Notes under the pieces: generated by a model
What the model saw: the letters and a program-made list of their open reading frames with translations, nothing else
Told to the model about the DNA's origin: nothing
Databases searched by the model: none
Shown: positions 1 to 64,000 of the stretch, piece after piece
How the letters are laid out: every line of letters starts with the position of its first letter
Numbering within the stretch: the stretch's first letter is position 1
Origin: Lottia gigantea
Lineage: Eukaryota
Direction of reading: 5' to 3'
NCBI RefSeq assembly: GCF_000327385.1
Contig: NW_008708401.1
Coordinates: 437,969-501,968, forward strand
DNA length: 64,000 nt
Made by a program: the position numbers and the translations under genes

Positions 1-1848
1 GAAATTCATACTACTATACAGTTAGCTAACGTAACGATTCCCCGATTCAAAGCACTCTATGAGTCTTCAGAGCAAGCGAGCTCTCCATCGTCCGCTTCCT
101 TCAATGGGAGTACAGGAAAATCGGAAATCAGTTTCAGTCAACGCTCTTCTGAACCTCGAATATTAACACCGGATCGTTTAAGGATGCAAGAAGTGTTGAA
201 ATCGCCATCAAATACAAATAGTGAAGATCCAAACACCGAATCTGCTGGCCAGGATCCACTATTAACGCATGTCCCAGAAGCTTCTGATTCCCCATTTACA
301 CAGCGACAGAGATCACCCAGCAGAGCTTGTCCAGAAGTTTCACAATCCTGTCAACCAGCATTATCCAGAACAGCAGCACAGAGTAAACTTCAAAGAACTT
401 ACCCAAGCTTCACTCACAAAACAATCGTGGCTAATTCCCAAAGACGTAGCTGTGCAACCCCTGTACCATGGCTTACAGCAGAAGAAAATGAAAATTTAAG
501 AAAATCCAAAAACATAAACCAATGGAGTACTACTTTGGTACCATGGATCACCAATGTTCAAACTTCCGAGGGGGGACGAGAAACAGTCTCCCAATACCAT
601 GGTCGTTTCCAGTTGAAAGAACGTCAATACTCTCCAGAAAAATCTACTGAAAGTTTTGTAAGTATTGCAGATGAATTTGAAAATCGCCGTAGTTGCCTTG
701 GACCATTTCGCGTGTCCGAAAGAGGCGAATCATCTGACATGCACTCAGAAGAGCATCAACTTGCAAAGCAACAAACAACAAGAAGCGAAGATTCCAACTT
801 AGAAATATCATCCTTATATGATAAATCTGGGAGTCCGAAGCAATACACAGAGCTCACAAACGTCTCAAGATATAGAGCGTCCAGCGAAATCAGCGGGGCA
901 ATTGAAACGACCAATTTTACAGAGTTTGAATATCTTCAAGCAAACAAGACGTCTTCCACTGAATTATTTCATGGTTGCCCCGTTTCAAGGAACTACATGA
1001 TTGCTTTTGATGAGAATCTTCAAATGGCTGCAACTGTTTGGTCGGGTGGAATGGAGGAGGCGGATACTGAAGAACAGTCTGAAAGTGAGTTCATGTCCGA
1101 TGTAGAACCACAGTCAAGCTTTTCGCTTGAAGACGCACAGTCTTCTGGATCATTTAGCAGTGAAGTTAGTTCAGATGAGCCACATCGACCATCTTTTAAC
1201 CACAGTTATAACAGCGATGAACAACCGGCTGTAACCCGTCCAAGCCCTGCCAATATCCACCGTGATCGCGTTGGTACATCTTCAAGTGGTTACGAGCCAT
1301 TTCACATTTTCATGTCAGATGTAGAACCGCGATTAAGTTATTCACACAGCTCACAAGACACACATTCTTGTGGATCATTTAGCAGTGAGAATAGTTCAGG
1401 TGGGCCACATCGACCGTCTTGTTACAGCAATGAAGATAGCAATGAACAAACGGCTCTGTCGATCCAATGCTCATCCAACATATTAAGTGATCCGATTAGT
1501 AAATCTTTAAGTGGTTGCACCCCCTTTCACATTTACATTGGGCAAACAGCATTAATTCAAGCTCGGCCCATTACTCAATCTGCTGGGCAGAATTCCAAAT
1601 TAGCCCCGGTGGTAAATTCAAAAGATTACTTAGACAAGAATATATGTTGCTATTCTTATGGAGATGAACGAACCAAGATGGTACCGAAAGTTCCCCAACC
1701 AGTAAGAGCAGATAACCGATCACTGTACAACGTACAGAGCCCACCAGAGAGGAGAAATAACAGACTTTCGAAACATAAAACAAATCAAGTCTATCCAGGC
1801 TCAGCCAAATTATTACAAATCTGTAAGAAAGTAAAGAAAAGTAAATAA
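1..1848 (+). CDS. 3' terminal coding exon of a Ser-rich, acidic low-complexity protein. The 5' end is cut by the window edge. Stop is TAA at 1846-1848.
   Basis: The reading frame of ORF 184-1848 stays open back to nt 1, with no in-frame stop in 1-183, so the exon starts upstream of the window. Composition is Ser/Glu/Asp/Thr-rich. AATAAA at 1844-1849 overlaps the stop. No recognisable catalytic domain. Confidence 0.55.
   Translation, partial: EIHTTIQLANVTIPRFKALYESSEQASSPSSASFNGSTGKSEISFSQRSSEPRILTPDRLRMQEVLKSPSNTNSEDPNTESAGQDPLLTHVPEASDSPFTQRQRSPSRACPEVSQSCQPALSRTAAQSKLQRTYPSFTHKTIVANSQRRSCATPVPWLTAEENENLRKSKNINQWSTTLVPWITNVQTSEGGRETVSQYHGRFQLKERQYSPEKSTESFVSIADEFENRRSCLGPFRVSERGESSDMHSEEHQLAKQQTTRSEDSNLEISSLYDKSGSPKQYTELTNVSRYRASSEISGAIETTNFTEFEYLQANKTSSTELFHGCPVSRNYMIAFDENLQMAATVWSGGMEEADTEEQSESEFMSDVEPQSSFSLEDAQSSGSFSSEVSSDEPHRPSFNHSYNSDEQPAVTRPSPANIHRDRVGTSSSGYEPFHIFMSDVEPRLSYSHSSQDTHSCGSFSSENSSGGPHRPSCYSNEDSNEQTALSIQCSSNILSDPISKSLSGCTPFHIYIGQTALIQARPITQSAGQNSKLAPVVNSKDYLDKNICCYSYGDERTKMVPKVPQPVRADNRSLYNVQSPPERRNNRLSKHKTNQVYPGSAKLLQICKKVKKSK
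1084..1545 (+). repeat. In-frame tandem duplication of two roughly 228-bp (76-aa) units inside the Ser-rich CDS.
   Basis: Protein segments FMSDVEPQSSFSLEDAQSSGSFSSEVSSDEPHRPSF...GYEPFHIF and MSDVEPRLSYSHSSQDTHSCGSFSSENSSGGPHRPSC...GCTPFHIY are collinear, with shared anchors MSDVEP, GSFSSE, PHRPS and PFHI. Confidence 0.6.
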
Positions 1849-1849
1849 A
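1844..1849 (+). other. AATAAA polyadenylation signal overlapping the stop of the Ser-rich gene.
   Basis: Canonical hexamer aataaa spanning 1844-1849. Confidence 0.4.
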
Positions 1850-2741
1850 GAATATTGTTATATTGAAAGTATGTCCTGTTATTTCAAATAGGACAAATCC
1901 TATGCAAATATTACCTATTGCACATATGGTGTACTAATCAGTTTGATATTTCCGTTGACAATCGTAGCAGTCTAGAAAAACAGATATTAATATTTCAAAT
2001 TTTATTGGGCCCCATCCCCTCTAAGAATTCATTATCATTTCAGGGAAAGAACCCTTCTCACAAACCCCTTTGCCTTCCCCCTTTTACAATTCTATGGCCC
2101 CTACTCATCCCCACCCAATGAAGCGCCCCTGCCTCTCATAAACTCTCTTATCCACTGTCTCATAATTCATGGGTCATATTTTCTAACCATATCACAGTAT
2201 GACTATTTAAGAGATCTGGGTGAATTTTTAAGAAAATGTAAAATATTATTTCGGTTTTCCAGTTTCAGGAAACTCTCAAGTTTAACTATCTTTGCGTCCA
2301 CTAGGTTATTTCCCTCTTTATATATTTATAAATATAACCTTTGAAAATTAGGATAGGTACGGCTTCAGCCCCACCAGGCCCGTTGCCAGATTGTTCGGAG
2401 GGCCAGGTAATAATATATTCGGAGGGGCAATGGTGTATAGTGTTAAGGTGAAGTAATGAGATGCGTTGGTTAGCAAAATTTTTTTCAGGGGCGCAATTCA
2501 TTCATTTTTTCGGCATTACTCCCCCCCTCTTTTCCCCTGTAACTACTGGCCTTTGCCCCACAATTTAAACACTATGACATTGGAGAACACTGACATAGAA
2601 TAATGAGTCACTAGTTACAGTCATCAAGATAGAATTTATCAACCAACTGCTGAATAAATAATCTCTTTAATAAATTAATTTCTTTATTGAATATAATTAT
2701 AATAGAGGATTGTTAAAACCATATTATTTAATTACAACTGG

Positions 2742-2749
2742 GCTATAAA
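2742..2749 (+). promoter_or_regulatory. Candidate TATA box (tataaata) about 140 bp upstream of the proposed start codon of the VWA gene.
   Basis: TATAAATA motif located upstream of the ATG at 2886 that opens a signal-peptide exon. Position is the only evidence. Confidence 0.25.
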
Positions 2750-2885
2750 TACCTCTAGTTCTAAAATTATTTCAAACGGGAATTCTTAGTTCACTTGAGA
2801 ATTCTAGCCTTGACCAAATCTATACTGGAAAGAGTTTTTATAACTTCATATTTTGGTGGTTGGATCTCTATTATCTCATATCATC

Positions 2886-5800
2886 ATGTTTTATCAAATT
2901 TTGTTTCTTTTGGTTTCCTTAGCAACGTTTCAGGTAAGAGTTTATTTTATGCTCAAGCTTAATTTCTACCGTGAAAGTTCTTTCAGCATTCTGCGGAAAC
3001 TAATTTTATCATTTCGATAACAGTTGCAGAAATTTTCAGCGTTCAGAATATTTGTGCCCCTCTCCGACTTCACAATCTTTTACGTGTCGCAATTAAACTA
3101 TTTGATTGAAGAATGTCGTATTGAAAGATATTGATATTGGTCAAAAGTTTATTAGCTAATCGTAGTTATCATAATAATTTAAGTTGTGTTGTTTCTAATC
3201 GCAAGCACCCAATCTTGTATTTGAACGAATAATGAATCAGAGTTTTGTGGTCGGCATCCTCGCATGCAATTTCTATCAACATAATATATGTCTTTCAACG
3301 AATATTGCAACAGATTTGTGGTAGGCACCATGCGTAAAAATAGAGAAAATACAGGAAGTAAGTAGATATGATACTATTTGTTTTTTTCTTTCAGACCTTT
3401 CACGTGTCAGGTAAGTCACATATATATATATCAAATTTATTGGCATATTAACAATCTAGAATTATTAACAGAGTGTCATTATAGGCCTATGATCAATTTT
3501 CAACTCAAATGTACTCTACTTAAGCAAACTTGTAAAATATGATATTAATACAGATGTTTCTTGTGTTTAAGATACACAAACTCGGACATACTGTGTTTAA
3601 ATCCTACGATTGCATGACGACCCTAAAAGACGATGGTCATATTGTTGGTGGCTTAAGATGCCTACTGCTGCACCATACGTCTGTATACCCATGTACCTTA
3701 AAAAAAACTTGATAGAAATACTTGATATACGATGTATCAATTCTAATCTACGATATCTACGTTATTTACGATATTGGTATCTAAGCGGCTAAATGAAGGG
3801 CGTACACTGATGATCATATTGTAAGTCGCTAGAGATACCAACAGCCACACCAAACGTCTATATATCCCTGCACACATTAAATTTTGCTTTTCAGGAGCTC
3901 AAGTATGTGGTCGATCTGCAGATGTAGCTTTTGTCATTGATGCTTCCAGAAGTATCTACCCCCCGCACTTTAAAGATCAGTTAAATTTCATCAAGGACAT
4001 GGCTGATTCGTTCAATATTGGACCAGATCAAACCCAAATTGCAGCTGTAACATTCTCAGAAGGCTACCAAGAAGAATTTTTATTTAACACTTATAGCGAG
4101 AAGCCCTCAGTCATTCAGGCCATTAAGAACATAACATTCGCAATGGGAGGACGAACAGATACTGGAGAAGGTATCAAATTCGCCAGGAATGAAATCTTCG
4201 CGGCTAGGAACGGGGCTAGAGCCAATGTTCCACATATTATGATAGTCATCACTGACGGTAGATCTACGTATGGTGGGCTGACAGCCAGCGAAGCAGCTAA
4301 AGCTAGAAACGACGGAATCCTTATATTTGCCATTGGTGTTGGAGCAGCTGATGAGAATGAGCTGAACAACATCGCGTCCAAACCATCATCTGAATATGTC
4401 ACCAAAGTCACTGATTATACTAAATTGACTGGAATTCGAGAGAAGCTTGCTCTTCAAGCTTGTGAAGGTAGGTTGACGACTAACGGTTTCAGACATAAAC
4501 AGCACGTGAAGAAATAATTGAGACAATGAGGAGCTGCAGCTGAGGTAAAGCCAAGTAAACCATTCAAAACACTATTTTTGTCTTTCTATCTTTTATGCTT
4601 CACCTTTTAGCTTGATTTACGATGGATAGTTTAATTTGTTTGTGGTTCACTGCAATTCACTTCTGGTTGTGGAGCTCAGATCTTTTGGCGATGGACTTTT
4701 CTCAATTATATGTTCATATAAGTATTTGGTGTCAGGGTCTTGAGTTAAAAATACCCCATCCCCCATCCATGTTACCCACAATTCTTTTGTAAAGGATCTT
4801 TTGTTAGTTTATATGCTTTTTGTGGTAAAGGTTCTCTCTACTTCTTCATTTTGTATCACCTACTGTAGCTTTAACAACGACCCCTCTACCCACAACTACT
4901 ACAACTACCACCCCCGCACCGACTACTACCCCGGAGCCAGCCACAACAACAGAAGGTAAGGTTGGTTCTTCCAGTTCCTCGGTAACTATACATGGATATG
5001 ACTAGTTTATGACACTTGGCATCATACACGTAGAGGGACCTCACACGATAGCGATTACCAGATTCATAGGATTGCGAATTAGAATAGCGGTCATTAGTTT
5101 CGAACGCAACTCTCATTCAACTGATTTGTGAGTTGCGCTCGGAACTCATGACCTTTTTCATTATTCACAACCATACGCACCTGGTAATCGGTATGATGTG
5201 GAGGCACCTTTAGTTATCTATAATACAATGATGCAAAAGAAAGGGAATGGCCTTATGACACATAAAATTTTCTTGATGGTTTGGCGTGGGCCAACAAACG
5301 GAAATTATCTCCAAATTGTAAACAAAAGAGTTATATCAACTCCATATGTTGTAGACTCACTTCCATTTCTATTTCAGAAAAAATGCAGGGAGATCGACCC
5401 GATAAGGGTAAGTCATTATGTTCATCCTATTGTCTGGTCATTGAAATGATGGAATCGACGCCAGAGATGCCAAACAATAGTCACCCATCTTTCAGGGTAA
5501 AATCTACCCAATATTTGGCTTGCAGGCATTGAATATTCTTCTTAAAGGGATGGTGCGGCATTCTTTTTGACCAATCATACTTTACTCCCAGAAACGGGAA
5601 TATTTTAGCTAAGCCAATCAGTAATAGTGTTCACAGCTCACCGTCAGAATTTGAGCCTTCAAATCATGTGTGGCCAGAATTATCCGCGTTTGAATGTTGA
5701 AATGAAATAATAATGCTTCTGATTTTGTACAATATTTCTTTCATGTAGAATGTATTACTGGTAAAGATTCAGATGTTATTTTTGTGCTGGATGAATCCAG

Positions 5801-8207
5801 TAGTATTGATAACCGAGACTTTAAGAAGCAGTTGAAATTCGTCCAAGATGTCATCAAAATGTTTGATATTGGACCCAAAAAGACACAAATCGGTGTGGTA
5901 ACATTCAGCGATCTCCCCACCGTCGAGTTCTATCTTAATACTTATAAAAAGAAGAAGGATGTCTTGAAAGCAGTTGGCAGGGTCGTATATTCCGGTGGCA
6001 ACACATACACCAATCTGGCTCTAGAAACCGTCCGAGATAAACTACTGTCGCCACAAGCAGGTGCCCGTCCAGGTGTAGCTAAAATCATTGTAGTCATCAC
6101 CGATGGTGTGTCACGAATGCCTAAAAATACTGCAATGGTAGCTGAAGAAATCAAGAAACGTGGAGTTTATATGTTTGCTATTGGTAAGTGTTGTCTAGCG
6201 GCGAATGCACTGTTACACAGGCCTCGCGAAAATCAGTTTTATTTTCCAGCTAGATTAATGTTCTGCACTATAGTTTATTATAATGATTATAATTCTGATT
6301 CCCTAGTAATGTTAAAAAACAAATGATGAGGCATTTCGTTGAGTCTTGTTTCCATCGCACTAACATCTAAACGACTTAAGGGAGATCACTCGATTAATAA
6401 TCGTCGAATTTCTATCTTTATAGGTGTCGGTAAAGAATTCGACCAAGATGCCGAAGAACTTATTAACCTCGCCTCCTCTCCTAGTGAGAGTTTTGTTCAG
6501 ACTGTTAATGGTTATAATGCCTTGGGAACAATTAAGAATTTATTATCCATCAAAAAATGTAAAAGTAAGTATCATTATCAAGCAATTTCGTTGACAGAAA
6601 GTGGCTTAGAGTTTGATGGCTACGGAGATGTTGTGTTACGATTCGTTCAGATGTGTAATATAAATGGGTAATTATATATAAGGATATCTTGTAACTTTGG
6701 GTCATAGCTTAAATTAGCATTCTTACTGATTGTCGCGTTTCTAAGGCCTACTAAGTCGACTCAGGGCACAAAATTCTTGTACGTACCTGTAATTAGTAAG
6801 TGGAAATAGAAAATAGGAATTTTGCAAGTCACATGCCGAAGCAATTTTCTAATCGTCTTGACCAATTATATTGAATTATTCTCTATTATTCGACACTGTT
6901 AAAATAAGCCTGTAATTTAACATTAGAATTGTCTGACAACCATGTTGCCAGATAGTCTCCAAATTAGTTAATATTTTTAGAATTCCATATTATACTTCTA
7001 CGAATATAACGAAATATTTTTGTATTTTGTAGCTGGTGGTGGTGGAGGTGGAGGACAGGGTGATATTCACAGTAAGTATATTTTTACTCCGCATTTTTGA
7101 CAATCTTCTGAGGATGGGCTGTAACACAGTCGGTTAGAGTGTTGGAATCACAGGTCACAGGTTCTAATCTTGGTGAAAATTTAGTGAGCTTCCTTCATTG
7201 TTCCAGTAGACCCAGCTGTAAATGGGCGCAGATAATCTGGGAAAGATCAATGTTAAGAGGAAATTTTCCTCGTATCCTTGATTATTTTTTCCTTTTTTTC
7301 TTCCGTTTTTTCTTTCCCTATAATTTCTCACATGGATAAAACACTATTTATGATTTTAATTTTACTTTCATTTTATTATTTCAGCATCTTGTGGAAGTAG
7401 GTCACCAGCAGATGTCATGTTCGTTACTGATTTCAGTCAAGCTTCATCTCCAGGCGTTGCAAAATCTTTGAGAGTCATTGGAAATATTGCCAAAGGTTTG
7501 GATGTCGGGAGAGATAAGGTCCATGTTGGTTTGGTATCAAGTGACTGTCCCGAGGTCGGCGACGTTAACCCACTTCAATATTACGATGGCACCGGCTTCG
7601 CCATGGCTCTTACATCTAAAGAATCAGAGACACGGGTTTCCAAATTACTGTTCAGAGCAAGAGACGAATACTTAACTAGTAAATACGGTAGGAAGAATGC
7701 TAAACGAGTTATCGTTCTTTACACCAATGGACCAATTTCAGATTTTAGAGAAACGGCAAGGGAGATAATGCGAGCTGAACATCGTATCAATGATGTGAGA
7801 GTAATAGTGGTATCTGGTAGTCCAGCAGGTGATAAAGATGCTGCTAGACTACCATCTAGAATGAAGATTCTGTCCAAAGATCTTGGCAATGGACAATCAC
7901 TATTAAACCTAGTTTGTCAAGGTGAGTGTGCCAAGTTTTATGTTCTATATCTTCAACTACAAAAGAGAGAATCGTTGCGCTGCAACACATATGTTAAATC
8001 ATTTTGTTAGGATAATTTCATACACTTTTAGTAGAGAACATGATATTAAACCTCACTTACCCCAATAGAAAACTCGATTCTTGAATAACGACATACAACA
8101 GTCTTTATGTCGCCCACAATATTTAAGTTTAAGAAAATTCTGAATTAAAAAGTGTTTTTTTTAATAATATAAATGTTCTGTTCTCCGTTTCAGCTATCAG
8201 AGTTTAG
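2886..8207 (+). CDS. Secreted multi-VWA-domain protein, about 629 aa. Nine proposed exons: 2886-2933 (signal peptide MFYQILFLLVSLATFQ), 3395-3410 (16-nt micro-exon), 3895-4467 (VWA 1), 4869-4955 (Thr/Pro-rich linker), 5749-6183 plus 6424-6564 (VWA 2), 7033-7071 (poly-Gly micro-exon), 7385-7921 (divergent VWA 3), 8194-8207 (AIRV then stop).
   Basis: VWA hallmarks are read directly: DVAFVIDASRSI...ITDGRS...FAIGVG in exon 3 and DVIFVLDESSSI...VITDGVS...FAIGVG in exons 5-6. The third domain has a degenerate MIDAS (DFSQAS). All junctions are GT-AG. Every internal exon is phase 1-1 and the CDS totals 1890 nt, divisible by 3. AATAAA lies downstream near 8588. The 5' micro-exons and the tiny terminal exon are the least certain parts. 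Confidence 0.6.
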
Positions 8208-10310
8208 AAGAAAACATCCAAGAAAATCTACAATGTCGGCATTTTAAAGATCTCTCCTTCAGCAACACAAATACAGAGGAAATCTAGATTAGCAATGCAT
8301 TTATGGCAAAACAAACATCAGTCGCAGAAAATTGGCGAAATATAGATTCGAATCTAAGGGAAATCTACATAAACAGCATAATCTGCAACTTGGGGACATT
8401 TTTTCCATCATATTTATTGTAAAAGTTAAACAACTTTATAGATTTATGCCTCGTTTTCTCTTTTCCATGGACATATTTCATATGATATTAATGACGTTAT
8501 AAACTGTAATTGTATGAGGTATACAGAAGTAGAAGCCTGAGATAACTTATTTGTAAAGCCAAATCTTCTTCACTTATTTATTTTCTAATAAAGATTCTAG
8601 ATTTATGTTTTGTAAACTATTGTAGATATAATTTATTTTATTTATTTATTGTAAATATTTCTATCTTTGTGTAATAAAATTGTTGGATTTAGTTTTTATA
8701 TTTATAAACTGTGCTATCCCAGGGAAATGGTGAGGCTGACATGGAACACGCGTCTAGTCGTTCAGGTGAGACAATTGCCTGGAGATCCGACTCCAGGTGT
8801 TACAGACTAAAGATTCTTGACAGCCGGAGACTTTCTACTGGTACAGAAAAATAGGACATAAACTCCCGTTTATTAGAGAACGTTCTATCATAAAAAAAAT
8901 ATCCGCGAATTCGCTGGGCAATTAATGTGATAAGCAAGCCCATTGAGATTTGCGCAGACAAAACTAAGGTTTGGGTTCCATACGAAGATAAGGACAAGTG
9001 AATTAAGCACAATTATGTAGGTATCTTTGAGGCTATTTGAAAAACAGCTAAAATTATCATGATCATTCGGGTCCCGCATGACCTTTGTACCGGCCGAAGT
9101 ATTTTCTCAAGATTGTTTTGTTTACATTCTTAAAACAATAATATAGCAAAACCGTAAACAAAGTAGTGACCTTCATTAGACCAAAATGGGCGAAAATTAG
9201 CATTAACCCATTCTTATCAGATTCAAATTGGTTAAAGTGATAGATCAACATCATACACTGTGACAAAACTTTTCTATTTTTCACTATAGATATATGAAAT
9301 AAATTCTATGACGTTTTTCAGTCTACCCTTTGTCTACTTATGTTCTATTTCTACGTAATCATTAGACATGATTAAACAATACCGACCAGATAAAGGTATT
9401 TATGATGGAACAGCGTTTCTATTGTTGACTTTGCGAGAAAATTGACAACAGAACCCTGGTAGAACAGGGAACGAAAATCTACAATGGTAGACATTTTGGA
9501 AAATTTACATTGGTAGAACTTTAGAAAAGCTTTAGGAAAATCTACATTTGGAGAAGTTTAGGAAAATCCCACATAGATATAACATTAAGAAACCTTTAAG
9601 GAAATCTACATTGGTTGGTAGAACTGCAGAATTTCAACGGGAGTCTATTCATATTCAGTCTACTTTGTTCTATTTTTTTTTTAAATATAAAACAATAATT
9701 CTACATATAATTGAGAAAGGTCAGCTCGTTAGGTTAATAATTAGATGGCTTCTACCCTTTAATGCCTCGTGTGAAAACCTGTCAAAAATAATATCTACCC
9801 CAAAGGCATCATTTAATAGAAAGTCAAATGGTGATTTTACTTGTGTAAATTTATTAATTTTCCTAAATTTAAATCATGATTGGCGACCAGGTAGGCTATA
9901 AGATGACGTCAGTTGATTGATGGGTTTTAGATTCGAATGCGAGTATAAATTAACTGGTACAAAGAAAAAAAGCATTGACTCCAAAAACAAGGTAAGATCA
10001 ACATCTTCATATATTCATGCATTTTTATCTCATACTGCATCTCATCAAGCAATTTATCTATAGTAGGCTACAATTTCTATCAGAAGTTCGATTTTGTTTG
10101 ATGTCACGACTGACGACAGTAGTTTTTTGAAACAGAATGCATCGACATTCTGGTTGTTCTGACTGCATTTTTTTTAGCTATTCAGTGCTCATGCATCATC
10201 CAAGATAGTTTCCAGTCAACGAATTCCTCGAAGGATGTAAATGTTAAATAGTCCAGATCGATTTCTTACTTTTTAAATCTCGATCTTTTCTAAATATAAT
10301 CGCTTTTAGA

Positions 10311-10360
10311 TTAATTCTATTCTATTCTATTCTATTCTATTCTATTCTATTCTATTCTAC
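10311..10360 (+). repeat. (ATTCT)10 pentanucleotide microsatellite immediately upstream of the signal-peptide exon of the Met-rich gene.
   Basis: Ten perfect attct units, read directly from the sequence. Confidence 0.9.
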
Positions 10361-10362
10361 AG

Positions 10363-13300
10363 ATGAGAGGACTGGTATTTCTGTTAATTTCGCTGTGTGT
10401 CGTGGCTACATTGGCCCGGCCCAATTTAAAAAAGAGGCAGACATTAAAAGGTAATTGAATATTACTTTCAAAATTAGGTGCTTTCTGTATTAGCAATTGA
10501 AATACTTTCACCATAACGCTATCTGTATAGGAACCTAGAAATTATTGTATGCGTATTCAATATCATTTAATCCCAATGTGATATTTCACTGATTTGTCAT
10601 GTTCCTTTTGAGATTTTGACGACTGTATAGTATTAAAAGTAAATTCTTGAAACCATGTCCAAAAACTGCATTGCATTTGAAATCCAATGTAGTAATGATG
10701 TTTGTGAGTTTATGTGTGTGTGTGTCGCTAGTACGACAGGGCAAGCTCACACTTCTGGCTTCTGATACATCTGATGCCATTCCACGCTTAGGTTTGTCAA
10801 CTGGAGAGATTGAGAGAGATAGTCCACAGAGCCGCCGTGTGTCACCATGCGTTTTGGTATTGTGAACTTGGCAGTCTTTTCCAACAGAGAGTATACATAA
10901 CTCTGCTAGTGGAAAAGACTGTCCGTGAGGTTTGTTACTAGTAATTTTGTGGACAAGACTATCGCCATTCTGCGACTAATTGGGTTTAAAATCTAAGATC
11001 CAAGATCCTAGTCCAAAAAACGTAATTTAATTTCTGCTCAGCTTTTCCAATGATGAAATATAATTGTCATACGGTTTGCCACACAAAAAGTTTTCTGAAC
11101 ACGAACACGATTTGGTGTTTCTTCTAAAAGAAATGATTATAATTGTACTAAAAAGTGTGAAATTACATGTATATAGTTCAGTAAGAGGAGTGTACAGTAA
11201 TTAATCTCTGTTAATTATAATTAATTGATGATGTAAGATCGTGACCCCTCGGGGGCCATATCACCAATTATTGACCTCTACATACTTCTTTACTGAAATG
11301 TTGTATAACATAAAAAAATAACATCATTGCCATGTGCACACTCTAAAAGGAATATTAAATAGGCGAATTAGTGACCTTAACATACTTCTTTTCACTCATT
11401 TGCATTGCGATGTGCAGTCTATAAAAATGAATACATGTACATGTATTGAGTAAATGAATGTTTCCGGAAGTTACACAAGTTCTGAATCGGTAAAAGTGTG
11501 TTCTTTAGCAACAGATAGATGTGATAAACATCATAAAACGTTGCTAAAAGAACATGTACATTAACTACAAGCTATAATGTCTCTCTGAAAGGGTCCTTGA
11601 GTAGACAACCCCAGTGATATCAGGTGTTTCAGAAGGGTGCGTTTGCTATACCCTGCTAGCGAATACACTATAATAGTACAGGCTATAGATATATACATGT
11701 GAATAATTATCTCCTCCACCCAGACGACAATTTTGTCTGCAGTTATGATATTGATCATACTATAATTGAGACAAATATAAATTGTATTTTAGCAAATATC
11801 ATCTTCTTGGGTCAAGGTTTGTCAAATTTTTTAAAGAGAAGAATATTTTATCAGATTAGCAATAAGGTGCCACGGGGCAGTGGAAATGGTTTTATTGCTG
11901 AAGAGCACAAGGCTGTTTTGAAACAATTTAGGCAAATTGGCCTTTGATTGACCCCGTGTTGACCGTGTATTGTTTATTATGAATATTGATTTGTTGTTTA
12001 TTGATGATCATCTATAGTAAACAACTTAAAACATTCTACACACAAATCTAATTGGTCAACAAAAAATTGTTTGGGATTTCTAAAAAAATTAAATGTCTGA
12101 AAATGTTTAAAACATTTTAATTGGTGACATTGATTTACAGAAATGTTCAAGATTCCTAAAAAATTTTTAAAATGTCTCATCTTTTGTTTCAATCAAGTGG
12201 TTGGGTGGGGAACGGATGAGGATGTATCTTGTTCCCGAGTGAGAACTTGATTGAAAATAAATTTTCACCCAAACCTACACTCCTTTCTCATCCGATTGTA
12301 CTACATGTTTTCCATAGATCTACTTGTTCAGATTTCTACGGGGATGTTAACTCGACTCGCCCCCTCACCCAGTCATTCATTGAAACGCCACTGGTTAAAA
12401 ATTTTACTTTGTTATCTACATCAGAGAGTCTTTTCTTTTGATAATTTGAGTAAATCACAGGGCTGTGTATTCATATGCTTGATTTTTTTTTATTTCAGAC
12501 ATTGTAAAGAATGAATTAAACAGACAAAAAAGACAAATAACCAGAGGTAAGGAAATGGATTACGTCAAATCAACTAATTAAAATGACATTAGTAAACATA
12601 ACAATTCATAGAAGTAGTTGCTACTCAGAGAGTTACATGTCGGAGATTGCATTAGGACGTATATTTTGGATCCTAAAGGGGCACCTAGTTCGTGCGGTAC
12701 CTGTTTACTGCTTCTACCAATGGTAGTATATATCGAAAATGTTTGATTCTTTCAGGAAACTTAGTCAAAGATGGATCTGAAAGCGCAACTCAAAATGGTA
12801 AGTACAAGCTGAGTTCCAGAAAAGGATCAGGGTAACGGCATAGACAGGAGGATGAGGTATCTTCTCTCCAAAACATATGCAACCCTTGATTGAGGGAGAA
12901 GAATGGTTAAACAGCTTTGGCGGGAGGGTAGGGAATCGCCTCTTCAAAACGTCTGAAATTAGATTTCTTTATTGAGGGGAGGGGCTGATTAAATGACGAT
13001 GGTGATGATGATTCTTAACCAATTCCTTTAAAACGACACAGATTATTTGAGTAACTACTTTTATCATATTGTAAATTTCATTTTAGATTTTCTTCCAACA
13101 TCAGAAGCCGTTGTTTCTCCCCCAGAAACTGAGATTAAGCCAACGAGCGACCCTTCTGCATCTTCAGCTACTGACGTTCCTTTCCATTTACCACAGGACT
13201 TCAATGGTGAACCACTACATGCTGTAGAAAAGTCTCCATCGAACGTTTCTCCTTTCGGTCGAATGCCAGGACCCATGGGTGGTATGCCAGGACCAATGGG

Positions 13301-15541
13301 CGGTATGCCAGGACCAATGTCAGGACCAATGGGCGGTATGCCAGGACCAATGGGCGGTATGCCAGGACCAACGGGCGGTATGCCAGGACCAATGTCAGGA
13401 CCAATAGGCGGTATGCCAGGACCAATGTCGGGACCTATGGGTGGTATGCCAGGACCTATGGGTGGTATGCCAGGACCAATGGGGGGTATGCAAGGACCAA
13501 TGGGAGGTATGCCAGGACCAATGGGCGGTATGCCAGGACCAATGGGCGGTATGCCAGTACCAATGTCGGGACCAATGGGTGGTATGCCAGGACCAATGGG
13601 TGGTATGCCAGGACCAATGGGCGGTATGCCAGGACCAATGGTAGGTATGCCAGGACCAATGGGTGCAATGCCAGCTGATTTCCAAGGACCAAGTGGAGCA
13701 TGGGTTGATCAATCGAAATTGATGGCACAACAACAGCAAGGTGATATGGGTAAGATTCAGAATGCACAGAAGAAATTCATGGAGAAACTGATTGCTATTA
13801 AAACTGGAACCAATGGAACTGCTAATATGACTGACGAGGAGAAGAAGCAATTCTTGATGAAGGATGGTATGCCTCCAATGACACCTTGTAAGTATTAAAA
13901 ATTTCGTAGAAAGAAATAAGCAGCGTATCGTGAACTTTTATTATTGGAAGCATGTTCTCACTTTTTGTGGTATGCAGGCAGATGTGTCAGTTAGATTGTG
14001 TATTGATTTATTTGTGCTGTTTTCTATTTTCAGTACAATCAGCAGTAGGACATGAAGCTGAAATGGTTCAAAACATGATAGAATACGAGAAACAGTTAGC
14101 TCAAGCCCAACATTCTGTATTAAAACAATTTTATACTGACGTTTTAACAAGGTAGGTTCGCCATGCACACTCTTATGGAAAACCTGATGCCACTCTTTTA
14201 TTTTTGACAGTGGTTTCAAACTTAATCAACTACATATATTATCAGATGCATCAGCCGATCTGTTTTTAAAAGGGTCCATCTCCTCTCCTGTGCTTTGAAT
14301 ATTATTTTGAATAAAAATATTATGATTAAAAATAAATGTTAATGTTCCAAGCACGTTAAGGTAGCTTATTGGAGAAGTCAGATCGGCAGCTTATTGTATT
14401 ATATAATTGACTTATAAAAGAGCTTCGTATGCTGACAATACGCGTTTCGGATACAAGACCCTCACTAAGACAGAAGTTTTAGGAATAGAAGTTTAATTTC
14501 AATACAGGACAACAGATACCAGTAAAAATCTCTTATCCGTGCACAGTCCAAAAACAAAATAATGTACATAGTATTACAGAAAAAGTCAAAAGCAGTGGCT
14601 CAACATTATGTGTGGGGACCGTGGACATTTTTTTTTGCAACATATGCTGCTCTCCTATATTCTGAGACCTTGGTCGGGTTCTGGCATAAGTTGTGAACCA
14701 ATTTATATCATTGTTTGTTATCCTTTAGGATACTTACTTCGGTATATGTTTCTTTGATTTTGTATTTTGTTTTTGTGGTGGGAACGCATGGACTCGGTTC
14801 AACCAGTCCCTATGGCAGCTGATTCACTGGTCACAAGGAAAGGAACAACTGCAAAATTTCTTATTTTACACTTTGATACTTTTCAGCCGTGTTGTGAATA
14901 CCATGTTCAGAAAACGACTGGGAGAAGAGCTCCAAACATTGAAAGCTTTAAATAAAGAAGTTGAAAAAGCTCGAAAATCCATGGCTGGTATGCCTCAACA
15001 ACAACTTGGAGTAGTTCCTCAGCCAATGATGGGTGGTCCTCAAGGAATAATGATGGACCCAAGAGCTGCTATGATGAGTCAATCAGCTATGATGGGCCAA
15101 ATGGATCCTAGAGCCGCTATGATGGGCAAAATGGATCCTAGAGCCGCTATGATGGGCCTAATGGATCCTAGAGCAGCTATGATGGGCCAAATGGATCCAA
15201 GAGCTGCTATGATAAGTCAACCACCTATGATGGGCCAAATGGATCCAAGAGCGGCTATGATGGGCCCAATGGATCCAAGAGCAGCTATGATGGGCCAAAT
15301 GAACCCAAGAGCAGCTATGATGGGCCCAATGGATCCTAGAGCAGCTATGATGGGCCACATGGGCCCGAGAACAGCTATGATGAACCAGGGATCACCAATG
15401 ACAGACCCAAGAGCAGCAATGCAAATGCAAATGCAAAGAAGACAAATGATGGCTAGACGTCGAATGATGGCTGGAAAACAGGGAGCACCAGGTTCAGCAT
15501 TTGTTGGTAGATTAAGACAAACTATGCAGAAGAAGAAATAA
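10363..15541 (+). CDS. Secreted Met/Gly/Pro-rich tandem-repeat protein, about 553 aa in the minimal model. Exons: 10363-10450 (signal peptide MRGLVFLLISLCVVATLA, then RPNLKKRQTLK), [possible cassette micro-exons 12499-12546 and 12756-12797], 13087-13887 (about 24 MPGPMGG/MPGPMSGP heptad/octad repeats), 14034-14151 (helical spacer), 14887-15541 (about 11 MDPRAAMMG nonamer repeats, R/M-rich C-terminus, stop 15539-15541).
   Basis: The ORF-track entries 13047-13898 and 14873-15541 are joined by phase-consistent GT-AG junctions. The donors are phase 1 at 10450, phase 1 at 13887 and phase 2 at 14151; the matching acceptors are at 13085-13086, 14032-14033 and 14885-14886. Total CDS is 1662 nt. The signal-peptide exon has a classic h-region and ends in donor AAAG|GTAATT. 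AATAAA at 15817-15822. The exon 1 assignment rests on phase, since it is the only upstream signal-peptide exon with a phase-1 donor. Confidence 0.55.
13262..13675 (+). repeat. Coding tandem repeat array with a 21/24-nt period: ggtatgccaggaccaatgggc [tca gga cca atg].
   Basis: About 24 near-identical units encoding MPGPMGG / MPGPMSGPMGG. The periodicity creates long spurious ORFs on the opposite strand. Confidence 0.9.
15040..15365 (+). repeat. Coding tandem repeat array with a 27-nt period encoding MDPRAAMMG(Q/K/L/P), about 11 copies.
   Basis: Direct repeats atggatcc[ta]agagc[ac]gctatgatgggc[cac]aa read in the sequence. Confidence 0.9.
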
Positions 15542-15816
15542 GCAGGATAATAAATCATTAACTTTTAAAAGTCCCATTATGTTTAGCATCAAAGATGTAT
15601 GGAAATAATATTCTTATATTTATTAACTTATTGTTTTGGCATGCTCATACAGACAGTGTTGAACAACACAGCGAAAGAGAGAGCAAAACCTTTCAAATAT
15701 GACCATTAGAAACATTAGATATGAATATCAATTCCATGTATTTTGTAATCCTGTATCTATTGTCGTGTTATGTACTAGTAAGTCTTTAAAATACTCCATT
15801 GAATTTCTTTTGATAA

Positions 15817-15822
15817 AATAAA
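15817..15822 (+). other. AATAAA polyadenylation signal for the Met-rich repeat gene.
   Basis: Canonical hexamer about 275 nt downstream of the stop codon. Confidence 0.4.
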
Positions 15823-16231
15823 GATAAATAAATATCTCCCCAAAGAATACAAAGCCCCGTTCATTCCAATGTCGGCATGTGGATTCTGTTCGTAAGCATG
15901 CAAGCGTATTAATTGTTTAGTGTACGTATATGTTTCGTGTTTCAAAGTAATAGGACTCCTTATGATACTAATGCGTCCATGTCAGACGTACCAATTTAAG
16001 TAAATTTTTTGTGTGTTTTATTAGTTTGTTCTGATCAAAAACTGTAAACATTAGTATATTTATAGTCAACTGTAGCAATGTATTGTATATTAATCATATA
16101 ATTAAAATGTTATATGCACAATTTCGTTTCCAGTTACTTAAATCGCCATGTTTTTCGCTCCTTTATGTCATCTTATTGGGTTCAAATTTTGAAATGTGGC
16201 ATATTTTCGAGATGCCATTTTTTCAAAAGAA

Positions 16232-16545
16232 AGGGATCTTCAAGAGATTGTAAAGAGGTTTTCTAAATTTTTATGTGTATTGATGACACTGATAGCATCG
16301 ATTTGCACCATTCCAATTTTCAATCAGAAGTTCCTGCAATTCCACTGAAACTATGGAGAAACTAAGTATTTGATGGCGCCACTAATCGCAAAATTTGCTG
16401 TACAACAAGGCTTTTCGTAAAGGGTAAAGTCATCGAACGCTTAGTTTTAGTGGAATTGCAGGAACCACGGATGTCTGATTGAAAATTGGAATGGTGTCCC
16501 CGAAACACATAAAAAAATTTTGAAAACCTCTTTACAATCCGTTTA
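16232..16545. mobile_element. Foldback/MITE-like element: two roughly 110-bp inverted arms (16237-16345 and 16425-16540) around a roughly 80-bp loop.
   Basis: The left arm ...attgtaaagaggttttctaaatttttatgtgt...caccattccaattttcaatcaga...gttcctgcaattccactgaaacta is the reverse complement (about 85% identity) of the right arm ...tagttttagtggaattgcaggaac...tctgattgaaaattggaatggtg...acacataaaaaaattttgaaaacctctttacaatc. Single-arm copies of the same family lie at 25880-26040 and 35745-35835. Confidence 0.6.
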
Positions 16546-19342
16546 AGGACTGGTCTACTTCTGAGTCGCCTTCATATGGAAAGCTATGTAAAGGCGTACG
16601 TGTTCATTCTGATTTAACATATTGTAAATGTTTTAAAGGTGCCAAAATATTCCATGACAAATTTCAAAAGAAAAGTAAGGTCTACATTACCGATCTGGAA
16701 ATGATTTGAGTTGTCAACCTATATAAACTCTGGAAATGATTTGAGTTGTCAGTCCATGTAAAACTATGCAAAGATTCTTAGGATAAATGCAAAGAAAACT
16801 TAAGATAAATTTTGTCATAAATATTATATTTTTCAAAATAATATTCCACACTAAAGACGACAGACTTTCACAATTTTATCGTAAAATGTTTTGTGAAATC
16901 GAAATATCTTGGAACACAATACTGATTGTTTTCCTCAATGTGCTTTCTGGAACTAACAGGGGCTTGATATGGTTAGGCAGAGGTATATCCTGATCATTGA
17001 CAATTTATAAGGAAATAAATATCAAGAAAACAAATTCTTTAATAAAATATAAATTTCTACAAAACAAAACAACAGAGATTCAAAGAATAGATTGGTGTAT
17101 GGCAGTGGGGATAGAGAGGCTAAAAGTGGTTTATACCTCCAATCGTAACCTCACTTCATTTCCGACATATTTAGAAATATGATTTTTATAGGTTTGTCTC
17201 GAAAACAGAAATTCAATAATTGGGGGTGTGTTCTTGGTGTCTTCAGGGGAAGTCACCAGGACGGATGTGCTTGGAGTCTTGGGGATTGTTTTCCAATTTC
17301 CAGTACAATGTGAGAACATGCAATCTAATCAAGATGCAGATTAAATGTTTGTTTTGTGTGATTTTTGCTGCGGTGGGTTACTTCTATCTGCATTAAATCA
17401 CAATGCGAAACGATATATTGTTGATATTGGCAGCTGCACTCTGCATCGGTGGCGCTTCTACGATGGCGGGGCAGGTTCAATGTTGTGGACGAGAGTGAGG
17501 GTTGGCTTCGGCTTCCCAAGACGCGCATATTAGTAGAAATAAAGTTCCGAAAAAGTTAAACTGGAATGGTGACTGTCTCTTTATTAGATGGACAACTGTT
17601 ATCAAATCAATTCACAATTTTTCTGACAGTTAGTCTCTTGACACTCATTCTTATTTTCACTCCTCGCAGTGGGGCTGGATGAGAGAGGCTACTTAAAGTC
17701 TGTGAGATCACAGAAAAGCTGAACCCCTTTCAGAAGACTTAGATTCACCATCGTTCACATATGGTAAGGCATCCTAAAACGGAAGTTGGTGAGGCACACT
17801 TTGCTGGAGCTTGACCGGAAGTGTTGTTTGTTTCTGGCCGAAGTATCTTTAACTCACATCAACTATAACCATTCCGACCATGTCCATTCATCAGCACGAA
17901 ATAATCTCCACATATAAAAACAATTCACAGCGACCATCTGAACAACCCTTCCAAATAGTAATTCAGTCGGCCATTTGTGGTGCACGCTTGGCAACCATTG
18001 CTTTAACAAAGTTTGTCCGCTAATTTCAGAGAGGAAAATATAAGTTATTTGAGTAAACATGAATATCAGTGACAGTCTAATAAATAATGGCGATCTCCAT
18101 GGTGATAAAGTTTGCATGATATCTTCTTCAGTTGTTATATCCAATTCCTGTAAGAAAAAATGAAATACACAGGTAAATAACTCTTATAGTGTCATAACTA
18201 GATGAGGGCCCGTAGACTTAAATGGATTGGTGCTCTCCTGCATTTTTTTGGTAGTGGGGCCCCCCTTAAATGGTTCAACCAGTCTCTATGGTAGTTGAAG
18301 CCACTGAGCTCTATCAATCGCCGCTATTGGCCGATAAACTACGCTCGTATGTCCTCTAAATTATAGCCCATAGGCGTAGCTGCACCAACCTGCCCAGCCA
18401 GCAGGTCTTTAATACGTACGCCTATGTTGTAGCCAGTGAGGTTTTGCCAAATTTGGCTATTTTCATTGAGAAAATTCTCAACAAACTAACGATCCATATC
18501 GAAACAACACCCATAAAAAGGGACATTTTATATCTGACCCTAAACGTGCAGAAACCAGATTTGTCGGGGTACCCTTTAGCATAAGGTTTTGTTTCGTTAC
18601 CATTGAATTTTTGTCCTATTTCCCCAAGGACTATTTATATAGCCTTGCATAATAGAGGTATAAATACATTACATAAACATATTATGCATACTAACTCTAT
18701 GCTTAGCATAGATTTTGTATTATTGTACTTGTATGTGTGTGTCATCGCGATCGAATATATATTAACATACTGGGTGGCGATGGTCTGATATGTATACAAT
18801 GTACAACTACCTCAAGATGGCGTTATAAAGCCAGCAGACGATAGGCCTATTTCAACCTATTAACTAATTGCTACTTTCAGTTTCATTACTAGTCAGTCTG
18901 CCATTTTCTGTTCTTTTTGCAAGAAAATATATCCGGGATCCGAGATCTATTTAGACTAGAGTGCGGCCTAGATGGCTGGAAAGGAAACCCTCATCAGCAT
19001 CGAATTAACAGATAATGATAATAGATAACAGAGATAATGATATAGAGAAGTTTATGTCGAATCTCATATTTAAAGCGGAAATAGTATTATAAATACTGGT
19101 AAGGAATAGTTTATCTAGCTTTATTAAATCAGATGATGTACTGACGAGTTATGAGACTCGGAATTACCTCTGAATTTCTTTATACATGTTATTCATTTAA
19201 TCGAAGCAGATAATTTATGATTCGTAGTAACATTGGTGACTTCAAATTAAAGATGGTTGAGCTAAGAGTGCTAGCTTCAAAATAACGAGAGCTACATATC
19301 ACAAAATGTGAACTAGCAGTCCAATTTCCACGTAAGACATAT

Positions 19343-20090
19343 CACACCGCTAATATCTTAATGATGAGACATTTGACCTGGGACTAATTACACCACTAAT
19401 ATCTGAATGGTGAGACATTTGACCTGGGACTAATTACACCACTAATATCTGAATGGGGAGACATTTGACCTGGGACTAATTACACCACTAATATCTAAAT
19501 GGGGAGACATTTGACCTGGGACTAATAACACCACTAATATCTAAATGGGGAGACATTTGACCTGGGACTAATTACACCACTAATATCTGAATGGTGAGAC
19601 ATTTGACCTGGGACTAATTACACCACTAATATCTAAATGGGGAGACATTTGACCTGGGACTAATCACACCACTAATATCTAAATGGGGAGACATTTGACC
19701 TGGGAGTAATTACACCATTAATATCTAAATGGGGAGACATTTGACCTGGGACTAATTACACCACTAATATCTAAATGGGGAGACATTTGACCTGGGACTA
19801 ATCACACCACTAATATCTAAATGGGGATACATTTGACCTGGGAGTAATTACACCATTAATATCTAAATGGGGAGACATTTGAGCCTTTGACTAATTACAC
19901 CACTAATATCTGAATGGGGACACATTTGACCTGGGACTAATCACACCACTAATATCTGAATGGTGAGACATTTGACCTGGGACTAATCACACCACTAATA
20001 TCTAAATGGGGAGACATTTGACCTGGGACTAATTACACCACTAATATCTGAATGGTGAGACGTTTCACCTAGGACTAATTATACCACCAA
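19343..20090. repeat. Minisatellite of about 15 tandem copies of a 49-bp unit (acaccactaatatct[ga]aatgg[tg]gagacatttgacctgggactaatt), ending about 140 bp upstream of the IFIT-like coding exon.
   Basis: Head-to-tail units with only single-base variants, visible across 19343-20090. Confidence 0.9.
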
Positions 20091-20232
20091 AACTTATTAC
20101 AGCCGAAAGCTTAGTTGAAGAAAAATTTAAGATTGCCATCCTGTTTTGATTGAACTCTGTCCATAGTTGCACAATCAACAATCTATTTTTCATTCTTTTT
20201 TTCTCTATTTTAGGTAACCTGAAGTTAGCAAA

Positions 20233-23112
20233 ATGGAAAACGACGAAGAATATAAGACATTTATGAAAAAACTTGAAAACTTTCCAAATTATTTTCAAAT
20301 GAGAGCAGAAACTACGAATTCAAATCATTGGAAAAAATTGGAAAAAAAACTTAATGATGAAAAGGAGGACTTTGAAGAAATGAGTGCAATGGATAGATTT
20401 CGAAACTTAAACTTATTTGGCTGTGTTCAGTATTATCTTGGAGATATGGAATCTGCAGAGTCCTATTTTCAGAAAGTCTTAACAGAATCAGGTTTGACGA
20501 ACATCAATGCTAGTGCGATGATGGCAAACATGTATTACATTCAGGGAAATATAATAAAGTCTAAGGAAACTCTGGAGAAATTAAATGAATTGGCAAAAGA
20601 CCCTTACAAAATAGACATTGCCAAAGGTGAATTGTGTTATGCATGGTCAAGATTGGATCCAAAACATTACAAAAAGGGAATTGATGAATTAAAAAAACTT
20701 GTTTCCAAATATTCTGATAAACCAGAATATCCCATATGGGCTTTTGGTCTTGCTTTATTCTACAGAAGATGCCTTCATCTATCTGTCAAGTCTCTTCATC
20801 CTGATATTGACGTAAACCAATCTTTCAAAAGTGCCAAGGAATTGCTTGAGAACAATATACACAGCGATGATATTGAACCCATTTATAAAGCTCGGTCTTA
20901 TATAGAGCTAGCAGACTTATTAGCTTCAAAAAATATTCACTCTGATATTGAACTTCCTTCTAGTAGTGACATATATAACTACATTGTCAAAGGTGTTGAG
21001 CTGGCCCCAGAATGTGCTTCGGTTTTGATGAAGGCAGGGAAAGTAATGAAACACATTCGCAAATATAAAATATCTGAAGAATATCTTAAAAAGGCTAATG
21101 ATCTACGACCTAACTCTTTTAACTCTCATCAATTAGCATTGATCAAGATAAGTAACATCACACATGAAAAGTATCATAAGGGTGACCATAACAGACATTA
21201 TCATTATAACCCTAATTACCATGCTGGCAGGTTTCAAACACATACTTGTCCTCAAAAAAGTTACCAGGATGTACAGAAAAGATGTGGGGAAGGTTCTCGT
21301 AAGTGGTCGAATGGTAGAAATAAGCCAGCTTGGACAACAACAAACACTAGGTCTACTCCTACATCACACCGACAAGATCACAGGATCCCAGTTGTACAAC
21401 AATTATTCAAATCATGGGAAAGCTCTCCAACAGTCCAGCTTGATCAACAAACTGATGAGAGAGGTTGTTCTACTAATCCAGATCTGGAAGAAGATTGTGC
21501 TATTCAGGAGCGTTGTGCACCTTTTGATTTTGCACAGAGTTGTGGTAGTCCTATTTTAGAAGATAAAGTAGTCCCAGACTTCAAAAAGATGTCTTTAGAT
21601 GACTTAAAAACCACAGAAAAGTTCTATTCTGACAACACACAAACAAAACATTTATCAACAACTAATGACTCTGAATGTATTTTGAAGACTTGCGAACCAA
21701 AAGAAAAAGGAGCACAACCAAATAATGCACTGGGTCCGTCAATTCAACCAAGCAAAACTTTGGATCAACAACAAAAATTTCCCTTCAAATTTTCACCACA
21801 TGCTCCAGAATTTGTACCTTTGCAAGTTGAGAAAAAGATGACACCAATAAAGCCAACTTCAATGAAAACTGTTATGAAGTCGCCAAAATTTAGATCTCTG
21901 GGCTATCACAAATCCAGAAAACTTGAACCTTGTTTGGAGCTCCTGGAGAGATCAGTTTACTACAGTAAGAATACCAATTTTTCTGCTTATTATGACTGGG
22001 GACTACTATTACTACAGATGACTCCTCCAAATTTTGAAAAAGCGTTGAGTAAATTCATCTTCATTATAAGGCATGATAAGTCAATGAATGTACGATACAA
22101 AGCTTACGAGCAGGCTGGAATTTGTTGGATGAAGATGAGTGAAAATGTAGGTGAAAAAGATCAAGAAAATCATTGTAAGAATGCCTGCGAAATGTTTAAA
22201 AGAGCAATTCGATGCTGGGCTGATTGTAAAAGGATGAAATTACATGAATATTTTGATGACACTAAGAAGAATTGTTACTCGCTGTGCTCAATGCGGGAAA
22301 TGATTCTAGGAGATACTTCGAAACGCAACACCCAACAAAGGAAAGATTTGGCTCATATTTACTATCTGATAATGGAATATGGTCCTTCTTTGGAACTTTA
22401 TGAAGAGTTGAAAAGTAACCTTCAGCAACACTCAAATGGACACGACATTGAAGTCGTAAAAGGTATCATTAACAATCATCTAGAAATGAAACAGTTTAAT
22501 GGTGTTCTTGACTTATTATCAATATTCATATCTTCTGAAGAAGGTTTTGTTTGTCATGAATTCAAATATGAAGTTCTCAAGAAGATGATGGATTTTGCTA
22601 TTGTAAACAATGATCATACTTTAGCTGCATCAGTCATAGATTTTGATAAGGAGATCAACTTCTGTTATAATGTAATGATCTTGTACAACAAGGAGGATCC
22701 ATCATCAAAAGAATTAGGGAAATGTTTAGGTGGCTGGTTGGTTGACATTGGGTTGAAAATAACTCATAATATGGATGATGTTATTTTAGGGTGGCCCAAA
22801 TTGGATGGTCAGGGAATCATAATAGGAAGCAGTAGAATGGCCGTCTGTATAATTAATGATAACAATAAATGCGACTACTTACATTTCGCAATGGAAATGA
22901 CCCTAGATGACTTTCTTACAGATGGTAGGAAAATATTTCCATTATGTATCAATAATTCTAAACTAGCTAATCCTTTTAAACATTTGAAATCATTCTGTGT
23001 ATCTAATGAATCTCGATTTGACAAACAGAAGACCGATATACTCAAAGCATTCTGTGATATTTATTTGGCTTCCAGGAATTCACCTACTGAGCCTCAGATT
23101 GAAGCAAATTAA
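20233..23112 (+). CDS. Intronless coding exon of 959 aa for an IFIT-like TPR protein (interferon-induced protein with tetratricopeptide repeats), with a long extra C-terminal extension. The 5'UTR splice acceptor is at 20212-20213.
   Basis: Uninterrupted 2.9-kb ORF in an AT-rich genome. The N-terminal roughly 340 aa aligns by eye with vertebrate IFIT1/5 landmarks: RNLNLFGCVQYYLGDMESAESYFQKV versus WGNYAWVYYHMDQLEEAQKY; DIAKGELCYAWSRL...KKGIDELKKLV...DKPEYPIWAFGLALFYRR versus DCEKGWALLKFGG..YQKAKAAFEKALEVEPDNPEF..GYAITVYRL; RPNSFNSHQLAL versus TPTSSFLHHQMGL; HYHYNPNYHAGRFQTH versus IHYHYGRFQEFH. The similarity call comes from remembered IFIT sequences, not a database search. Confidence 0.6.
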   Translation: MENDEEYKTFMKKLENFPNYFQMRAETTNSNHWKKLEKKLNDEKEDFEEMSAMDRFRNLNLFGCVQYYLGDMESAESYFQKVLTESGLTNINASAMMANMYYIQGNIIKSKETLEKLNELAKDPYKIDIAKGELCYAWSRLDPKHYKKGIDELKKLVSKYSDKPEYPIWAFGLALFYRRCLHLSVKSLHPDIDVNQSFKSAKELLENNIHSDDIEPIYKARSYIELADLLASKNIHSDIELPSSSDIYNYIVKGVELAPECASVLMKAGKVMKHIRKYKISEEYLKKANDLRPNSFNSHQLALIKISNITHEKYHKGDHNRHYHYNPNYHAGRFQTHTCPQKSYQDVQKRCGEGSRKWSNGRNKPAWTTTNTRSTPTSHRQDHRIPVVQQLFKSWESSPTVQLDQQTDERGCSTNPDLEEDCAIQERCAPFDFAQSCGSPILEDKVVPDFKKMSLDDLKTTEKFYSDNTQTKHLSTTNDSECILKTCEPKEKGAQPNNALGPSIQPSKTLDQQQKFPFKFSPHAPEFVPLQVEKKMTPIKPTSMKTVMKSPKFRSLGYHKSRKLEPCLELLERSVYYSKNTNFSAYYDWGLLLLQMTPPNFEKALSKFIFIIRHDKSMNVRYKAYEQAGICWMKMSENVGEKDQENHCKNACEMFKRAIRCWADCKRMKLHEYFDDTKKNCYSLCSMREMILGDTSKRNTQQRKDLAHIYYLIMEYGPSLELYEELKSNLQQHSNGHDIEVVKGIINNHLEMKQFNGVLDLLSIFISSEEGFVCHEFKYEVLKKMMDFAIVNNDHTLAASVIDFDKEINFCYNVMILYNKEDPSSKELGKCLGGWLVDIGLKITHNMDDVILGWPKLDGQGIIIGSSRMAVCIINDNNKCDYLHFAMEMTLDDFLTDGRKIFPLCINNSKLANPFKHLKSFCVSNESRFDKQKTDILKAFCDIYLASRNSPTEPQIEAN

Positions 23113-23295
23113 ACGAGTAGTTGTCCAAAAAGCTGTAAACCCAAACAACAGTAACTTTCTTAGCAGCCTTAACTACAAAAGTTGGTCGCATTTTTGGCTA
23201 AACTAAATTAAGGTGTAGTGTCTTCAGTCATAGAAGGCCTATCCTGATTAATCAAATTTGAAGTATCTATTTATAGGTATCAATCTTTTTTTTTT

Positions 23296-23700
23296 AAATT
23301 TTCATATATTATATTTATGTCTATTCTGTTATGTATATATAAATTCTGATTTTTAGTGTAAGGCATAAGGAATGTGAATATAATATTATTCTCGTTTCCC
23401 CCCACGTATTTATGTATTAGTGTTTATTATCTTTTTACTTATTATACCTATTATATATGTATTATTATATTATATCTATTCTATTAAGTATATATAAATT
23501 CTGATTTTTAGTGTAAGGCATAAGGCATGTGAATTTATTATTCTCGTTTCCACCCCACATATTTATCCATTATAGTGTATATCATCTTTTTACTTATTAT
23601 ATTTATATCTATTCTGTTGTGTATATATAACATACTGTATTTTAGACATAGGCAAAAGAAGAATATGGCATGTGAATATAAATCATATATATTTGTCCTC
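23296..23700. repeat. About 2.5 tandem copies of a roughly 165-bp AT-rich unit in the 3' flank of the IFIT-like gene.
   Basis: Recurring blocks atatataaattctgatttttagtgtaaggcataagg[ac]atgtgaat...attctcgtttcc[ac]ccccac[ga]tatttat...atctttttacttattata. Confidence 0.6.
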
Positions 23701-24007
23701 CATATTTTCTTCTCCCATGAAGACCATCTTTTTTTCATAAATTTTTGATTAATTATTTAAGTTTAAGTTTAAGAAACAAGGGTTGATCCCTGTAAGACTA
23801 TCCTGCGTGGTTCCATCTGTTTTAATTCTGGCATCAATTAAACAGCATGGAAGCAAGTATATCACATTCAAAATTTTACACCTACTATTTTTTCGAACAC
23901 ATGTAACATGCTCAGAACCATGTACTAACTTGTTTTATTGAATGTCCATGATCTCATCAATTGAGCGAGCCCTGTGCATTAAAAAAAAAATTCAAACTTA
24001 CTGCTTC

Positions 24008-27000
24008 TTCAATGCTATCATCATCATGTAGAATGTTTCTATTGACTTTATCCACAATAAATAAAATACTGTATAAACGAATAGCCAGAGTCACGTAAAA
24101 ATACGGAGTAAGGAAAAATAATTGTAAAAATTTTATAGCTTGAACAGCATACTCTGAAAAAATTATAAAATATAACAGAATTAGTTTTGCAAGTTTTTAC
24201 TTCATAGGGACATAAATTTATGGATTTGTGGCCTCATGAAAATCTAGTCCCTAAAATTATTAATTGTTTTAAAGTACACATTGTAATTTTTGTAAATACC
24301 AAATTTTATGTTTGTAGCTTTGATTGGTTTTGTAGATAGTATAATAGCTTACATCAATTGAAGAATAATATAGTAGAGTACATAACAATTTGGAATGCAG
24401 TTCCATCATAGATGACCCTAAGCATTCTTCTTTTAACAAATAATCCAAACTTGAACCGTAGATATGAAAACAAGTACTATTTGTCAGACCTCAATAGGGA
24501 CACAGACTCAAACAGATCAGTTGTAAAAAGATCCCATAGTGTGAATCTTTAAGTAGCATGTTTCAGTTTCTGTCTTGATTTTTTCAATACATTGTATTTT
24601 CAAATTGCTCTAAATTGATGTATTTAGGACATCTACAATTGATGTATAGAATAATATCTTGACTGAAAATATTTTGTCATTGTATGTAAAAAAAAACAAA
24701 TCGCAGTTTGTAATTTACACCTACCTGATTTTATTCTCATAATACTGAAAAATAACCCAACAAATGACGAAGTTTCATGTCTGAAAAAAAGTAAAATTAT
24801 ATGTTTGCTGTAAATTTCAGTTATGTTCATCAAAATGTTCAACAATTAAAAGCTTCATTAAGATGGAATTGAAAAATGAGCACTTGGTCAACTTTCAAAA
24901 CACATCAGCATGTGAAAAAGGTTTCAATTCATGTGTATCGGGATACGGAAAGCATCAATTTGCACTTTCCTATTTTTAGTTTCTGGTTCTTGCAATTCAC
25001 TATCAAAGAGGTTCTCGCCCCCTGGGTAGTAGTAATAGTGCTCAATAAATTTACAGTAGTGCGGAGCATAGTGGAGTAGTGCTGTAAATCTAAAAGCACT
25101 TATCATACCGACGTCATAGTGACTCTTAGTTTCAATACATTTTACGTGTACCTGGTCCATGATCGTGGAGGTTGAGTTGGTTGTTTAATGAATGTAGATT
25201 CTTGCTGCATGGCATATAAAACTGCTACACTACACAAACTACAGAAAGCTGCATCACTTAATATACCTGTAAATATAGAGCTGCAGATTTATTTACAAAG
25301 TTTAATGGCACGTTTCAACTTCAACTTAAAGATTTTATAAATAAATTTTTTTGCCTTGATATTGCAATTACCTAATTAACATCATTTTCTATGTAGACTC
25401 TCTGAATGAAATACTGAGATGACAATCCCAATCACACATTTGTTACCGATAAGAGAGCAAAACTTGTCACTGTACTTATCATATTGCAGTTCTAATTCAT
25501 GAAGTTTTTGAATTTGAGCTTAAAGGTAATATGGCCCTAGGGACAAGCTTGTCCTTATTATGATCAAACTACAATAAATATTGAATATTTTGTTACCTTC
25601 TGGTGCTATAACCATCATATTATGAACCATAACAAAAACAATCACAACAATTAATAAACACCTACAAATACAATATAACCAAGACCATTTATTCAACACC
25701 AGATAACTTCAGGATGTTTCCATGCTATATTGTGACTAAATGTTCACCAATGATGCATTTTATAATCATTATCAATCCATATTTTAAGATTTATTTTGTA
25801 TTTTTATAAGCATTGTTAACAAATGCTTGTAGTCCTGCCTATGATGTCTGAACTACCAGAATCATGAACAAGGTCAGACTACATGACAATCTGGACATAG
25901 GACCAATAAAACTATGGCTGCCTTTAAAGAACCACAGATGTCTGACCGAAAATCGAGTGGTACAAATTGATGCTATCAGTGTCCCCGATACACATAAAAA
26001 ATTTAGAAATCCTCTTTACGATCCCTTTAAATATTATATGTTGCAGAGCAAGAACTTTCACAGTGGACATTTTGAGGTTCATGTTGTGAGCACTTACCAT
26101 ATTTGTATAGTAGAACCCTCGCTATAAATAGACCAAGCTAAGGTAGAGGAAATACCATAACATAATGAAGAAAACAGTATCAATATACCCTGAAATATAG
26201 CACACTAATAAAAGTTTCCCAGACAATGGCTATTCTTTTAATTAGATTATCATTTCGATATAAGTTGTTGCCTGCTCCCATTTTCAAATTCAGCAAAATC
26301 AAATACCATGACCTTCACTGACAAACACAAGGGTTTTATTCATGAAAACTTTACTGCAGATGATTTTTGTGTTCCAGTAATCTGATTGGTGAATCACTAA
26401 AACCGATTTTAAATTTAATAATATTATCCAATCAGATGACTTGAATTAAAAAATCTGGATTATTTAAGACGAGTTTGGAAGAATACAACTGAAAAATCAT
26501 TGCACTTCTCACAAGTTAAATCGATCACCTCCAGGAACCTTATTCTTGAAAACTTAACCTAGATAAAAATCCAGCTTTTACTAAGTACAGTAACCTGTTA
26601 TACTTACCCTAGTTTTAGGATCATCGCTATCCCACTCATCAATAATTCTCTGACTACATCTCATCACATAATTCTGGACTAAAACAACCTCTAATAGTTT
26701 TAATACTGGCTCAGTAAGTAGTAATAGTATTCTATAGAACCAGAGTATAAATACTGGAGTGATATTAACTGGCAAATAGACCAATATCACTAGTAGTAAT
26801 ATCTGAGTGTAAGGTAGTATAGATCTCTGAAATTTAAAATGAGAAAGGTCAGTAGATGAAATTTAATTCTGAATGGATATAAAAAGATGCAGGTTTTTGA
26901 AATATAAAAAAGGGTACTATCTTAATTAAGGGATAAGAAAATCTGAAAACAAAATAAGCCATGTAAGAGATCTTGCATTATAACAGAATTTAATAAAATA

Positions 27001-27373
27001 ATTCATTTTTTGTACAATTCCTGCTAACTAAGAGTACATGTTTCGATAAAGAGTGAAACACTTATAACCAATTCCAACCTATTTAGCCTAATTTTCTATG
27101 CCTTACTTTTCCACATAATGATTAAAATATTTGAAATCTATTTTCACATGCATGTAGTTATTTATTAAAGTACATGAACAACCAATAAATAAACAAATGA
27201 ACAATACTGACCCATTGTTTTGGTATAAAGTTGATAATAACAGAGTGTAGCAATAGTAATATTGATAATCTTAGTATGATATCAAGCCCACAAAATGAAC
27301 CATAGAAAGGGGAGGTGGCCAGGAGTAAGTAGGGTAACAGCTCTACCAAACAACAGCACGCTGGGAAACACAT
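24008..27373 (-). CDS. Putative multi-pass membrane protein gene on the minus strand. Identified exons are 27212-27373 (ATG, MCFPACCCLVELLPYLLLATSPFYGSFCGLDIILRLSILLLLHSVIINFIPKQW) and 26608-26802 (ILLLVILVYLPVNITPVFILWFYRILLLLTEPVLKLLEVV...DSDDPKTR). A likely further exon at about 24008-24153 does not join in phase, so at least one exon between is missing.
   Basis: Hydrophobic, TM-like ORFs are bounded by minus-strand GT-AG signals: donor TGG|GTCAGT, acceptor cactcag|ATA and donor AGG|GTAAGT. The first two exons are both phase 0-0. Family is unknown and the model is incomplete. Confidence 0.3.
25880..26040. mobile_element. Dispersed single-arm copy of the same foldback/SINE-like repeat family.
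   Basis: Shared blocks aaccacagatgtctgaccgaaaatcgagtgg...gatgctatcagtgtccccgatacacataaaaaatttagaaatcctctttacgatcc match the arms at 16237-16540. Confidence 0.55.
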
Positions 27374-28514
27374 TGTAATATCATATCATATCCAACAGAT
27401 AATTTCCTAAAAAATAAGTGATATTATTCATATTGACATTGGTAAGACTGACATTTTGCAAATTGTGGGGGATGGGGGAAAAGTGTTGAAAATCTGAAGG
27501 TATTATCTCGACCTATGTTTGGGCCATATATACATGTATATTTAAAAGATCAAATACATGATAAGAGTTAAGGGTATGCTTATTTTCTATATTCTTTAAT
27601 TGAATGCTATATTTTGAGATAGGGTTCAATCACAGTATAGGTCGAGATAATACCTCGATTTCCCCGTCAGTCATGCAGGTAAGAGGAGCTGTGCTCTGCA
27701 CGTTAAAGATCCCTCGACAGTTGGAAATCGAAAAAGAGCAGGCTAATGCCGCTGTCCTGGCAAAATTTCCCTCATTGAACACTGCATGGCATTGCCCGTC
27801 TTCATTAGCCCACATGGTGCAGAAAAGTAGGACGTAAAACTCCATTAATTTCATTTCATTTCTTATGGGAGGAACTTGTAAAGGGGGAGCACTGTAAGCC
27901 CTTCCTTGTATTTCACCTCACTCAGTCTGTATTCAGCAATCAGTGAATCAGTCATTCACAGAGAAAAACTGGCCATGATCGTATCCATTCATTCGCATTA
28001 GAAATATAGTAAAAGTGTAGATTTATGTCTATTCCTAGACGCAAGGTTATCTGCAACGTCTTCAATACACTTGCTGCAAGTGTCAATTGCATTAAGACCC
28101 TTTTATACCCACTTATACGTCCCTTACGGACGAAACTTGTTCTGCAGGTGCAGTCAATTGGTATAGCATAAAATGTTGATTTGGATTACCAGCATTTGCA
28201 GCAGTAATCGATTGCAAATAAGATGTTTGGTCTTATAGAAAGTATTAGGCCTATCTAATTATATTTTATGTAATTGAACTACATATTTGTAACAGATCGC
28301 TGTTATTTCAGTGAAAATAATATTTTTGTTAGTAGTCGAAATTTATCTTTTAGGCAAAACCTTTAATCCCACAATCCATTTGCCAAGATGTCAGCCCCCA
28401 TTAAAATGTAAACAAACACAGATTTGTGCAATATTTTAAAATATTTCAGTCAAACGTTTGAAGAATTTGGGAAGTTATGGTACAAATCCAATTGATTAGA
28501 TAGAATCAGCAATT

Positions 28515-31500
28515 ATGGATATGAAAATAAACAAAAATAATGTTAAATCTAATGATTTTCAGCGAATATGCCAAATTGAGAAGGATACTCGTGGGACATT
28601 TTCTGGTTTTTTTGATGCACTTTCAGTTTACATCAATAAACCACATGTTGTAAATAGAAGATTAGTTGGTTCAGTATTAATTTGTGAGGAATCCATTCAA
28701 AATACTGAATGCGTTGCGGAGAAATGTCATGAACTTGTTGAAAAACATTGTGATCAAAGGGAAACAACTCCACTAAAGACTACAGTTAATTTAAATCAAC
28801 ACGACAAAGTTTATGTTCTGATCAGAGACCTTATTCCTAAGCAACTTGATAAGTATCCAACTTTAAGAGAACTTGTTTGTTTTGGTAAGAAATCTATATC
28901 ATTGGCTGGCTAGCTAGATCTGCCCTTTTTCATTAAAGTTCAGAAAGAAGCCAAATGCAAAGTAGGGCCTATTTTGACTCAGCTTGTCACAGGAGAAACA
29001 AAAAAGGTTAATAATGCAGTGATAGTATAACTATAAGAGTGAAATTAATTTGACTGAAGGATTTTCAGTAAAGTATACTGTTGATCTTCTGTGTGTTTTT
29101 TGACAAAATTTATTGGTTCATATTATCTAGAATTATAGAACCGGAATCTGTATTTTACAGAGTTTATTATTGACAAGTTATGATAAGGGGAGAAAATGTA
29201 TAAGATGTCCGAAATATGAATGGTATTCACACTGTTTTTGACTAATTCATGGGTTCTCTAAAATTTATTTTATAGATTTTGAAAAGAAGACAGTCAAGTT
29301 TCAACCAATATGTTGTTTTAATGTTAATGACAGAAATGAGGAAATAGACAAAAGCATTGAAGATGAAATGGTCTTTACTTTTACTTTTCAAACAAATAGG
29401 TAAATATATCTCTGTCATTGCTTTGGTCATTGACCAGTAACATCTTAGATATAGCGTTAGCCGTTAACTATAAGTTTGAAATTTGTCAGTATCTTAATGA
29501 ATATTACCCCCAGTTTTGATAATTTAATTATTTCAATAAATGGAGGAATGACATGAATCAACATGGAGTTGATCTAAGAAGAAGTAGGTCTTAGCTTATA
29601 AAAATCAGTTTATGTAGACATAAATTCGTGCCTCCCATAATCCATGATGAATTTTTGCCCTAATTGGCATTTATGAATACGGATACATTTGGTTCATTTA
29701 TGACTGAGGGAAAAGAGATGCATATACAATGCTTGTTATTGTTTCAGAATTATTCTTGAGGTTTATAAGAAGGCAGGATCAGTAAAAGATGGTCATGTGA
29801 CTTTATTGTGGTTAACTGATGTTTTATTGGTTAAACTATGTCGATGGGCAGAAGAGAAGAGCTTACGCATCGGTCAGACCTCATTAAAATTAGTAGCAGT
29901 TGACGAATATAACAAGCTCTATAATGAACTAAAGCAGAAATATGGTGTGAAATTAGTTGAGGTGTGGCCAGAAAGGACTGACCCTCAGAAATTTGTGTAT
30001 GAGGATATTGCTATAGCTACATATTTATTGGTAAGTTGCACCGGGTGTTGCCTACCCCGACAATACAAGGTCCCGTTCTACAAAAAATTTTAGGATCAAT
30101 TTTGTCAAGTATGGTGTTTCTCAACTCAACACTTAAGTTAGCGTTTGTTTTTTTGTGGAACGGGGCCATGGCCCTAACCAGTTCCTCTGACATGATATAG
30201 GATGTGATATCATCCTGTTCTGGCCCAGACATCAAATATCTGTTTTCATGAGTTCATTTAGACCCACCCATTTTTAGATTTTCACAATGACAAAAGCTTT
30301 TGGTATCTATATAAAGCTGAACTATTAATGAATCCAGCAAGACATAACCAGATATTCTATGTCCCCGTGCCCACATGGTTCCAATGCAGTAGTGGTATCA
30401 TATTTAAGGTTTCTGCTTATATTATTTCATGTCCAATGATGTTATATTTTAGTTATTATGGAGATCTGACTGTGATGAATCTGGTGAAATAAAGAAACAG
30501 TCATTTGTGGATCTGGGATGTGGAAATGGTCTGTTAGTCTATATTCTAACTGCAGAAGGGGTAAGTTCGCTATATCAAACTTCTTTTTCCTATCTTTCTC
30601 ATAAACCATACAGATATTTAGATATATAATTGAGGACGCTATTAACATGAGCACTGTTCAGTCATAAATACATTGGTGATATCTGACTATGAGTTGATAA
30701 CAATGAAGGCCTGATTTTCAACTTTAAATTTTTCTTGAATTGTAGGGGACTAGACATCAAATTTTTATTCTAGAAACAATAAGGAGTCTGTGAAGCAAAT
30801 ACTTAACAAACTATAATAGTTTACTTGTTTTCTAAAATGATGGTTTCATATTTTTCATACAGCATAAAGGAGTAGGATTAGATTTAAGAAAAAGACAAAT
30901 ATGGGACTGGTATGGCTCTGGTGTAAATCTGAAAGTAAGTTATGATTTTATGTTGATATTAGATATTTGGTGCACACTGTGGTATTCCTGTTCAGTTAGT
31001 TTGCTTACTTGAGTCATATCCCTTGAGTCAACAATTTGGCCAAAATTTGCACAAATAGCTGCTTCATATGGAATTTGTGTCTGAAACTCATATTGGTAGA
31101 ATATTATGAGCTCTGATCAATTACACAAGGACTCAGAAGTGATGATACACCTATATCAGCAAGATGCTTACTCTTTTCCATTGATTAATTCATACATTTC
31201 CAATCATTTGTGTTTATCGATTGGTTTGTATTTTTAGATTGAATCCATCACTCCATCAAGTGATACTTTATTCCCAGAATATGATTGGTTGATTGGTAAC
31301 CATAGTGATGAATTAACACCATGGATACCTGTCATGGCTGCAAGGTAAAAAATAAATTTCTATTTTTATGTAAATGCAAAGAAACATTTGCCTAGGTCAA
31401 GGTTTGGAAAGCCCTAAATTTATTGATTGAATAAGTGTCCTTTATCCTTGATATCCCTGTACTGTTAGACCCATCTTTAAATGGGTATAGATAATCCAGT

Positions 31501-33901
31501 CGCAATCAATACTTAAGACGTTTGGCCATGGATCAGATGGTAGATTGGGACCTTGAGAACCTATACTACCTATCCTATTCCTTATTTTGTTAAGTTATTT
31601 AATGAATTTTATCAAAATATTAATCATTTTAATTTCAGATCATCTTATAAGTGTAAATATTTTGTTCTACCTTGCTGCCATTTTGATTTTAATTGTAAAT
31701 TCAACCAGAGAGACACTGGCACCAGTCAATATCAGACTTATTTAAACTTTGTTCAACAAGTTGGTGAGGTCTGTGGATTTAATGTAGAGGAGGATACTCT
31801 CAGAATTCCTTCTACTAAACGGGTAAGACTCGTGGATTTACTGTAAACATCTTGTCAATTTTCAATGAAATAAAATTAATTTTGACATCTTGCTATTCTA
31901 ATCAATTTTCAAGTTAATTAAATGAAATGAAATGGATTTTATGCCTGTTTTGCCTGCAGTATGAAGGTTAGGAAAATTTGTCTTGACAGTGGCTTTAATT
32001 TGATAAACTCTTTATCATTCATAGCCTGCAGCGCAAGTTTGAACTTAGTTCGTAACTTCTCTACTTTAATATTATTTAGGTATGTTTTGTTGGAAGATCC
32101 AGAAATTACAAAGAGAGCGAGGAAAGTGTGGTAGATACAAAAAGAATGGAATATATCAACAATAGATGTATCATAGCAACAGACAAAAACTCTATAGAAG
32201 GCAGTACTGGAATAGATTCAAATGCCCAGTCTCCAACAGAAAGTGACAGTAAGAAAATAAGGCTGGATGAACAGTCATGTGAAAATGGTGCAACACCTTG
32301 GGCTCAATCGTTCCAGCCTCGTTCAGCTAAAGAAATACCAAGGAACTGCCAGAGTGTGCCTAGTGATATTAAAACTATGATAGTGAAAACAGTATTTCAA
32401 TGTTTAATAGAGTCTACAGATAGTATGGTTATCCAGACTGAACATGGTACAAGTTGGAATAAAGGAGGTATGTGGCATTATATCAGGTTCAAAGGTTCAA
32501 AGTTTTTCCAAAATAAAGGATATTATTTAATATAGTTTTCTAATATTCAAAATTAAAGAAGAAATTGTATTGGTAAAATATTCCACTATAGTTTGATTGA
32601 CTGGTATACAAAAAGGTTCAGACAGAAGAGATTGAATTTTGAATATTATTGTGTTAAACATGTCAAGATATTTCTATTTAAGCCCTTCCAATTGAATTGG
32701 GTTCTTAATTTAAAAACAGTGCATTAATTTATTGTCAGTTATTCAAAGTTAAACCTTTCTGTTATTTTCTATTCAAGGGACATTACCCTTAAGTAATGTA
32801 GCTGAATTATTTACAAGTGAAACACTACAGAAGTTAAAATGTGAATGTGGTGGTCTACAGACTTTATTACGTAATCATAATCATATATTCCAAGGTGGGT
32901 TTATTTCTCTTGACAAAGATTCATTTGATTGAACATTCTTGGTAAAACTGATCTAGATGTTTTGGTTCATGTCTTTCTGTTGTTTGTCAAGGATGGCAAT
33001 GGGAATAACCCACAGAAACAGTGGCCCAACTACCATAGGGACTGGTTGAACCAAGTCTATGGGGCCCCAACCATCAGAAAAAAAAGAAAATGTACCAAGG
33101 TATACAATTATAACTAAGCAACCAGCATAAATGAGTGAAATAACATTAAATTGACTGAAAATCTTCCATTAAGTTGACTTACTGAGGGGTCTCAAAATGC
33201 AGGAGAGCACAGGGGGAGCCCCAACACACTTAAGTACATTGGCCCCAGCTCATCTAGTTGAGCCACTTCAAGAATAAAACATAGTATATTTGTGTGCACA
33301 TTATGCAATTTTTATCTTAAAGAGAACTTTGGGTGCATTACAGACAGTGACAAGAAAAATTTGTCAATATCTGCCATTTTTGTAATTGATTTCTGATGAT
33401 TGAAGGTGCTAATATGGAAGACTGTACCCCGCATTATACCGATCTTTTAATATCACAATATCAGTATTATATTCAAAGTATTTTTAGATATTGCCATTAT
33501 TGTCGCAACAATATTTTCTGATTTCTTTCATGCAGCCAATAATGTCATTTTGGTCTCTTTATTGAATATTGGCAGATGCCATAGCAAGCTCTCTTTTTCG
33601 CATACACTTGAACTCCAATTCTTTTCATGTAGCAAGTTATTTTGATGTTAAATATTTTTTTAATATTTCAGTAACTGGAGGAATAGTAAGGTTAAGAGAT
33701 CTCTCATCAGATGATCTGTTCGGAAAGAAAAATTCAAAAAAGAAGAAAGTATCTAAGACAAATTCAGAAGATTTTATTAAAACTACTCTGTGTTGGTTTA
33801 ATGAACATCACCCTGATGGGTGTCCACAGTTAGCAGTGAACTGTAAATATGCTCATGGTGCCCAAGAACTGAGACAAAAGCCACTCCAATCAAAATCCTG
33901 A
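28515..33901 (+). CDS. TRMT44: TRM44-like AdoMet-dependent methyltransferase (probable tRNA (uracil-O2)-methyltransferase family) with a C-terminal CCCH zinc finger. Ten exons: 28515-28884, 29276-29399, 29748-30030, 30453-30560, 30863-30934, 31238-31344, 31639-31822, 32080-32467, 32778-32894, 33672-33901.
   Basis: Methyltransferase motif I FVDLGCGNGLLVYILTAEG sits in exon 4, followed by HKGVGLDLRKRQIWDWYG. The C-terminal exon carries C-x7-C-x5-C-x3-H (CWFNEHHPDGCPQLAVNCKYAH). All junctions are GT-AG with continuous phases (1,2,0,0,0,2,0,1,1). AATAAA at 33943-33948. The family assignment is from recalled motifs, not a search. Confidence 0.55.
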
Positions 33902-33942
33902 TGGATATTATGTTTTTGAAACTGTTATTACCTATGTCTTTC

Positions 33943-33948
33943 AATAAA
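33943..33948 (+). other. AATAAA polyadenylation signal of the TRM44-like gene.
   Basis: Hexamer 42 nt after the TGA at 33899-33901. Confidence 0.45.
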
Positions 33949-34528
33949 TGAAATGAAAACTCCATTTATCTATCTTGTATCTTTATGTGTCACTGATCTT
34001 CCAGTTTCAAATTTAACCAGTTAGACCAACTTGTTGATTTTCCCTTAATACGGCATGCGCATTATATTGGGCGCGCGCTATATTCGCAATTATACGGTAT
34101 CACAGATAAAGTGTACTGATATAACTGAAGAACGCAGTCAGTGACCATCCCAATCAAGATACCGATAGATTAAGTCATATTATGATTTTCATTTATCACA
34201 TGAGGAATAGCTCAATGAGTAGATATATGGCTAGGCTTTGAAACATTTCTGATGCCTTGGCGAGGGCTTTTGAGTGCAAATTCTAAGTCTATTACTGACA
34301 TTTGCTAATTGACATTTTGTCCAATCCATTAACACAAACCACTATTCCATGCGTCAATTTGTAGCAAGGATTTTGATTGGTTAGAATACAAGTAGATTAT
34401 CATGTCAAAGGTCAATAAATAGTTTTGAACATGGGTTCACGTAGAAGAAGGTCAGGTCTGCATTTAGAGAAGCAACTTGCAGAGAAAAATTCAAAACTTA
34501 TTCCAATCTGAATTCTAAACTTCCCCAT

Positions 34529-35282
34529 CTAGGTCTTTTTAGCAACCTTTAAAGATCCTATCACTGCTGTCTTTTCTTTCAGTTGTCTTTTAAGATCATC
34601 AATTTGAAAATTCAAAATGGCCGTCTCCTCACATTTGGAAATAAGCTGTTGCTTGCAATCATTGAAATATTTAGCAAAGAAACAGTTTTTTCCGTTACAC
34701 GATGCAATTTTTGAAGCCGGCAGAAAATTATTGCGAAGGTACTTGATTTCCTTGTCCTTATTATTAATAGTGTATTTCATTTTTAACATCTCGCCTGACA
34801 GACGACTTATTTCCAAAGATTCGTCTTTTTCTTTGACTAATTTCAGACACATTGTTTCCAACTCGATTATCTTTTCCTGAAATCTGTCATTAATTTCCAT
34901 CTGATCGCTGTATTTCAATTCTAACTCTTCAAGCAACACTTTCTTGGCGTCAAGTTCCTCTTTAAGTTGGTTAATCTCGTCTTCGGCTCGATTTAAATGT
35001 TTTTGAAATCTTGTTTCACGACCACGTAGCACTTCAGACAATTTGCCAAATTCACGTTTATATTCCTTAGCAATAAATTTCTCGTCTTGAATCTGCTTAG
35101 ACAACGTTTCGATATTTTCTTCTTGTTTTTTGTCGTCGAGACATTTGGTGGTTTCTAAATATACTAACTTGGTGAATATATTGCTGCTTGAGCTGAAGAC
35201 CTGATTTTCTATAAATTTTTTGATCCCTTTAATTTCTTCATTGCTCAGTTTTTTGGATAATCTTGGGTACAGTCGGAATAAT
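34529..35282 (-). CDS. C-terminal coding exon, about 250 aa, of a coiled-coil protein. The minus-strand acceptor is at 35283-35284 and the stop at 34529-34531.
   Basis: Long minus-strand ORF with K/E/L-rich heptad-like sequence (EINQLKEELDAKKVLLEELELKYSDQMEINDRFQEKIIELE...). It stays open upstream of the track's Met back to a tctttcag acceptor. The 5' exons were not identified. Confidence 0.4.
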
Positions 35283-35744
35283 TCTGAAAGAAAAAGAATT
35301 GAAATTAGTTATATCGAGAATGCTGGATAGTCGTTCAGGTGTGAGCATATCCAAATTTTCTTGTAATGAGTTATCTCCCCTAAGAGTTTGCTTTTTGATT
35401 GGCCTTTTTAACAGTTAGTTAGTCCAAATGTTAGGAGCTATTCCCTTTACATTGCGCTCCTTAATTGACATTGTCATTTTGTCTGGATATATTGAGATAC
35501 GATATCTTTTAAAACATAATAAGTAGGCCTATTGATGATCCCAGTCGATTTTGAAATTTACTAGCCAAAAGAATATGTAGATTCGGCTATTTCAGCTACA
35601 GCAATGACTTTTCTGACGTCTGGAAAACAGTCGATAGTAAAACTGAAAAATGTGTGTTCCTGAAAAGGATTGTAAGGGTTTTCTAGTTGTGTGTGTATGC
35701 TATTAGGTGCACCCTTCCAATTCGTATGATGTGGTTCTTATTCT

Positions 35745-35835
35745 AATAGAAATCTTTGACCTTATGTGATGAAAATCGATGCTACCAGTGTCCCTGAAAG
35801 ACAGTAAAAGTTTAGAAAACCTCTGTACAATCCCC
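35745..35835. mobile_element. Truncated copy of the same repeat family.
   Basis: gaaaatcgatgctaccagtgtccctgaaagacagtaaaagtttagaaaacctctgtacaatccc matches the 3' part of the arm consensus. Confidence 0.5.
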
Positions 35836-36389
35836 CAATCCCCATAGAATAGATGTATCTTACCGTTCCAGTCGCTCATTCTTAACGTATTGTCTTAGAT
35901 TCCACAACATAAGACAGTGGACTAATTTTTTAGAGAAATAAAACACTTCTGAACTACAACGTTTCGACGATGATACTCTCGGCTCGTCCTTTCTTACGAA
36001 TGATAGCCTATTCACAACCTGGTCTGTCTTTCCCAAACAAACTTAATGCAAATACACACAAATAATATCCTGGAACATGTAAAAACTCATATTCATTTCA
36101 TCGAACGCATCCGATATTCCGTTGAAATTATAGATTTCTATTATTTTGAATGTGTTTCTATAGTAACAAGGAATGTCACGATGTAGTGAAGAATGATAAT
36201 TAACAATGGAAGCTTATTATTATCATTTTAAACATGTTTCTATGACAATAATATAATTAATCAATTGGATGATTAGCTAACACCTGAACAGCCTGATAGA
36301 TACAACACCATTACATGTGGCTCAATACCTTGTTCAGCGGGAATTGGAGGTCTTTATTTAAAAAAGAAAGACAGGGATTGAGAGTGAGC

Positions 36390-36670
36390 CGAACACCTGA
36401 TGCCACTCACCCAGTGGGGATGGAGAGAGAGGGGGCATTTACCCCACTAGGAAAATGGTTTGTAGCCCCAATTGTATCCCCACTACATTTTATAATATAT
36501 GAAGAATATGATTTTTATACGTTAAGCCTCCAAACATGTGTCGGAATAATCAAAACAATACCAATTTCAAAATTTTATCGAGGGAGTACCCTCTCAGACG
36601 CTCACCCCCCCCCCCCCCCCCTCCCCTTCTATGTCCCAATATGTACCCGCCGGGAGGCTGTTGCTGCCAC
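36390..36670. repeat. SINE-like dispersed repeat, copy 1. It contains a C16 homopolymer at 36606-36621.
   Basis: About 75-80% identical to 39390-39610 in collinear blocks: ggaaaatggtttgtagccccaattgtatcccc / gaaaaatggttcgcaccctcaattgtaccccc; gatttttatacgttaagcctccaaacatgtgtcggaat / tctttttatacgctttggccccaaatatgtgtctgaat; gagggagtaccctctcagacgctca / ggggaaaaccctctcagacgctca. Confidence 0.55.
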
Positions 36671-37996
36671 ACACCCTACATGTTTTACATCGTGTCTTAA
36701 AATTCATTACTTCAATTGAAGATCTTCGTTTCCACGTTTGTTTTCTTCATCCTACAGTTTTAGTTCGAGCTTGACCTAGAACGTAGAACTCATTCAGAAG
36801 CGTAGGATGTCCAACTCCTTTTCATTAACGCATCCTTAAGGTTTGGTCCCAACTTGACCTTGTTTGGTCCGATCGTGACCTTAAACTTAATTAAATCAAT
36901 TAAACTTGTGTTAAATTTGGGTTACAAGGCGAGGGAAATGTCAAATTTTAATTACCTGATATATTGATTGATTAGTCACGTGATAATATATTCAAGGATT
37001 ATCTGAAAAGATTGTGATATTGAAAATTAATAACTTTGATTTTTTTAAATCTCAGAAATCCAGAAAGTCTTGTCTTCACATCAGGTAAGAATTAAGGGCC
37101 ACCTTTCTTCTTATAGGGCTGTATATGAAATGAAATGGGTGGATGTTTTACGTTTTTAAGGCGCTGTTTTGTACCATATTGGACTAATGATAACTGGCAA
37201 CACCTTATACAAGGTGCAGCAAGAAAAATGTCATCAGTAAAATGTGTGTTCTCTTCAAGATTGTGATGTAGGCCAGTGTTCCTTTTAATATTAGAAAGGC
37301 CTAACAAACCTTTAATTCTTTTTGTAGCAACGGACCATATGTTTTCGCCTCGTACGAAGTATAAGGTTCGTATACAACCACAAAGCAAACCAATTTGTAT
37401 TGTTACAACCTCTTTCCATGCCAAGTTGATTTAAGCAAAATCTATGGAAGGCGAAGACTGCCATAAATCAAACATTTCGTTGTCTTGATCTGCCGCCATT
37501 CTGATCCAGAAAATCAACATTGTTGTGCCAAGTACAGGTCTCTGTTGCTATCATCATCCATATTTCAATTACATTTTGGTTATATATTGTAACTTTCAGC
37601 ACGAATAAGCTACTGTACTTTCTGAATCTTAAATTTTGAATGTAGCTTCGAAATATCTTATCCTGTCGTTCAGTACACAAAAAACTTACTTTTTGACCTT
37701 AGAAAAAAGTTATTGTGCCAACCCATTCTGATATAAAAAAAACTGATATTGTGGCAAGAAATCTGCTAGCTATACGATATTTTCGTATGATGCTATAACC
37801 ATTAAACAACAAGACATAAAAAAGACATGATATTTTCGGCAAAATCTATCATTGCCGACCCATTCTGATAGCAATAAACAAAGCAATCTGCTAGTAAGTT
37901 GGGCATGAAAAATATGATGCTCACCTTAATCAACATGCGAGTATATAGCCCACGATAGTTTCGTTTCTCAGGGATGAATGATTTATTTTTCCAGAC

Positions 37997-39046
37997 ATGA
38001 AGTTTCTGTTGATTGTACTGCTACAGTTCTCTCTACAATCTACATGTCTAACTCGATCAACTGATGACTATACCATTATTATTACAAATCGTAAGTTCAT
38101 TGAATTTAATAAATGGAAATAAAAAAGCAGAAGATAACCAATATCTGTGAATGTGACGAGAAAGTTATACAAAGGAATTGTAAAGAAGCTTTCTGATATA
38201 TGTATCAGGGACATTGATAGACTCCATTTGCACCATTCAAATTTTCAGTCAGACGCCTGTGGTTTTTTAAATATTATTAGCAGGTTTTGCGACGTCATAA
38301 ATGGCTTTGCATATTTTATTACAGACATCAGCCAAAAAATTTGAATGACGCAAATAGAAGCAATAAATGACCGCGATAGGCTACTCTATTTAAAACTATG
38401 GAAACTATAATAACACCTTTTTCTTGAGACTTTTTTCGATAATTCATCTGTCTTATTTGTTTGTCTCGTTGTAGCTATATACCGAAGAACAGTTCCGGTT
38501 CGGAATTCCTGGGAACGTCGAGGAAGAAGCGGTTTCAATCAGGCCAGACCCGCTCGCAATGGATTTATAAATTCAAACAATCATAGACTGATAAATACCA
38601 GAAATGTCGGGCAAATAACGAGAACTGATTGGCGGACAACGTCTAATAACAACAGACCGCTCATGATTGGACACCAGGGAACCAATCAAAGGCTTCCTAG
38701 ACACGATTTAGCCAATGAAAATACGAATATTACAAAGGAGATAACTAAAAGTATTCAGGATGAGAATCACCGATTGGTCATATCAACTGATCATCTTGCG
38801 ACTCCGACTGTGCTACCAGTGAACCATAGACAGCCTGTTCGACGTCCACGACTCTGGAGCAGAAACGTCAACAGGCAAATGCACACACGAGGCAATCCGA
38901 ACAGACGCCGGAATTTTACTGGACGTTTGATGACAATAAGTCCACGCAAGCCAACGGAATCAGCACAGCGCCCGAATTCAAATAGGAAAGTTGGAATTTT
39001 AAGAAACCAAGAACAAATCAACCGTAGTCGGTTTGGCATGGAATAG
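37997..39046 (+). CDS. Small secreted Arg/Asn-rich basic protein, about 220 aa. Exon 1 is 37997-38090 (signal peptide MKFLLIVLLQFSLQSTC...) and exon 2 is 38475-39046.
   Basis: ATG followed by a hydrophobic signal sequence and donor AAATC|GTAAGT (phase 1). The acceptor gttgtag at 38473-38474 joins in phase to the long ORF that the track truncates to 38663-39046. The product has many R/N/P/T residues and RR/RRR clusters. No known family was recognised. Confidence 0.4.
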
Positions 39047-39389
39047 AGTCTTGGAAAATACTCAGAGAACTAAATGTCATTCTGAAAAAAATGTTAGAAG
39101 ATGTCAATAGTTAGCTACCAATGGGTGATATCGACAACGATAGATAGGCCTTCAGTAGTGGAAAATGAATCTGTATCGACTCACGAATCAAGAGACTCTG
39201 AACTTGAACTTGAACTCCTGCATGTTGATTTCACCTCTGTGATTGATAGAATGTTTATTCGTTTGAATTTATTGTAGACGAACTTATCATCGCTTGAAGT
39301 TCGGCTTAAAAGTATTACATTATGTATTGACCGTTTTTGATGTATATAAAAGAAAATTTTCTCCACAATTATAATCTGTCTCAGTGGCA

Positions 39390-39610
39390 GCGCCACAGTG
39401 AGAACATTTGCCTCCCCCCTCCCCCTTTAGAAAAATGGTTCGCACCCTCAATTGTACCCCCGCTTTCTTTTTAACAATTTTAAAAAAATATCTTTTTATA
39501 CGCTTTGGCCCCAAATATGTGTCTGAATGCACCAAATCTATTCAATTTTTCGAAAATTTTCTCGGGGAAAACCCTCTCAGACGCTCAATGAGAGGTTTGC
39601 GACAAGTCGC
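39390..39610. repeat. SINE-like dispersed repeat, copy 2.
   Basis: See copy 1. ORFs 39320-39535(-), 39408-39680 and 39527-39727 lie inside it and are not taken as genes. Confidence 0.55.
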
Positions 39611-40795
39611 CCAAGTTTCTCTCACTATACTCCATACCGTACCGTACGTCTTTATATGCCCACGCAAAAGCAGAAATTAGAGGCAGAAAATAAAATCACT
39701 CAACTGCGTCATGAAACTTCACTTTAAGACTAGACTAGTATATTCGTGACTGCCGTTTATCTAGATTATCAAGACTATTGATATCAATGGCGGGTAACGG
39801 TAAAACTTGTTCAACCAGTTTTGCGATCACAACAATACACAATAATAGGGCTATTTTTATCCTTCAAGACATGGGCAGGTTCTTTCGAGTTGACTGTAAC
39901 ATACACAAGACGGGAAGGGCACAAAATCTTCTCTATACCGGGCATGAGATCTGTGGGTCTCGAATAAAAACAGGAATATCGGAACGTCAAACATAGAGTC
40001 GGCACCTTTGAAGTTTGCATTAAGGTGTAAAGCCGTTATTTCCAGGTAAGTGAAAGAAATTATGTTTGATTTGAATTGAAAATATTTTATGTTATTAGTA
40101 TGGGAGGGGTTAAGGTGTGATTTGAGTCTTTTATCAATAGATTATGTAAACTCCCTAAATTTATTGGAATTTAGAGTTAAATTTTGAATAAATGTTAATG
40201 TATGAAATAAAAATAGGTTTAAGAATGATTTGCATGTACATGATAAATGGATTTTTATTTAATATTAAAAAAGTCCAAAAGAAGATTAAGTGACAGTGTT
40301 ATAAAGCACAACCCAAAACAGTTCTGGTCAAGGCATAGAAATTTTGTTTAACATTGAGGGGTGGGGGGAGGTGGGATGGTTGGTCTTAAACTCACATTGA
40401 ACCTTATTCTGTGTTTTACCCAAAAAAAAAGGTAACTTTTCATTGAAATGGTACAGAGTCTCAATTTATTATGAAAGTAGGAAAAGGAGGAGGGGAGGAT
40501 GTCCCAAGAGTAGGCCTAAATTTAGCATTGTATATCACAAGTTTGGGATATACTTGACTTTGTGGCACATGATTTCATTTTAGTTACTAAAGTTACTACA
40601 AGTTAGATTTTCAGTATGGATTTAATGGAACTCTGATAGGTGCAAATGGAAGCTCTGAGTGACCCTGATACACATACAAAGACTAGACCACCCTTTAAAA
40701 TGATTTTTCTCCATACAACAAAAATTCAGTATGATTTTAAAAAGTGATCTTGGCAATTTTTAATGGAGAAAATATTCTGCTTTCAGACTGGAAAT

Positions 40796-43700
40796 ATGAG
40801 GCTATTTAAAGAACTAGAGGTAGTGATATTAGTGGTAGGTGTGATCCTGTCTACCAGCCACTGTCAAGATATTTTACAACAGACATGTAACGATCCTAAT
40901 GGCTATGCTACAATTGAACCAGATGCTGATGCTATCATTGGTGGTGTATTGTGTGCTGATGGTGAGTTAAAAGCCATTAAAAGCCATGGTTCACCATTTT
41001 CTGGGTTGATTTGGGTCTTGAATATATATAAATATTTTTCAGAACGAGAATCATAATCCTGTCAAATATACCTCAAACTGGAAATTTTACTTTTTATTTC
41101 TATAAATCTTTCTATGACAGGTCATGTTTCTCTACAATTTGTCGTTTGCTTTTGCTTAAATCCATTTAGTTTTCCAACACCAACCAAATAAATGGTTTTG
41201 CTGTTCAAACATTAACGGCTAAAACTTTCAGAAAAGATAAGGGACCAATTTCACTAAAGTTAGTATAGTTTTCAATAGTTATAATAACTTATCCTAAAAA
41301 TCAGACTGTCCCTTTAAATATTATAATATAATCATCATTACAGACATGCAGGCATATGAAGCTTTACGTCTGGCCATTGAGGTCATCAATAAAGAAAATG
41401 TTAAAATTAATGGAGAATTATTAAATACTAGCTATGTACCTGGTATCAAATTAGGTGAGTTCATTTCTGTCAAATTTAATCTTGATATAAACTTCACTAG
41501 GATAAAATCCACTTTTTACGGCAAATTACTATAAATTCCTCTTCATTTGTGGCCAGTGGTATATTTTTTTTTTGAATCAGTAGTTCCCAACCTATTTCAG
41601 CCCTCACACCCCCGGAGCAATCACATGGAACTTTCACACCCCAAAAATTCAGCATGTGATGATGTGAGGTGCGCTCTCTCTCAACTCAAAATAAATTCTT
41701 CACCTACACCAGTTGGCCACACCCCTGACACCCTAATCCCACACCCCCAGGGGGTGAAAACACTCCAGACTGGGAACCAGGGATCTACATATATGTAAAA
41801 ATTGAATTCCTAAGCATCCTAAAATAGTAAATTATATGTAGGATAGCATATATTGATATGCTTAGACATTTATTTGAGTTTTCAATTTTTAATGAATTCA
41901 TTCATTCATGCTTTTTTGATTCATTCATGTATTCATTCATTGACTAGGTATGAGAGTAAAGAATACTTGTGGTGATAGTGAAGCTGCTATAGAAGGAGCT
42001 ACAACTTTATTTCCACAGTTATCTGCTCCTCAATCAACTTGTAATCAGACTCAGAAAGTGATCCTAGGTGAGTGATCTTTAAAGATGGGTTTCCTTATTT
42101 TTTAGTGTCAAATTAAGCAAACTATTTTATTAATTGGTGTTTCTAATAAATTATCATGTATCTTTTATCAAATCATTATTTTCTTATTGCATATAATTAA
42201 GAGTTTTATTCAATCATAAATGTTTATGTATATACAGTCGGGATAAACATAAAGGGATCCCATCTTTAATTATCTAATAAGAAATACAGTAAGCTGTCCC
42301 TGATTTGACAATATGACTAAATTTGAAATTAATTCTTTTGAAATTACTTGAGGTTTTCCAGTCAAAATCAATAGTCTACTATTTGTAATAGATCACTGAT
42401 GATTGAACTACTAAAATGGAGGACCACTTGTCTTTGTTTAGATTTTGGTGTAATTGGTAAAGTTCCAATGGGAGGACTATAAAGCTGTTTCTATTAGCCC
42501 ACTTTGGTGCAGTAGGATGTAAATCTCTATTTCATTTCATAACATAAATTTCATGGTATACTACTTCTTAGTTTTAATGTACATAACGTTTCAAAAATTT
42601 ACATTGGCATCATTAGCAACATATTCATGTAGATTTTTGAAATGCTGTGTCCAGAAAAGCTAAGGAGTAGTATACCATTAGATTATGTTTGTAAAATTTG
42701 ATGTGATCTCTATTTGATTTCATTTAGAATACATATACTTTGTTTAAAATCAGGTGTGATTGGTACAAGTTCCAGTGGTACAACAATGACTGTGTCAGAT
42801 TACCTGGAGAAGTATAATATTCCCATCATATCATACCAAGCTACAGCACCCATTCTGAGTAATAAGCTCAACTACCCAAACTTTATGAGAACTGTACCTC
42901 CAGATGGCCCACTCATGGATGTAAGTATTTAAAGGAGCAGCAGTCTGATTGTTTGGGTTAATCCAACTATTACGACTACCAACCACTATCTAGTTTGAAA
43001 TGTCTGCAGCTGTTGGAAGCGAAAGTTAACTTGTCATCTACCTATTTAACTTACTTAAGTTAGGTAGAAGTTAGGTGCTCAAATTAATGAAAACTAATGA
43101 TTTTTGGTTTGTGGTGGAAATTTGATGTACTGATTTTAGTTAGATAAAAGCCAAGTTGTTAGAATATATCAAGAAATCTGAATACGTATTAATTTTGAAT
43201 GTTATTGTCTTGACTCTAGGTCATTATCAAAGTATTAAACAGAATTAAATGGGACCATATCATCATTGTTTACGAGGATTCAGTGTTTGGTCGATCATCT
43301 TTCGCAGAAATTTTACCTCGATTATCAGATGCTGGTATTTGTTTGAAATCAGCTATACGTCATGACGAGACAGACACGGCAGCTGGTACATTAGATAGAG
43401 CTTTATTGACCAACACAACTGGTGTGTTATATTTAGGCGGTGTGGACCTGGCAGATCAGCTTCTTCAACAAGGAGAAACTCACCCAGGAGCTGGTAAACT
43501 TCAGTGGATTTTCACCGATAGTATAAGCCTCGATAAAAGTTTCCAAACCAGAAAATATCAACGTGGAATCATCAGTATTTTGCCGAGCTCCAGAAACATT
43601 GTGGAATTTGAAGATCATTGGATGAGAATTGAGGAGAATTCTCCATCTGCAGAAAATCCATGGTTCCAGAAATGGTTTATGGATCAGAATGAATGCCTTT

Positions 43701-46700
43701 TAAACGGTTTCACAGAACCAATGAGCTATCCAGTCTGTGTTATTAAATCAGAAACTGAGAAACGTCAAACATTTGTACAGAATCCTTTCGTGGAACCTGC
43801 TATTCATGCCGTTTTTACTTACGCCAATGCCTTTCGCAAAGCTCATGAAACCTTTTGTGGCCCTAATGCATTCGGAATGTGTGATGCGCTAAAGAATCTT
43901 ATTCCCAGAGATTTTTACCTGAATTACTTGAAGGGTGTGAACTTTAAGTACAATACAGAAGAGCGTATATCTAGTTTGTCCTCCTATATATTGGAACCTT
44001 ATAACACAGCAAAACAAGTCGATTTCGACATTAATGGTGATATCATTAATCCTGCTTACGATATCTGGAATTTCAACAACCTTCTTCAACAAGAACAAGA
44101 CAAAGGTGAAAAATTTAGATTGGTAGGTATTTCATATTTTTCCACTTTAAATTTCAATAAATTTGTCCATGCCTTGTTTAAGTTTAATATTTTGGGTATT
44201 GAAATTTTCTTTATTATTGGGTGTTTCATGTTGGATACTCAACCTTCAGATATTTGATAGTGTAAACTTTTGGATACCCTTGATTAAGTTAACTGTTATC
44301 ATCCATTAATTCTATTGTTTTACAGGTTGGAAGATTCCTGGGAAATATACTATCCATCAATCGAGATCAGGTAGAAATGTATGATGAAAAACGTGAAAAG
44401 CCATTGACTGGTATACCAGAATCTGGATGTACTGTTCAGCCATGTGGACCTTGTGTTGGAGTTCCTCCAGAGACCAAGTACTTCTACCAGCATGGTGATG
44501 TAGTTCTGACTGGTCTGTTCTCCTTACATCAAAAAGGACTCAGTCCTCTAACTTGTGGAGCCTTTGACAAGAATAACATCATCTCCGGGGCTCAATATCT
44601 ACAAGGAATGATCTATGCACTGTATAAAGTAATCCAGAACACTAATATCTTACGAGGAGTACGACTAGGTGGTCTGGCATTCGATGATTGTATGAGCAGT
44701 ATCTTAGGAACCACCACCATATCACAGGTTAGTGAAAAACTCTTGATTTTATACGAAATTATATGCTTGGTCCATATCATAGTGGGTTGCTGCCAAATTT
44801 ATTATTAGGAACCATACAGTCTCAGCAAGTTATAAGTTTTAAAGATTCATATCATTAAGACAATATTTCCAGGATGGCTTGGATACAAAAATAAACCACA
44901 CTTGATGAAGTATCCATCATCTTTAGTCAGGCTCTCCACTTATATCTCAAGAGAGATAACTCTAATTGATATCTTAAGACCAAAATATTACAATAAGTCA
45001 TTATAATACAGTATGCCACTAGTAGATAAACTACATAGATACAAATTTTTCCAGGTCCAACAAGGTGCTCTGACTATAACAGACAGCAGTGGTAATATCC
45101 TGGATCCTAGAAAAATAGATGGTTACATGGCAGCTCATTCCAGCCAATTGACATTCCCCATAGCTGAGTTGATGAACATTTTTAAACGCCCCTTGATTGG
45201 CTACGCTAGTTTAGATGAAGATCTTTTAGATTATCCTTACTATCTGCGTTCCACTCAAGGTTCGGCTTTTGAAAAGCGCGCTATTATTAAGATGCTCAAA
45301 AGACTTGGTTATGAGTATGTCCAATTGGTTTACGAAGATTCAGAATACTTTGTGAAAGGAAGTTATGATTTCCGAAGAATTGCTGCTGAAGAAGGTGTCT
45401 GTGTCATCACTACCATTAAAGCTGGAATGGATGGATCAGAAACAGTTCAGATGCTACGAAAACGAAAAAACATCAAACCAGTCATTTTGAATGTTGGAAT
45501 TATGGGAAATAAGCGTTTTCTGGAGGGTGTCAGCCAAATGAATGCTTCTGGAGAGTTTGCATTATTTGGTCTGCATACTTTTGGAAGATACCAACAAGTG
45601 GTAGAAGGTAATGAAGACGCAGCTGATGGAGTAATCAGTTTAGATATGAGAAGTTCCAATCTTGGGGAGTACCAAAAGTAAGTCTTAACTTTTTAACCCT
45701 ACTGATTAGAACTGCGCCATCTTATCCACTGACTCTCTAAGTAAAGAAAATTCTTATATGAAAGTTTAGTTTTATTTGAATTGTTTATACAGATTACCAT
45801 CCTCTTAGGTATTTTGCTTTATTTTGAATGATATCTGCCTTTCTGCTACTTTGTTTGTCAAATCTGCACCCTTTGGGTAGTTAACACATCTGATAGTGTT
45901 TTTCACCTCATCGCATCCCTCTTGGACAGTCTTGGTATATTGTTTTAAAAGCATTAACTCTTTTCTTATTTCAGTTATCTATCTCGGCTACGTGTAGACA
46001 GTGAGAAAGACAGAAATCCTTGGTTTAGTGAATGGTACCAACATGTCCATCAATGTTTTTTACCAAACTCACAAATCAAAATGTACACGACACCTTGTCC
46101 AGACGTGGCCAACATTGGTATAATTGGAGCTGTAGATTATAAACTAATGTACTATCTGGAAGCTAGTATCAATGCTGTTTATGCCTTCGCCTATGGTTTG
46201 GATGCTGCATTAATTCAGTACTGTGGTGCTCAATACAGTGGAGTTTGTAATAATTTCCTCAGTGCCAAAGATAAAGGGGATGTTTTGGTTCAGAAGATTA
46301 AAGAAATCAGTTTTATTCCTGAGAATTCTCCCTACATTATCCGATTTAATGGTCAAACCATTGATCAACCTGCTGTCTTCTATAATTTTGTCAATGGCCA
46401 GTTTAGAGAGGTATGTTCTTTGTTTTTATTTGAAAGGACACATGTAGGGGAGCATTGTTTTTCTATGTATCTTTAGGTGAGGGGCCCTGAATCTGTATGT
46501 GAGGGGACCAAATTGGGGCCACAGAATTCTCAAAGGGGGACCCACAAGCAATTCTGGAAGGGCTGTAATCTTTTAGAGAGTAGTTATATCATGTATCCAT
46601 GGAGAAATTTCGTACTCTTTTGACCCTTGTATTGAACTCCTTATTAAGTATTAATATTTTTGATGGTACATTTCTTAACTTCCAGATTGGAGAGTATGAA

Positions 46701-49700
46701 GCTATGAACAACCAGCTGAAAGTTACCCAAATTCCAATTTTCTACAACAATACTGCCTCTTCTATGTATAAACCAACATGTCCACAGATGTGTCGTGAAT
46801 GCTTCTACATGTTTCAACATCAAAACTATATGTACATTGATGGAGACTTGTTCATACCTGGCATGTTTGACGTGCATTATTCAAAACGACATGTATCACC
46901 TTTCAGCTGTGGATCTCTTCGCTCAGAAAATGGCTTCCAGTATGTAGAAGCTTTTGCTTTTGCTTTGGATTATGTAAACAATGGTCAAGCTGGTGTAAAG
47001 TTGAATAATAATCTTAAATTGGGAGGTTTGGCTTTCGATGGTTGCTCCAATTCCCTCAGAGCAACTACGTTAGCTAATGCTTTCCAATCTACGGCTATTA
47101 GATTCAAGAACAACAATGGTGGATATATCGACCAGAGGAAGACACTAGCTTGGCTCGGTTACGACAGTCAATCCACCATCAATATGGCTGAATTATTAGG
47201 ATCCATTGGTGTTACAGTTGTGAGTCCAGGAGCTACCTCACCATTATTGAACGACAAAACAAGATTCCATAGTTTCTTCCGAACTATCCCATCTGAAGGT
47301 TACCTTGCTAGAGCAATGGCAGATCTGACAGAGACTCTGGGATTTAAATACGTCATTACAGTCAACTCTCCTGATACAGCCATGAGGGAAGCTAAAGATC
47401 ACTACAGGCAATATCTGAAAGACAATGGCATCTGTGTTCTGGCCTCATACGAGTTTGTCACAGATGGAAGTATGGAAATTATTCTAAATTCAATGAGTGA
47501 ATCAACCACAAGAGCTGTTGCAATATTTGCTGAACCTGACATGTACGTTAAAGAGCTGATGGAGCTGAAACAAAATCGATACCCAAATGTCAACTTCATT
47601 TTTATTTCCAATCGCAAATTTTATGCAAAACAGAAGAACTATGCAGCTGCAGTAGAGAATGCATTAAGTTTTGATATGGATGTTCCAACAGTCCAGGAAT
47701 TTGTGAACTATTTAGGAAGTTTACAGTACACCAGTAACACACGCAATCCATGGTTCAAAGAATTTTATGAAGAGAAATTTGGGTGTCAGCTATTCCCCTT
47801 GTATGCTAGTCCAGCAGTATGTACCATTAAGACCATGTCTATTGTAGACTCTTCCTTCCAGCAAGATTTATACACACTCTCCACTATTAATGCTGTTTAT
47901 GCTCTAACAGAAGGTATGTGCCAATATTTTTCACTTATTCATTGTCTTACTCCATGTAGGGTATTAGGATTTTGGATTTATTAGAAATATGTACATCTAC
48001 ATGTACATATGAAGGTAAACCTTTTTTGTCCTTTATTATTGATGATTGTGGCAGATTATGTAGTTGAGGGTTCAAGGTTATAAAGCACCTGTCGGAAAAA
48101 ACAAATTATCTTTAAAATAAATCTTTTATTGCTATTTTCAGGAGTTCACAGAACATTACAAGAGAAATGTGGAGCATCGTATACCTCTATCTGTGGTAAA
48201 TATCTAACAGATGCTGATACCAACCAGAGGTTGATGGATCACATGGATAAATTGAATTTTACTGATATTGTCGGAGCTTATTTTGAATTTATGGAACGTG
48301 AGGCAAGACAATCCTTTACTGTCAATCAATATAAAAATGGTGATCCGTTTAAGGTAAGAAATTTGTATTTTTTTGGTAAGTGGATGGGCTGAGAGCTTAT
48401 ATCAGGTTAAAACCTGAAAAGCAATTTATTCTTGCTAGTGGGGAGCTTTAAATCCAACACTCTACTTATAGATACATTATTGAGTGAATTTTGATCTGAT
48501 TGTGGTAGGTGTCATAAGCATAACAGCAAATGCTATGCCCTTTAGGAACTCTTGATACCTTCTTTTGACTGGGTTCCCAACTCAGCATCACTTAAAGCAT
48601 CATGTGTAATTTAGAGGGAGATGGAGGAATTCTTCAGAATAGTAAAATTACTTGATAAAGTGAAAAATCAGCTCAATAAAACCACATTGTTATTTTAAAC
48701 CAATTTTGACATGTATTTCAGGTTGCAAGTTTGTTATCTGGAAATCTGACCTACCCTGATTTAAATAATCTTAAAAACAATTATAGAAATGTTCCATCAA
48801 CCTGCGATAATAACTGTGATCTTTGTTCAGATGCCAAAAATAATTTTGGTGATTTTACTCATATTGATGGTGACATATATTTTGTCGGTAAGTAGTCTTG
48901 GATCCACAAGTTTCAGTTATTCCTCATTTTATGAACGTGATTGCATCCCTTCCTGACATGCCCATTTTGACATTAAAGCAGAATATTCAGAGGCATAATC
49001 TGAAATCCCAAACAGAGAAAAGCATAAAAGTAGGACGTAAAAGCCAATTTCATTTTGTTTTATAGGGTTATTTGATGTTCATAAGAAAGGAGCAACACCA
49101 TTTTCCTGCGGTAGTCTTAATGACAAACATGGCTTCCAACTTCTAGAAGCTTTCAACTATGCTGTGGAATATGTCAATGACAAGAAGGGTATATTTAGAG
49201 ATAAACTCAATGGTGTCGATATTGGTGCCATTGGTCTTGATGTTTGCCAGAATCCTACAAGAGCTGCCAATTTGGTAACCAATATCCATAGTAACAGCAT
49301 AAATTTGGTGGACCCATTTGATGGCACTTTGGTTCAACCCTCAAGATTCGATGTCTATATTGGTCCATTTGATACTGATTCATCCATCAGAGTTGCTGAT
49401 GTTTTGGATGGCTTGTCAATTCCACAGATTACCTACGGTGCCACAAGTCTTGAACTCCAGGACAAGAAGAAGTACCGATATTTCCTTCGATCTGTTCCTG
49501 CTGATGATAAACAAGCCAGAGCCATTATCTCCTACCTCAAACGATTTGATAACAACTTTGTTCAGATTATCTCCACCTTTGACAGTGTTGGTTTGAAGGG
49601 TAAAGAAGAGTTTAAGAGATTAGCTCCCTTGAATAAAATCTGCGTAGAGAAAGAAATTACTGTAGGCTATGATGTAAGTCTATTTATGTTACTCTTTTAC

Positions 49701-52700
49701 AATTGTTTATAAATGGATAGCATCTGTAGTATTAGATCTTTCTATAATATTTCAATAACGCTAGATGTGATTGTTAATGAAAATTTATCATCTGATTGGC
49801 TTAATAACATTAAGATGTTTGAATGTACAGTAATTTGATTGGTTTATAATTGGTTAATTGAGATGACTTAAACAGTCAAATAGAATTAAATTGATTTCAT
49901 TGGTTAATAATATTAAGATTTTAATCAATCTCTGTGATTGACCAATGAAATGACTTTAACTGTATTTACTTTTGGATTCAAATTGATCCGATTGGTTAAT
50001 AATTTTAAGATTTAAATTAATCTCCTTGATTGGCCAATATGAGATGACTTTGATAGGATTTACTTTTAAATTCAAATTGATCTGATTGAGGCTGATGAGG
50101 TTTTGTGAATTTAAAACAATGAATCATGATAAGTACTTTTCATTTGCCCTTAGAGGTTGCAAGAGATTAAAATATTATTATTTTTACTCTTTTTCAGGGT
50201 CCTGTAACAGCAGCTGAAGCTAGTAGTGCTCTAGAACAGCTAAAGGCCAATCAATCAGCTAAGGTTGTAGTGCTGTTCGTCGACGATCCAAGAGTTATTC
50301 TTCAAGCTATTGATGTAAACCCTGAAATAAGGAACAATTTCTTCTTCATTGGTACTGATAAATGGGGCATGGATAAAGATATCTTATTTGGATTGGACAA
50401 TTTGATCAGTAGTGATAAAGTTGTAACTTTCGATGTAGAAACAGCTGATGTACCTGGCTTTGATGACTATCTTCAATACAAGACTCCTGATAACTATAAA
50501 CGTAACCCCTGGTTTAAAGAATACTACGAACAGCAATATCAATGTGATATCTCTGAGCCTAATTGTGTACAGAATCGTTTTGGCATTTCAAGAAATGAAA
50601 AGTATATCCAAGATCCTTATGTATTGTATGTGGTCAACGCAGTCTTTGCAGCAGCCCTTGGTGTCCACAAGAGTTTGGTGGAATTGTGTGTCGGTGGTAA
50701 TAATCAGAACCAATTCTTAAATGGTGTCTGTTCCTTATTCAGACAGAGTGGAGAGCGTCGTCAAAGAATCCACCGAGGAATTACTAAAGCTGAGTTTATT
50801 GATGACACATACCAGCCTTTCTACTTCCTGGAAACGGGGGAAAGTGACCGTGGTTACCATATTTATGATCCTAAAAAGGATGATTTGGGTGAATACGTAT
50901 ACGACAATGTAAGTTTCTTCCCTTTTTTATTTTTATTTTTATCTGGCAAAAATGTTAAAAACTGTCCTAAAATGAATCATGAATGTAGATTATGCATTAG
51001 AGTACCTGAATCTGATTGTTCTTCAGTTCCTGAACATGATACAAGATCCTTAATTGGACAAATTGGTTTGGTGACAGAAGATTTTGCACCAAAACATCTA
51101 AACTGGCTGTTGCTATGCCAGTCTGTGAATAATTGTAAGGAAAAGTAGATGGAAATGATATTGGGTTACAAGACAGCCTTGATAACTTTGAGTATGATGA
51201 TATCTCCTAAAAAGTCTTTTTTTTATATTCTTTTCAGGTGGGAAGCTACAATGATACTGACTTTTTGAAAATTGACATCACCTATGACATGAAGTTTCAA
51301 TCCAGATGTAAAGAAGGAGTAGATTGCCCCTGTATTTTCCCCAAATATGAACAATCAAGGTACATGTTAAAAGAGTCAGCATTTAACTTGAATCTGGTGT
51401 ATGTTGCTAACCTTCACCAAGCTGTACCAAATGATCCATTCCAATGTGGTATGATGTCCTCCATGAGCAACTTCCAATCTATGCTTGCTTTCTTCTACGC
51501 TATTGGTCAAGTGAATGCAAACGAGTTCAATAAGTATCCAGCTTCGTTGAAACTTGGAGGATTAGCTGTTGACAGTTGCTCTCAACCAATGAGAATTGGA
51601 GAAGATGTATACAGTTTGTTGAGTGGTGAAGGACTTTGTCATTCCAGTGGACGTGGACAAATTATCTCCCCTTCCTCAGTCGTGTCATTCCATGCCTTAT
51701 CAACAGACACATCAGAACCACTTAGTCGAATTCTAACTCCTTATAAAATCCTGTCCCTCAGTCCTGGAGCTACTTCAGTTAGTTTGAGTGATAAGCGACT
51801 CCATCCTTACTTCCTGCGAACTGTTCCTCCAGATGATATTCAGGTTGTTCTCATGCTACAGGTCATGAAGCAGTTTGGTTGGGATTATGCCTCCATCATA
51901 TACACAAATTCTGGTTATGGAATTTCAGCTAGAGATGCCTTAATCAGACAAGCAGCTTTCGCAAACTTGAAAACCTGCGTCGGAGTTGGTCATGCTTTAG
52001 CTTACTCCACATCCTTGACTGAAGTAGAAGAGATTTTAGTCAGTTTGAGTCAAAAGGTTGGATCACGTGTAGTGATACTCTTTACAGATCCAGCACACTC
52101 ACGTCTGATCCTTCAAGCCACCAAGAATAAGGGACTGACTGGTCGATTTGTTTGGTTGGCCAGCGACTACTGGGCTAACAGTATGGAGATTGTGCAAGGA
52201 TATGAAGAAGAAGCTGTTGGTGCTCTTACAGTCCAGATCCGATCAGAGTTCGTCCAGTCTTTCAATAACTTCATGATGAATCTGAATATGACCAATAGAA
52301 ATGGCATCCCTGATGACTGGTTTGAAGAGTTTTATCAAACTATACACAAGTGTAGAATCCTTAAATCTGAAGTGACGAAACAGTTCCCACGAGTGTGTAC
52401 TGGAAGTGAGAAAATCACTGAAGACATGATCAGTCAAGACCCATTCGTTCTACATACTATTATCTCCGTATACCAGATCGCCGAAGGTTTGAATAGCATT
52501 GCTGCATGTAAATCCTCATCAAGATTAGATTTGTATGCTTGTTTGTCTCTTCAACCAAACAGACGCCATCTCATCTACAACAATGTTTTAGGAGCTCAGT
52601 TAGATGTGTTGTCCAATGAGCTGAAAAATAGAAGCTTCACATTCAAATTCACAGCAGATGGTTATGGTGATATTGGTTACAACATATTAAACTTCCATCG

Positions 52701-55613
52701 TGATGTCACTCAGGATAAATATGTCTACTCAAAGGTAACAAACTTGCTAGAAAATTGTCCAGAGTGCAAAATGAACAATACAACAGTGGGGCGTGCAAAT
52801 CAAATTTTATCTCAAAGGCTTTATGAAATAACTGCATCATGGGTTATTATGTACCAAATGTTACATTGGGGCATTTGTGCAGTGTTTTGATTCCTTTTCA
52901 GTACAATCAGATGTTGAAGTGAATAATTCTTGCTAATCTTCTGTCTGTTGTTAAATGGCAAGCTTCTAAGTAATCAAGATTATAGTGAACTTCTGGACAA
53001 ATATTACAAATCTGTTTCTTGCATCTTAGCTGATTTGTTTGTTCAGGCATATTGATCCCATGATGTTGATCTAGATAGTAGTGGCAGGTGTCGCGCGAAG
53101 AAGATCATGCTTACTCTTTTTCGAAACACCTGATGGTATTTCTCTTTGGAGGAGTCCACTACTGTAATATTTTTACTCTTGATTTTGCCATGCCTTGGAC
53201 AAGATTTTGATTAACGGAATTATCTTTCTTGTACAGCTTTTTATTATATAACCTTGATGACATGAACATTAAAAATGTGACAAGACCTTATCATTAAAAA
53301 AAAACCTGTCAGAGTCTAATGATCAAGCATCTTTTTTTTCAGATTGGAATCTACCAAGAGTCACTTACCATAAACAGACTGGCCTACCGTGGAAAGAGTA
53401 TCCTGACTATTGGAGTTATACCATTGTCAACTTGTCCACCATCAATCAACTGTACATGCTATGCAGCAGGAGCATTGATCAATGAAGGAGGAGCTATCAT
53501 TGGAAGTGGAGTATCTGGTGATAGGATTGTTGCAGATGAAGGTGGAGCGGTATACAGATATCAACATAGTTACACTGATACTGGTTATATTATAGGATCA
53601 GATGGAACTTATCTTGACCCCAAAACAGGTGCTTTATTAATAGTGAAAGGTGTTCGTAAAGGAGCAGATAGGTTCTATGATATTTGGGGAATTATTTTAG
53701 CAGCTTTAGCAGCCATTGGAGCTTTTATTGCTTTATGTATGTTCATCTATTTACTGGTAGTCTACCCTGTACGAAGTGGCACAACAATCCTTGGATTCCT
53801 TCTATTATTTGGCATCATATTGATGTACCTGTTGGTCTTTGTTTTCATTTTCCATGCCTCACCAGAAATTTGCGCTCTACGAAGGTTTGCTTTAGGATTT
53901 GTGTATGCTCTAGTATATGCTGTTTTGTTTGTGAAACTGGTTGATTGCTGGAGATCCAAAAATGCCGGTGACTATTCTGAAGTGAAATACAGTAAAATTG
54001 GACGACCTGTTGGACTATTGTTCTTGGTGATCATGCTTGTGTTGGTCCAGGTGATTATCTGTGCTGAATGGCTGATTTTGGTAGCTCCTGGCTTCACTAC
54101 CATCTATTACAACCAATATATTTGGCCATTGTGTCTTCCTATTGGTTGGTATGATACAGCATTGGTCCTCTCACTGGTTTATGTCATGTTCCTGATTATC
54201 TTATGTGTTATTTTTGGAATTGCCTGTTTCTCAAGCCCAAGAAATCATTATGAATCAAGATGGATTCTTGGTATTGCCATTCTGAGTATTCCAACTTGGG
54301 TAATCTGGTGCCTCGTTGCTGTGTTGGCAGATTATGAATTCCGAGATGCTGCAGTGGCTGTTGGTCTGTTATTGAATGCTACCTATATGTTGTTATGTGG
54401 TTCCCTACGTAAATTGTATCTATTGAACAAATATCAAGCTCTGATTGACGAAGAGGAAAAGGAAATTGAAAAAGAGAAAAAGAGCATGAAAGGTGAGTTA
54501 AAACTCCTCATAAAATGGCACAGGGAAAGTCAAGTTGTGTGTATTGTATTGTGGGTATTGTGTGTTCATATATGAATAACAACTGGCGCTACCCAGTACT
54601 TTTGCATCTGTATATTACATAATTAACCAACGATCTGAACCACAAAACAAAAACCCGAAACCAAAAAACCTTTTGGACAAAACATTGGTAGCAGCTGCTA
54701 ATGAACTTTTCACATGAGGAAGTACATCAACCATAAGTGAGTAAGGTAGGAATTAGGTAGTGCCAAAGTTTTATGGTTGATATCATATTAGATCTTAAGT
54801 GGCATTGTGTGTTGATATAAGATAGGATTTTGGTCTGTGAAATGGTCTTTCTGGAGTTAGATTTTACTTGCTTATGCAAGATTCTAGTTTTCACTGTCAG
54901 TTGATAGAACATTGTGAATACTGCTTTTGTTTTATTTTATTTTATTTTTTTCGCTTTCCTAATGTGCTCGTTTGCATGTGCCAATATTGATTTTGGTTCA
55001 ATTTTGTCAATTACATACAGTATAGTTATCATTTATATATTTTACAGGATCAGTATATTACAGTGAGTATGACAACCGACCACATTTCCATGGAAGTACT
55101 CATGGTAGTGTTCACGGTAGCATGCATGGTAGTGTCCATGGCAGTCGTCATGGAACTCTGCAGGGCCGTAATAGTGGATATGCTTATGTTCGTGGCCATA
55201 GAGGGCAGTTAATCATGGTCCAGACTGGTGGACATGGAGGTCACAGTACCAGACTCCATTCCAATGGTTCCGGTATTCAAAATGGAGGTGGTATGGTCGT
55301 TGCACACAATCAAGCTGAAGAAGAAGTCTTCCATGCAAGTGGACATAGTGCTGGTGGAATGATCATTCAGGAAGATATCCATCCTATGATTAATGATGGT
55401 CATTACAGTGAAGTCAACCATGGGCAAGGTGGAATGGTTATTGTTAGTGGTGGTGGTGAAGAGTCTATGAGGATGCTCAATGCTGATGATGCAGTACCTA
55501 GTACTAGTGGTGGATTGTCAACATCTCAATCAGGACAGTACTCTGAGGTCATCCGTGGTGGAGATGGTGGGGTCAGTGTGTCGGAGGCTTTTGGCAGTAG
55601 AGGAAGTAAGTAG
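40796..55613 (+). CDS. Giant class C (metabotropic-glutamate-like) GPCR of about 3020 aa with FIVE tandem Venus-flytrap (ANF_receptor / PBP type I) modules, a Gly-rich stalk, 7TM and a His/Gly/Ser-rich tail. Sixteen exons: 40796-40961 (signal peptide), 41344-41454, 41948-42067, 42754-42920, 43220-44122 (VFT1); 44326-44727, 45055-45677, 45975-46410 (VFT2); 46686-47913, 48142-48353 (VFT3); 48723-48888, 49066-49673, 50198-50908 (VFT4); 51238-52734 (VFT5); 53343-54492 (linker plus 7TM); 55048-55613 (tail, stop 55611-55613).
   Basis: Each module shows the mGluR-type landmarks in order: the D(I/V)x(I/L)GG(L)F..H start; an N-lobe (GIQ..A..FA...IN....LKLGGLAFD(D/G/S)C or IGAIGLDVCQNP); SPGATS..LSDK..(Y/F)(F)FLR(T/S)VP(P/S)D; NPWFKE(F/Y)Y(E) and a C-lobe. 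The 7TM has seven hydrophobic helices with the class C TM3 signature PEICALRRFALGFVYALVYAVLFVKL. All 15 junctions are GT-AG with matching phases and the summed CDS is 9066 nt, divisible by 3. Modules 2-5 have no start codon or signal peptide of their own. AATAAA near 55989. Confidence 0.7.
53682..54380 (+). other. Seven-transmembrane (7tm_3, class C) region of the multi-VFT receptor.
   Basis: Helices IWGIILAALAAIGAFIALCMFIYLLV, ILGFLLLFGIILMYLLVFVFIF, RRFALGFVYALVYAVLFVKLV, LLFLVIMLVLVQVIICAEWLIL, LVLSLVYVMFLIILCVIFGIACF, WILGIAILSIPTWVIWCLVAVL and AVAVGLLLNATYMLLCGSL. Confidence 0.7.
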
Positions 55614-58600
55614 ATTTTAAATTATTCCTTGATTTTAACTATGAATTACAGTGCTAAAAGGTTATTATTTATGTTTTTAACAAGTGGGATCATTCTGTAT
55701 GTGTGGTGTTGAAACTTTATTACAAGATATTGTGATACTTGGTTTATCTCTCCAAAAATATGCTTCAAATGTTACAGTATTTGTAGGGATGGGTTTAGAT
55801 CAAAAACTATTCCTTTCAAATATTAGAAACAGTATTTTGTTAGCATTGACTATAAATGTTCAGGTCTCTAATCTACTATTACTACTGGAGTAAACAATAT
55901 TGTGTTATTGGTATTTGCTGTAGTCTTCAATTCTTAAAGGCATTGATATAGGTCATAATATAAAGTCTTTAAACCATATGCTTGCAAAATAAAGATTAAT
56001 TAAAAAGGTTAATTATTGATGATAATTTGTTGGTCTATACTTTGTGTAGGTGTAATTATTATTGAGGATATTACACATTATTGTTTATAATTGATATCAT
56101 TATGGCACTTTAAACATTGTAGCTATATGTATCATTATTATTATTATGATTATTTCATTATGAGCATTATATTATTATTATTATTATTAAAATGTTTGTT
56201 TATGACGTAACATTATTATCATTATGATTATTGTAACATTGTAGCTACATACAGCTCTCATTATGATCATTTATAACATTGTAGCTATACAAGACTATGA
56301 TAATAGCTATTATGGCCCTAATGTGACTATCAGACAACGCTCTGAATATGAAGGTAACATTTACTATTTTTGATAGTGGTAAAAGTGACTATGTTTTATC
56401 ATTTTCTTGCATTTTATGTTGTAATTTTTGGTTTCATTTGTAAATTATGTTTTTCAGTTTATTTATTTAATTCAGTCATGGATTTTGTTTGAAAAGATCA
56501 AAAATGTAAAAATAAAGATAAGGAAGAAAGATATAGATATTTCTAAAATAAGAAAAAAATTCTGAAATTTTGAATTTGATAAATCACCAATATTTTATTA
56601 AAGATTTTTAAAATTTGAACTAATTTTTTAAATAATTTTAGCTGTTGAGGGTCACAGAACAGTTTTTGAATATGGTAAGGGTTCGAATTAATAAGCTTGA
56701 TACAGAATTCAGCCTGCTTGTTTTTTATAGAATGGTCATCGTGTTAAAGGATGAATTCCACTCCAGCTTAAATTGAAACAGATTTTAATCCATCTGTCAA
56801 AGATATTGTGTTTATTATTTCTTAACAAAAACAAAAAATAAGGATTTGTATGAAAAAAACCCTAAATGCTTTGTAGATAGTTTACATTTTTAGGAATTTT
56901 TCAGTTTTATAAATGATTCGATGACTAAATATCCAATATTTATGTAAAAATTGCCAATTCTTTAATGTAATCATTCATGCTTGTGGCCCAATATTTTGAA
57001 ATGAAAAAGTTTAAGTATTTAGAATGTCGCATTTTTCTTATGTTTGTGTTACAATTTTTTGCTTTGGCTTTTATCATTTTATTATATGTATTTTGTTTAG
57101 TTTAAATTCATTATTTTTTTTATATAGTTGCTTCATTTTAAGGCAGTGTTCATCATGTTAAAATATAGCCTGAAACACGCTTATTCTTTCCAGATTGTTA
57201 GACCATATATAACTAATAGTTTTGAAATTAGCTACCAGCCAAAATAAGAATCAGCTGGTTTCAGACTAAGTTTTATTTTAATCATGACATATAATGTCTG
57301 GAATGTTTTGTGCTATATTTCTATCTTGAGGATATTCATCTCCATGGCCGTTTCATTTCATTTCTATCTGGGGGATTGGTTGGTGAGGATTAGGTTATGC
57401 ATGAAGAGATCTTGGTCTGGTGATTTGAATTCTCTAGATATTTATTTATTATTGTATTTTAGTTTTGTGCCAGTTGTCATGTTAAATTGTACTATTTATT
57501 ACAGATCTTTCAGTTTAGTAGTAGAGCATGGCTATGCAATCATTTAATATGTTTTGGCTTTCAGCTTTATTTTCCATTTGTGATTGCCTATTCTAATTTT
57601 GATGAACGAATTTTTGCAAAACAAATATTTTTTTAAGAGTGATAGTTGGTAAATGTGAATCAAGATGCATTGTAAAAGTAATATTTAATACTTTATGGGG
57701 AAAATTTGTAAATTTTGTTCATGCCCTTTTATAAGTGATATTTGTGAATGTTTTAGAATCAAAATTTCCTATGAATAAACAAACCAATTACTAACGATCT
57801 TAGCGGCTAAACCAAACCAAAACAACATATTGGTGAAAAATTATTACACTCTACGTTGTCTGTTCAAAATTTTACTAAATTCTCTTTGGGGAAAGTTTCA
57901 TTTCAACAAAGTATTTATTTTGCTGTTTACTTTGTCATTTCAGATGATTTGAGTGATTAAAGAAATCCTTCCAAATAAACAACAATAGATAGAAGAATCT
58001 CATAAATGATACAATAATTAATGGAACCAAAAACAGTTTGAAAATGGAACCGTAAGCACAATTAGTTAATGACAAATTGTGCTTATAAAACAATTTTCAT
58101 ATTATGGACATCGCATAATTTTATTATTTGACATAATTAAACTCCCCATAAAAGAAGGAGAGGGTTAGAAAATTTGCCTATCGCTCATTTATAGTAGTAG
58201 TAAATATTATGTCACCCATCGTAAAATAATATATTGGCGCTGTCTAAAAATTAAGCTTATTTTGCCCTATTCACTGAATTAAATTAGTAAAAAGCATATT
58301 TGATAATGTCAGCAAATACTTCATTATACAATAAGAATTTTCTATTTCATTATATATATATATATTGTTATATACTTCGTTACGTTATTGTACGTTTAAA
58401 AATTTGTAAATAGAAAATTATGGTGAATAACAATGGTGTCGTCCAGTAACATTGGTCAGTGATCACTGATTATAATTCCACAGTTCTCCCTAGACCAAAA
58501 TTTTGAGGAATTCAAAACCTTCTCGTCTTTGCAATAGATTGCACAGAGTTTGCAGAGCAATAGCACCATCCGAAGAGGAACTGTCTTATGGATCAATATA

Positions 58601-61196
58601 AACTGAACTCTCTGCTGGGGGTCACCAATATAAAAAGCTATTGTCTCTTTTAACAATTTACTGAATAGATTTTTTTAATAATATTTTATACTAAATCATA
58701 TATTGTACAGATATTTTTATAATAAATATTATATACATAATCCTAGGTTTATCTCACTTGCGTTATGAATTTGGTTTGGTCCAGAATAATTACCAACGTT
58801 GATTTACTATCTTATCTCATTGGGTTTTGTCCTTGGTTTATAACACTGCATCCAAAGCTTTTTGGATTATTTTTGCTCTGTTTAACGGTATCATCTGTTG
58901 TTAGCCTTATACCCTTTTTCCCAGAGATATCAAAATTGAAAGCCAAAATCTGATGAATGTTCAATGAAAGGTTTGGAATGGATTTGGTTTCTCTTTCAAA
59001 GGTACAGTCCACAAAATGCTTGGTCGGCACAACTCTTTGAAAATAAACCAGGAAGCTTTTTGTATACCCACTTCAAACGAAATATTGCGTCAAACAATGT
59101 GGTAGAATTGTGTTTTGCAGAGGTTCGATTGCCAACTACCCAAAAGGGTGGTTTTATATGGACTTATTTCTTGCATTTTATGACCGACCAGATCACAGAT
59201 GTATTTTCTTTGTTTAATGTCATCGTTGAATATCCCCACATCATACGAAAAAACGTAAAGTTCTTACAAGAAAATAACACACGCGAACGTAGTTCACAGA
59301 CATTTTGAATATCTACCAAGCCCCCACCAGTATCCCAGCTTTGCTTTGGGTAATTTCCAATTTGACATAAATATCTATATGTTTCGTTGGTCAGTCTTAA
59401 AACAGTACCATCGATATGAATTATACAAAATTTTATATACAACTTTATTGTAAAATCAATTTGTACGATAGGTTCCTATCTGACATTGACGTAAAAATAT
59501 AAAATATATCAAAAACTAAAATAACTATATTTATAATATACAATTGATGAGTAATTTTCTGGTTATTCTATACTTATAATAAAATGTCATTAAACACATA
59601 AAAGAAGAATGGTAATTAAAATGATTCAAATAAACTGACACGCCCATCCTTTAAAAAGAAATACAATTTTCCAGTTAATGTTAGCGTCGATTGAATAAAA
59701 AAAAATAGAATCTACGACGCCAAAGTACCGTTTGTGCGGGAAAAGACGTTTCGAATACGATTTAAAAGCGTAATTTTTTGTGGGCTCTTGCAATGAAATA
59801 CAACCTAAATTATTTGGTATGCATCATTCAAGCACCATCCAACACTATTGAGACAATTATTTTATAAGGTCACATCTATAGTAATTTCTTGACCATGATA
59901 ATGAAACATAAAATATTAGTAATATACAATATGCATACAAAATGTACATTGGGATATTTAGTACCAGTAGTCTCCATGCTCCAGCCATATTTAGTCTGTC
60001 AGCAATATTCAAGCAATGCTACTGTCCGTGGTAGTATTCCAATGTAGCTTGAATGTGCCTATCGTAGTCCGTGACAACCATACATCGACATATTCCGTCG
60101 CAAACTGTCCACAACAAAGCGGAGCTGGTTATAAGAGGCTTTAAATATCGCTGACCGTCTTTATGACCGGACAATGAAAACTTGACGGAGATATTTAAGA
60201 TACGATGTGGAAAATTTCTATATGGGATACTAATTGAGTAATACTAATGGTTATTTAAAATTCATAAACTTAACAAAATGTCAGAGAAATTGTTGAAAAA
60301 CGATCAAATTCAGCCTAAAATCTCATAATCATAGCTTTGGTAAAAATGTACAAAATATCTGGAAAACCATTTACCTTACCTAACCAAGTTTTCATTTCCA
60401 TATACTAATGGACTATTTTGCTCTTAATATCATAGACACTTATAATGGAACTTCTATACGCGGTTAAATTAATGCAGCGTTCTTTAAAAAATGTGACATT
60501 TTCCTTTTTAGGCATTCCAAAGATGGAATGCAATAAAATACAAAAACGCAAGTCTTGATCTGCTTGTATCAATGAAACATTAATTATTCATTATTCTAAG
60601 GCTATTCAAAAATATCTTCGCGAATATCGGGTTCATACCCCACCCCCTTCAAAAAATATTTGAGTAGTTTTCTTCTGTTAAAATGTTCAAAGATTCACCT
60701 TTTATTTACACCAATTCTTCTATTTTTTAATTAAAGAGCTCCTATATTTTGATGTGATCGGCTTCCTGAAAAAAGATATCAAACTTTCAGTAAGTCCACC
60801 ACAATGACACTATATACACGATCGTTCCATGGAGATGTAAAACAAAATAAGACGACATATTTCTGTCCAAAACAATCCAGCTTCAGTGAAGCGAATGTAA
60901 TACCCGATTTGATAAATTTCTCAAAACTATGATTAGTTGAATTTACCCCACAGACTACTTAAATGAGGTATCGGAAAGATATTTATCATCCATAGGATTA
61001 TCTTAAAAATGAACTGAATTATTAGCTTAAATCACATAATATAGGACACAAAAGTACGAAAATATACAGCACAGGTGCATGAATAAAAAAGAAATGGAGC
61101 TTAATAAAGTGTTGGCAGGGTATCACCGCGCCGTTTTAATCGAGTGCAACAAGTACCTATTGGACTACCTCTTGAAGTTAAAAAATATTGAAACTT

Positions 61197-63792
61197 TTAC
61201 TTACGACCGAGTGTTCCTTTAACAGACCGTCCACCATATCCAAAATCTGACTGAGGTCGTTTTCGTTCAGCAGGGTGTTTTCCTGTCAAATCTCCGGTTA
61301 CTCGTAAGACTTTACTACTAGGACCGATAGTGGAATCTGCTTTACGGTACATACCAGGTGGGGAGCTGTACACACTACCAGCAGTGCTGTATTTCAGATG
61401 ATTGTGACCTGAAAGGAATATGATTGTGGAGGGTGTTATTAGTATTCAGATTAACTGGTTGGAGTGGTCACCTAACATCGGGGCATTAAAGATGCTTCGC
61501 ATATCATCATATGACATGGAATCCTCTATTTACTAAAAGATGAATATTTTGATTGTTGCTTGCTTGGAGGGAATACTAAGGCGTTTTTGTCACCGTGCCC
61601 TCCCCATTACGGCATAGATTCTTCAGTCCCTAAAGGAAATATCAAGGATGACATACCTGGATCTCCATTGAGATGAATTGGATCAGAGTATAATCCTGGA
61701 TTATTGACGTATATAACCGAACCAGGTCGGGATTTATAACTTGGTGGGGCCAATATTACTGACTCGTTATAAACTGTATCTCTATCATCCTCAAAATATA
61801 TTCCTTCTACGCCCATATTCACCAACTGTCGGACTTTTGGTAAAAACATAGCAAATAGAACCAAGGTTGCTAAGGAGAAAGAAAATAAAGACTGGTTTTA
61901 ATATTAAGAAATACAAAGTAAAATGGAGCAATGATGTATATTTGTACGGTTTAGGTAAAGCAAACAGTGGTGTTTCTACGAGGTCAGAAAATGGGCTTTG
62001 CAGGTTTTGCCCCCACGCCCCATATCTATATTTCTTATCACTCTGTAGTAGGCCATTTGGGAACAATGGAGGGAAGATCTAATTGCTATTTGGGAAGATT
62101 TGGCTATATTTATGGTAAGCGGTACACACACCAACATACTCCATTGTTAGCAAACAAATTCAAGCTTACTATTATTACTAAATGAAATGAATTGAATGGA
62201 CTTTTACGTCCTACTTTTTCGCATCTGAGGAAATAGGAAACGTCATGCAATCTGCAATGGTCCAACCTTAGTAAGCCACAACATCTCCCAAATAAAAACA
62301 AAACACGCACCTGTTAAAAAGAGACCAAGCGCTATACAACAATCACCAAACTCTTGAGCATAACCATGATCTCTATTTAAACCTCCAACTAAGGTCCAGG
62401 CCAACCAGATGGGAATGGAGAAACCAGCTGATATACCAATGAATATACTTTCTCTATTGTTGGTGATGATACCATGTGATTTCAGGGCCAATATGGTGGT
62501 AATCAGAATTAATACCATGATGTAGATCAGAGACAAGACGTGGTTCTCAAACTCTGTTCTTACGAACCCACCCATATCTTTCCAACCTGAAACAAATTAA
62601 CGTAGGTTATATCATGTCCGCAAGCAGATACACATTACTTTGCTCAAGATGAGATAAGGGTACAACGCCGCAACCCTCAATGTGGAGTTAAGGAATTTCC
62701 CTATTTCTCTTCATATATAGCTGCTATACTACCACACATGAAACAATTTATTTCAGCATAGCAATATCGCTTTGTAAATAACTAAACCATCAGACAATGT
62801 CTTGGTGAATAAGTTAGTTTGTGCAATGAGCGTGAAAATGTCATCGACGAAATAAAACCGTTTTCCAAAATCAAATAGCCCTTAGGCTATTGTTATTCTG
62901 TGTATTTTCAAATATGCTGCATGCAATAGTTTAAGTAACTGAATTGTTAACATGAGCTCAAATGAAAAGATAGTGAAAAATATAAATTACCTGAACCAGC
63001 AGTCCATGTATAATGATTACAGATCCAATATTGTTCTCCTCGGTTATCCATAACCTTAATAGCCTCTGGTGGTACAGTTATTAACCACTGGATAGCGATG
63101 ACTACCTGGACTCCGACAGCAAACATAAACATGAGGAACTGGTAAATACCCTTGAGGTAGTTGGGTGACTCAATATCTCCTGGTAGAAGAGACTCTGATG
63201 CCTTAGATGTCAGAATAACCATAAGCTTCACCAGCAGTACAGAAAACATGATGGCGTAAGACACACCGACTCCGAATCTGGTGATACCACAAGTAGCTTT
63301 GGTTGGGATTGGGATGTAGGCAAATAGTGTCAAATAACTGAGGAAAATACCGAAAAGCAGAAGTTGACCCAACCAGACTGTTCTCCATTTGTGACTGTTG
63401 TGAGTACCTAGTAACTTATACATGACATAAATTTCAAAAACAAAGACGGCAAAAATACCAAGACCGGCCAAAACACCAAGAGCGATAATCCATTTTTGTC
63501 CGATTTCAAATCGGGTCATGTACTCTCCCATTGTTCTGTTCTGGGAAGCGTATGCCCCAGTTATCTCCTGCATAGTTGGATAATACACCATGGCCTGTTT
63601 GCCACCTTCCAATGGGTCTCTAGTAGTACTTTCAGGAGCCGACGAGGCAGGAGTGGTAGATGTTAGTGCCTGAGTAGACGGTGCCTCGTTGCAGACCAAA
63701 CATGGCGTATCTGGGCATCGGCCTCCTGGATAATAATTCCTGACCAAAATTCTTGTTTGAGACAGGCCAGTACTGTTCACATACTTGCCGAC
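61197..63792 (-). CDS. Second class C GPCR, 3' portion (the VFT exons lie beyond the window edge past 64000). Exons, minus strand in transcript order: 62991-63792 (linker RCPDTPCLVC, Ser/Thr-rich stalk, TM1-4), 62321-62586 (TM5-7), 61657-61869 (end of TM7 with the FLPKVRQLV PK motif and the tail), 61197-61408 (terminal tail exon, TAA at 61197-61199). If the 61655-61656 donor is not used, the CDS instead reads through to the TAA at 61607-61609.
   Basis: Minus-strand ORFs 62947-63780, 62243-62575 and 61607-61864 join through GT-AG sites with phase continuity (1,1,1). Class C signatures are present: a Cys at the top of TM3 (CGITRFGVGVSYAIMFSVLLVKL) and PK after TM7. A minus-strand acceptor aatttcag lies at 63793-63800, so the gene continues upstream outside the window. 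Confidence 0.55.
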
Positions 63793-64000
63793 CTGAAATT
63801 GAGAATACCGGACAGTTTAATCAATACACATTCAACTGGCTCTTCAGCTAATCTTGATATCTGGAATAGTCAGAATTATAATTGAACAAGCCCTCTTGGT
63901 GGAGTTTGTCCTGGCGAATGCTATTGTAAATAGAATTTGATTTCAGGGTGAATTGTAGAGTCATTTTATCAATCCTTTTGTCGATCTTTCTTCCCTTGAA

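What the first reader, a model, noticed from the sequence alone, without database searches (positions are those of the whole stretch)
2886..8207. Triple-VWA secreted protein built entirely from phase-1 exons, with mucin-like and poly-Gly linker micro-exons
All internal exons (VWA domains, a TTTPLPTTTTTTTPAPTTTPEPATTTE linker, a TGGGGGGGQGDIH exon) begin and end in phase 1. This is the classic exon-shuffling-compatible layout of extracellular matrix proteins. VWA 3 has lost the MIDAS serines (DFSQAS), so it probably does not bind metal. The gene lies directly upstream of the Met-rich repeat gene on the same strand. Both encode secreted low-complexity proteins, so this could be a small matrix or adhesive secretome cluster. 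The link to biomineralisation is speculation.
Basis: partly seen in the sequence, partly recalled or inferred. Interest (0 to 1): 0.5.

Follow-up and report, generated by a model that had tools for sequence, protein, structure and literature searches.

The report
Secreted three-VWA matrix protein gene (mollusc)
This is a real, intact mollusc gene for a secreted protein built from three von Willebrand A domains, an ordinary member of the collagen-VI/matrilin-like matrix family whose exon layout has stayed the same from limpets to a clam.

Summary
The gene exists at the stated coordinates. The corrected product is 639 aa: signal peptide, VWA1, Thr/Pro-rich linker, VWA2, Gly-rich linker, VWA3.

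Pfam scores all three VWA domains above threshold (173, 163 and 36 bits). Orthologues in the limpet Patella caerulea (about 60% identity) and the protobranch bivalve Solemya velum have the same ten exons, including the 16-nt exon inside the signal peptide. In all three species, introns 2-9 are phase 1.

VWA3 has a decayed metal site (DxSxA, TNG in place of TDG). It also carries an unpaired cysteine that occurs only in domains with decayed metal sites, 29 of 345 VWA domains examined.

The protein has no EGF, coiled-coil, collagen or chitin-binding domain. It is therefore a VWA-only matrix protein, not a matrilin, collagen VI or Pif/BMSP.

Nothing supports the proposed secretome cluster or biomineralisation link. 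The Met-rich neighbour is an orphan gene. It is absent from the 10 kb flanks of the Patella orthologue. Test peptides from both proteins were absent from the searchable text of the Lottia shell-proteome supplements.

Verdict: real, well conserved and ordinary.

The parts
2744..2749 (+). TATAAA box, 142 bp upstream of the start codon (putative core promoter)
   Evidence: Pattern scan. Sequence context GGGCTATAAATACC seen. Its function is inferred.
2886..2933 (+). Exon 1: start codon and first 16 residues of the signal peptide (MFYQILFLLVSLATFQ). Ends in phase 0.
   Evidence: Patella has a 48-nt exon and Solemya a 24-nt exon at the same position.
3395..3410 (+). Exon 2: 16-nt micro-exon (TFHVS+G) that completes the signal peptide. 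Phase 0 to 1.
   Evidence: This exon is exactly 16 nt in Patella caerulea and in Solemya velum.
3895..4467 (+). Exon 3: complete VWA1, phase 1-1, bracketed by C26 and C211. MIDAS is intact (DASRS, T109, D142).
   Evidence: Pfam VWA 173.1 bits over profile positions 1-173 of 174. Alignment columns.
4869..4955 (+). Exon 4: Thr/Pro-rich mucin-like linker (ALTTTPLPTTTTTTTPAPTTTPEPATTTE), phase 1-1.
   Evidence: The equivalent Thr-rich exon is 99 nt in Patella and 72 nt in Solemya. O-glycosylation is inferred from composition.
5378..5407 (+).
   Evidence: splice sites; alignment to Patella EEKMQGDKDTER. Orthologous exons of 33 nt and 36 nt.
5749..6183 (+). Exon 6: first three quarters of VWA2 (C253 to ...YMFAI), phase 1-1. 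MIDAS is intact (DESSS, T337, D370).
   Evidence: VWA2 scores 162.6 bits. The equivalent exon is 432 nt in both Patella and Solemya.
6424..6564 (+). Exon 7: last quarter of VWA2 (GVGKEF...SIKKCK, C442), phase 1-1.
   Evidence: Equivalent exons of 138 nt and 135 nt.
7033..7071 (+). Exon 8: 39-nt linker micro-exon TGGGGGGGQGDIH, phase 1-1. The Gly run is a GGT/GGA codon repeat.
   Evidence: An exon sits at the same position in Patella (24 nt) and Solemya (36 nt), but neither has poly-Gly.
7385..7921 (+). Exon 9: complete VWA3, phase 1-1. Terminal pair C459/C634, degenerate MIDAS (D472-F-S474-Q-A476; N571), and an unpaired C511 in the loop after beta2.
   Evidence: Pfam VWA 35.7 bits, profile positions 1-135 of 174. 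AlphaFold2 model with mean pLDDT 87.3 and a full alpha/beta pattern. Foldseek matches VWF A1/A2/A3, integrin I domains and collagen VI N5 at probability 1.00. Residue table.
8194..8207 (+). Exon 10: last 4 residues (AIRV) and stop codon TAG at 8205-8207.
   Evidence: Patella has a 20-nt and Solemya an 8-nt terminal exon.
8587..8592 (+). First AATAAA poly(A) signal, 380 nt after the stop codon. A second lies at 8673-8678.
   Evidence: Pattern scan. Use of either signal is inferred.

Best explanation
The region holds one complete ten-exon gene (2886-8207, + strand). It encodes a 639-aa secreted, VWA-only extracellular matrix protein.

Shown:
- The exon model and its conservation in two other mollusc species.
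- Three VWA domains.
- Intact MIDAS residues in VWA1 and VWA2, and a degenerate MIDAS in VWA3.
- A cysteine pair bracketing each domain, plus a seventh cysteine (C511) with no possible partner in the chain.
- The absence of EGF, coiled-coil, collagen and chitin-binding modules.

Inferred mechanism:
- The 22-residue signal peptide (cleavage predicted after VSG) sends the protein into the secretory pathway.
- Each VWA domain is stapled by a disulfide between its N- and C-terminal cysteines, as in VWF A1/A3 and collagen VI domains.
- The Thr/Pro linker is O-glycosylated and holds VWA1 away from VWA2.
- VWA1 and VWA2 bind acidic residues of matrix ligands, with collagen the most likely by analogy, through a divalent cation at the MIDAS.
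- VWA3 binds without metal. Its conserved unpaired Cys near the former metal face may form an intermolecular disulfide that couples the protein to itself or to a partner.

The net function would be a multivalent cross-linker or adaptor of connective-tissue or secreted matrix. The tissue and the ligand are unknown.
For: Gene model.

Exon-for-exon conservation (exon lengths in nt):
- window: 48/16/573/87/30/435/141/39/537/14
- Patella caerulea: 48/16/573/99/33/432/138/24/543/20
- Solemya velum: 24/16/585/72/36/432/135/36/561/8
Introns 2-9 are phase 1 in all three.

Other evidence:
- Best protein hit is Patella caerulea P0001: 58% identity by BLASTP at 100% coverage, E = 1e-230, and 391 of 650 columns identical in a global alignment. 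It is followed by dozens of molluscan 600-660-aa three-VWA proteins that sources name 'cartilage matrix protein-like' or 'collagen alpha(VI)-like'.
- Pfam finds only VWA-type families.
- The closest solved structures by sequence are collagen VI alpha3 (E = 1e-140) and mussel PTMP1 4cn8 (E = 5e-51).
- Invariant C26, C211 and C442, and the MIDAS columns of VWA1/2, across 29 family members.
- Seven Cys in the mature protein here, in Patella and in most of the aligned family.
- VWA3 fold.
- Among 345 VWA domains from 121 proteins, the loop Cys occurs in 29. All 29 keep at most 3 of 5 MIDAS residues. None of the 275 domains with 4-5 MIDAS residues has it.
- Gene limits: no other VWA exon in the window, a TATA box at 2744, and poly(A) signals at 8587 and 8673.
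Against: - There is no transcript, proteomic or expression evidence for this species. The source organism could not be identified, because exact look-ups failed.
- The signal peptide was judged by eye (hydrophobic core, V at -3 and G at -1), not by a predictor.
- Ligand binding, glycosylation and disulfide pairing all rest on analogy.
- The loop that carries C511 has only moderate model confidence (pLDDT about 67), and I could not inspect coordinates. Its surface exposure is therefore not shown.
- The association between the loop Cys and the decayed MIDAS is probably one inherited event in one clade, not 29 independent ones.
Confidence: 0.8

Rival explanations
1. It is a shell-matrix (biomineralisation) protein of the Pif/BMSP kind. 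It would act with the neighbouring Met-rich protein as a small mantle-expressed cluster.
For: - VWA domains are common in mollusc shell matrix proteins (PMC11291548).
- A 'matrilin-like' protein was found in the Lymnaea shell proteome and is mantle-specific (PMC7299971).
- Lottia shells contain Met-rich proteins, MRP_LOTGI and GMP_LOTGI (PMC4094399).
- The neighbour has a plausible signal-peptide exon at 10363-10450.
Against: - No chitin-binding (CBM_14) or laminin-G domain at E <= 0.1.
- The one hit in the top 120 that carries CBM_14 is far weaker than the three-VWA family: P0056 at E = 7e-76 against 1e-110 to 1e-230.
- Shimizu et al. report that VWA sequences outside the Pif/BMSP clade included no shell-related proteins, and that the VWA-only Lottia PifG members were not found in shell.
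- Test peptides of both proteins were absent from the Lottia shell-proteome supplements. One file was truncated when stored, and the species of the window is unproven.
- A peptide identified for Lottia MRP, CVLNDCGACSQEFYIGK, is not in the neighbour gene model.
- The neighbour is not next to the Patella orthologue.
Confidence: 0.08
2. It is a component of pedal or adhesive mucus. It would act as a VWA cross-linker of the glue, like the 'matrilin-like' proteins of slug and semislug adhesive secretions.
For: - Matrilin-like VWA proteins are reported among adhesive components of the semislug Megaustenia, with higher expression in foot than in mantle (PMC11178922).
- The slug-glue study cited in PMC7333891 names VWA domains as central.
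- Mussel PTMP1, a two-VWA collagen-binding byssal protein, is the second-closest solved relative (PMC4754843).
- The protein has a mucin-like linker.
Against: - The annotated adhesive proteins of Patella vulgata mucus carry vWF type D, EGF, lectin and related domains. 'VWA' does not occur in the main text of that paper.
- The gene family is conserved in animals with very different or no adhesive secretions, including cephalopods, a protobranch bivalve and nemerteans. That fits a general matrix role better.
Confidence: 0.1
3. It is not a functional gene. It would be a chance concatenation of VWA-like ORFs, a pseudogene, or part of a larger multi-VWA (collagen-VI-like) gene.
For: There is no transcript evidence. 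The protein is not in the 15-billion-sequence collection. VWA3 scores weakly in Pfam (35.7 bits).
Against: - The 1920-nt ORF is uninterrupted across ten exons, with consensus splice sites.
- The exon structure is identical in two other species that diverged long ago.
- Domain cores are conserved and linkers diverge.
- No further VWA exon exists within 64 kb.
- The upstream Ser-rich ORF, open at the window start, ends at 1845.
- The stop codon lies in the same tiny last exon as in the orthologues.
Confidence: 0.02

Closest known systems
Molluscan three-VWA proteins annotated 'cartilage matrix protein-like' or 'collagen alpha-6(VI)-like' (e.g. Patella caerulea SNE40_013700, Solemya velum ScPMuIL_006019)
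   Same: Same length class (600-660 aa). Same order of parts: signal peptide, VWA, Thr-rich linker, VWA, short linker, then a degenerate VWA with an extra Cys. The ten-exon, phase-1 gene structure is the same in the two loci I examined.
   Different: Only lineage-specific detail differs, such as the poly-Gly run in exon 8 and a shorter Thr run. None of these proteins appears to have been studied experimentally, and their names are automatic.
Vertebrate matrilins (matrilin-1, also called cartilage matrix protein)
   Same: Both have secreted VWA domains with an intact MIDAS. About 31-32% identity over two domains. Module boundaries fall on phase-1 introns, computed here for turtle matrilin-1. 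Both have an adaptor or cross-linker role in matrix; the matrilin role is established knowledge.
   Different: The window protein has no EGF module and no C-terminal coiled-coil oligomerisation domain (Pfam). It has three VWA domains rather than one or two, a mucin-like linker, and a degenerate third domain. The intron inside VWA2 lies about 6 residues away from the matrilin-1 position.
Collagen VI alpha3-alpha6 N-terminal VWA arrays
   Same: This is the best solved-structure match by sequence (9han, E = 1e-140). Both have tandem VWA modules. From my own knowledge of COL6A3: each module is a single symmetric exon, which allows exon skipping.
   Different: The window protein has no collagen triple-helical region (no Collagen Pfam hit) and is far shorter, so it cannot form collagen VI microfibrils.
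Mussel proximal thread matrix protein 1 (PTMP1, PDB 4cn8)
   Same: A molluscan, secreted, VWA-only protein. Second-best solved relative (E = 5e-51). Known to bind mussel and mammalian collagens (PMC4754843).
   Different: PTMP1 has two VWA domains and belongs to the byssus, which limpets lack. Its alignment here covers the canonical domains, not the degenerate Cys-bearing VWA3.
Pif/BMSP shell matrix proteins
   Same: Both have VWA domain(s) behind a signal peptide in a mollusc.
   Different: Most Pif/BMSP members have chitin-binding CBM_14 and often laminin-G domains and are found in shell (PMC11291548). This protein has neither domain, and its test peptides were not found in the Lottia shell proteome files searched.

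Membership tests
VWA domain superfamily (Pfam PF00092) | Profile score above the curated cut-off (23.8 bits) | tested here: met
   173.1, 162.6 and 35.7 bits for the three domains.
VWA domain superfamily (Pfam PF00092) | Alpha/beta Rossmann-like fold | tested here: met
   Tested only for the weakest domain, VWA3. AlphaFold2 mean pLDDT 87.3, with alternating strands and helices. Foldseek probability 1.00 to VWF A domains, integrin I domains and collagen VI N5, TM 0.6-0.68. The beta3 strand is not formed in the model.
Metal-binding (MIDAS) VWA domains | DxSxS, plus Thr, plus Asp at the end of beta4 | tested here: met
   VWA1 has D37/S39/S41, T109 and D142. VWA2 has D266/S268/S270, T337 and D370. 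These columns are invariant or nearly invariant in 29 relatives.
Metal-binding (MIDAS) VWA domains | The same five residues in VWA3 | tested here: not met
   VWA3 has D472, S474, A476, T539 and N571, so 3 of 5 are kept. Patella keeps 2 of 5. The subfamily ranges from 1 to 3 of 5.
Matrilins | EGF-like module(s) between or after the VWA domains | tested here: not met
   No EGF family in the Pfam scan at E <= 0.1. Vertebrate matrilin hits do carry such modules.
Matrilins | C-terminal coiled-coil oligomerisation domain (PF10393) | tested here: not met
   No hit. The protein ends 5 residues after the last Cys of VWA3.
Collagen VI | Gly-X-Y triple-helical domain | tested here: not met
   No Collagen (PF01391) hit, and the 639-aa sequence has no Gly-X-Y run.
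Pif/BMSP shell matrix family | Chitin-binding CBM_14 (and laminin-G) downstream of the VWA domain(s); present in 76% of members | tested here: not met
   No CBM_14 or laminin-G hit. The gene ends at 8207, followed by poly(A) signals.
Pif/BMSP shell matrix family | Placement of the VWA domains inside the Pif/BMSP clade in a phylogeny (criterion of Shimizu et al. 2024) | not tested
The VWA-only 'PifG' subfamily of Lottia therefore cannot be excluded.
Pif/BMSP shell matrix family | Presence in the shell proteome | tested here: inconclusive
   Three tryptic peptides of the protein were not found in the supplements of PMC4094399. One file was truncated, and the window's species is unknown.
Molluscan three-VWA orthogroup ('cartilage matrix protein-like') | Architecture: signal peptide, VWA, Thr-rich linker, VWA, then a degenerate VWA with the loop Cys | tested here: met
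   Alignments A1 and A2.
Molluscan three-VWA orthogroup ('cartilage matrix protein-like') | Ten-exon structure with a 16-nt second exon and phase-1 introns 2-9 | tested here: met
   Window, Patella caerulea, Solemya velum.

The most novel reading that the evidence does not exclude
The C-terminal VWA domain defines a subtype I have not seen described, spread across molluscs and nemerteans. In it the metal site has decayed and a cysteine has appeared in the loop after beta2, next to the former MIDAS face. This cysteine has no partner within the chain. It could form an intermolecular disulfide, so these VWA-only proteins would multimerise or graft covalently onto matrix partners. That would do the job a coiled-coil does in vertebrate matrilins.
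Probability: 0.25. Interest if true: 0.4.

Novelty: new member of a known kind. Interest (0 to 1): 0.2.

Why it matters
The finding matters mainly as annotation. It gives a corrected ten-exon model for a conserved mollusc matrix gene. It also shows that symmetric phase 1-1 micro-exons can be missed without breaking the reading frame.

The exon structure, including a 16-nt exon inside the signal peptide, is unchanged between limpets and a protobranch bivalve. That makes a tidy textbook case of a domain-per-exon, exon-shuffling layout.

The only lead that goes beyond routine is the subfamily-wide link between a decayed metal site and an unpaired cysteine in the third domain. If that cysteine makes intermolecular bonds, it would explain how VWA-only matrix proteins without coiled-coils assemble. 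Nothing here bears on a long-standing open question.

Tried and rejected
- **Met-rich neighbour as a CstF-64 orthologue.** I tested this because its MDPRAAMMG repeats resemble MEARA repeats. A tblastn with a human CSTF2 sequence written from memory found no RRM, hinge or C-terminal domain in the window. Rejected.
- **Homology search of the Met-rich protein.** It returned only low-complexity hits such as Hsp70 GGMP tails. Pfam found nothing.
- **Full-length structure prediction.** Only the single-exon VWA3 was folded.
- **Database search with VWA3 alone.** It returned nothing, not even the Patella orthologue, so the word pre-filter failed. I recovered the subfamily distribution by running hmmsearch locally over the 120 hits.
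- **Exact look-ups to identify the source genome.** Three proteins were tried: the 639-aa model, the 629-aa model and the 959-aa single-exon ORF. None is in the collection. The species is unidentified. A non-Patella patellogastropod such as Lottia is only an inference from the roughly 60% identity to Patella.
- **Biomphalaria homologue locus.** Not on record.
- **tRNA, Rfam and repeat scans of the region.** No tRNA or Rfam match in 1-16000 and no repeat in 2000-9000.
- **Limpet adhesive-mucus paper.** It reports vWF type D domains, not VWA.
- **Lottia shell proteome supplements.** None of our test peptides was found.
- **Turtle matrilin-1 spliced alignment.** The full-length alignment failed with GT/GC-AG rules. 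It worked for residues 1-472. The last intron is probably the AT-AC intron that I recall from matrilin genes.

Full report
**Observation**

The window is eukaryotic DNA with 31-41% G+C and obvious GT-AG introns. Exons 2886-2933, 3395-3410, 3895-4467, 4869-4955, 5749-6183, 6424-6564, 7033-7071, 7385-7921 and 8194-8207 each have a polypyrimidine-AG acceptor and a GT donor. Together they give an uninterrupted 629-aa ORF.

Intron 1 is phase 0. The 16-nt exon 2 moves the frame to phase 1, and every later intron is phase 1.

**Correction to the model**

The best database relative is a 641-aa Patella caerulea protein (P0001, E = 1e-230, 100% coverage). It has an extra peptide, EEKMQGDKDTER, between the Thr-rich linker and VWA2.

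The window encodes the matching peptide EKMQGDRPDK in a 30-nt exon at 5378-5407, with the borders tttctatttcag| and |gtaagt. The corrected product has 639 aa and shares 391 of 650 aligned columns with the Patella protein.

**Conservation of gene structure**

I fetched the Patella locus (L001) and the locus of a 634-aa homologue from the protobranch bivalve Solemya velum (L002). I then threaded each protein through its DNA with an exact spliced aligner. Exon lengths in nt are:

| Species | Exons 1-10 |
|---|---|
| Window | 48/16/573/87/30/435/141/39/537/14 |
| Patella caerulea | 48/16/573/99/33/432/138/24/543/20 |
| Solemya velum | 24/16/585/72/36/432/135/36/561/8 |

The three genes correspond exon for exon:
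- a 16-nt exon inside the signal peptide;
- one exon for VWA1;
- a Thr-rich linker exon;
- a 30-36-nt acidic micro-exon;
- VWA2 split at FAI|GVG;
- a 24-39-nt linker micro-exon;
- one exon for VWA3;
- a tiny terminal exon.

Introns 2-9 are phase 1 in all three species. By chance, at least 8 of 9 introns in phase 1 has a probability of about 1e-4 to 1e-3. The conservation makes the micro-exons credible without cDNA.

The poly-Gly run is not conserved. Patella has STSKDQKDILT and Solemya has VKVVEKPSGDIA in that exon. It is a local GGT/GGA codon expansion.

**Gene limits**

A tblastn of the protein against all 64 kb finds no VWA exon outside 2886-8207. A TATAAA box lies 142 bp upstream of the ATG, and AATAAA signals lie 380 and 466 nt after the stop. 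An unrelated Ser-rich ORF that is open at the window start ends at 1845.

**What the protein is**

Pfam finds three VWA domains at 173.1, 162.6 and 35.7 bits against a cut-off of 23.8. It finds nothing else of substance: no EGF, coiled-coil, collagen, chitin-binding or laminin-G domain.

The N-terminus, MFYQILFLLVSLATFQTFHVSG|AQ, has the form of a signal peptide. I judged this by eye from the hydrophobic core and the V at -3 and G at -1.

The mature protein is about 66.7 kDa with pI 8.6, one NxS/T site and seven cysteines. Six of the cysteines bracket the three domains: C26/C211, C253/C442 and C459/C634. Several of these columns are invariant in 29 relatives. This is the pattern of the terminal disulfide staple known from VWF A1/A3 and collagen VI domains (established knowledge).

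VWA1 and VWA2 keep all five MIDAS residues.

**VWA3**

By alignment it is D472-F-S474-Q-A476, with T539 at the Thr position and N571 in place of the beta4 Asp. It therefore keeps three of five MIDAS residues. Patella keeps two, and the subfamily keeps one to three.

The single-exon domain was folded with a 20-sequence alignment. The model has mean pLDDT 87.3 and the full strand/helix alternation, apart from a poorly defined beta2-beta3 region. Foldseek matches VWF A2/A1/A3, integrin I domains and collagen VI N5 at probability 1.00. VWA3 is thus a complete VWA fold with a decayed metal site.

The decay does not imply loss of function. From established knowledge, VWF A1 and A3 bind GPIb and collagen without a MIDAS metal.

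The seventh cysteine, C511 (…VSSDCPEV…), lies three residues after beta2 in VWA3. It has no possible partner in the chain.

I built an HMM from the family's VWA3 block and aligned all 345 VWA domains found in the 120 hits plus the window protein. A Cys in this loop occurs in 29 domains. All 29 keep at most three MIDAS residues. None of the 275 domains with four or five MIDAS residues has it.

In the proteins whose domain order I checked, the domain with this Cys is the last one. Carriers come from gastropods and bivalves, a protein sourced to the cephalopod Argonauta, and two nemerteans. This is most simply one old innovation inherited by a clade, so the count is not 29 independent events. Whether the Cys forms an intermolecular disulfide is untested. 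I give that reading a probability of about 0.25.

**Comparison with known families**

By sequence the nearest solved structures are collagen VI alpha3 (E = 1e-140) and mussel PTMP1 (E = 5e-51). PTMP1 is a two-VWA byssal protein that binds mussel and mammalian collagens (PMC4754843).

Vertebrate matrilins align at 30-32% identity over two domains. The window protein lacks their EGF and coiled-coil modules, so it is not a matrilin. It has no triple helix, so it is not collagen VI. It has no chitin-binding domain, so it does not fit the usual Pif/BMSP architecture.

The phase-1 layout is the classic one. In turtle matrilin-1 I computed:
- a signal-peptide exon, phase 0 to 1;
- VWA1 in two exons, 1 to 0 and 0 to 1;
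- an EGF exon, 1-1;
- VWA2 in two 1-1 exons.

The intron inside the mollusc VWA2 lies about six residues from the matrilin-1 position, so it is not obviously the same intron.

**The neighbour and the 'cluster'**

The Met-rich gene lies on the same strand. I could splice exons 12499-12546, 12756-12797, 13087-13887, 14034-14151 and 14887-15541 into a 553-aa partial ORF. It holds two repeat arrays, (MPGPMGG)n and (MDPRAAMMGQ)n.

A candidate first exon at 10363-10450 encodes a good signal peptide, MRGLVFLLISLCVVATLA, and ends in the required phase 1. Secretion is therefore plausible but unproven.

The gene has no Pfam domain and no real homologue among 5.8 billion proteins. It is not CstF-64. No Met-rich ORF or similarity to it was found within 10 kb either side of the Patella orthologue.

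The shell VWA proteins discussed for Lottia are BMSP/Pif-like (PMC3374290; PMC4094399). Peptides from the VWA protein and from the neighbour were not found in the searchable supplements. The two genes are adjacent, and I found nothing further linking them.

**Function**

Published context shows that gastropod 'matrilin-like' VWA proteins turn up both in shell proteomes (Lymnaea, PMC7299971) and in adhesive secretions (Megaustenia, PMC11178922). The limpet adhesive proteome instead features vWF type D domains (PMC7333891).

This orthogroup is conserved across molluscs with very different lifestyles. The most economical reading is a general extracellular matrix adaptor. Two metal-dependent VWA domains would bind matrix ligands, a glycosylated spacer would separate them, and a metal-independent C-terminal VWA might couple covalently to a partner. 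The domain facts are shown. Ligands, glycosylation, disulfide pairing and tissue are all inferred.

**Verdict**

The gene model needed one more exon. The functional speculation about a secretome or biomineralisation cluster is unsupported. This is a new member of a known kind and of low general interest. The one modest lead is the Cys-bearing pseudo-MIDAS domain.

The source species could not be identified. The roughly 60% identity to Patella suggests another patellogastropod, but that is inference.

Noticed in passing
window 10363-15541 (+): Orphan Met-rich gene with two different tandem peptide arrays: about 30 copies of MPGPMGG-like heptads in exon 13087-13887, and about 11 copies of MDPRAAMMGQ in exon 14887-15541. 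It has a candidate signal-peptide exon at 10363-10450. It has no Pfam domain and no homologue beyond low-complexity matches such as Hsp70 GGMP tails.
   Followed up: partly
window 43220-54572 (+) and 62950-63816 (-): Class C GPCR locus. Several ANF_receptor (Venus-flytrap) ORFs lie in a row (43220-44254, 46584-47981, 51211-52887), followed by a 7tm_3 ORF (53298-54572). A second 7tm_3 ORF lies on the minus strand. These could be tandem receptor genes or one receptor with repeated ligand-binding modules.
   Followed up: no
window 20233-23109 (+): A 959-aa uninterrupted ORF with only weak, sub-threshold TPR matches. It is not in the protein collection by exact look-up.
   Followed up: no
window 1-1845 (+): A 615-aa Ser-rich ORF that is open at the window start and has no Pfam hit. 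It is presumably the large last exon of the upstream gene, and it bounds the VWA gene on its 5' side.
   Followed up: no
window 55026-55610 (+): A Gly/Ser/His-rich 195-aa ORF with (HGS)-type repeats and no Pfam hit.
   Followed up: no
P0032 (Patella caerulea SNE40_005423, 543 aa): A Patella paralogue in which VWA2 is replaced by a long Thr/Pro repeat and a Met/Asn/Gly-rich stretch. It keeps VWA1 and a degenerate VWA3 (DFAQAD). This may be an example of module loss or swap made possible by the symmetric exons.
   Followed up: no
L003 (turtle matrilin-1 locus), last intron near 44424/46443: My GT/GC-AG spliced aligner could not cross the last intron of matrilin-1. The exon end is followed by ...TCATTG|acaaga / ATATCC. 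This fits the AT-AC (U12-type) intron that I recall from matrilin genes.
   Followed up: no

What the first reader, a model, noticed from the sequence alone, without database searches (positions are those of the whole stretch)
10363..15541. Secreted Met-rich protein with two different tandem repeat arrays
Four phase-matched exons (or six, see the micro-exon finding) encode a signal peptide, then about 24 MPGPMGG/MPGPMSGP heptads, an amphipathic spacer, then about 11 MDPRAAMMG nonamers, and a basic R/M/Q-rich end. Methionine makes up roughly a quarter of the repeat blocks, which is very unusual. Loosely, it resembles Met/Gly-rich structural or biomineral-matrix proteins of invertebrates, but I cannot assign a homologue. 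The two arrays have different unit lengths and sequences and are joined by a phase-2 splice, so this looks like one gene rather than two neighbours.
Basis: partly seen in the sequence, partly recalled or inferred. Interest (0 to 1): 0.8.

Follow-up and report, generated by a model that had tools for sequence, protein, structure and literature searches.

The report
Secreted methionine-rich bivalve repeat protein
This is very probably a real, lineage-specific gene in a pearl-oyster-like bivalve genome that encodes a secreted, mostly disordered protein with two different methionine-rich repeat blocks; similar proteins are already known from mollusc shell and hinge-ligament matrices, so it is a new example of a known kind.

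Summary
Canonical GT..AG exons on the + strand give one open reading frame of 553 aa (4 exons) or 583 aa (6 exons). It runs: signal peptide, array 1, predicted-helical spacer, array 2, basic tail. Methionine is 27-28% of each array.

Corrections: array 1 has 17 units (13 of 7 aa, 4 of 11 aa), not about 24. Array 2 has a 10-aa period, not 9.

Evidence for coding:
- Differences among repeat units are 61% synonymous against about 21% expected.
- A codon-usage model trained on neighbouring genes favours the proposed frame in eight of the ten proposed coding segments (E1 and m1 near zero) and in no intron.
- Both micro-exons carry the best-scoring splice sites in the locus.

No homologue was found for the non-repeat parts in Pfam, the PDB, or exhaustive searches of billions of proteins. 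Hits matched only the heptad periodicity of array 1.

The neighbouring receptor genes are collinear with Pinctada imbricata at about 50-57% identity, so the host is a bivalve.

Literature shows Met-rich repeat proteins (LMP, NU-5, MRNP34, abductin, abalone Met/Gln-rich proteins) are an established class of shell and ligament matrix proteins. My verdict is a new, orphan member of that compositional class. Expression, tissue and function are untested. Interest is modest.

The parts
9904..9950 (+). Candidate core promoter: palindromic CRE-like TGACGTCA (9904-9911) and TATAAAT (9944-9950). Inferred only.
   Evidence: Pattern positions and sequence. No functional test was possible.
9975..9991 (+). 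Candidate short non-coding first exon. The start is approximate, about 30 nt after the TATA box. It ends at donor AAG|gtaaga and contains no ATG.
   Evidence: The donor at 9991 ranks 2nd of 315 GT sites in 9900-15700. The ATG at 10363 sits directly after an acceptor-like ttctattctacag, which ranks 11th of 351.
10314..10359 (.). (ATTCT)9 microsatellite directly upstream of the start codon. It lies in the putative first intron or 5' UTR.
   Evidence: TRF reports period 5, 9.2 copies, 100% match.
10363..10450 (+). Coding exon E1. It encodes the start codon, the signal peptide MRGLVFLLISLCVVATLA (10363-10416), then RPNLKKRQTLK with a dibasic KKR. It ends in phase 1.
   Evidence: Translation and coordinates. 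The peptide has a charged n-region, a 14-residue hydrophobic core and T-L-A at -3..-1 (read from sequence; SignalP was not available).
12499..12546 (+). Micro-exon m1 (48 nt, phase-preserving). It encodes DIVKNELNRQKRQITR and contains an RQKR furin-type site.
   Evidence: Its donor ranks 1st of 315 and its acceptor 4th of 351. It is in frame with no stop. The codon score is neutral but best in the proposed frame.
12756..12797 (+). Micro-exon m2 (42 nt, phase-preserving). It encodes GNLVKDGSESATQN.
   Evidence: Its acceptor ranks 3rd of 351 and its donor 4th of 315. The codon score is +0.47 in frame and negative in the other frames.
13087..13887 (+). Exon E2. It encodes the acidic/neutral N-terminal region, array 1 and the first part of the helical spacer. 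An in-frame alternative acceptor at 13126 would remove 13 aa (DFLPTSEAVVSPP).
   Evidence: Translation. The 13087 acceptor scores weakly (rank 95), whereas 13126 ranks 1st. Codon scores are positive in frame.
13263..13673 (+). Array 1: 17 units of MPGPMGG (7 aa) or MPGPMSGPMGG (11 aa). It is uncharged, with Met 27%, Gly 38% and Pro 27%. It has a 138-nt higher-order repeat.
   Evidence: TRF, unit parse, composition, 13 of 18 unit differences synonymous, AlphaFold pLDDT 45-55 with no secondary structure.
13701..13862 (+). Predicted helices of the spacer within E2: WVDQSK...LIAIK and DEEKKQFLMK.
   Evidence: AlphaFold2 single-sequence run gives helices at E2 residues 208-238 (pLDDT up to 85) and 249-258. 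Coordinates.
14034..14151 (+). Exon E3 (118 nt, phase 1 in, phase 2 out). It encodes the middle of the helical spacer.
   Evidence: Its acceptor ranks 6th of 351 and its donor 3rd of 315. The codon score is +0.36 in frame.
14887..15541 (+). Exon E4. It encodes the end of the helical spacer, array 2, the basic tail and the TAA stop.
   Evidence: Translation. The ORF opens at 14873, just before the acceptor. The first 33 residues are a confident helix that starts at the exon edge (pLDDT 87-90).
15053..15418 (+). Array 2: 11 units with an (M)DPRAAMMGx core. Eight are 10 aa, two are 16 aa, and the last units are degenerate. Met is 28%, with one Asp and one Arg per unit. It has a 138-nt higher-order repeat.
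   Evidence: TRF period 30 nt, unit list and 10 of 20 differences synonymous against 18% expected, pLDDT about 45-53.
15419..15538 (+). Basic Met/Gln/Arg-rich C-terminal tail (MQMQMQRRQMMARRRMMAGKQGAPGSAFVGRLRQTMQKKK), calculated pI 12.
   Evidence: Composition. Predicted helices at E4 residues 174-195 and 201-216. Its hydrophobic moment is not above shuffles.
15549..15554 (+). First AATAAA after the stop codon. It is a candidate polyadenylation signal. Others lie at 15817 and 15827.
   Evidence: Pattern positions.

Best explanation
This is a single protein-coding gene of a pteriomorph-like bivalve. It probably has 7 exons: a short non-coding exon, E1, two micro-exons, then E2 to E4.

The product is a secreted protein of about 56 kDa with calculated pI about 10 and no cysteine in the mature chain.

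Inferred mechanism:
1. The signal peptide directs the protein into the secretory pathway.
2. A short N-terminal pro-region may be removed at KKR or RQKR.
3. Two long, intrinsically disordered, Pro- and Gly-containing Met-rich blocks act as flexible, weakly hydrophobic, self-associating (elastomer-like) segments. One block is uncharged, (MPGPMGG)n. The other is zwitterionic, (MDPRAAMMGx)n.
4. A helical central region of about 150 aa and a strongly basic helical tail supply oligomerisation or docking sites for acidic matrix components, chitin or mineral.

The protein would thus work as an insoluble framework component of an extracellular matrix. The matrix is most likely shell or hinge ligament, and less likely byssus. 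This is how the Met-rich proteins LMP, NU-5 and MRNP34 of pearl oysters are thought to work.

Shown here: the gene structure signals, the coding constraint, the composition, the predicted disorder and helices, the lack of homologues and the bivalve origin. Inferred: secretion, processing, the matrix role and the tissue.
For: Gene reality:
- There is one ORF across canonical junctions.
- The donors of m1, the 5' exon, E3 and m2 rank 1st, 2nd, 3rd and 4th of 315 sites. The acceptors of m2, m1 and E3 rank 3rd, 4th and 6th of 351.
- Codon-usage log-odds are positive only in the proposed frame for E2, E3, E4, both arrays and m2. They are negative in all frames of the introns.
- 23 of 38 differences among repeat units are synonymous, against about 21% expected.

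One gene:
- The E4 ORF opens 14 nt before its acceptor.
- E4's first in-frame Met (MFRKRLG...) has no signal peptide.
- A confident helix begins at the first residue of E4, which fits a helix continuing from E3.

Architecture: both arrays have pLDDT 45-55 and no secondary structure, while the spacer and tail are helical. The mature protein has pI 10.05 and no Cys.

Host: the class C receptor genes at 43-55 kb are collinear, with the same spacing, with Pinctada imbricata contig VSWD01000013.1 at about 50-57% identity.

Known class:
- The insoluble fractions of Pinctada nacre, prisms and ligament are dominated by proteins with Met-rich regions. The NU-5 region is (MGPGPDMGG)n and LMP is (MMMKPD)n.
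- LMP is a framework protein of the ligament.
- Abalone shell contains basic (pI 10-12), Met/Gln-rich secreted proteins with no homologues.
- M- and G-rich MRNP34 is found in nacre.

The adjacent upstream gene on the same strand encodes three VWA domains. That domain type is listed among shell matrix proteins.
Against: - No transcript, protein or tissue evidence could be obtained. The window's genome is not in the searchable collections.
- No homology links it to any characterised matrix protein. BLASTP against the NU-5 Met-rich region and against LMP is not significant. Class membership therefore rests on composition and architecture only.
- Identical or similar heptads occur in unrelated proteins. 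P0047 carries (MPGPMGG)n and Hsp70 tails carry GGMP repeats.
- The helices are not demonstrably amphipathic.
- The E2 acceptor at 13087 is weak and the N-terminal model is uncertain.
- The -3 position before the ATG is C, which is not optimal.
- Adjacency to a VWA gene may be coincidence. No other matrix-like genes lie in 15.6-43 kb.
Confidence: 0.6

Rival explanations
1. There are two products rather than one. The main transcript retains or terminates in the E3/E4 intron. That gives a secreted protein with array 1 only, ending ...QFYTDVLTR at TAG 14153-14155. Array 2 would then be a separate unit or an untranslated relic.
For: The in-frame TAG lies 2 nt into the intron. Two AATAAA motifs sit at 14310 and 14331 inside this 735-nt intron, against about 0.9 expected from the window-wide density.
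Against: - The E3 donor ranks 3rd of 315 and is frame-compatible with the only acceptor that opens the array 2 ORF.
- Array 2 shows coding constraint: 10 of 20 differences are synonymous against 18% expected, and the codon score is +0.41 in frame. It has no signal peptide or promoter-like start of its own.
- The helix predicted at the very start of E4 looks like the continuation of a helix from E3.
- Two AATAAA motifs in an AT-rich intron are within chance.
Confidence: 0.1
2. The protein is secreted but is not a structural matrix protein. The dense MxxM, Mx3M and MM spacing could act as a thioether-based Cu(I)/Ag(I) binding or buffering surface, or as a sacrificial antioxidant in extrapallial fluid, mucus or haemolymph. 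It could also be a component of byssus, adhesive or egg coat.
For: MGGM (MxxM) recurs in every unit of array 1, and MMGxM in every unit of array 2. From established knowledge, Met-rich MxxM/MxM motifs bind Cu(I) in Ctr1, CusF, PcoC and CueO. The papers read here describe the function of M/G-rich domains in shell proteins as 'enigmatic'.
Against: - No His or Cys accompanies the Met residues.
- The arrays are long, Pro/Gly-rich and predicted disordered, like the framework proteins NU-5 and LMP.
- Documented bivalve Met-rich repeat proteins were recovered from insoluble matrix, not from fluids.
- Nothing here tests metal binding.
Confidence: 0.2
3. This is not a functional gene. Two coding-looking minisatellites expanded in non-coding DNA, and the open frames, splice-like sites and signal-like start are chance or relics (a pseudo-ORF).
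For: - Tandem repeats keep several frames open. Antisense ORFs of 151, 113 and 103 aa overlap the arrays.
- No homologue was found anywhere.
- Both arrays show recent higher-order (138-nt) duplication at 89-91% identity.
Against: - The non-repeat segments (N-terminal region, spacer, E3, pre-array part of E4, tail) also score as coding in one frame only, and both introns do not.
- There is a synonymous excess among units.
- Five or six frame-compatible junctions use the top-ranked splice sites of the locus.
- The start has a signal-peptide shape.
Confidence: 0.05

Closest known systems
LMP, ligament methionine-rich protein of Pinctada fucata (Suzuki et al. 2019; sequence in PMC7591529 Fig. S3)
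   Same: Both have a signal peptide followed by a long tandem array of short Met-rich units, each containing Pro and one acidic plus one basic residue. LMP has MMMKPD and array 2 has MDPRAAMMGx. Both come from a bivalve. LMP is a framework protein of an elastic, partly mineralised matrix.
   Different: There is no significant sequence similarity. LMP is about half Met, with one hexamer array and almost nothing else. The window protein has two different arrays, a helical region of about 150 aa and a basic tail. Its location in ligament is untested.
NU-5 (nacre unknown protein 5) Met-rich region, Pinctada fucata
   Same: Both have an M/G/P-rich short tandem repeat: MGPGPDMGG in NU-5 and MPGPMGG in array 1. 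NU-5 was found in the detergent-insoluble nacre fraction. Its knock-down disturbs nacre tablets, and it has no BLAST homologues.
   Different: NU-5 is about 180 kDa and also has Glu-rich and Ser-rich regions. Each NU-5 unit carries an Asp, whereas array 1 is uncharged. BLASTP is not significant.
MRNP34, methionine-rich nacre protein of pearl oysters (Marie et al. 2012)
   Same: It is described as an M- and G-rich shell matrix protein of nacre whose domain function is 'enigmatic'.
   Different: I could not obtain the MRNP34 sequence here. The word-based and exhaustive protein searches returned nothing homologous beyond array 1, so close relatedness is unlikely. The size also differs (34 kDa against about 56 kDa).
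Abductin, the rubber-like protein of the scallop hinge ligament (Cao, Wang and Bayley 1997)
   Same: It is a secreted bivalve protein made of short Gly/Met-rich repeats and is an elastomer. It is cited as a Met-rich precedent. This is a functional analogy for array 1.
   Different: From my own knowledge, abductin is about 136 aa, rich in Gly, Met and Phe, with GGFGGMGGGx decapeptides and no Pro. Array 1 has no Phe and 27% Pro. There is no evidence of homology.
Basic Met/Gln-rich shell proteins of abalone (ML5A7, ML6A10, ML8B1)
   Same: They have a signal peptide, pI 10-12, and Met- and Gln-rich regions. They have no similarity to other proteins and are recovered from shell matrix. The window protein has pI 10 and is 6.9% Gln, with QQQQ and MQMQMQ runs.
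   Different: They are much smaller (11-25 kDa), contain 7-11% Met, and have no long regular arrays. They come from a gastropod.
GGMP repeats at the C-terminus of Hsp70, and bacterial or other (MPGPMGG)n-type low-complexity tails
   Same: They share the same residues and heptad or tetrad periodicity. They were the only database hits.
   Different: The rest of those proteins is unrelated. The window protein has no Hsp70 or any other Pfam domain. This is convergent low complexity.

Membership tests
Met-rich insoluble framework proteins of bivalve shell and ligament (a compositional class: LMP, NU-5, MRNP34) | N-terminal secretion signal | tested here: met
   MRGLVFLLISLCVVATLA has a charged n-region, a 14-residue hydrophobic core and small residues at -3/-1. 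This was judged by rule, not by SignalP.
Met-rich insoluble framework proteins of bivalve shell and ligament (a compositional class: LMP, NU-5, MRNP34) | Long tandem array(s) of short Met-rich, Pro-containing units | tested here: met
   There are two arrays, with 27.0% and 27.8% Met and periods of 7/11 aa and 10 aa.
Met-rich insoluble framework proteins of bivalve shell and ligament (a compositional class: LMP, NU-5, MRNP34) | Host is a shell-forming mollusc | tested here: met
   The best named relative of the neighbouring receptor gene is from Pinctada imbricata. The region is collinear at about 50-57% identity.
Met-rich insoluble framework proteins of bivalve shell and ligament (a compositional class: LMP, NU-5, MRNP34) | Sequence homology to a characterised member | tested here: not met
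   BLASTP against the NU-5 Met-rich region gives E = 3.3, and against LMP E = 36. No homologue was found. Members of this class are not homologous to each other either, so this feature does not define the class.
Met-rich insoluble framework proteins of bivalve shell and ligament (a compositional class: LMP, NU-5, MRNP34) | Physical presence in the insoluble matrix of shell or ligament, and expression in mantle | not testable with these tools
   No transcriptome or proteome of the source species is available. Exact look-ups of window proteins were negative.
Abductin | Gly/Met/Phe-rich GGFGGMGGGx decapeptide repeats in a small protein of about 136 aa | tested here: not met
   The arrays contain no Phe. 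Array 1 has 27% Pro and a 7/11-aa period, and the protein is 553-583 aa. The abductin motif is taken from my own knowledge of Cao et al. 1997.
Collagen-like triple-helix proteins | Gly at every third residue (G-X-Y)n | tested here: not met
   In MPGPMGG, Gly sits at positions 3, 6 and 7 of a 7-residue period. There is no Pfam Collagen hit.
Hsp70 (GGMP-repeat tails) | Hsp70 ATPase and substrate-binding domains (PF00012) | tested here: not met
   Pfam finds no family in the 583-aa protein. The Hsp70 hits align only to array 1.
Cu(I)-binding Met-motif proteins (Ctr1 Mets motifs, CusF/PcoC/CueO-type) | MxxM or MxM motifs | tested here: met
   MGGM occurs in each unit of array 1 and MGxM in each unit of array 2. 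This is trivially satisfied by any Met-rich repeat.
Cu(I)-binding Met-motif proteins (Ctr1 Mets motifs, CusF/PcoC/CueO-type) | Demonstrated Cu(I)/Ag(I) binding, or homology to a known copper protein fold | tested here: not met
   No Pfam or PDB relative was found. Binding itself cannot be tested here.

The most novel reading that the evidence does not exclude
The protein founds an unrecognised family of di-block methionine elastomers. It would have an uncharged (MPGPMGG)n block and a zwitterionic (MDPRAAMMGx)n block, held together by a helical oligomerisation domain. Its mechanical state or solubility would be switched by reversible methionine oxidation, or by Cu(I) binding, in the extracellular space of a bivalve. 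This would be a hinge-ligament or byssal rubber distinct from abductin and LMP.
Probability: 0.12. Interest if true: 0.6.

Novelty: new member of a known kind. Interest (0 to 1): 0.3.

Why it matters
If the gene is expressed as modelled, it adds a well-defined example to the poorly understood Met-rich matrix proteins of molluscs. The papers read here still call the role of these domains enigmatic. The protein is compact. Its two chemically contrasting Met-rich arrays are separated by a predicted helical domain. That layout suits recombinant tests of what Met/Pro/Gly repeats do, such as elasticity, self-assembly, oxidation-dependent cross-linking and mineral or chitin binding.

It also shows how such genes escape annotation and proteomics:
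- It has no homologues.
- Two micro-exons affect the N-terminus.
- Array 1 falls within a single 152-residue tryptic peptide, so trypsin-based shell proteomes would miss half of the protein.

It does not reveal a new kind of system.

Tried and rejected
- **Full-length homologue search.** It returned only low-complexity matches: Hsp70 GGMP tails, a desaturase-domain protein and a protist ORF.
- **Search with the 157-aa non-repeat centre.** No hit.
- **Exhaustive HMMER search of 1.84 billion representatives with exon E2.** It gave 234 hits, all confined to array 1. I inspected 44 of them and they are unrelated proteins with 7-residue periodic repeats. I rejected them as homologues.
- **Pfam and PDB sequence search.** Nothing.
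- **Exact look-ups.** The four spliced isoforms and three window ORFs are absent from the collection, so the source species could not be named.
- I therefore used single exons.
- **Literature search for the peptide motifs MPGPMGG, DPRAAMMG and others.** No paper.
- **BLASTP against the NU-5 Met-rich region and LMP.** Not significant.
- **Hydrophobic-moment test of the 'amphipathic' helices.** Not above shuffles.
- **tblastn for paralogues in the window, and for orthologues in the two related loci I could fetch.** None. The fetched Pinctada locus stops about 27 kb short of where an orthologue would lie, and I could not extend it.
- **Other readings considered and rejected.** I rejected collagen because of the wrong Gly spacing. 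I rejected a neuropeptide or prohormone precursor because the repeat units are not flanked by dibasic sites. I rejected fusion with the upstream VWA gene because that gene has its own AATAAA signals at 8587/8673, and E1 starts with a signal peptide.

Full report
**What is in the sequence**

All have GT/AG boundaries with pyrimidine-rich acceptors. They join into a 1662-nt ORF of 553 aa that ends at TAA 15539-15541.

The two micro-exons have corrected coordinates 12499-12546 (48 nt) and 12756-12797 (42 nt). Both preserve phase, and together they extend the product to 583 aa.

In 4-exon numbering, the protein reads as follows:
- a signal-peptide-like start, MRGLVFLLISLCVVATLA
- a 70-aa Ser/Pro/Thr-rich region with no Met
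- array 1
- about 155 aa of ordinary sequence
- array 2
- a 40-aa tail with calculated pI 12

The mature chain is about 56 kDa with calculated pI about 10 and no cysteine. It is 17% Met, 15% Gly and 13% Pro.

**The arrays**

Tandem Repeats Finder reports array 1 at 13263-13674, with period 21 nt and a 33-nt variant. It reports array 2 at 15053-15382 with period 30 nt.

Parsed in frame, array 1 has 17 units: 13 of 7 aa (MPGPMGG and variants) and 4 of 11 aa (MPGPMSGPMGG). Array 2 has 11 DPRAAM-type cores: eight 10-aa units (MDPRAAMMGx), two 16-aa units and a degenerate end.

Its '11 units' and 'about a quarter methionine' (27.0% and 27.8%) are right. Both arrays also have a 138-nt higher-order repeat at 89-91% identity, which indicates recent block duplication.

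**Is it a gene or a repeat artefact?**

Three independent sequence tests favour a gene.

1. *Synonymous changes among units.* Among unit-to-consensus differences, 23 of 38 are synonymous, against 18-24% expected for random single-base changes. Units share ancestry, so the p-values of 1e-3 to 1e-2 are optimistic.

2. *Codon usage.* I trained a codon-usage log-odds model on the neighbouring VWA, TPR and receptor exons.
   - It scores +0.27 to +0.47 per codon in the proposed frame for the N-terminal region, array 1, the spacer, E3, the pre-array part of E4, array 2, the tail and micro-exon m2. It scores negative in the other two frames.
   - Both large introns are negative in all frames.
   - E1 and m1 are short and score near zero.

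3. *Splice-site strength.* I ran a simple splice-site weight-matrix scan of 9900-15700.
   - The donors of m1, E3 and m2 rank 1st, 3rd and 4th of 315 GT sites.
   - The acceptors of m2, m1 and E3 rank 3rd, 4th and 6th of 351 AG sites.
   - The micro-exons are therefore better supported by splice signals than some main exons. I prefer the 6-coding-exon model.
   - The 13087 acceptor is weak (rank 95). An in-frame acceptor at 13126 is the best in the locus. Using it would delete 13 aa, and only RNA data can decide between them.

**Upstream of the reported start**

The ATG at 10363 follows an acceptor-like ttctattctacag. The second-best donor of the locus lies at 9991 (AAG|gtaaga). It is preceded by TATAAAT at 9944 and a palindromic TGACGTCA at 9904.

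I infer a short non-coding first exon and a TATA/CRE-type promoter there. This is not shown. The upstream three-VWA-domain gene has its own AATAAA signals at 8587 and 8673, so the two genes are separate. An AATAAA lies 8 nt after the stop codon.

**One gene or two?**

If the E3/E4 intron is retained, the frame stops at TAG 14153-14155. Two AATAAA motifs lie in that intron, against about 0.9 expected. A truncated isoform is therefore conceivable.

The following points argue against two genes:
- The array 2 ORF opens only 14 nt upstream of its acceptor.
- Its first in-frame Met has no signal peptide.
- The E3 donor is very strong and frame-compatible.
- AlphaFold2 predicts a confident helix (pLDDT 87-90) that starts at the first residue of E4, as if continuing from E3.

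I put the one-gene model at roughly 0.85.

**Structure prediction**

Single-sequence AlphaFold2 on E2 and E4 gives pLDDT 45-55 and no secondary structure for both arrays. I read this as disorder. It gives helices for the spacer (E2 residues 208-238 and 249-258, E4 residues 2-33) and for the tail (174-195 and 201-216).

The maximum hydrophobic moments of these helices do not exceed those of shuffled sequences. 'Helical' is therefore supported, but 'amphipathic' is not.

**Homology**

- Pfam finds nothing.
- The PDB sequence search finds nothing.
- The word-indexed search of 5.8 billion proteins with the full protein returns only low-complexity matches such as Hsp70 GGMP tails. With the 157-aa non-repeat centre it returns nothing.
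- An exhaustive HMMER scan of 1.84 billion cluster representatives with exon E2 gives 234 hits. Every alignment is confined to array 1. The 44 proteins I inspected are unrelated sequences with 7-residue periodic repeats. One of them, P0047, carries (MPGPMGG)n on an unrelated body.
- There is no paralogue in the window.

The gene is an orphan at current sensitivity. One caveat applies: the source genome and its closest relatives are poorly represented, since exact look-ups were negative.

**Host and neighbourhood**

The 550-aa receptor exon at 51238-52890 has its best named match in Pinctada imbricata at 56% identity.

The fetched Pinctada locus is collinear with window 43.3-54.6 kb, exon by exon and with the same spacing, at about 50-57% identity. 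An unnamed ENA contig behaves the same way. The host is therefore a bivalve. It is closer to pearl oysters than to the other annotated bivalves, but it is not Pinctada imbricata itself.

The upstream neighbour on the same strand encodes three VWA domains and a Thr/Pro-rich linker. Nothing matrix-like lies between 15.6 and 43 kb.

**Comparison with what is known**

- Kintsu et al. 2020 (PMC7591529) digested the detergent-insoluble matrices of Pinctada fucata nacre, prisms and hinge ligament. They found that most of the proteins share Met-rich regions.
- Their supplement shows the NU-5 repeat (MGPGPDMGG)n and LMP as (MMMKPD)n. These resemble array 1 and array 2 respectively in composition and unit design.
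- They propose that Met-rich proteins form the insoluble scaffold together with chitin and VWA proteins.
- LMP is described as a framework protein of the ligament with a spiral conformation.
- Abalone shell contains secreted, basic (pI 10-12), Met/Gln-rich proteins without homologues.
- MRNP34 is an M/G-rich nacre protein whose domain function is called enigmatic.
- BLASTP of the window protein against the NU-5 region and against LMP is not significant.

The protein therefore belongs to a compositional and architectural class, not to a homology family. Members of that class are not homologous to one another either.

**Most likely mechanism (inferred)**

- The protein is secreted.
- A short pro-region may be removed at KKR or RQKR.
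- The two disordered Met/Pro/Gly blocks provide flexible, self-associating, possibly oxidation-sensitive segments, analogous to Pro-Gly elastomers and to LMP and NU-5.
- The helical centre and the basic tail provide oligomerisation and docking to acidic matrix components, chitin or mineral.

My probabilities are about 0.6 for 'secreted structural matrix protein'. Within that, roughly two-thirds goes to shell or ligament and one-third to byssus or another secretion. Rivals are a non-structural secreted Met-rich protein for metal binding or antioxidant use (0.2), two products or a truncated main isoform (0.1), and a pseudo-ORF (0.05).

**Verdict**

Gene structure, secretion signal, orphan status and resemblance to mollusc matrix proteins hold up. 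Function and tissue are untested, and the rarity claim is overstated for bivalves.

The novelty rating is 'new member of a known kind'. Interest is modest at 0.3. The protein is a neat, experimentally tractable two-array example of a class whose chemistry is still unexplained, but it would not surprise a specialist in molluscan biomineralisation.

Noticed in passing
window 3825-8200 (+): The upstream neighbour on the same strand encodes three VWA domains (exons about 3825-4514, 5706-6323 and 7360-7922). It also has a Thr/Pro-rich, mucin-like linker at 4829-5002, and AATAAA signals at 8587 and 8673. VWA proteins are listed among shell and byssus matrix proteins, so the pairing with the Met-rich gene may or may not be meaningful.
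   Followed up: partly
window 43283-55613 (+) and 62947-63780 (-); loci L001, L002: This is a cluster of class C GPCR genes (ANF_receptor plus 7tm_3) with several ligand-binding-domain exons in tandem. It is collinear, with the same spacing, with Pinctada imbricata VSWD01000013.1 and with an unnamed ENA contig at about 50-57% identity. The last 7tm_3 exon is on the opposite strand in the window but on the same strand in the Pinctada locus.
   Followed up: partly
window 19344-20087: A 46-bp satellite with 16 copies at 93% identity lies immediately upstream of the 959-aa ORF.
   Followed up: no
window 20233-23112 (+): An intronless 959-aa ORF has only weak TPR matches near its N-terminus. No exact copy is in the protein collection. 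It could be a lineage-specific or retro-copied gene.
   Followed up: partly
window 184-1848 (+): A 554-aa Ser-rich ORF has no Pfam match. It contains a 225-nt tandem duplication at 1130-1538. It may be a large exon of another low-complexity protein that starts outside the window.
   Followed up: no
window 13390-13674 and 15053-15351: Both Met-rich arrays independently have a higher-order repeat of exactly 138 nt (5 x 21 + 33 in array 1, and 3 x 30 + 48 in array 2) at 89-91% identity. This is probably coincidence, but it shows that both arrays grew recently by block duplication.
   Followed up: partly
protein P0047: An unrelated 263-aa protein in the public collection starts with eight perfect MPGPMGG heptads. 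This is the same unit as array 1, on a completely different body, which is an example of convergent low-complexity sequence.
   Followed up: no
window 28500-33898 (+): Several exons (for example ...YKCKYFVLPCCHFDFNCKF... and a CCCH-like ...CWFNEHHPDGCPQLAVNCKYAHG...) look, from memory, like a TRMT44-type tRNA methyltransferase. That would be a housekeeping gene between the Met-rich gene and the receptor cluster. I did not test this.
   Followed up: no
window 10429-10437 and 12522-12533: The end of E1 (LKKRQTLK) and micro-exon m1 (NRQKRQITR) encode similar basic motifs. The micro-exon may have arisen by duplication of the 3' part of E1. Both motifs are candidate proprotein-convertase sites.
   Followed up: no

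What the first reader, a model, noticed from the sequence alone, without database searches (positions are those of the whole stretch)
44428..53459. Cys-rich domain replaced by minimal C-x(3-5)-C-x2-C linkers between VFT modules
Between modules, and before the 7TM, the usual nine-Cys domain is missing. Each junction instead carries a short motif: CTVQPCGPC (44428-44454), CPQMCREC (46779-46802), CDNNCDLC (48804-48827), CKEGVDCPC (51307-51333) and CPPSINCTC (53433-53459). These resemble only the first C..PC turn of an mGluR Cys-rich domain. The last one is followed by a roughly 75-aa Gly-rich segment (GGAIIGSGVSGDRIVADEGGAVY...). This reads as repeated duplication of a VFT plus truncated-CRD cassette. 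The convergent neighbour gene has the same kind of motif (RCPDTPCLVC) before its stalk.
Basis: seen in the sequence. Interest (0 to 1): 0.6.

Follow-up and report, generated by a model that had tools for sequence, protein, structure and literature searches.

The report
Five-flytrap receptor with three-cysteine connectors
This mollusc gene encodes a giant glutamate-receptor-like GPCR with five ligand-binding "Venus flytrap" modules in a row, each joined to the next by a tiny three-cysteine staple instead of the usual nine-cysteine domain; I found no description of this conserved design in the literature I could search.

Summary
One + strand gene (40763-55613, 16 exons in my model, about 3032 aa) encodes a signal peptide, five ANF_receptor/VFT modules, a 7tm_3 domain and a His/Gly-rich tail. 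Pfam finds no NCD3G even at E<=10.

This pattern occurs nowhere else in the protein.

All 15 motif cysteines are invariant in 19 full-length orthologues from molluscs and one nemertean. An 8.8-kb uninterrupted ORF in a run assembly from another species argues against a fused gene model.

Each cassette has 7 + 3 conserved Cys and a phase-0 intron at the same alignment column, which supports cassette duplication.

New here: across 300 cassettes, every cassette that has lost the lobe-2 Cys has also lost a linker Cys, usually Cys3. There are at least three lineages with this co-loss. This implies lobe-2 Cys-Cys3 and Cys1-Cys2 disulfides, the first mirroring CaSR C236-C561. The linker is therefore a minimal CRD.

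The same cassette is found with 1-5 copies on 7TM anchors, and with two copies on single-pass anchors, across bilaterians.

Ligands, signal relay and evolutionary direction remain inferred. I found no paper describing this.

The parts
40763..55613 (+). Whole gene, my 16-exon model (3032 aa). Exons: 40763-40961, 41344-41454, 41948-42067, 42754-42920, 43220-44122, 44326-44727, 45055-45677, 45975-46410, 46686-47913, 48142-48353, 48722-48887, 49066-49673, 50198-50908, 51238-52734, 53343-54492, 55048-55613.
   Evidence: GT-AG junctions chosen in frame. The missing exon 41948-42067 was found with the Patella orthologue. The product is 61% identical to the Patella caerulea orthologue at 100% query coverage. 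Pfam gives 5x ANF_receptor + 7tm_3.
40868..44454 (+). Cassette 1: VFT1 plus linker J1. Motif CTVQPCGPC at 44428-44454; lobe-2 Cys240 at 43340-43342.
   Evidence: The amino-acid-binding signature S/T/D/Y/D is well conserved across the 20 species.
44455..46802 (+). Cassette 2: VFT2 plus linker J2. Motif CPQMCREC at 46779-46802; lobe-2 Cys750 at 45400-45402.
   Evidence: The binding-pocket signature is degenerate.
46803..48826 (+). Cassette 3: VFT3 plus linker J3.
48827..51333 (+). Cassette 4: VFT4 plus linker J4. Motif CKEGVDCPC at 51307-51333; lobe-2 Cys1715 at 49641-49643. This is the most conserved module.
51334..53459 (+). Cassette 5: VFT5 plus linker J5. Motif CPPSINCTC at 53433-53459; lobe-2 Cys2209 at 51976-51978. 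It has one extra invariant Cys2096 (51637-51639) that aligns with a Cys in the corresponding mGluR3 loop.
44123..44325 (+). Phase-0 intron just before the (V/I)G strand that leads into each linker. It recurs at 46411-46685, 48354-48721, 50909-51237 and 52735-53342.
   Evidence: Same alignment column and same phase in all five cassettes.
53460..53669 (+). Stalk of 70 aa. The N-terminal part is Gly-rich. The membrane-proximal part, Y..(D/E)G.Y.D..TG...V...RF.D.W, is conserved in molluscs.
   Evidence: AF2 gives pLDDT <50 for the Gly-rich part and 57-76 for the last ~30 aa.
53673..54449 (+). 7TM domain (7tm_3), with invariant Cys2638 (53871-53873) and Cys2725 (54132-54134).
   Evidence: Pfam E 1.5e-33. 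Aligns to the mGluR3 7TM. AF2 confident. Cys invariance.
62950..63816 (-). Convergent neighbour, a second class C GPCR gene. This exon starts with a VFT-tail-like VGKY..., then RCPDTPCLVC (63720-63691), a Ser/Thr/Pro-rich stalk and TM1-TM4/ECL2. Another 7TM exon lies at about 62596-62246. Any VFT would lie beyond the window end.
   Evidence: The Pinctada homologue has a VFT directly upstream.

Best explanation
What is shown. This is one real gene for a roughly 3000-aa class C (mGluR-like) GPCR. Its ectodomain is a chain of five 'VFT + three-cysteine connector' cassettes, followed by a stalk and the 7TM domain.

What the connector is. It is a minimal Cys-rich domain that keeps only the first three of the nine CRD cysteines. 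Cys3 forms the disulfide to the conserved lobe-2 cysteine of the preceding VFT, as CaSR C236-C561 does. Cys1 and Cys2 form a small local loop. This connectivity rests on covariation, not on a structure.

Consequence (inferred). Each VFT's lobe 2 is covalently stapled to a short peptide. About 10-15 residues later that peptide becomes the first strand of the next VFT, or the stalk after VFT5.

Origin. The cassettes arose by tandem duplication before molluscs and nemerteans diverged. Brachiopod (Lingula) five-VFT proteins suggest an even earlier origin. The same cassette type is used in 1-5 copies on 7TM anchors and in two copies on single-pass anchors across bilaterians.

How it works (inferred, not shown). 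VFT5 carries one extra invariant Cys at a loop position that aligns with a Cys of mGluR3. From my own knowledge that mGluR3 Cys is the inter-subunit disulfide Cys, which would make the receptor an mGluR-like covalent dimer. VFT1, VFT4 and, in this species, VFT5 keep an amino-acid-type pocket. Closure of one module would be passed on through the stapled connectors, or the modules would act as parallel sensors feeding VFT5.
For: Gene and domains.

Orthologues: 19 full-length orthologues of 2799-3067 aa, all with ANF_receptor and 7tm_3 annotated (five VFT stretches confirmed in the three I scanned with Pfam and in all those scanned with my cassette HMM), from gastropods, bivalves, a cephalopod and a nemertean.

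Single transcript: an 8840-nt Logan contig holds one uninterrupted 2847-aa ORF. That it is an mRNA is my inference from the absence of introns.

Cysteines: 15/15 linker Cys and 7 VFT Cys per module are invariant. Ten Cys columns are >=95% conserved over 100 modules, and the same phase-0 intron is present in all five cassettes.

Positional homology: the lobe-2 Cys aligns with a Cys at the same VFT position in mGluR3. Motif Cys1 aligns with mGluR2 CRD Cys1. From my own knowledge the mGluR3 residue is the lobe-2 Cys that bonds the CRD.

Covariation over 300 cassettes: with the lobe-2 Cys present, 253 (plus 5 that the regex missed) have 3 linker Cys. With it absent, 0 of 14 do, and 9 of those keep only Cys1+Cys2. 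There are at least 3 lineages with this co-loss. The clearest is P0104|2 (EKEGLCVAT / SSCLNPPCKC) against its 46%-identical relative P0123|2 (QEEGITVST / SSCSKPPCRT).

Precedent: in CaSR the C236-C561 disulfide fixes the LB2-CRD orientation (PMC4977154).

Controls: canonical single-VFT hits have 9 Cys in 54-58 aa at this position.

Extra Cys: Cys2096 is invariant and aligns with a Cys in the matching mGluR3 loop.

Pocket residues per module.
Against: No coordinates were available, so disulfide geometry was not measured.

AF2 gives only moderate confidence for the inter-module linker (pLDDT 55-68, coil) and pTM 0.61, so the relative orientation of the modules is not defined.

The stalk after J5 is long, of variable length between species and predicted disordered. 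That argues against rigid mechanical coupling to the 7TM.

VFT2 and VFT3 have degenerate pockets, and VFT5's pocket varies between species.

The covariation statistic is not corrected for phylogeny; only about 3 lineages of co-loss are evident.

There are no expression data for this particular gene. The A-B exon junction is slightly uncertain. Ligand and G-protein coupling are unknown.
Confidence: 0.75

Rival explanations
1. The three-Cys connector is the ancestral state (a proto-CRD). The nine-Cys domain of mGluR/CaSR/T1R would then be a later elaboration, so nothing was 'truncated' or 'replaced'.
For: In an NJ tree of 7TM domains, the 9-Cys receptors form one clade nested among several 3-Cys clades. 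The 3-Cys cassette occurs in both protostomes and deuterostomes, and on two kinds of membrane anchor.
Against: The tree is midpoint-rooted NJ without support values or outgroups such as GABAB or non-bilaterian receptors. A 2025 survey reports that the canonical class C domain architectures are conserved across metazoans including sponges and ctenophores (PMC12716839). The CRD is therefore at least as old.
Confidence: 0.35
2. The connectors are only tethers. The distal VFTs act as independent ligand-capture, co-receptor or adhesion modules, and only VFT5 (or dimer rearrangement at VFT5) drives the 7TM. There is no module-to-module mechanical relay.
For: The linkers are coil with moderate or low AF2 confidence, and the stalk is predicted disordered. 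Pocket residues are degenerate in VFT2 and VFT3. Only VFT5 has the extra invariant Cys.
Against: The lobe-2-to-Cys3 staple is kept at all five junctions for several hundred million years and is lost only together with its partner. The linkers are short, about 10-15 aa from Cys3 to the next VFT's first strand. VFT1 and VFT4, not VFT5, have the best-conserved pockets.
Confidence: 0.35
3. Gene-model artefact: several tandem VFT genes, or a VFT array plus a separate receptor gene, wrongly read as one protein.
For: Such artefacts do exist. The Polypterus 'CASR partial' proteins with 7-10 partial VFT matches look like fused tandem gene models.
Against: Here there is no 7TM and no in-frame stop between modules. 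All junctions are canonical and in phase. Nineteen orthologues share the same five-module order. A single uninterrupted 8.5-kb ORF exists in a run assembly from another species.
Confidence: 0.03
4. The Cys triplet is a metal-binding site or a chance cluster rather than a disulfide staple.
For: Three closely spaced Cys can chelate metals. AF2 does not give the linker a confident fold.
Against: The location is extracellular. The count is even: 7 + 3 conserved Cys per cassette, with one extra in VFT5. Cys3 is lost together with the lobe-2 Cys. The triplet is invariant in 20 species, against 0.13 motifs expected by chance.
Confidence: 0.04

Closest known systems
Metabotropic glutamate receptors, group II (mGluR2/3)
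   Same: They are the best sequence matches among solved structures for both VFT5 and the 7TM (E about 1e-65). They are also the best fold matches for each VFT (TM-score normalised to the target 0.73-0.88 for the VFT-only entries). The VFT disulfide framework is shared, including a Cys at the lobe-2 position and a Cys in the loop before the 'GVIG' strand. The first CRD Cys position is also shared.
   Different: Five VFTs instead of one. Three Cys instead of the nine-Cys NCD3G domain. A long, partly disordered stalk. The position of the distal-carboxylate-binding Arg (mGluR3 R68, numbering from my own knowledge) is not conserved.
Calcium-sensing receptor (CaSR)
   Same: The LB2-CRD interdomain disulfide C236-C561 fixes the orientation of the two domains (PMC4977154). 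The inferred lobe-2 Cys-Cys3 bond is the same link, and from my own knowledge C561 is likewise the third CRD cysteine.
   Different: CaSR has the full CRD. In it, Cys1 and Cys2 pair with Cys4 and Cys5 (my own knowledge). Here Cys1 and Cys2 must pair with each other.
GABA-B receptors
   Same: Class C receptors that work without a nine-Cys domain, with the VFT joined to the 7TM by a stalk (PMC12716839).
   Different: No GABA-B chain appears among the 60 best PDB matches shown. From my own knowledge GABA-B has no Cys staple and has a single VFT per subunit.
Bacterial BvgS/EvgS sensor kinases (tandem periplasmic VFTs)
   Same: This is the only described receptors I found that have VFT modules in tandem within one chain feeding a transmembrane signalling domain (PMC4352136). 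It is a functional analogue for 'works like'.
   Different: Bacterial PBP-type VFTs, two per chain, joined to a histidine kinase by helical linkers. There are no disulfide staples and there is no homology beyond the fold class.
Database-only relatives (uncharacterized proteins)
   Same: The same VFT + 3-Cys cassette occurs in five-VFT proteins of Lingula, Tubulanus and a second mollusc paralogue. It occurs in four-VFT proteins of Saccoglossus, Anneissia, Centruroides and Dinothrombium. It occurs in two- or three-VFT proteins of Branchiostoma, Acanthaster and Lytechinus. It also occurs in two-VFT single-pass proteins of Lingula, Patella, Nucella and Potamilus.
   Different: The copy number and the membrane anchor differ. 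None has a name beyond 'uncharacterized' or 'mGluR-like'.

Membership tests
Class C (glutamate-family) GPCR | 7tm_3 heptahelical domain | tested here: met
   PF00003, E 1.5e-33 on the exon and 4.9e-32 on the full model. Aligns to the mGluR3 7TM. AF2 is confident.
Class C (glutamate-family) GPCR | Extracellular Venus flytrap (ANF_receptor) ligand-binding module | tested here: met
   Five ANF_receptor stretches, E 3e-176. Each modelled VFT superposes on mGluR VFTs.
Class C (glutamate-family) GPCR | Cys pair at the top of TM3 and in ECL2 (assigned to TM3/ECL2 from my own knowledge) | tested here: met
   Cys2638 and Cys2725 are 20/20 invariant. Pairing itself was not tested.
mGluR/CaSR/T1R type (ANF + NCD3G architecture) | Nine-cysteine domain (NCD3G) between VFT and 7TM | tested here: not met
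   No PF07562 hit at E<=10 in this protein or in two orthologues. Three Cys per junction, against nine in canonical controls.
mGluR/CaSR/T1R type (ANF + NCD3G architecture) | Disulfide from the VFT lobe-2 Cys to the third CRD Cys | tested here: met
   By inference only. The lobe-2 Cys is invariant and aligned. It is lost together with linker Cys3 in at least 3 lineages. The bond was not observed physically.
mGluR/CaSR/T1R type (ANF + NCD3G architecture) | Inter-subunit disulfide Cys in the lobe-1 loop (covalent dimer) | tested here: inconclusive
   VFT5 Cys2096 is invariant and aligns with a Cys in the matching mGluR3 loop. That this mGluR3 Cys is the inter-subunit one is my own knowledge. Dimerisation was not tested.
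Metabotropic glutamate receptor proper | Glutamate-binding residues, including the basic residues for the distal carboxylate | tested here: inconclusive
   The alpha-amino-acid signature S/T/D/Y/D is present in VFT1, mostly in VFT4, and in VFT5 of this species. The R68-like position is not Arg in most modules. Residue mapping relies on alignment and on my memory of mGluR numbering.
GABA-B type | Closest sequence relatives are GABA-B subunits; no Cys-containing linker | tested here: not met
   The top PDB matches are all mGluRs, then CaSR. A 3-Cys linker is present.
Tandem-VFT + 3-Cys cassette receptors (family proposed here) | Each VFT is followed by [PS]-x-S-x-C-x(2-12)-C-x(1-4)-C, with a matching lobe-2 Cys | tested here: met
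   True of all five cassettes in the window and of 253 (plus 5 that the regex missed) of the 280 cassettes without a nine-Cys domain.

The most novel reading that the evidence does not exclude
The 'VFT + three-Cys staple' would be a previously undescribed, bilaterian-wide building block that lets flytrap modules be daisy-chained: 1-5 copies on a class C 7TM, or two copies on a single-pass anchor. The five-module mollusc/nemertean/brachiopod receptor would then be a mechanically coupled, multi-ligand integrating GPCR. Closure of distal modules would be relayed through the disulfide-stapled connectors to the membrane-proximal dimeric VFT5 and the 7TM. That would be an activation principle not seen in any studied class C receptor.
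Probability: 0.25. Interest if true: 0.9.

Novelty: new variant of a known kind. Interest (0 to 1): 0.68.

Why it matters
The current picture of class C GPCR activation rests on one VFT per subunit and a rigid nine-Cys domain that carries VFT movements to the 7TM.

This family is conserved across phyla and has five VFTs per chain. Its connector is reduced to the single disulfide that ties lobe 2 to the linker, plus one small loop.

It is a natural minimal-CRD experiment. It indicates which part of the CRD cannot be lost (the lobe-2 staple) and gives a defined system to test whether that staple alone transmits the signal.

It also raises a new question: how, and why, a GPCR would read several flytraps in series, for example in multi-ligand chemosensation. 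A recent survey of domain architectures lists only ANF+NCD3G, ANF alone and Cache+EGF for metazoan glutamate-family receptors (PMC12716839). This architecture appears to have been overlooked, although many predicted proteins sit in databases as 'uncharacterized' or 'mGluR3-like'.

Tried and rejected
I used the Patella orthologue slice and the contiguous window exon 53343-54492 instead.
- The structure tool returns no coordinates, so S-S distances could not be measured. Foldseek against the PDB showed only that each VFT is mGluR-like.
- phmmer of the linker region alone against the PDB is not significant (E=1.3). It is usable only as part of the significant full-length alignment.
- The Polypterus 'CASR partial' proteins with 7-10 VFT matches were rejected as fused tandem gene models, because the VFT matches are partial and overlapping.
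- Fragments of the neighbour family from run, metagenome and genome assemblies are exon-level calls and say nothing about its N-terminus.
- One homologous locus (L001) shows no VFT within 10 kb upstream. The Pinctada locus (L003) does show one, but with frameshifts.
- Six literature searches for multi-VFT or multi-ANF class C receptors found only bacterial BvgS/EvgS.
- The NJ 7TM tree cannot polarise 3-Cys against 9-Cys.
- No further class C genes were found elsewhere in the window.
Full report
**Check of the observation**

The window is eukaryotic: about 35% GC, with ORFs interrupted by GT-AG introns.

Four of the five motifs translate exactly at the stated coordinates. The third, CDNNCDLC, is at 48803-48826, one base off. 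The spacing is C-x(3-5)-C-x(1-2)-C.

In my 3032-aa gene product the pattern occurs exactly five times, 476-506 residues apart. Shuffles of the ectodomain give a mean of 0.13.

Pfam finds five ANF_receptor stretches and one 7tm_3, and no NCD3G even at E<=10.

**Gene model**

I joined the ORF pieces through in-frame GT-AG junctions. I added one exon (41948-42067) that a tblastn with the Patella orthologue revealed.

The result is a 16-exon gene, 40763-55613. It encodes a signal peptide, five VFTs, a 70-aa stalk, the 7TM domain and a His/Gly-rich tail.

Only the first junction (40962/41343) is slightly uncertain.

**Is it a real single protein?**

A database search returned 19 full-length relatives of 2799-3067 aa, all annotated with ANF_receptor and 7tm_3. 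The five-VFT layout is confirmed for the three I scanned with Pfam and for those scanned with my cassette HMM.
- Patella caerulea (61% identity), Haliotis, Littorina, Nucella, Lymnaea, Biomphalaria and other gastropods.
- Mytilus, Saccostrea and Mercenaria.
- The cephalopod Argonauta.
- The nemertean Lineus (35% identity).

All are named 'uncharacterized' or 'mGluR3-like'.

A Logan contig of 8840 nt (SRR8325617) carries one uninterrupted ORF of 2847 aa with this architecture. The genomic copy here has 15 introns, so I take that contig to be an assembled mRNA. It argues against a fused gene model and against missed CRD exons.

**Anatomy of the cassettes**

In the alignment of the 20 proteins, all 15 linker cysteines are invariant. 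So are seven cysteines in each VFT.

Aligning the 100 individual modules gives ten Cys columns conserved at >=95%. In the window gene, a phase-0 intron falls at the same column in all five cassettes, just before the (V/I)G strand that leads into the linker.

Modules within one protein are 20-26% identical. Orthologous modules are 37-50% identical. The duplications therefore predate the mollusc-nemertean split.

**Relation to the Cys-rich domain**

The best solved relatives are mGluR3 and mGluR2 (E about 1e-65). The alignment splits into a VFT part and a 7TM part, leaving the mGluR3 CRD unmatched.

In that alignment the conserved module Cys ('NLKTCVGV') pairs with the mGluR3 Cys in 'RNICIAT'. 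From my own knowledge this is the lobe-2 Cys that bonds to the CRD.

The first motif Cys ('PLSTC') aligns with the first CRD Cys of mGluR2 ('PASRC'). That fragment alignment is weak on its own, but it forms part of the significant full-length alignment.

In CaSR the LB2-CRD orientation is fixed by the disulfide C236-C561 (PMC4977154). From my own knowledge C561 is the third CRD cysteine.

**A test of the disulfide connectivity**

I built HMMs of the cassette and of the 7TM. I applied them to the family and to the 150 best representatives from an exhaustive HMMER search with the VFT5 exon.

This gave 300 full-length cassettes:
- 20 canonical receptors have the nine-Cys domain, and all 20 have the lobe-2 Cys.
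- Of the remaining 280, 253 have the lobe-2 Cys and three linker Cys. Five more do as well but were missed by my regex.
- 14 cassettes lack the lobe-2 Cys, and none of them has three linker Cys. Nine keep only Cys1 and Cys2, two keep one Cys and three keep none.

Fisher's exact test gives 1e-16, uncorrected for phylogeny.

The losses fall in at least three lineages:
- Module 3 of a four-VFT family that includes chelicerate proteins.
- The pair P0098 module 3 and P0180 module 2.
- P0123 module 2 (QEEGITVST with SSCSKPPCRT), against its 46%-identical relative P0104 module 2 (EKEGLCVAT with SSCLNPPCKC).

I conclude that Cys3 bonds to the lobe-2 Cys and that Cys1 bonds to Cys2. The connector is a CRD reduced to its first three cysteines, and it retains the one bond that ties the linker to the VFT.

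**Structure prediction**

AF2 on the Patella slice J3-VFT4-J4-VFT5-J5 gives a mean pLDDT of 78 and pTM of 0.61. Both VFTs are confident. The J4 linker is coil with pLDDT 55-68. Each VFT superposes on mGluR VFTs.

AF2 on the window exon 53343-54492 gives a confident 7TM. The Gly-rich part of the stalk has pLDDT <50, and the membrane-proximal 30 residues score 57-76.

The connectors are therefore short stapled loops rather than folded domains. In limpets the last tether is long and probably flexible.

**Other features**

VFT5 has one extra invariant Cys (Cys2096) that aligns with a Cys in the matching loop of mGluR3. From my own knowledge that is the mGluR inter-subunit disulfide Cys, which would make this receptor an mGluR-like covalent dimer. 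This was not tested.

The five-residue amino-acid-binding signature varies by module:
- VFT1: well conserved.
- VFT4: four of five positions conserved.
- VFT5: variable between species but complete here.
- VFT3: partial.
- VFT2: degenerate.

**Distribution**

The same cassette is widespread:
- Five VFTs + 7TM: molluscs (two paralogue groups), nemerteans (Lineus, Tubulanus) and the brachiopod Lingula.
- Four VFTs: Saccoglossus, the crinoid Anneissia, and the chelicerates Centruroides and Dinothrombium.
- Three VFTs by annotation: Branchiostoma, Acanthaster and Lytechinus. My stricter HMM criterion counts two full-length VFTs in the two echinoderm models.
- Two VFTs: Branchiostoma.
- One VFT with a short linker: for example a Sinanodonta protein (P0101). 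That one clusters at 90% identity with a 2794-aa Potamilus protein, so it may be a truncated model. P0129 is an unnamed run-assembly ORF.
- Two VFTs followed by a single-pass TM helix and a short tail: Lingula, Patella, Nucella and Potamilus.

**The neighbour**

The convergent gene has a 7tm_3 domain. Its exon starts with a VFT-tail-like VGKY..., then RCPDTPCLVC, then a Ser/Thr-rich stalk.

Relatives that reach this region keep a C-x5-C-x2-C motif, usually followed by G-[ED].

In Pinctada a VFT with a lobe-2 Cys ('AHNICIVHS') lies directly upstream of the motif and 7TM exon. The neighbour is therefore very probably a VFT + 3-Cys receptor whose VFT lies beyond the window end.

**Mechanism**

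Shown:
- The architecture.
- Its conservation.
- The Cys framework.

Inferred from covariation:
- The disulfide connectivity.

Not shown:
- That the staples make each junction stiff enough to pass one module's closure to the next.
- That the receptor dimerises through VFT5.
- Which ligands bind.

The disordered stalk and the degenerate pockets of VFT2 and VFT3 leave room for a simpler model, in which the distal modules are tethered sensors or interaction modules.

**Novelty**

Six full-text searches found no description of eukaryotic multi-VFT class C receptors or of the three-Cys connector.

A 2025 survey lists only ANF+NCD3G, ANF alone and Cache+EGF architectures for metazoan glutamate-family receptors (PMC12716839).

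The nearest described analogue is the bacterial tandem-VFT kinase BvgS (PMC4352136).

I class this as a new variant of a known kind. The literature library is incomplete, so this comes with that caveat.

Noticed in passing
P0114, P0128 (Lingula); P0161 (Patella caerulea); P0179 (Nucella); P0143 (Potamilus): These proteins have two VFT + 3-Cys cassettes followed by one hydrophobic helix and a 100-340-aa tail, with no match to my 7TM HMM. Their C-terminal tails were not scanned with Pfam. They look like an undescribed single-pass receptor family built from the same cassette.
   Followed up: partly
NJ tree of 7TM domains; P0064, P0065, P0068, P0219, P0222: Molluscs appear to have a second five-VFT paralogue group (Argopecten, Sinanodonta, Bulinus, Octopus, Potamilus), distinct from the group containing the window gene.
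   Followed up: partly
window 53460-53669 and the orthologue alignment: The stalk length varies widely between species and is longest in the two limpets. A membrane-proximal motif, Y..(D/E)G.Y.D..TG...V...RF.D.W, is conserved in molluscs and absent in Lineus.
   Followed up: partly
window 55048-55613: The C-terminal tail is rich in repeated HGS/GG motifs (HGSTHGSVHGSMHGSVHGSRHG...). The Patella orthologue has a similar tail.
   Followed up: no
window 3999-8010 (+): Several exons encode von Willebrand factor A domains (Pfam VWA, E down to 6e-41). This is a separate multi-VWA gene upstream.
   Followed up: no
window 20233-23112 (+): A single uninterrupted 959-aa ORF with only weak TPR matches. 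It is unusual in a window where other genes are split by introns, and could be an intronless gene or a retro-copy.
   Followed up: no
window 36442-36604 and 39422-39587: A direct repeat of about 165 bp at 76% identity lies in the intergenic region upstream of the receptor gene. It is probably a dispersed repeat.
   Followed up: no
P0070, P0071, P0074, P0079 (Polypterus senegalus 'CASR protein, partial'): These database proteins have 7-10 partial VFT matches and look like fused models of tandem V2R/CaSR-like genes. They can mislead searches for genuine multi-VFT receptors.
   Followed up: partly
L003 8287-10000 (Pinctada imbricata GCA_033119305.1): The VFT and linker of the neighbour-family homologue need frameshifts to be read through. 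This points to assembly errors or a pseudogene. The deposited annotation splits the locus into two gene models.
   Followed up: partly

What the first reader, a model, noticed from the sequence alone, without database searches (positions are those of the whole stretch)
61197..64000. Convergent tail-to-tail pair of class C GPCR genes
A second 7tm_3 receptor lies on the minus strand with its 3' end about 5.6 kb from the 3' end of the multi-VFT receptor. The gap between them is AT-rich and full of microsatellites. This suggests a local expansion or cluster of class C receptors. The second gene's ectodomain lies beyond 64000, so whether it too is multi-VFT cannot be seen here.
Basis: partly seen in the sequence, partly recalled or inferred. 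Interest (0 to 1): 0.5.

Follow-up and report, generated by a model that had tools for sequence, protein, structure and literature searches.

The report
Two neighbouring, anciently diverged class C receptor genes
The minus-strand exons are the 3' half of an ordinary, well-conserved mollusc orphan receptor gene of the metabotropic-glutamate-like kind, which sits tail-to-tail with a five-flytrap receptor gene that is only a distant relative, so this is not a recent local duplication.

Summary
Minus-strand exons encode a class C (7tm_3) seven-helix core, convergent with the plus-strand multi-VFT receptor (gene A).

One correction: the stop at 61197 is intron read-through. A conserved 35-nt terminal microexon (60765-60731) gives the true C-terminus ...GTLGRSRSHQNIGAL*. 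The gap between coding ends is therefore 5,117 bp. It is AT-rich (GC 28.9%) and has only five short perfect microsatellites.

Gene B is a new member of a known kind. It is the orthologue of a receptor found across molluscs (Patella, Batillaria, Elysia, Octopus, bivalves). Every full-length orthologue has one Venus-flytrap domain and no nine-cysteine domain. A Ser/Thr/Pro-rich stalk links the flytrap to an mGluR2/3-like 7TM, and the tail carries a conserved PPxY motif and ends in -LGAL.

Genes A and B are not recent duplicates. Their 7TM cores are 34-35% identical. A falls outside the group joining B and a Drosophila orphan in 200/200 bootstraps. A scores about as well against mGluR3 as against B.

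Linkage is nevertheless seen again. One other species' contig carries an A orthologue followed by two B-type genes within 33 kb, all on the same strand. No partner gene lay within 10 kb in seven other loci.

B's ectodomain lies beyond 64000. A single flytrap is inferred from orthologues, not seen directly.

The parts
62991..63793 (-). Gene B, first exon visible in the window. It encodes the last residues after the flytrap, a three-cysteine motif (CPDTPCLVC), a Ser/Thr/Pro-rich stalk, a conserved juxtamembrane segment, TM1-TM4 and the start of ECL2.
   Evidence: Acceptor tttcag| at 63794-6 and donor |GTAATT. Pfam 7tm_3 E 9.9e-22, no NCD3G hit. 67-75% identical to the Patella exon at L003 15121-16053.
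62311..62586 (-). Gene B exon encoding the rest of the long ECL2, TM5, TM6 (IPIWLAW) and the first half of TM7.
   Evidence: Acceptor gtttcag| and donor |GTGCGT, in frame. 7tm_3 profile positions 167-243, E 2e-5. 86% identical to Patella L003 17273-17551.
61657..61869 (-). Gene B exon encoding the end of TM7 (FLPKVRQL), helix 8 and the proximal tail, which carries VNMGVEGIYFEDDRDT and PPSY.
   Evidence: Acceptor ccttag| and donor |GTATGT, in frame. Motifs conserved in all orthologues.
61205..61408 (-). Gene B exon encoding the distal tail (...VLRVTGDLTGKHP...GTLG). It ends at a phase-1 donor C|GTAAGT.
   Evidence: for the acceptor. for the donor. The identical donor context is present in L003, L001, L004, L007 and L008.
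60731..60765 (-). Gene B terminal microexon (35 nt including TAA) encoding (R)SRSHQNIGAL*.
   Evidence: Acceptor ttttttcag|. The peptide is identical in Patella and near-identical in Batillaria, Elysia and three ENA loci. All full-length orthologues end in -LGAL or -LGPL.
60701..60706 (-). AATAAA hexamer about 25 nt after the stop codon, a candidate polyadenylation signal of gene B.
   Evidence: Read directly from the sequence. Not tested.
55614..60730 (.). Intergenic gap and 3' UTRs between the two convergent coding ends. It is AT-rich and sparse in simple repeats.
   Evidence: GC 0.289 and 5 perfect SSRs. TRF arrays. No Pfam hit for ORFs in the gap. No Rfam family or tRNA.
55048..55613 (+). 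Gene A terminal exon, a Gly/His/Ser-rich repetitive tail.
   Evidence: Donor AAAG|GTGAGT at 54492/3 and acceptor ttttacag| at 55047, in frame. SVYYSEYDNRPH matches the P0194 tail VVYGRQYDNNPR. The GGxVxVSGGGxES repeat is shared with the ORF downstream of the A orthologue in L002.
53319..54492 (+). Gene A 7TM exon.
   Evidence: Pfam 7tm_3 E 1.5e-33. 47% identical to P0194 residues 2477-2823.
41346..52887 (+). Gene A ectodomain exons, comprising five Venus-flytrap modules.
   Evidence: tblastn colinear with P0194 residues 65-2464. phmmer hits of VFT queries. P0194 has 5 ANF_receptor stretches.

Best explanation
Window 60731-63793 (minus strand) is the 3' portion of one intact protein-coding gene, gene B. 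It consists of five exons encoding 509 residues.

[quoted passage not shown] By orthology the full protein is about 970-1000 aa. It has a signal peptide and a single Venus-flytrap domain, both encoded beyond 64000. It has no nine-cysteine domain. In its place are a C-x4-C-x2-C motif and a Ser/Thr/Pro-rich stalk, which is probably O-glycosylated. A conserved juxtamembrane segment follows, then a 7TM core, then a roughly 135-residue cytoplasmic tail.

Inferred mechanism: a small ligand, probably an amino acid or a derivative but not necessarily glutamate, closes the flytrap of a dimeric receptor. The change is passed through the stalk, the juxtamembrane segment and a long beta-structured ECL2 to an mGlu2/3-like 7TM that activates a G protein. 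The tail's PPxY motif, its Tyr motifs and the invariant C-terminal -LGAL probably control trafficking or scaffolding.

Gene B lies tail-to-tail, 5.1 kb from a five-flytrap receptor gene (A). A and B are ancient paralogues within the mGluR-like branch. Their linkage recurs in at least one other species, so this is an old, rearranged class C gene neighbourhood and not a fresh tandem duplication.

Shown here: the gene model, family membership, orthology, the domain content of orthologues, the depth of the A/B split, and one independent case of linkage. Inferred: ligand class, dimerisation, G-protein coupling, and the roles of the tail motifs.
For: Gene model:
- The exons join in frame with canonical splice sites.
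- The exon layout is the same in Patella vulgata.
- The terminal microexon is conserved in 6 loci.
- dN 0.18 against a saturated dS (pS 0.73) versus Patella over 531 codons.

Family:
- Pfam 7tm_3 at 78 bits.
- The best solved relatives are mGluR3/2, E 9e-13.
- AlphaFold model with pLDDT 79.5 and pTM 0.79. It shows seven helices and a beta-structured ECL2.
- Its best Foldseek matches are mGlu3 and mGlu2 (E 3e-12, rmsd 2.8 A to 7mts_B), followed by other mGluRs and CaSR.
- Class C switches are retained: TM3 LLVK, NxRE before TM6, IWLAW in TM6, FLPK in TM7, and the TM3/ECL2 cysteines.

Orthology and architecture:
- 69-89% identity to mollusc proteins.
- The mollusc clade has 199/200 bootstrap support.
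- Full-length orthologues have one ANF_receptor, one 7tm_3 and no NCD3G (precomputed domains).
- The Patella orthologue starts with a signal-peptide-like sequence.
- No further VFT-like ORFs were found in the 10 kb upstream of it.

Ligand pocket (Patella orthologue aligned to mGluR6/7):
- SS, AxT, VPxD and YG are kept.
- GSD becomes GTS, and the Arg before LEAM becomes Asn. Residue roles come from my knowledge of mGluR1 S165/T188/D208/Y236/D318/R78.

A versus B:
- 34-35% identity.
- A is outside the B+Drosophila group in 200/200 bootstraps.
- Bit scores: A-B 70-79, A-mGluR2 67, A-mGluR3 86.

Linkage: an A-B-B arrangement on ctg86900.
Against: - The flytrap exons of this particular gene are not in the window, so the single-VFT architecture is by orthology only.
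- No expression data were available, so splicing and the poly(A) site are predictions.
- The tree is neighbour-joining on 256 columns with a single mGluR2 outgroup. The taxa were chosen by similarity to B, so deeper relationships are not resolved, including whether A and B are each other's closest class C relatives.
- The exact 'B+Drosophila' clade was recovered in only 15/200 replicates, although A was always outside it.
- No A-type gene lies within 10 kb downstream of B in Batillaria, Patella, Elysia, Tegillarca or Octopus. No B-type gene lies within 10 kb downstream of A in two further contigs. Linkage may therefore not be general, or it may hold only at larger distances that I could not see.
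- Ligand, coupling and the functions of the tail motifs are untested.
Confidence: 0.82

Rival explanations
1. Recent local (tandem or inverted) duplication: B and A are young paralogues produced by a lineage-specific expansion of class C receptors at this locus.
For: The two 7tm_3 genes are adjacent. Their 7TM cores align end to end at E 1e-27. Another species has two B-type copies in tandem, which shows that duplication does happen at this locus.
Against: Identity is only 34-35%. B is nearer to a Drosophila gene (133 bits) than to A (70 bits). A is outside the B+Drosophila group in 200/200 bootstraps. A has clear orthologues of its own with 4-5 flytraps. The exon structures differ: A's 7TM is in one exon, and B's is split over three.
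Confidence: 0.03
2. Gene B is a true glutamate-activated metabotropic glutamate receptor, as NCBI names the Patella, Liolophura and Tubulanus relatives.
For: Both the flytrap of the Patella orthologue and the 7TM find mGluRs as the best solved relatives. Four of the five alpha-amino-acid contact positions are kept.
Against: There is no NCD3G cysteine-rich domain in the window segment or in full-length orthologues. The Arg that holds glutamate's distal carboxylate is Asn, and the GSD Asp is Ser, in the Patella orthologue (residue roles from prior knowledge). 7TM identity to mGluR2 is about 25%. The family groups with a flytrap-less Drosophila orphan.
Confidence: 0.12
3. The minus-strand exons are a decaying pseudogene or fragments belonging to more than one gene.
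For: No transcript evidence is available. The 5' part is unseen.
Against: All five exons are in frame with canonical splice sites. dN is far below dS. They are colinear with single annotated proteins in Elysia and Batillaria. A 35-nt microexon is conserved down to the peptide.
Confidence: 0.03
4. A and B are kept together because they work together. They could be obligate heterodimer partners, as with GABA-B1/B2 or T1R pairs, or they could share regulatory elements.
For: A-B linkage recurs in a second species despite more than 40% divergence of the proteins. Class C receptors commonly heterodimerise (established knowledge).
Against: The orientation differs between the two species, convergent here and head-to-tail there. 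No partner lies within 10 kb in seven other loci. Elysia has PPIP5K2 as the downstream neighbour. Nothing here bears on protein interaction.
Confidence: 0.07

Closest known systems
Group II metabotropic glutamate receptors (mGluR2/mGluR3)
   Same: They are the best solved relatives by sequence (E 9e-13) and by fold (Foldseek E 3e-12, rmsd 2.8 A). They share the 7tm_3 core with TM3 Lys, TM6 Trp and the TM7 PK motif. The orthologues' flytrap is also most like mGluR flytraps.
   Different: About 25% identity in the 7TM. No nine-cysteine (NCD3G) domain. A mucin-like stalk sits in its place. ECL2 is about 17 residues longer. Two glutamate-contact positions are changed in the orthologue. The tail is different (PPxY, -LGAL).
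Uncharacterised mollusc proteins annotated 'metabotropic glutamate receptor(-like)' or 'GPCR family 3 profile domain-containing': Patella vulgata XP_050409339.2, Octopus bimaculoides XP_014769680.1, Elysia chlorotica EGW08_007435, Batillaria BaRGS_00020943
   Same: These are orthologues at 57-89% identity. They share the exon layout (Patella), the C-terminal microexon and the tail motifs.
   Different: This is another species' copy. Several public models are truncated or split: the Patella model stops inside the 7TM, and the Batillaria model lacks the flytrap.
Drosophila orphan class C receptor (D. biarmipes LOC108030883 / D. yakuba LOC6534593; possibly the CG32447 orthologue, which I could not verify)
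   Same: It is the closest named non-lophotrochozoan relative: 36-39% identity across the 7TM and 133 bits. It shares the FxPK(V/G)RQL...MGxEG(I/L)Y(L/V)ED helix-8 region and a Ser/Thr-rich ectodomain segment.
   Different: It has no flytrap domain (7tm_3 only, about 190-residue low-complexity N-terminus), a much longer ECL2 and a different distal tail.
GABA-B receptors
   Same: A class C receptor whose flytrap joins the 7TM without a cysteine-rich domain (established knowledge).
   Different: There is no sequence affinity. No GABA-B chain appears among the 60 listed PDB matches for B (63 matched at E <= 1), where mGluR, CaSR and GPR179 do appear.
Neighbouring multi-flytrap receptor (gene A; relatives P0194 with 5 VFTs and P0211 with 4)
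   Same: It has a 7tm_3 core and mGluR-like flytraps. It is genomically linked here and on ctg86900.
   Different: 34-35% identity. Five flytraps against one. The TM7 motif is RK in place of PK. The 7TM is in a single exon. It belongs to a separate clade.

Membership tests
Class C GPCR (Pfam 7tm_3) | Seven-helix domain matching PF00003 above the curated threshold | tested here: met
   78.3 bits against a 33.5 cutoff for exon 1 alone. Exon 2 covers the remaining profile positions.
Class C GPCR (Pfam 7tm_3) | Class C fold and conserved switches: TM3 Lys, TM6 Trp, TM7 xPKx, and the TM3-ECL2 disulfide cysteines | tested here: met
   Residue alignments to mGluR2/3 and the family alignment. AF2 model with pTM 0.79. 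Best structural matches are mGlu2/3, with CaSR next.
Class C GPCR (Pfam 7tm_3) | Extracellular Venus-flytrap (ANF_receptor) ligand-binding domain | not testable with these tools
   It lies beyond 64000, and the window's genome is not in the searchable collections (best hits are at most 89% identical). Orthologues have exactly one.
Metabotropic glutamate receptors | Nine-cysteine domain (NCD3G) between flytrap and 7TM | tested here: not met
   No NCD3G hit in the window ORF at E <= 1 or in full-length orthologues at E <= 1e-3. There are only 3 Cys between the exon start and TM1.
Metabotropic glutamate receptors | Glutamate-contact residues of the flytrap | tested here: inconclusive
   Tested on the Patella orthologue only. 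The Ser, Thr, Asp and Tyr positions are kept. The GSD Asp becomes Ser, and the Arg before LEAM becomes Asn. The mapping to mGluR1 numbering is from memory.
Metabotropic glutamate receptors | Phylogenetic placement inside the mGluR clade | tested here: inconclusive
   Only one mGluR (the mGluR2 7TM) was available, and it was used as the outgroup. B is 25% identical to it and 36-39% identical to the Drosophila orphan.
GPRC5 / RAIG receptors | Short N-terminus without a flytrap, and a GPRC5-type 7TM | tested here: not met
   Orthologues carry a flytrap. GPRC5D is absent from the 60 listed PDB matches of B and is only a 21-bit match to A.
Recent tandem duplicates (local expansion) | The neighbouring genes are each other's closest relatives, with high identity | tested here: not met
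   34-35% identity. A lies outside the B+Drosophila group in 200/200 bootstraps. Each gene has its own orthologues.
Conserved gene cluster (microsynteny) | The same gene pair is linked in other species | tested here: inconclusive
   Linked on ctg86900, with 13.7 kb between the end of A's 7TM exon and the start of B1, on the same strand. Not within 10 kb in seven other loci. Larger distances could not be inspected.

The most novel reading that the evidence does not exclude
The five-flytrap receptor and the cysteine-rich-domain-less single-flytrap receptor may be kept linked over long evolutionary time because they are functional partners. They could be a heterodimer in which the multi-flytrap subunit senses ligands and the B-type subunit couples to G protein, as in GABA-B1/B2. 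Alternatively they could be a co-regulated sensory module.
Probability: 0.06. Interest if true: 0.6.

Novelty: new member of a known kind. Interest (0 to 1): 0.2.

Why it matters
The practical value is mainly in annotation:
- It fixes the gene's real 3' end, a conserved 35-nt microexon that read-through models miss.
- It shows that the family NCBI labels 'metabotropic glutamate receptor(-like)' in molluscs is a distinct orphan lineage. It lacks the cysteine-rich domain, and its glutamate-contact residues are altered.
- It gives the multi-flytrap neighbour a context. That gene did not arise by a recent duplication of the gene next door.

If the A-B linkage proved general, it would give a concrete hypothesis about partner subunits for the unusual five-flytrap receptor.

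Tried and rejected
- **Extending past 64000.** This was impossible. No protein in the collections is identical to the window's products (best 89% over TM1-4 to Patella), so the look-up of encoding contigs cannot reach this genome.
- **Looking for the partner gene within 10 kb.** I checked the flanks of B orthologues in Batillaria L001, Patella L003, Elysia L004, Tegillarca L005, Octopus L006 and ENA L009. I also checked the flanks of A orthologues in L011 and L012. None was found. Only ctg86900 showed linkage.
- **P0218.** It lies on the same 592-kb contig as B orthologue P0008, 166 kb away. It is an A-related, flytrap-less 7tm_3 gene, not an A orthologue.
- **Pfam on seven ORFs.** These were five ORFs of the gap and the two 'gene X' fragments. 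No hits.
- **Rfam and tRNA scan of 54-64 kb.** Nothing found.
- **Literature.** CG32447 is only listed as a 'class C GPCR' with no functional study. No paper in the library describes eukaryotic class C receptors with tandem flytraps.
- **Naming the Drosophila homologue as CG32447.** The cluster names are only 'uncharacterized protein', so this stays unverified.
- **First bootstrap run.** It timed out. I repeated it with 57 taxa and my own NJ code.
- **Treating A and B as sister genes.** I rejected this on the basis of the rooted NJ tree. With a single outgroup, and with A scoring 86 bits to mGluR3, the claim is not safe.
Full report
**1. What is in the sequence**

The window is eukaryotic, intron-rich DNA. 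Its nearest protein matches are all molluscan.

On the minus strand, ORF 62947-63780 matches Pfam 7tm_3 at E 9.9e-22 (78 bits, cutoff 33.5). ORF 62243-62575 matches the remaining third of the profile at E 2e-5. I found canonical splice signals that join four exons in frame: 63793-62991, 62586-62311, 61869-61657 and 61408-.... The region 63794-64000 is intron, so the ectodomain really is outside the window.

**2. The 3' end is not at 61197**

Full-length relatives end in ...R(S/A)xSxxx(L/I)GAL. The window model instead stopped at ...GTLGRK*.

The last codons overlap a perfect donor (GGTC|GTAAGT). A pattern search found ...ttttttcag|GA AGC CGA TCA CAT CAA AAT ATA GGA GCT CTT TAA at 60765-60731. 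Spliced in phase 1, this gives ...GTLGRSRSHQNIGAL*.

The same donor context and the same microexon lie 350-2,070 bp downstream of exon 4 in six other loci:
- Patella vulgata, where the peptide is identical.
- Batillaria.
- Elysia.
- Three ENA mollusc-like loci.

The corrected tail aligns to the end with all full-length orthologues. The visible gene therefore has five exons and 509 codons, with its stop at 60731. An AATAAA follows at 60706-60701.

**3. The neighbour and the gap**

The plus-strand gene (A) is colinear with P0194 from window 41346 to 54449. P0194 is a 2,872-aa public protein with five ANF_receptor stretches and a C-terminal 7tm_3.

Gene A's 7TM exon ends at a donor at 54492. A terminal exon, 55048-55613, continues in frame. 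That exon resembles the tails of P0194 and of the A orthologue on L002.

The genes are therefore convergent, with 5,117 bp between their stop codons. The gap properties are:
- GC is 28.9%, against 35.5% for the window.
- It has five perfect SSRs of at least 12 bp, 68 bp in total (0.98/kb against 0.33/kb).
- It has one imperfect (TAT)n run of about 60 bp.
- It has no Pfam-recognisable ORF, Rfam family or tRNA.

'AT-rich' is right. 'Full of microsatellites' is an overstatement.

**4. What gene B is**

Its best database relatives are mollusc proteins at 57-89% identity: Batillaria, Elysia, Patella, Pinctada, Tegillarca, Octopus and Liolophura. A nemertean protein and Drosophila 'uncharacterized' proteins follow.

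Full-length representatives are 971-1005 aa and have one ANF_receptor, one 7tm_3 and no NCD3G. The annotated Octopus and Patella proteins and both B-type genes on ctg86900 also have a single flytrap. The Patella protein starts with a signal-peptide-like sequence, and I found no further VFT-like ORFs in the 10 kb upstream of it.

In the window itself, the stretch between the exon start and TM1 holds:
- only three cysteines (CPDTPCLVC);
- a 26-residue Ser/Thr/Pro-rich run;
- a conserved juxtamembrane segment.

There is no room for, and no Pfam trace of, a nine-cysteine domain.

The 7TM keeps the class C hallmarks: TM3 LLVK, NxRE before TM6, IWLAW, FLPK, and the TM3/ECL2 cysteines. An AlphaFold model built on 38 homologues has pLDDT 79.5 and pTM 0.79. 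It shows seven helices and a beta-structured ECL2 about 17 residues longer than in mGluRs. Its best structural matches are mGlu3 and mGlu2 (E 3e-12, rmsd 2.8 A to 7mts_B), followed by other mGluRs and CaSR.

The tail conserves VNMGVEGIY(L/F)EDDRDT, PPSY, VLRVTGDLTGK and the terminal -LGAL.

Against Patella, dN is 0.18 while synonymous sites are saturated (pS 0.73). The gene is under strong constraint.

**5. Likely mechanism (inferred)**

The Patella orthologue's flytrap aligns best with mGluR6/7 (116 bits). It keeps the Ser-Ser, Ala-x-Thr, VPxD and Tyr-Gly positions. From my knowledge of mGluR1, these hold the alpha-amino-acid moiety. The GSD Asp is Ser, and the Arg preceding LEAM is Asn; that Arg is the distal-carboxylate contact in mGluR1.

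I therefore favour an amino-acid-like ligand that need not be glutamate. Signalling would be the usual class C dimer type, transmitted without a rigid cysteine-rich spacer. The PPxY motif suggests Nedd4-type ubiquitin-ligase control of surface levels. None of this was tested.

**6. Relationship between the two genes**

The 7TM cores are 34% (BLASTP, E 1e-27) to 35% (trimmed alignment) identical.

I built a neighbour-joining tree of 57 7TM cores rooted on the mGluR2 sequence recovered. Bootstrap support over 200 replicates was:

| Grouping | Replicates |
|---|---|
| Mollusc B clade | 199/200 |
| A with P0194 | 200/200 |
| A outside the smallest group containing B and the Drosophila protein | 200/200 |

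phmmer scores tell the same story:

| Pair | Bits |
|---|---|
| B vs Drosophila protein | 133 |
| B vs A | 70-79 |
| A vs mGluR2 | 67 |
| A vs mGluR3 | 86 |

The flytraps of A are also at least as close to mGluR1 (148 bits) as to B-type flytraps.

The pair is therefore not a recent local expansion. The split predates the mollusc-arthropod divergence. I cannot even say the two are each other's nearest class C relatives.

**7. Is the neighbourhood conserved?**

- Batillaria;
- Patella;
- Elysia, where the next gene is PPIP5K2;
- Tegillarca;
- Octopus.

No B-type gene lies downstream of A in two more contigs.

One contig does show linkage. On ENA contig ERZ25071447:ctg86900, an A orthologue (flytrap ORFs from at least 336107 to 344599, 7TM exon 346097-347149) is followed on the same strand by two complete B-type genes. 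They lie at 360849-366030 and 373877-379167. Each has one flytrap ORF and the same 3' exon layout.

The gene downstream of B in Patella matches window minus-strand ORFs at 17866-18180 and 24014-24142. So the wider neighbourhood is partly shared but rearranged.

'Cluster' is therefore fair. Orientation and spacing are not conserved.

**8. Verdict**

The missing ectodomain is almost certainly a single flytrap.

Gene B is a new member of an already sequenced but unstudied orphan lineage that automated pipelines call 'metabotropic glutamate receptor-like'. This is ordinary gene content, of modest interest mainly as context for the five-flytrap neighbour.

Noticed in passing
window 53319-54492 (+); alignment A1: In the multi-flytrap clade (window gene A, P0194, P0211, P0063) the near-universal class C TM7 'PK' motif reads 'RK' (SLRKLY, PVRKLY, YIRKVY). 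B-type genes, the Drosophila relative and the two-flytrap P0182 keep (F/I)(L/M)PK.
   Followed up: no
window 41346-55613 (+): Gene A is colinear with a 2,872-aa public protein carrying five ANF_receptor stretches. Relatives with 4 and 2 flytraps also exist. I found no paper describing eukaryotic class C receptors with tandem flytraps.
   Followed up: partly
window 55048-55613 (+); L002 12495-13550: Gene A's tail is a Gly/His/Ser/Met-rich repeat (GGMVIVSGGGEES, YSEV x2). It resembles the GGTVVVSGGGFES repeats encoded 1.3 kb downstream of the A orthologue's 7TM exon in another species.
   Followed up: partly
window 17866-18180 and 24014-24142 (-): Two minus-strand ORFs are 55-60% identical to the gene that lies immediately downstream of the B orthologue in Patella vulgata (L003 26385-28072). 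This indicates partly conserved but rearranged synteny. Neither ORF has a Pfam hit.
   Followed up: partly
window 20233-23112 (+): An uninterrupted 959-aa ORF with weak TPR matches lies on the opposite strand between the two 'gene X' exons, possibly nested in its intron.
   Followed up: no
window 13047-13898 and 14873-15541 (+): Two ORFs encode long Met/Pro/Gly repeats, (MPGPMGG)n and (MDPRAAMMG)n. Neither has a Pfam match.
   Followed up: no
window 3999-8010 (+): There is a series of exon-sized ORFs. The one at 3999-4517 encodes a von Willebrand factor A domain (VWA E 5.7e-41). The others look similar by eye.
   Followed up: no
window 27640-27845: A short segment matches translated ORFs at five or more separate places in the Patella locus L003 (5037-5180, 16516-16865, 17746-17979, 24837-25083, 27074-27422). 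It is probably a shared interspersed repeat.
   Followed up: no
L008 / L007 (ENA ERZ25071447:ctg86900, record 360849-379167): Two complete B-type genes sit in tandem 7.8 kb apart. Each has its flytrap in a single ORF of about 500 aa. This shows lineage-specific duplication of the B-type gene elsewhere.
   Followed up: partly
P0044 and relatives (Drosophila): The arthropod relatives of gene B keep the Ser/Thr-rich stalk, 7TM and helix-8 region but have no flytrap domain. The 7TM part may therefore function without it.
   Followed up: no
L003 10001-18072 (Patella vulgata XP_050409339.2); L001 (Batillaria): Public gene models of the orthologue are defective. The Patella model ends inside the 7TM (…INDYGCLYLQLL), although the remaining exons lie at 17273-20433. 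The Batillaria gene is split into separate ANF_receptor and 7tm_3 models.
   Followed up: partly
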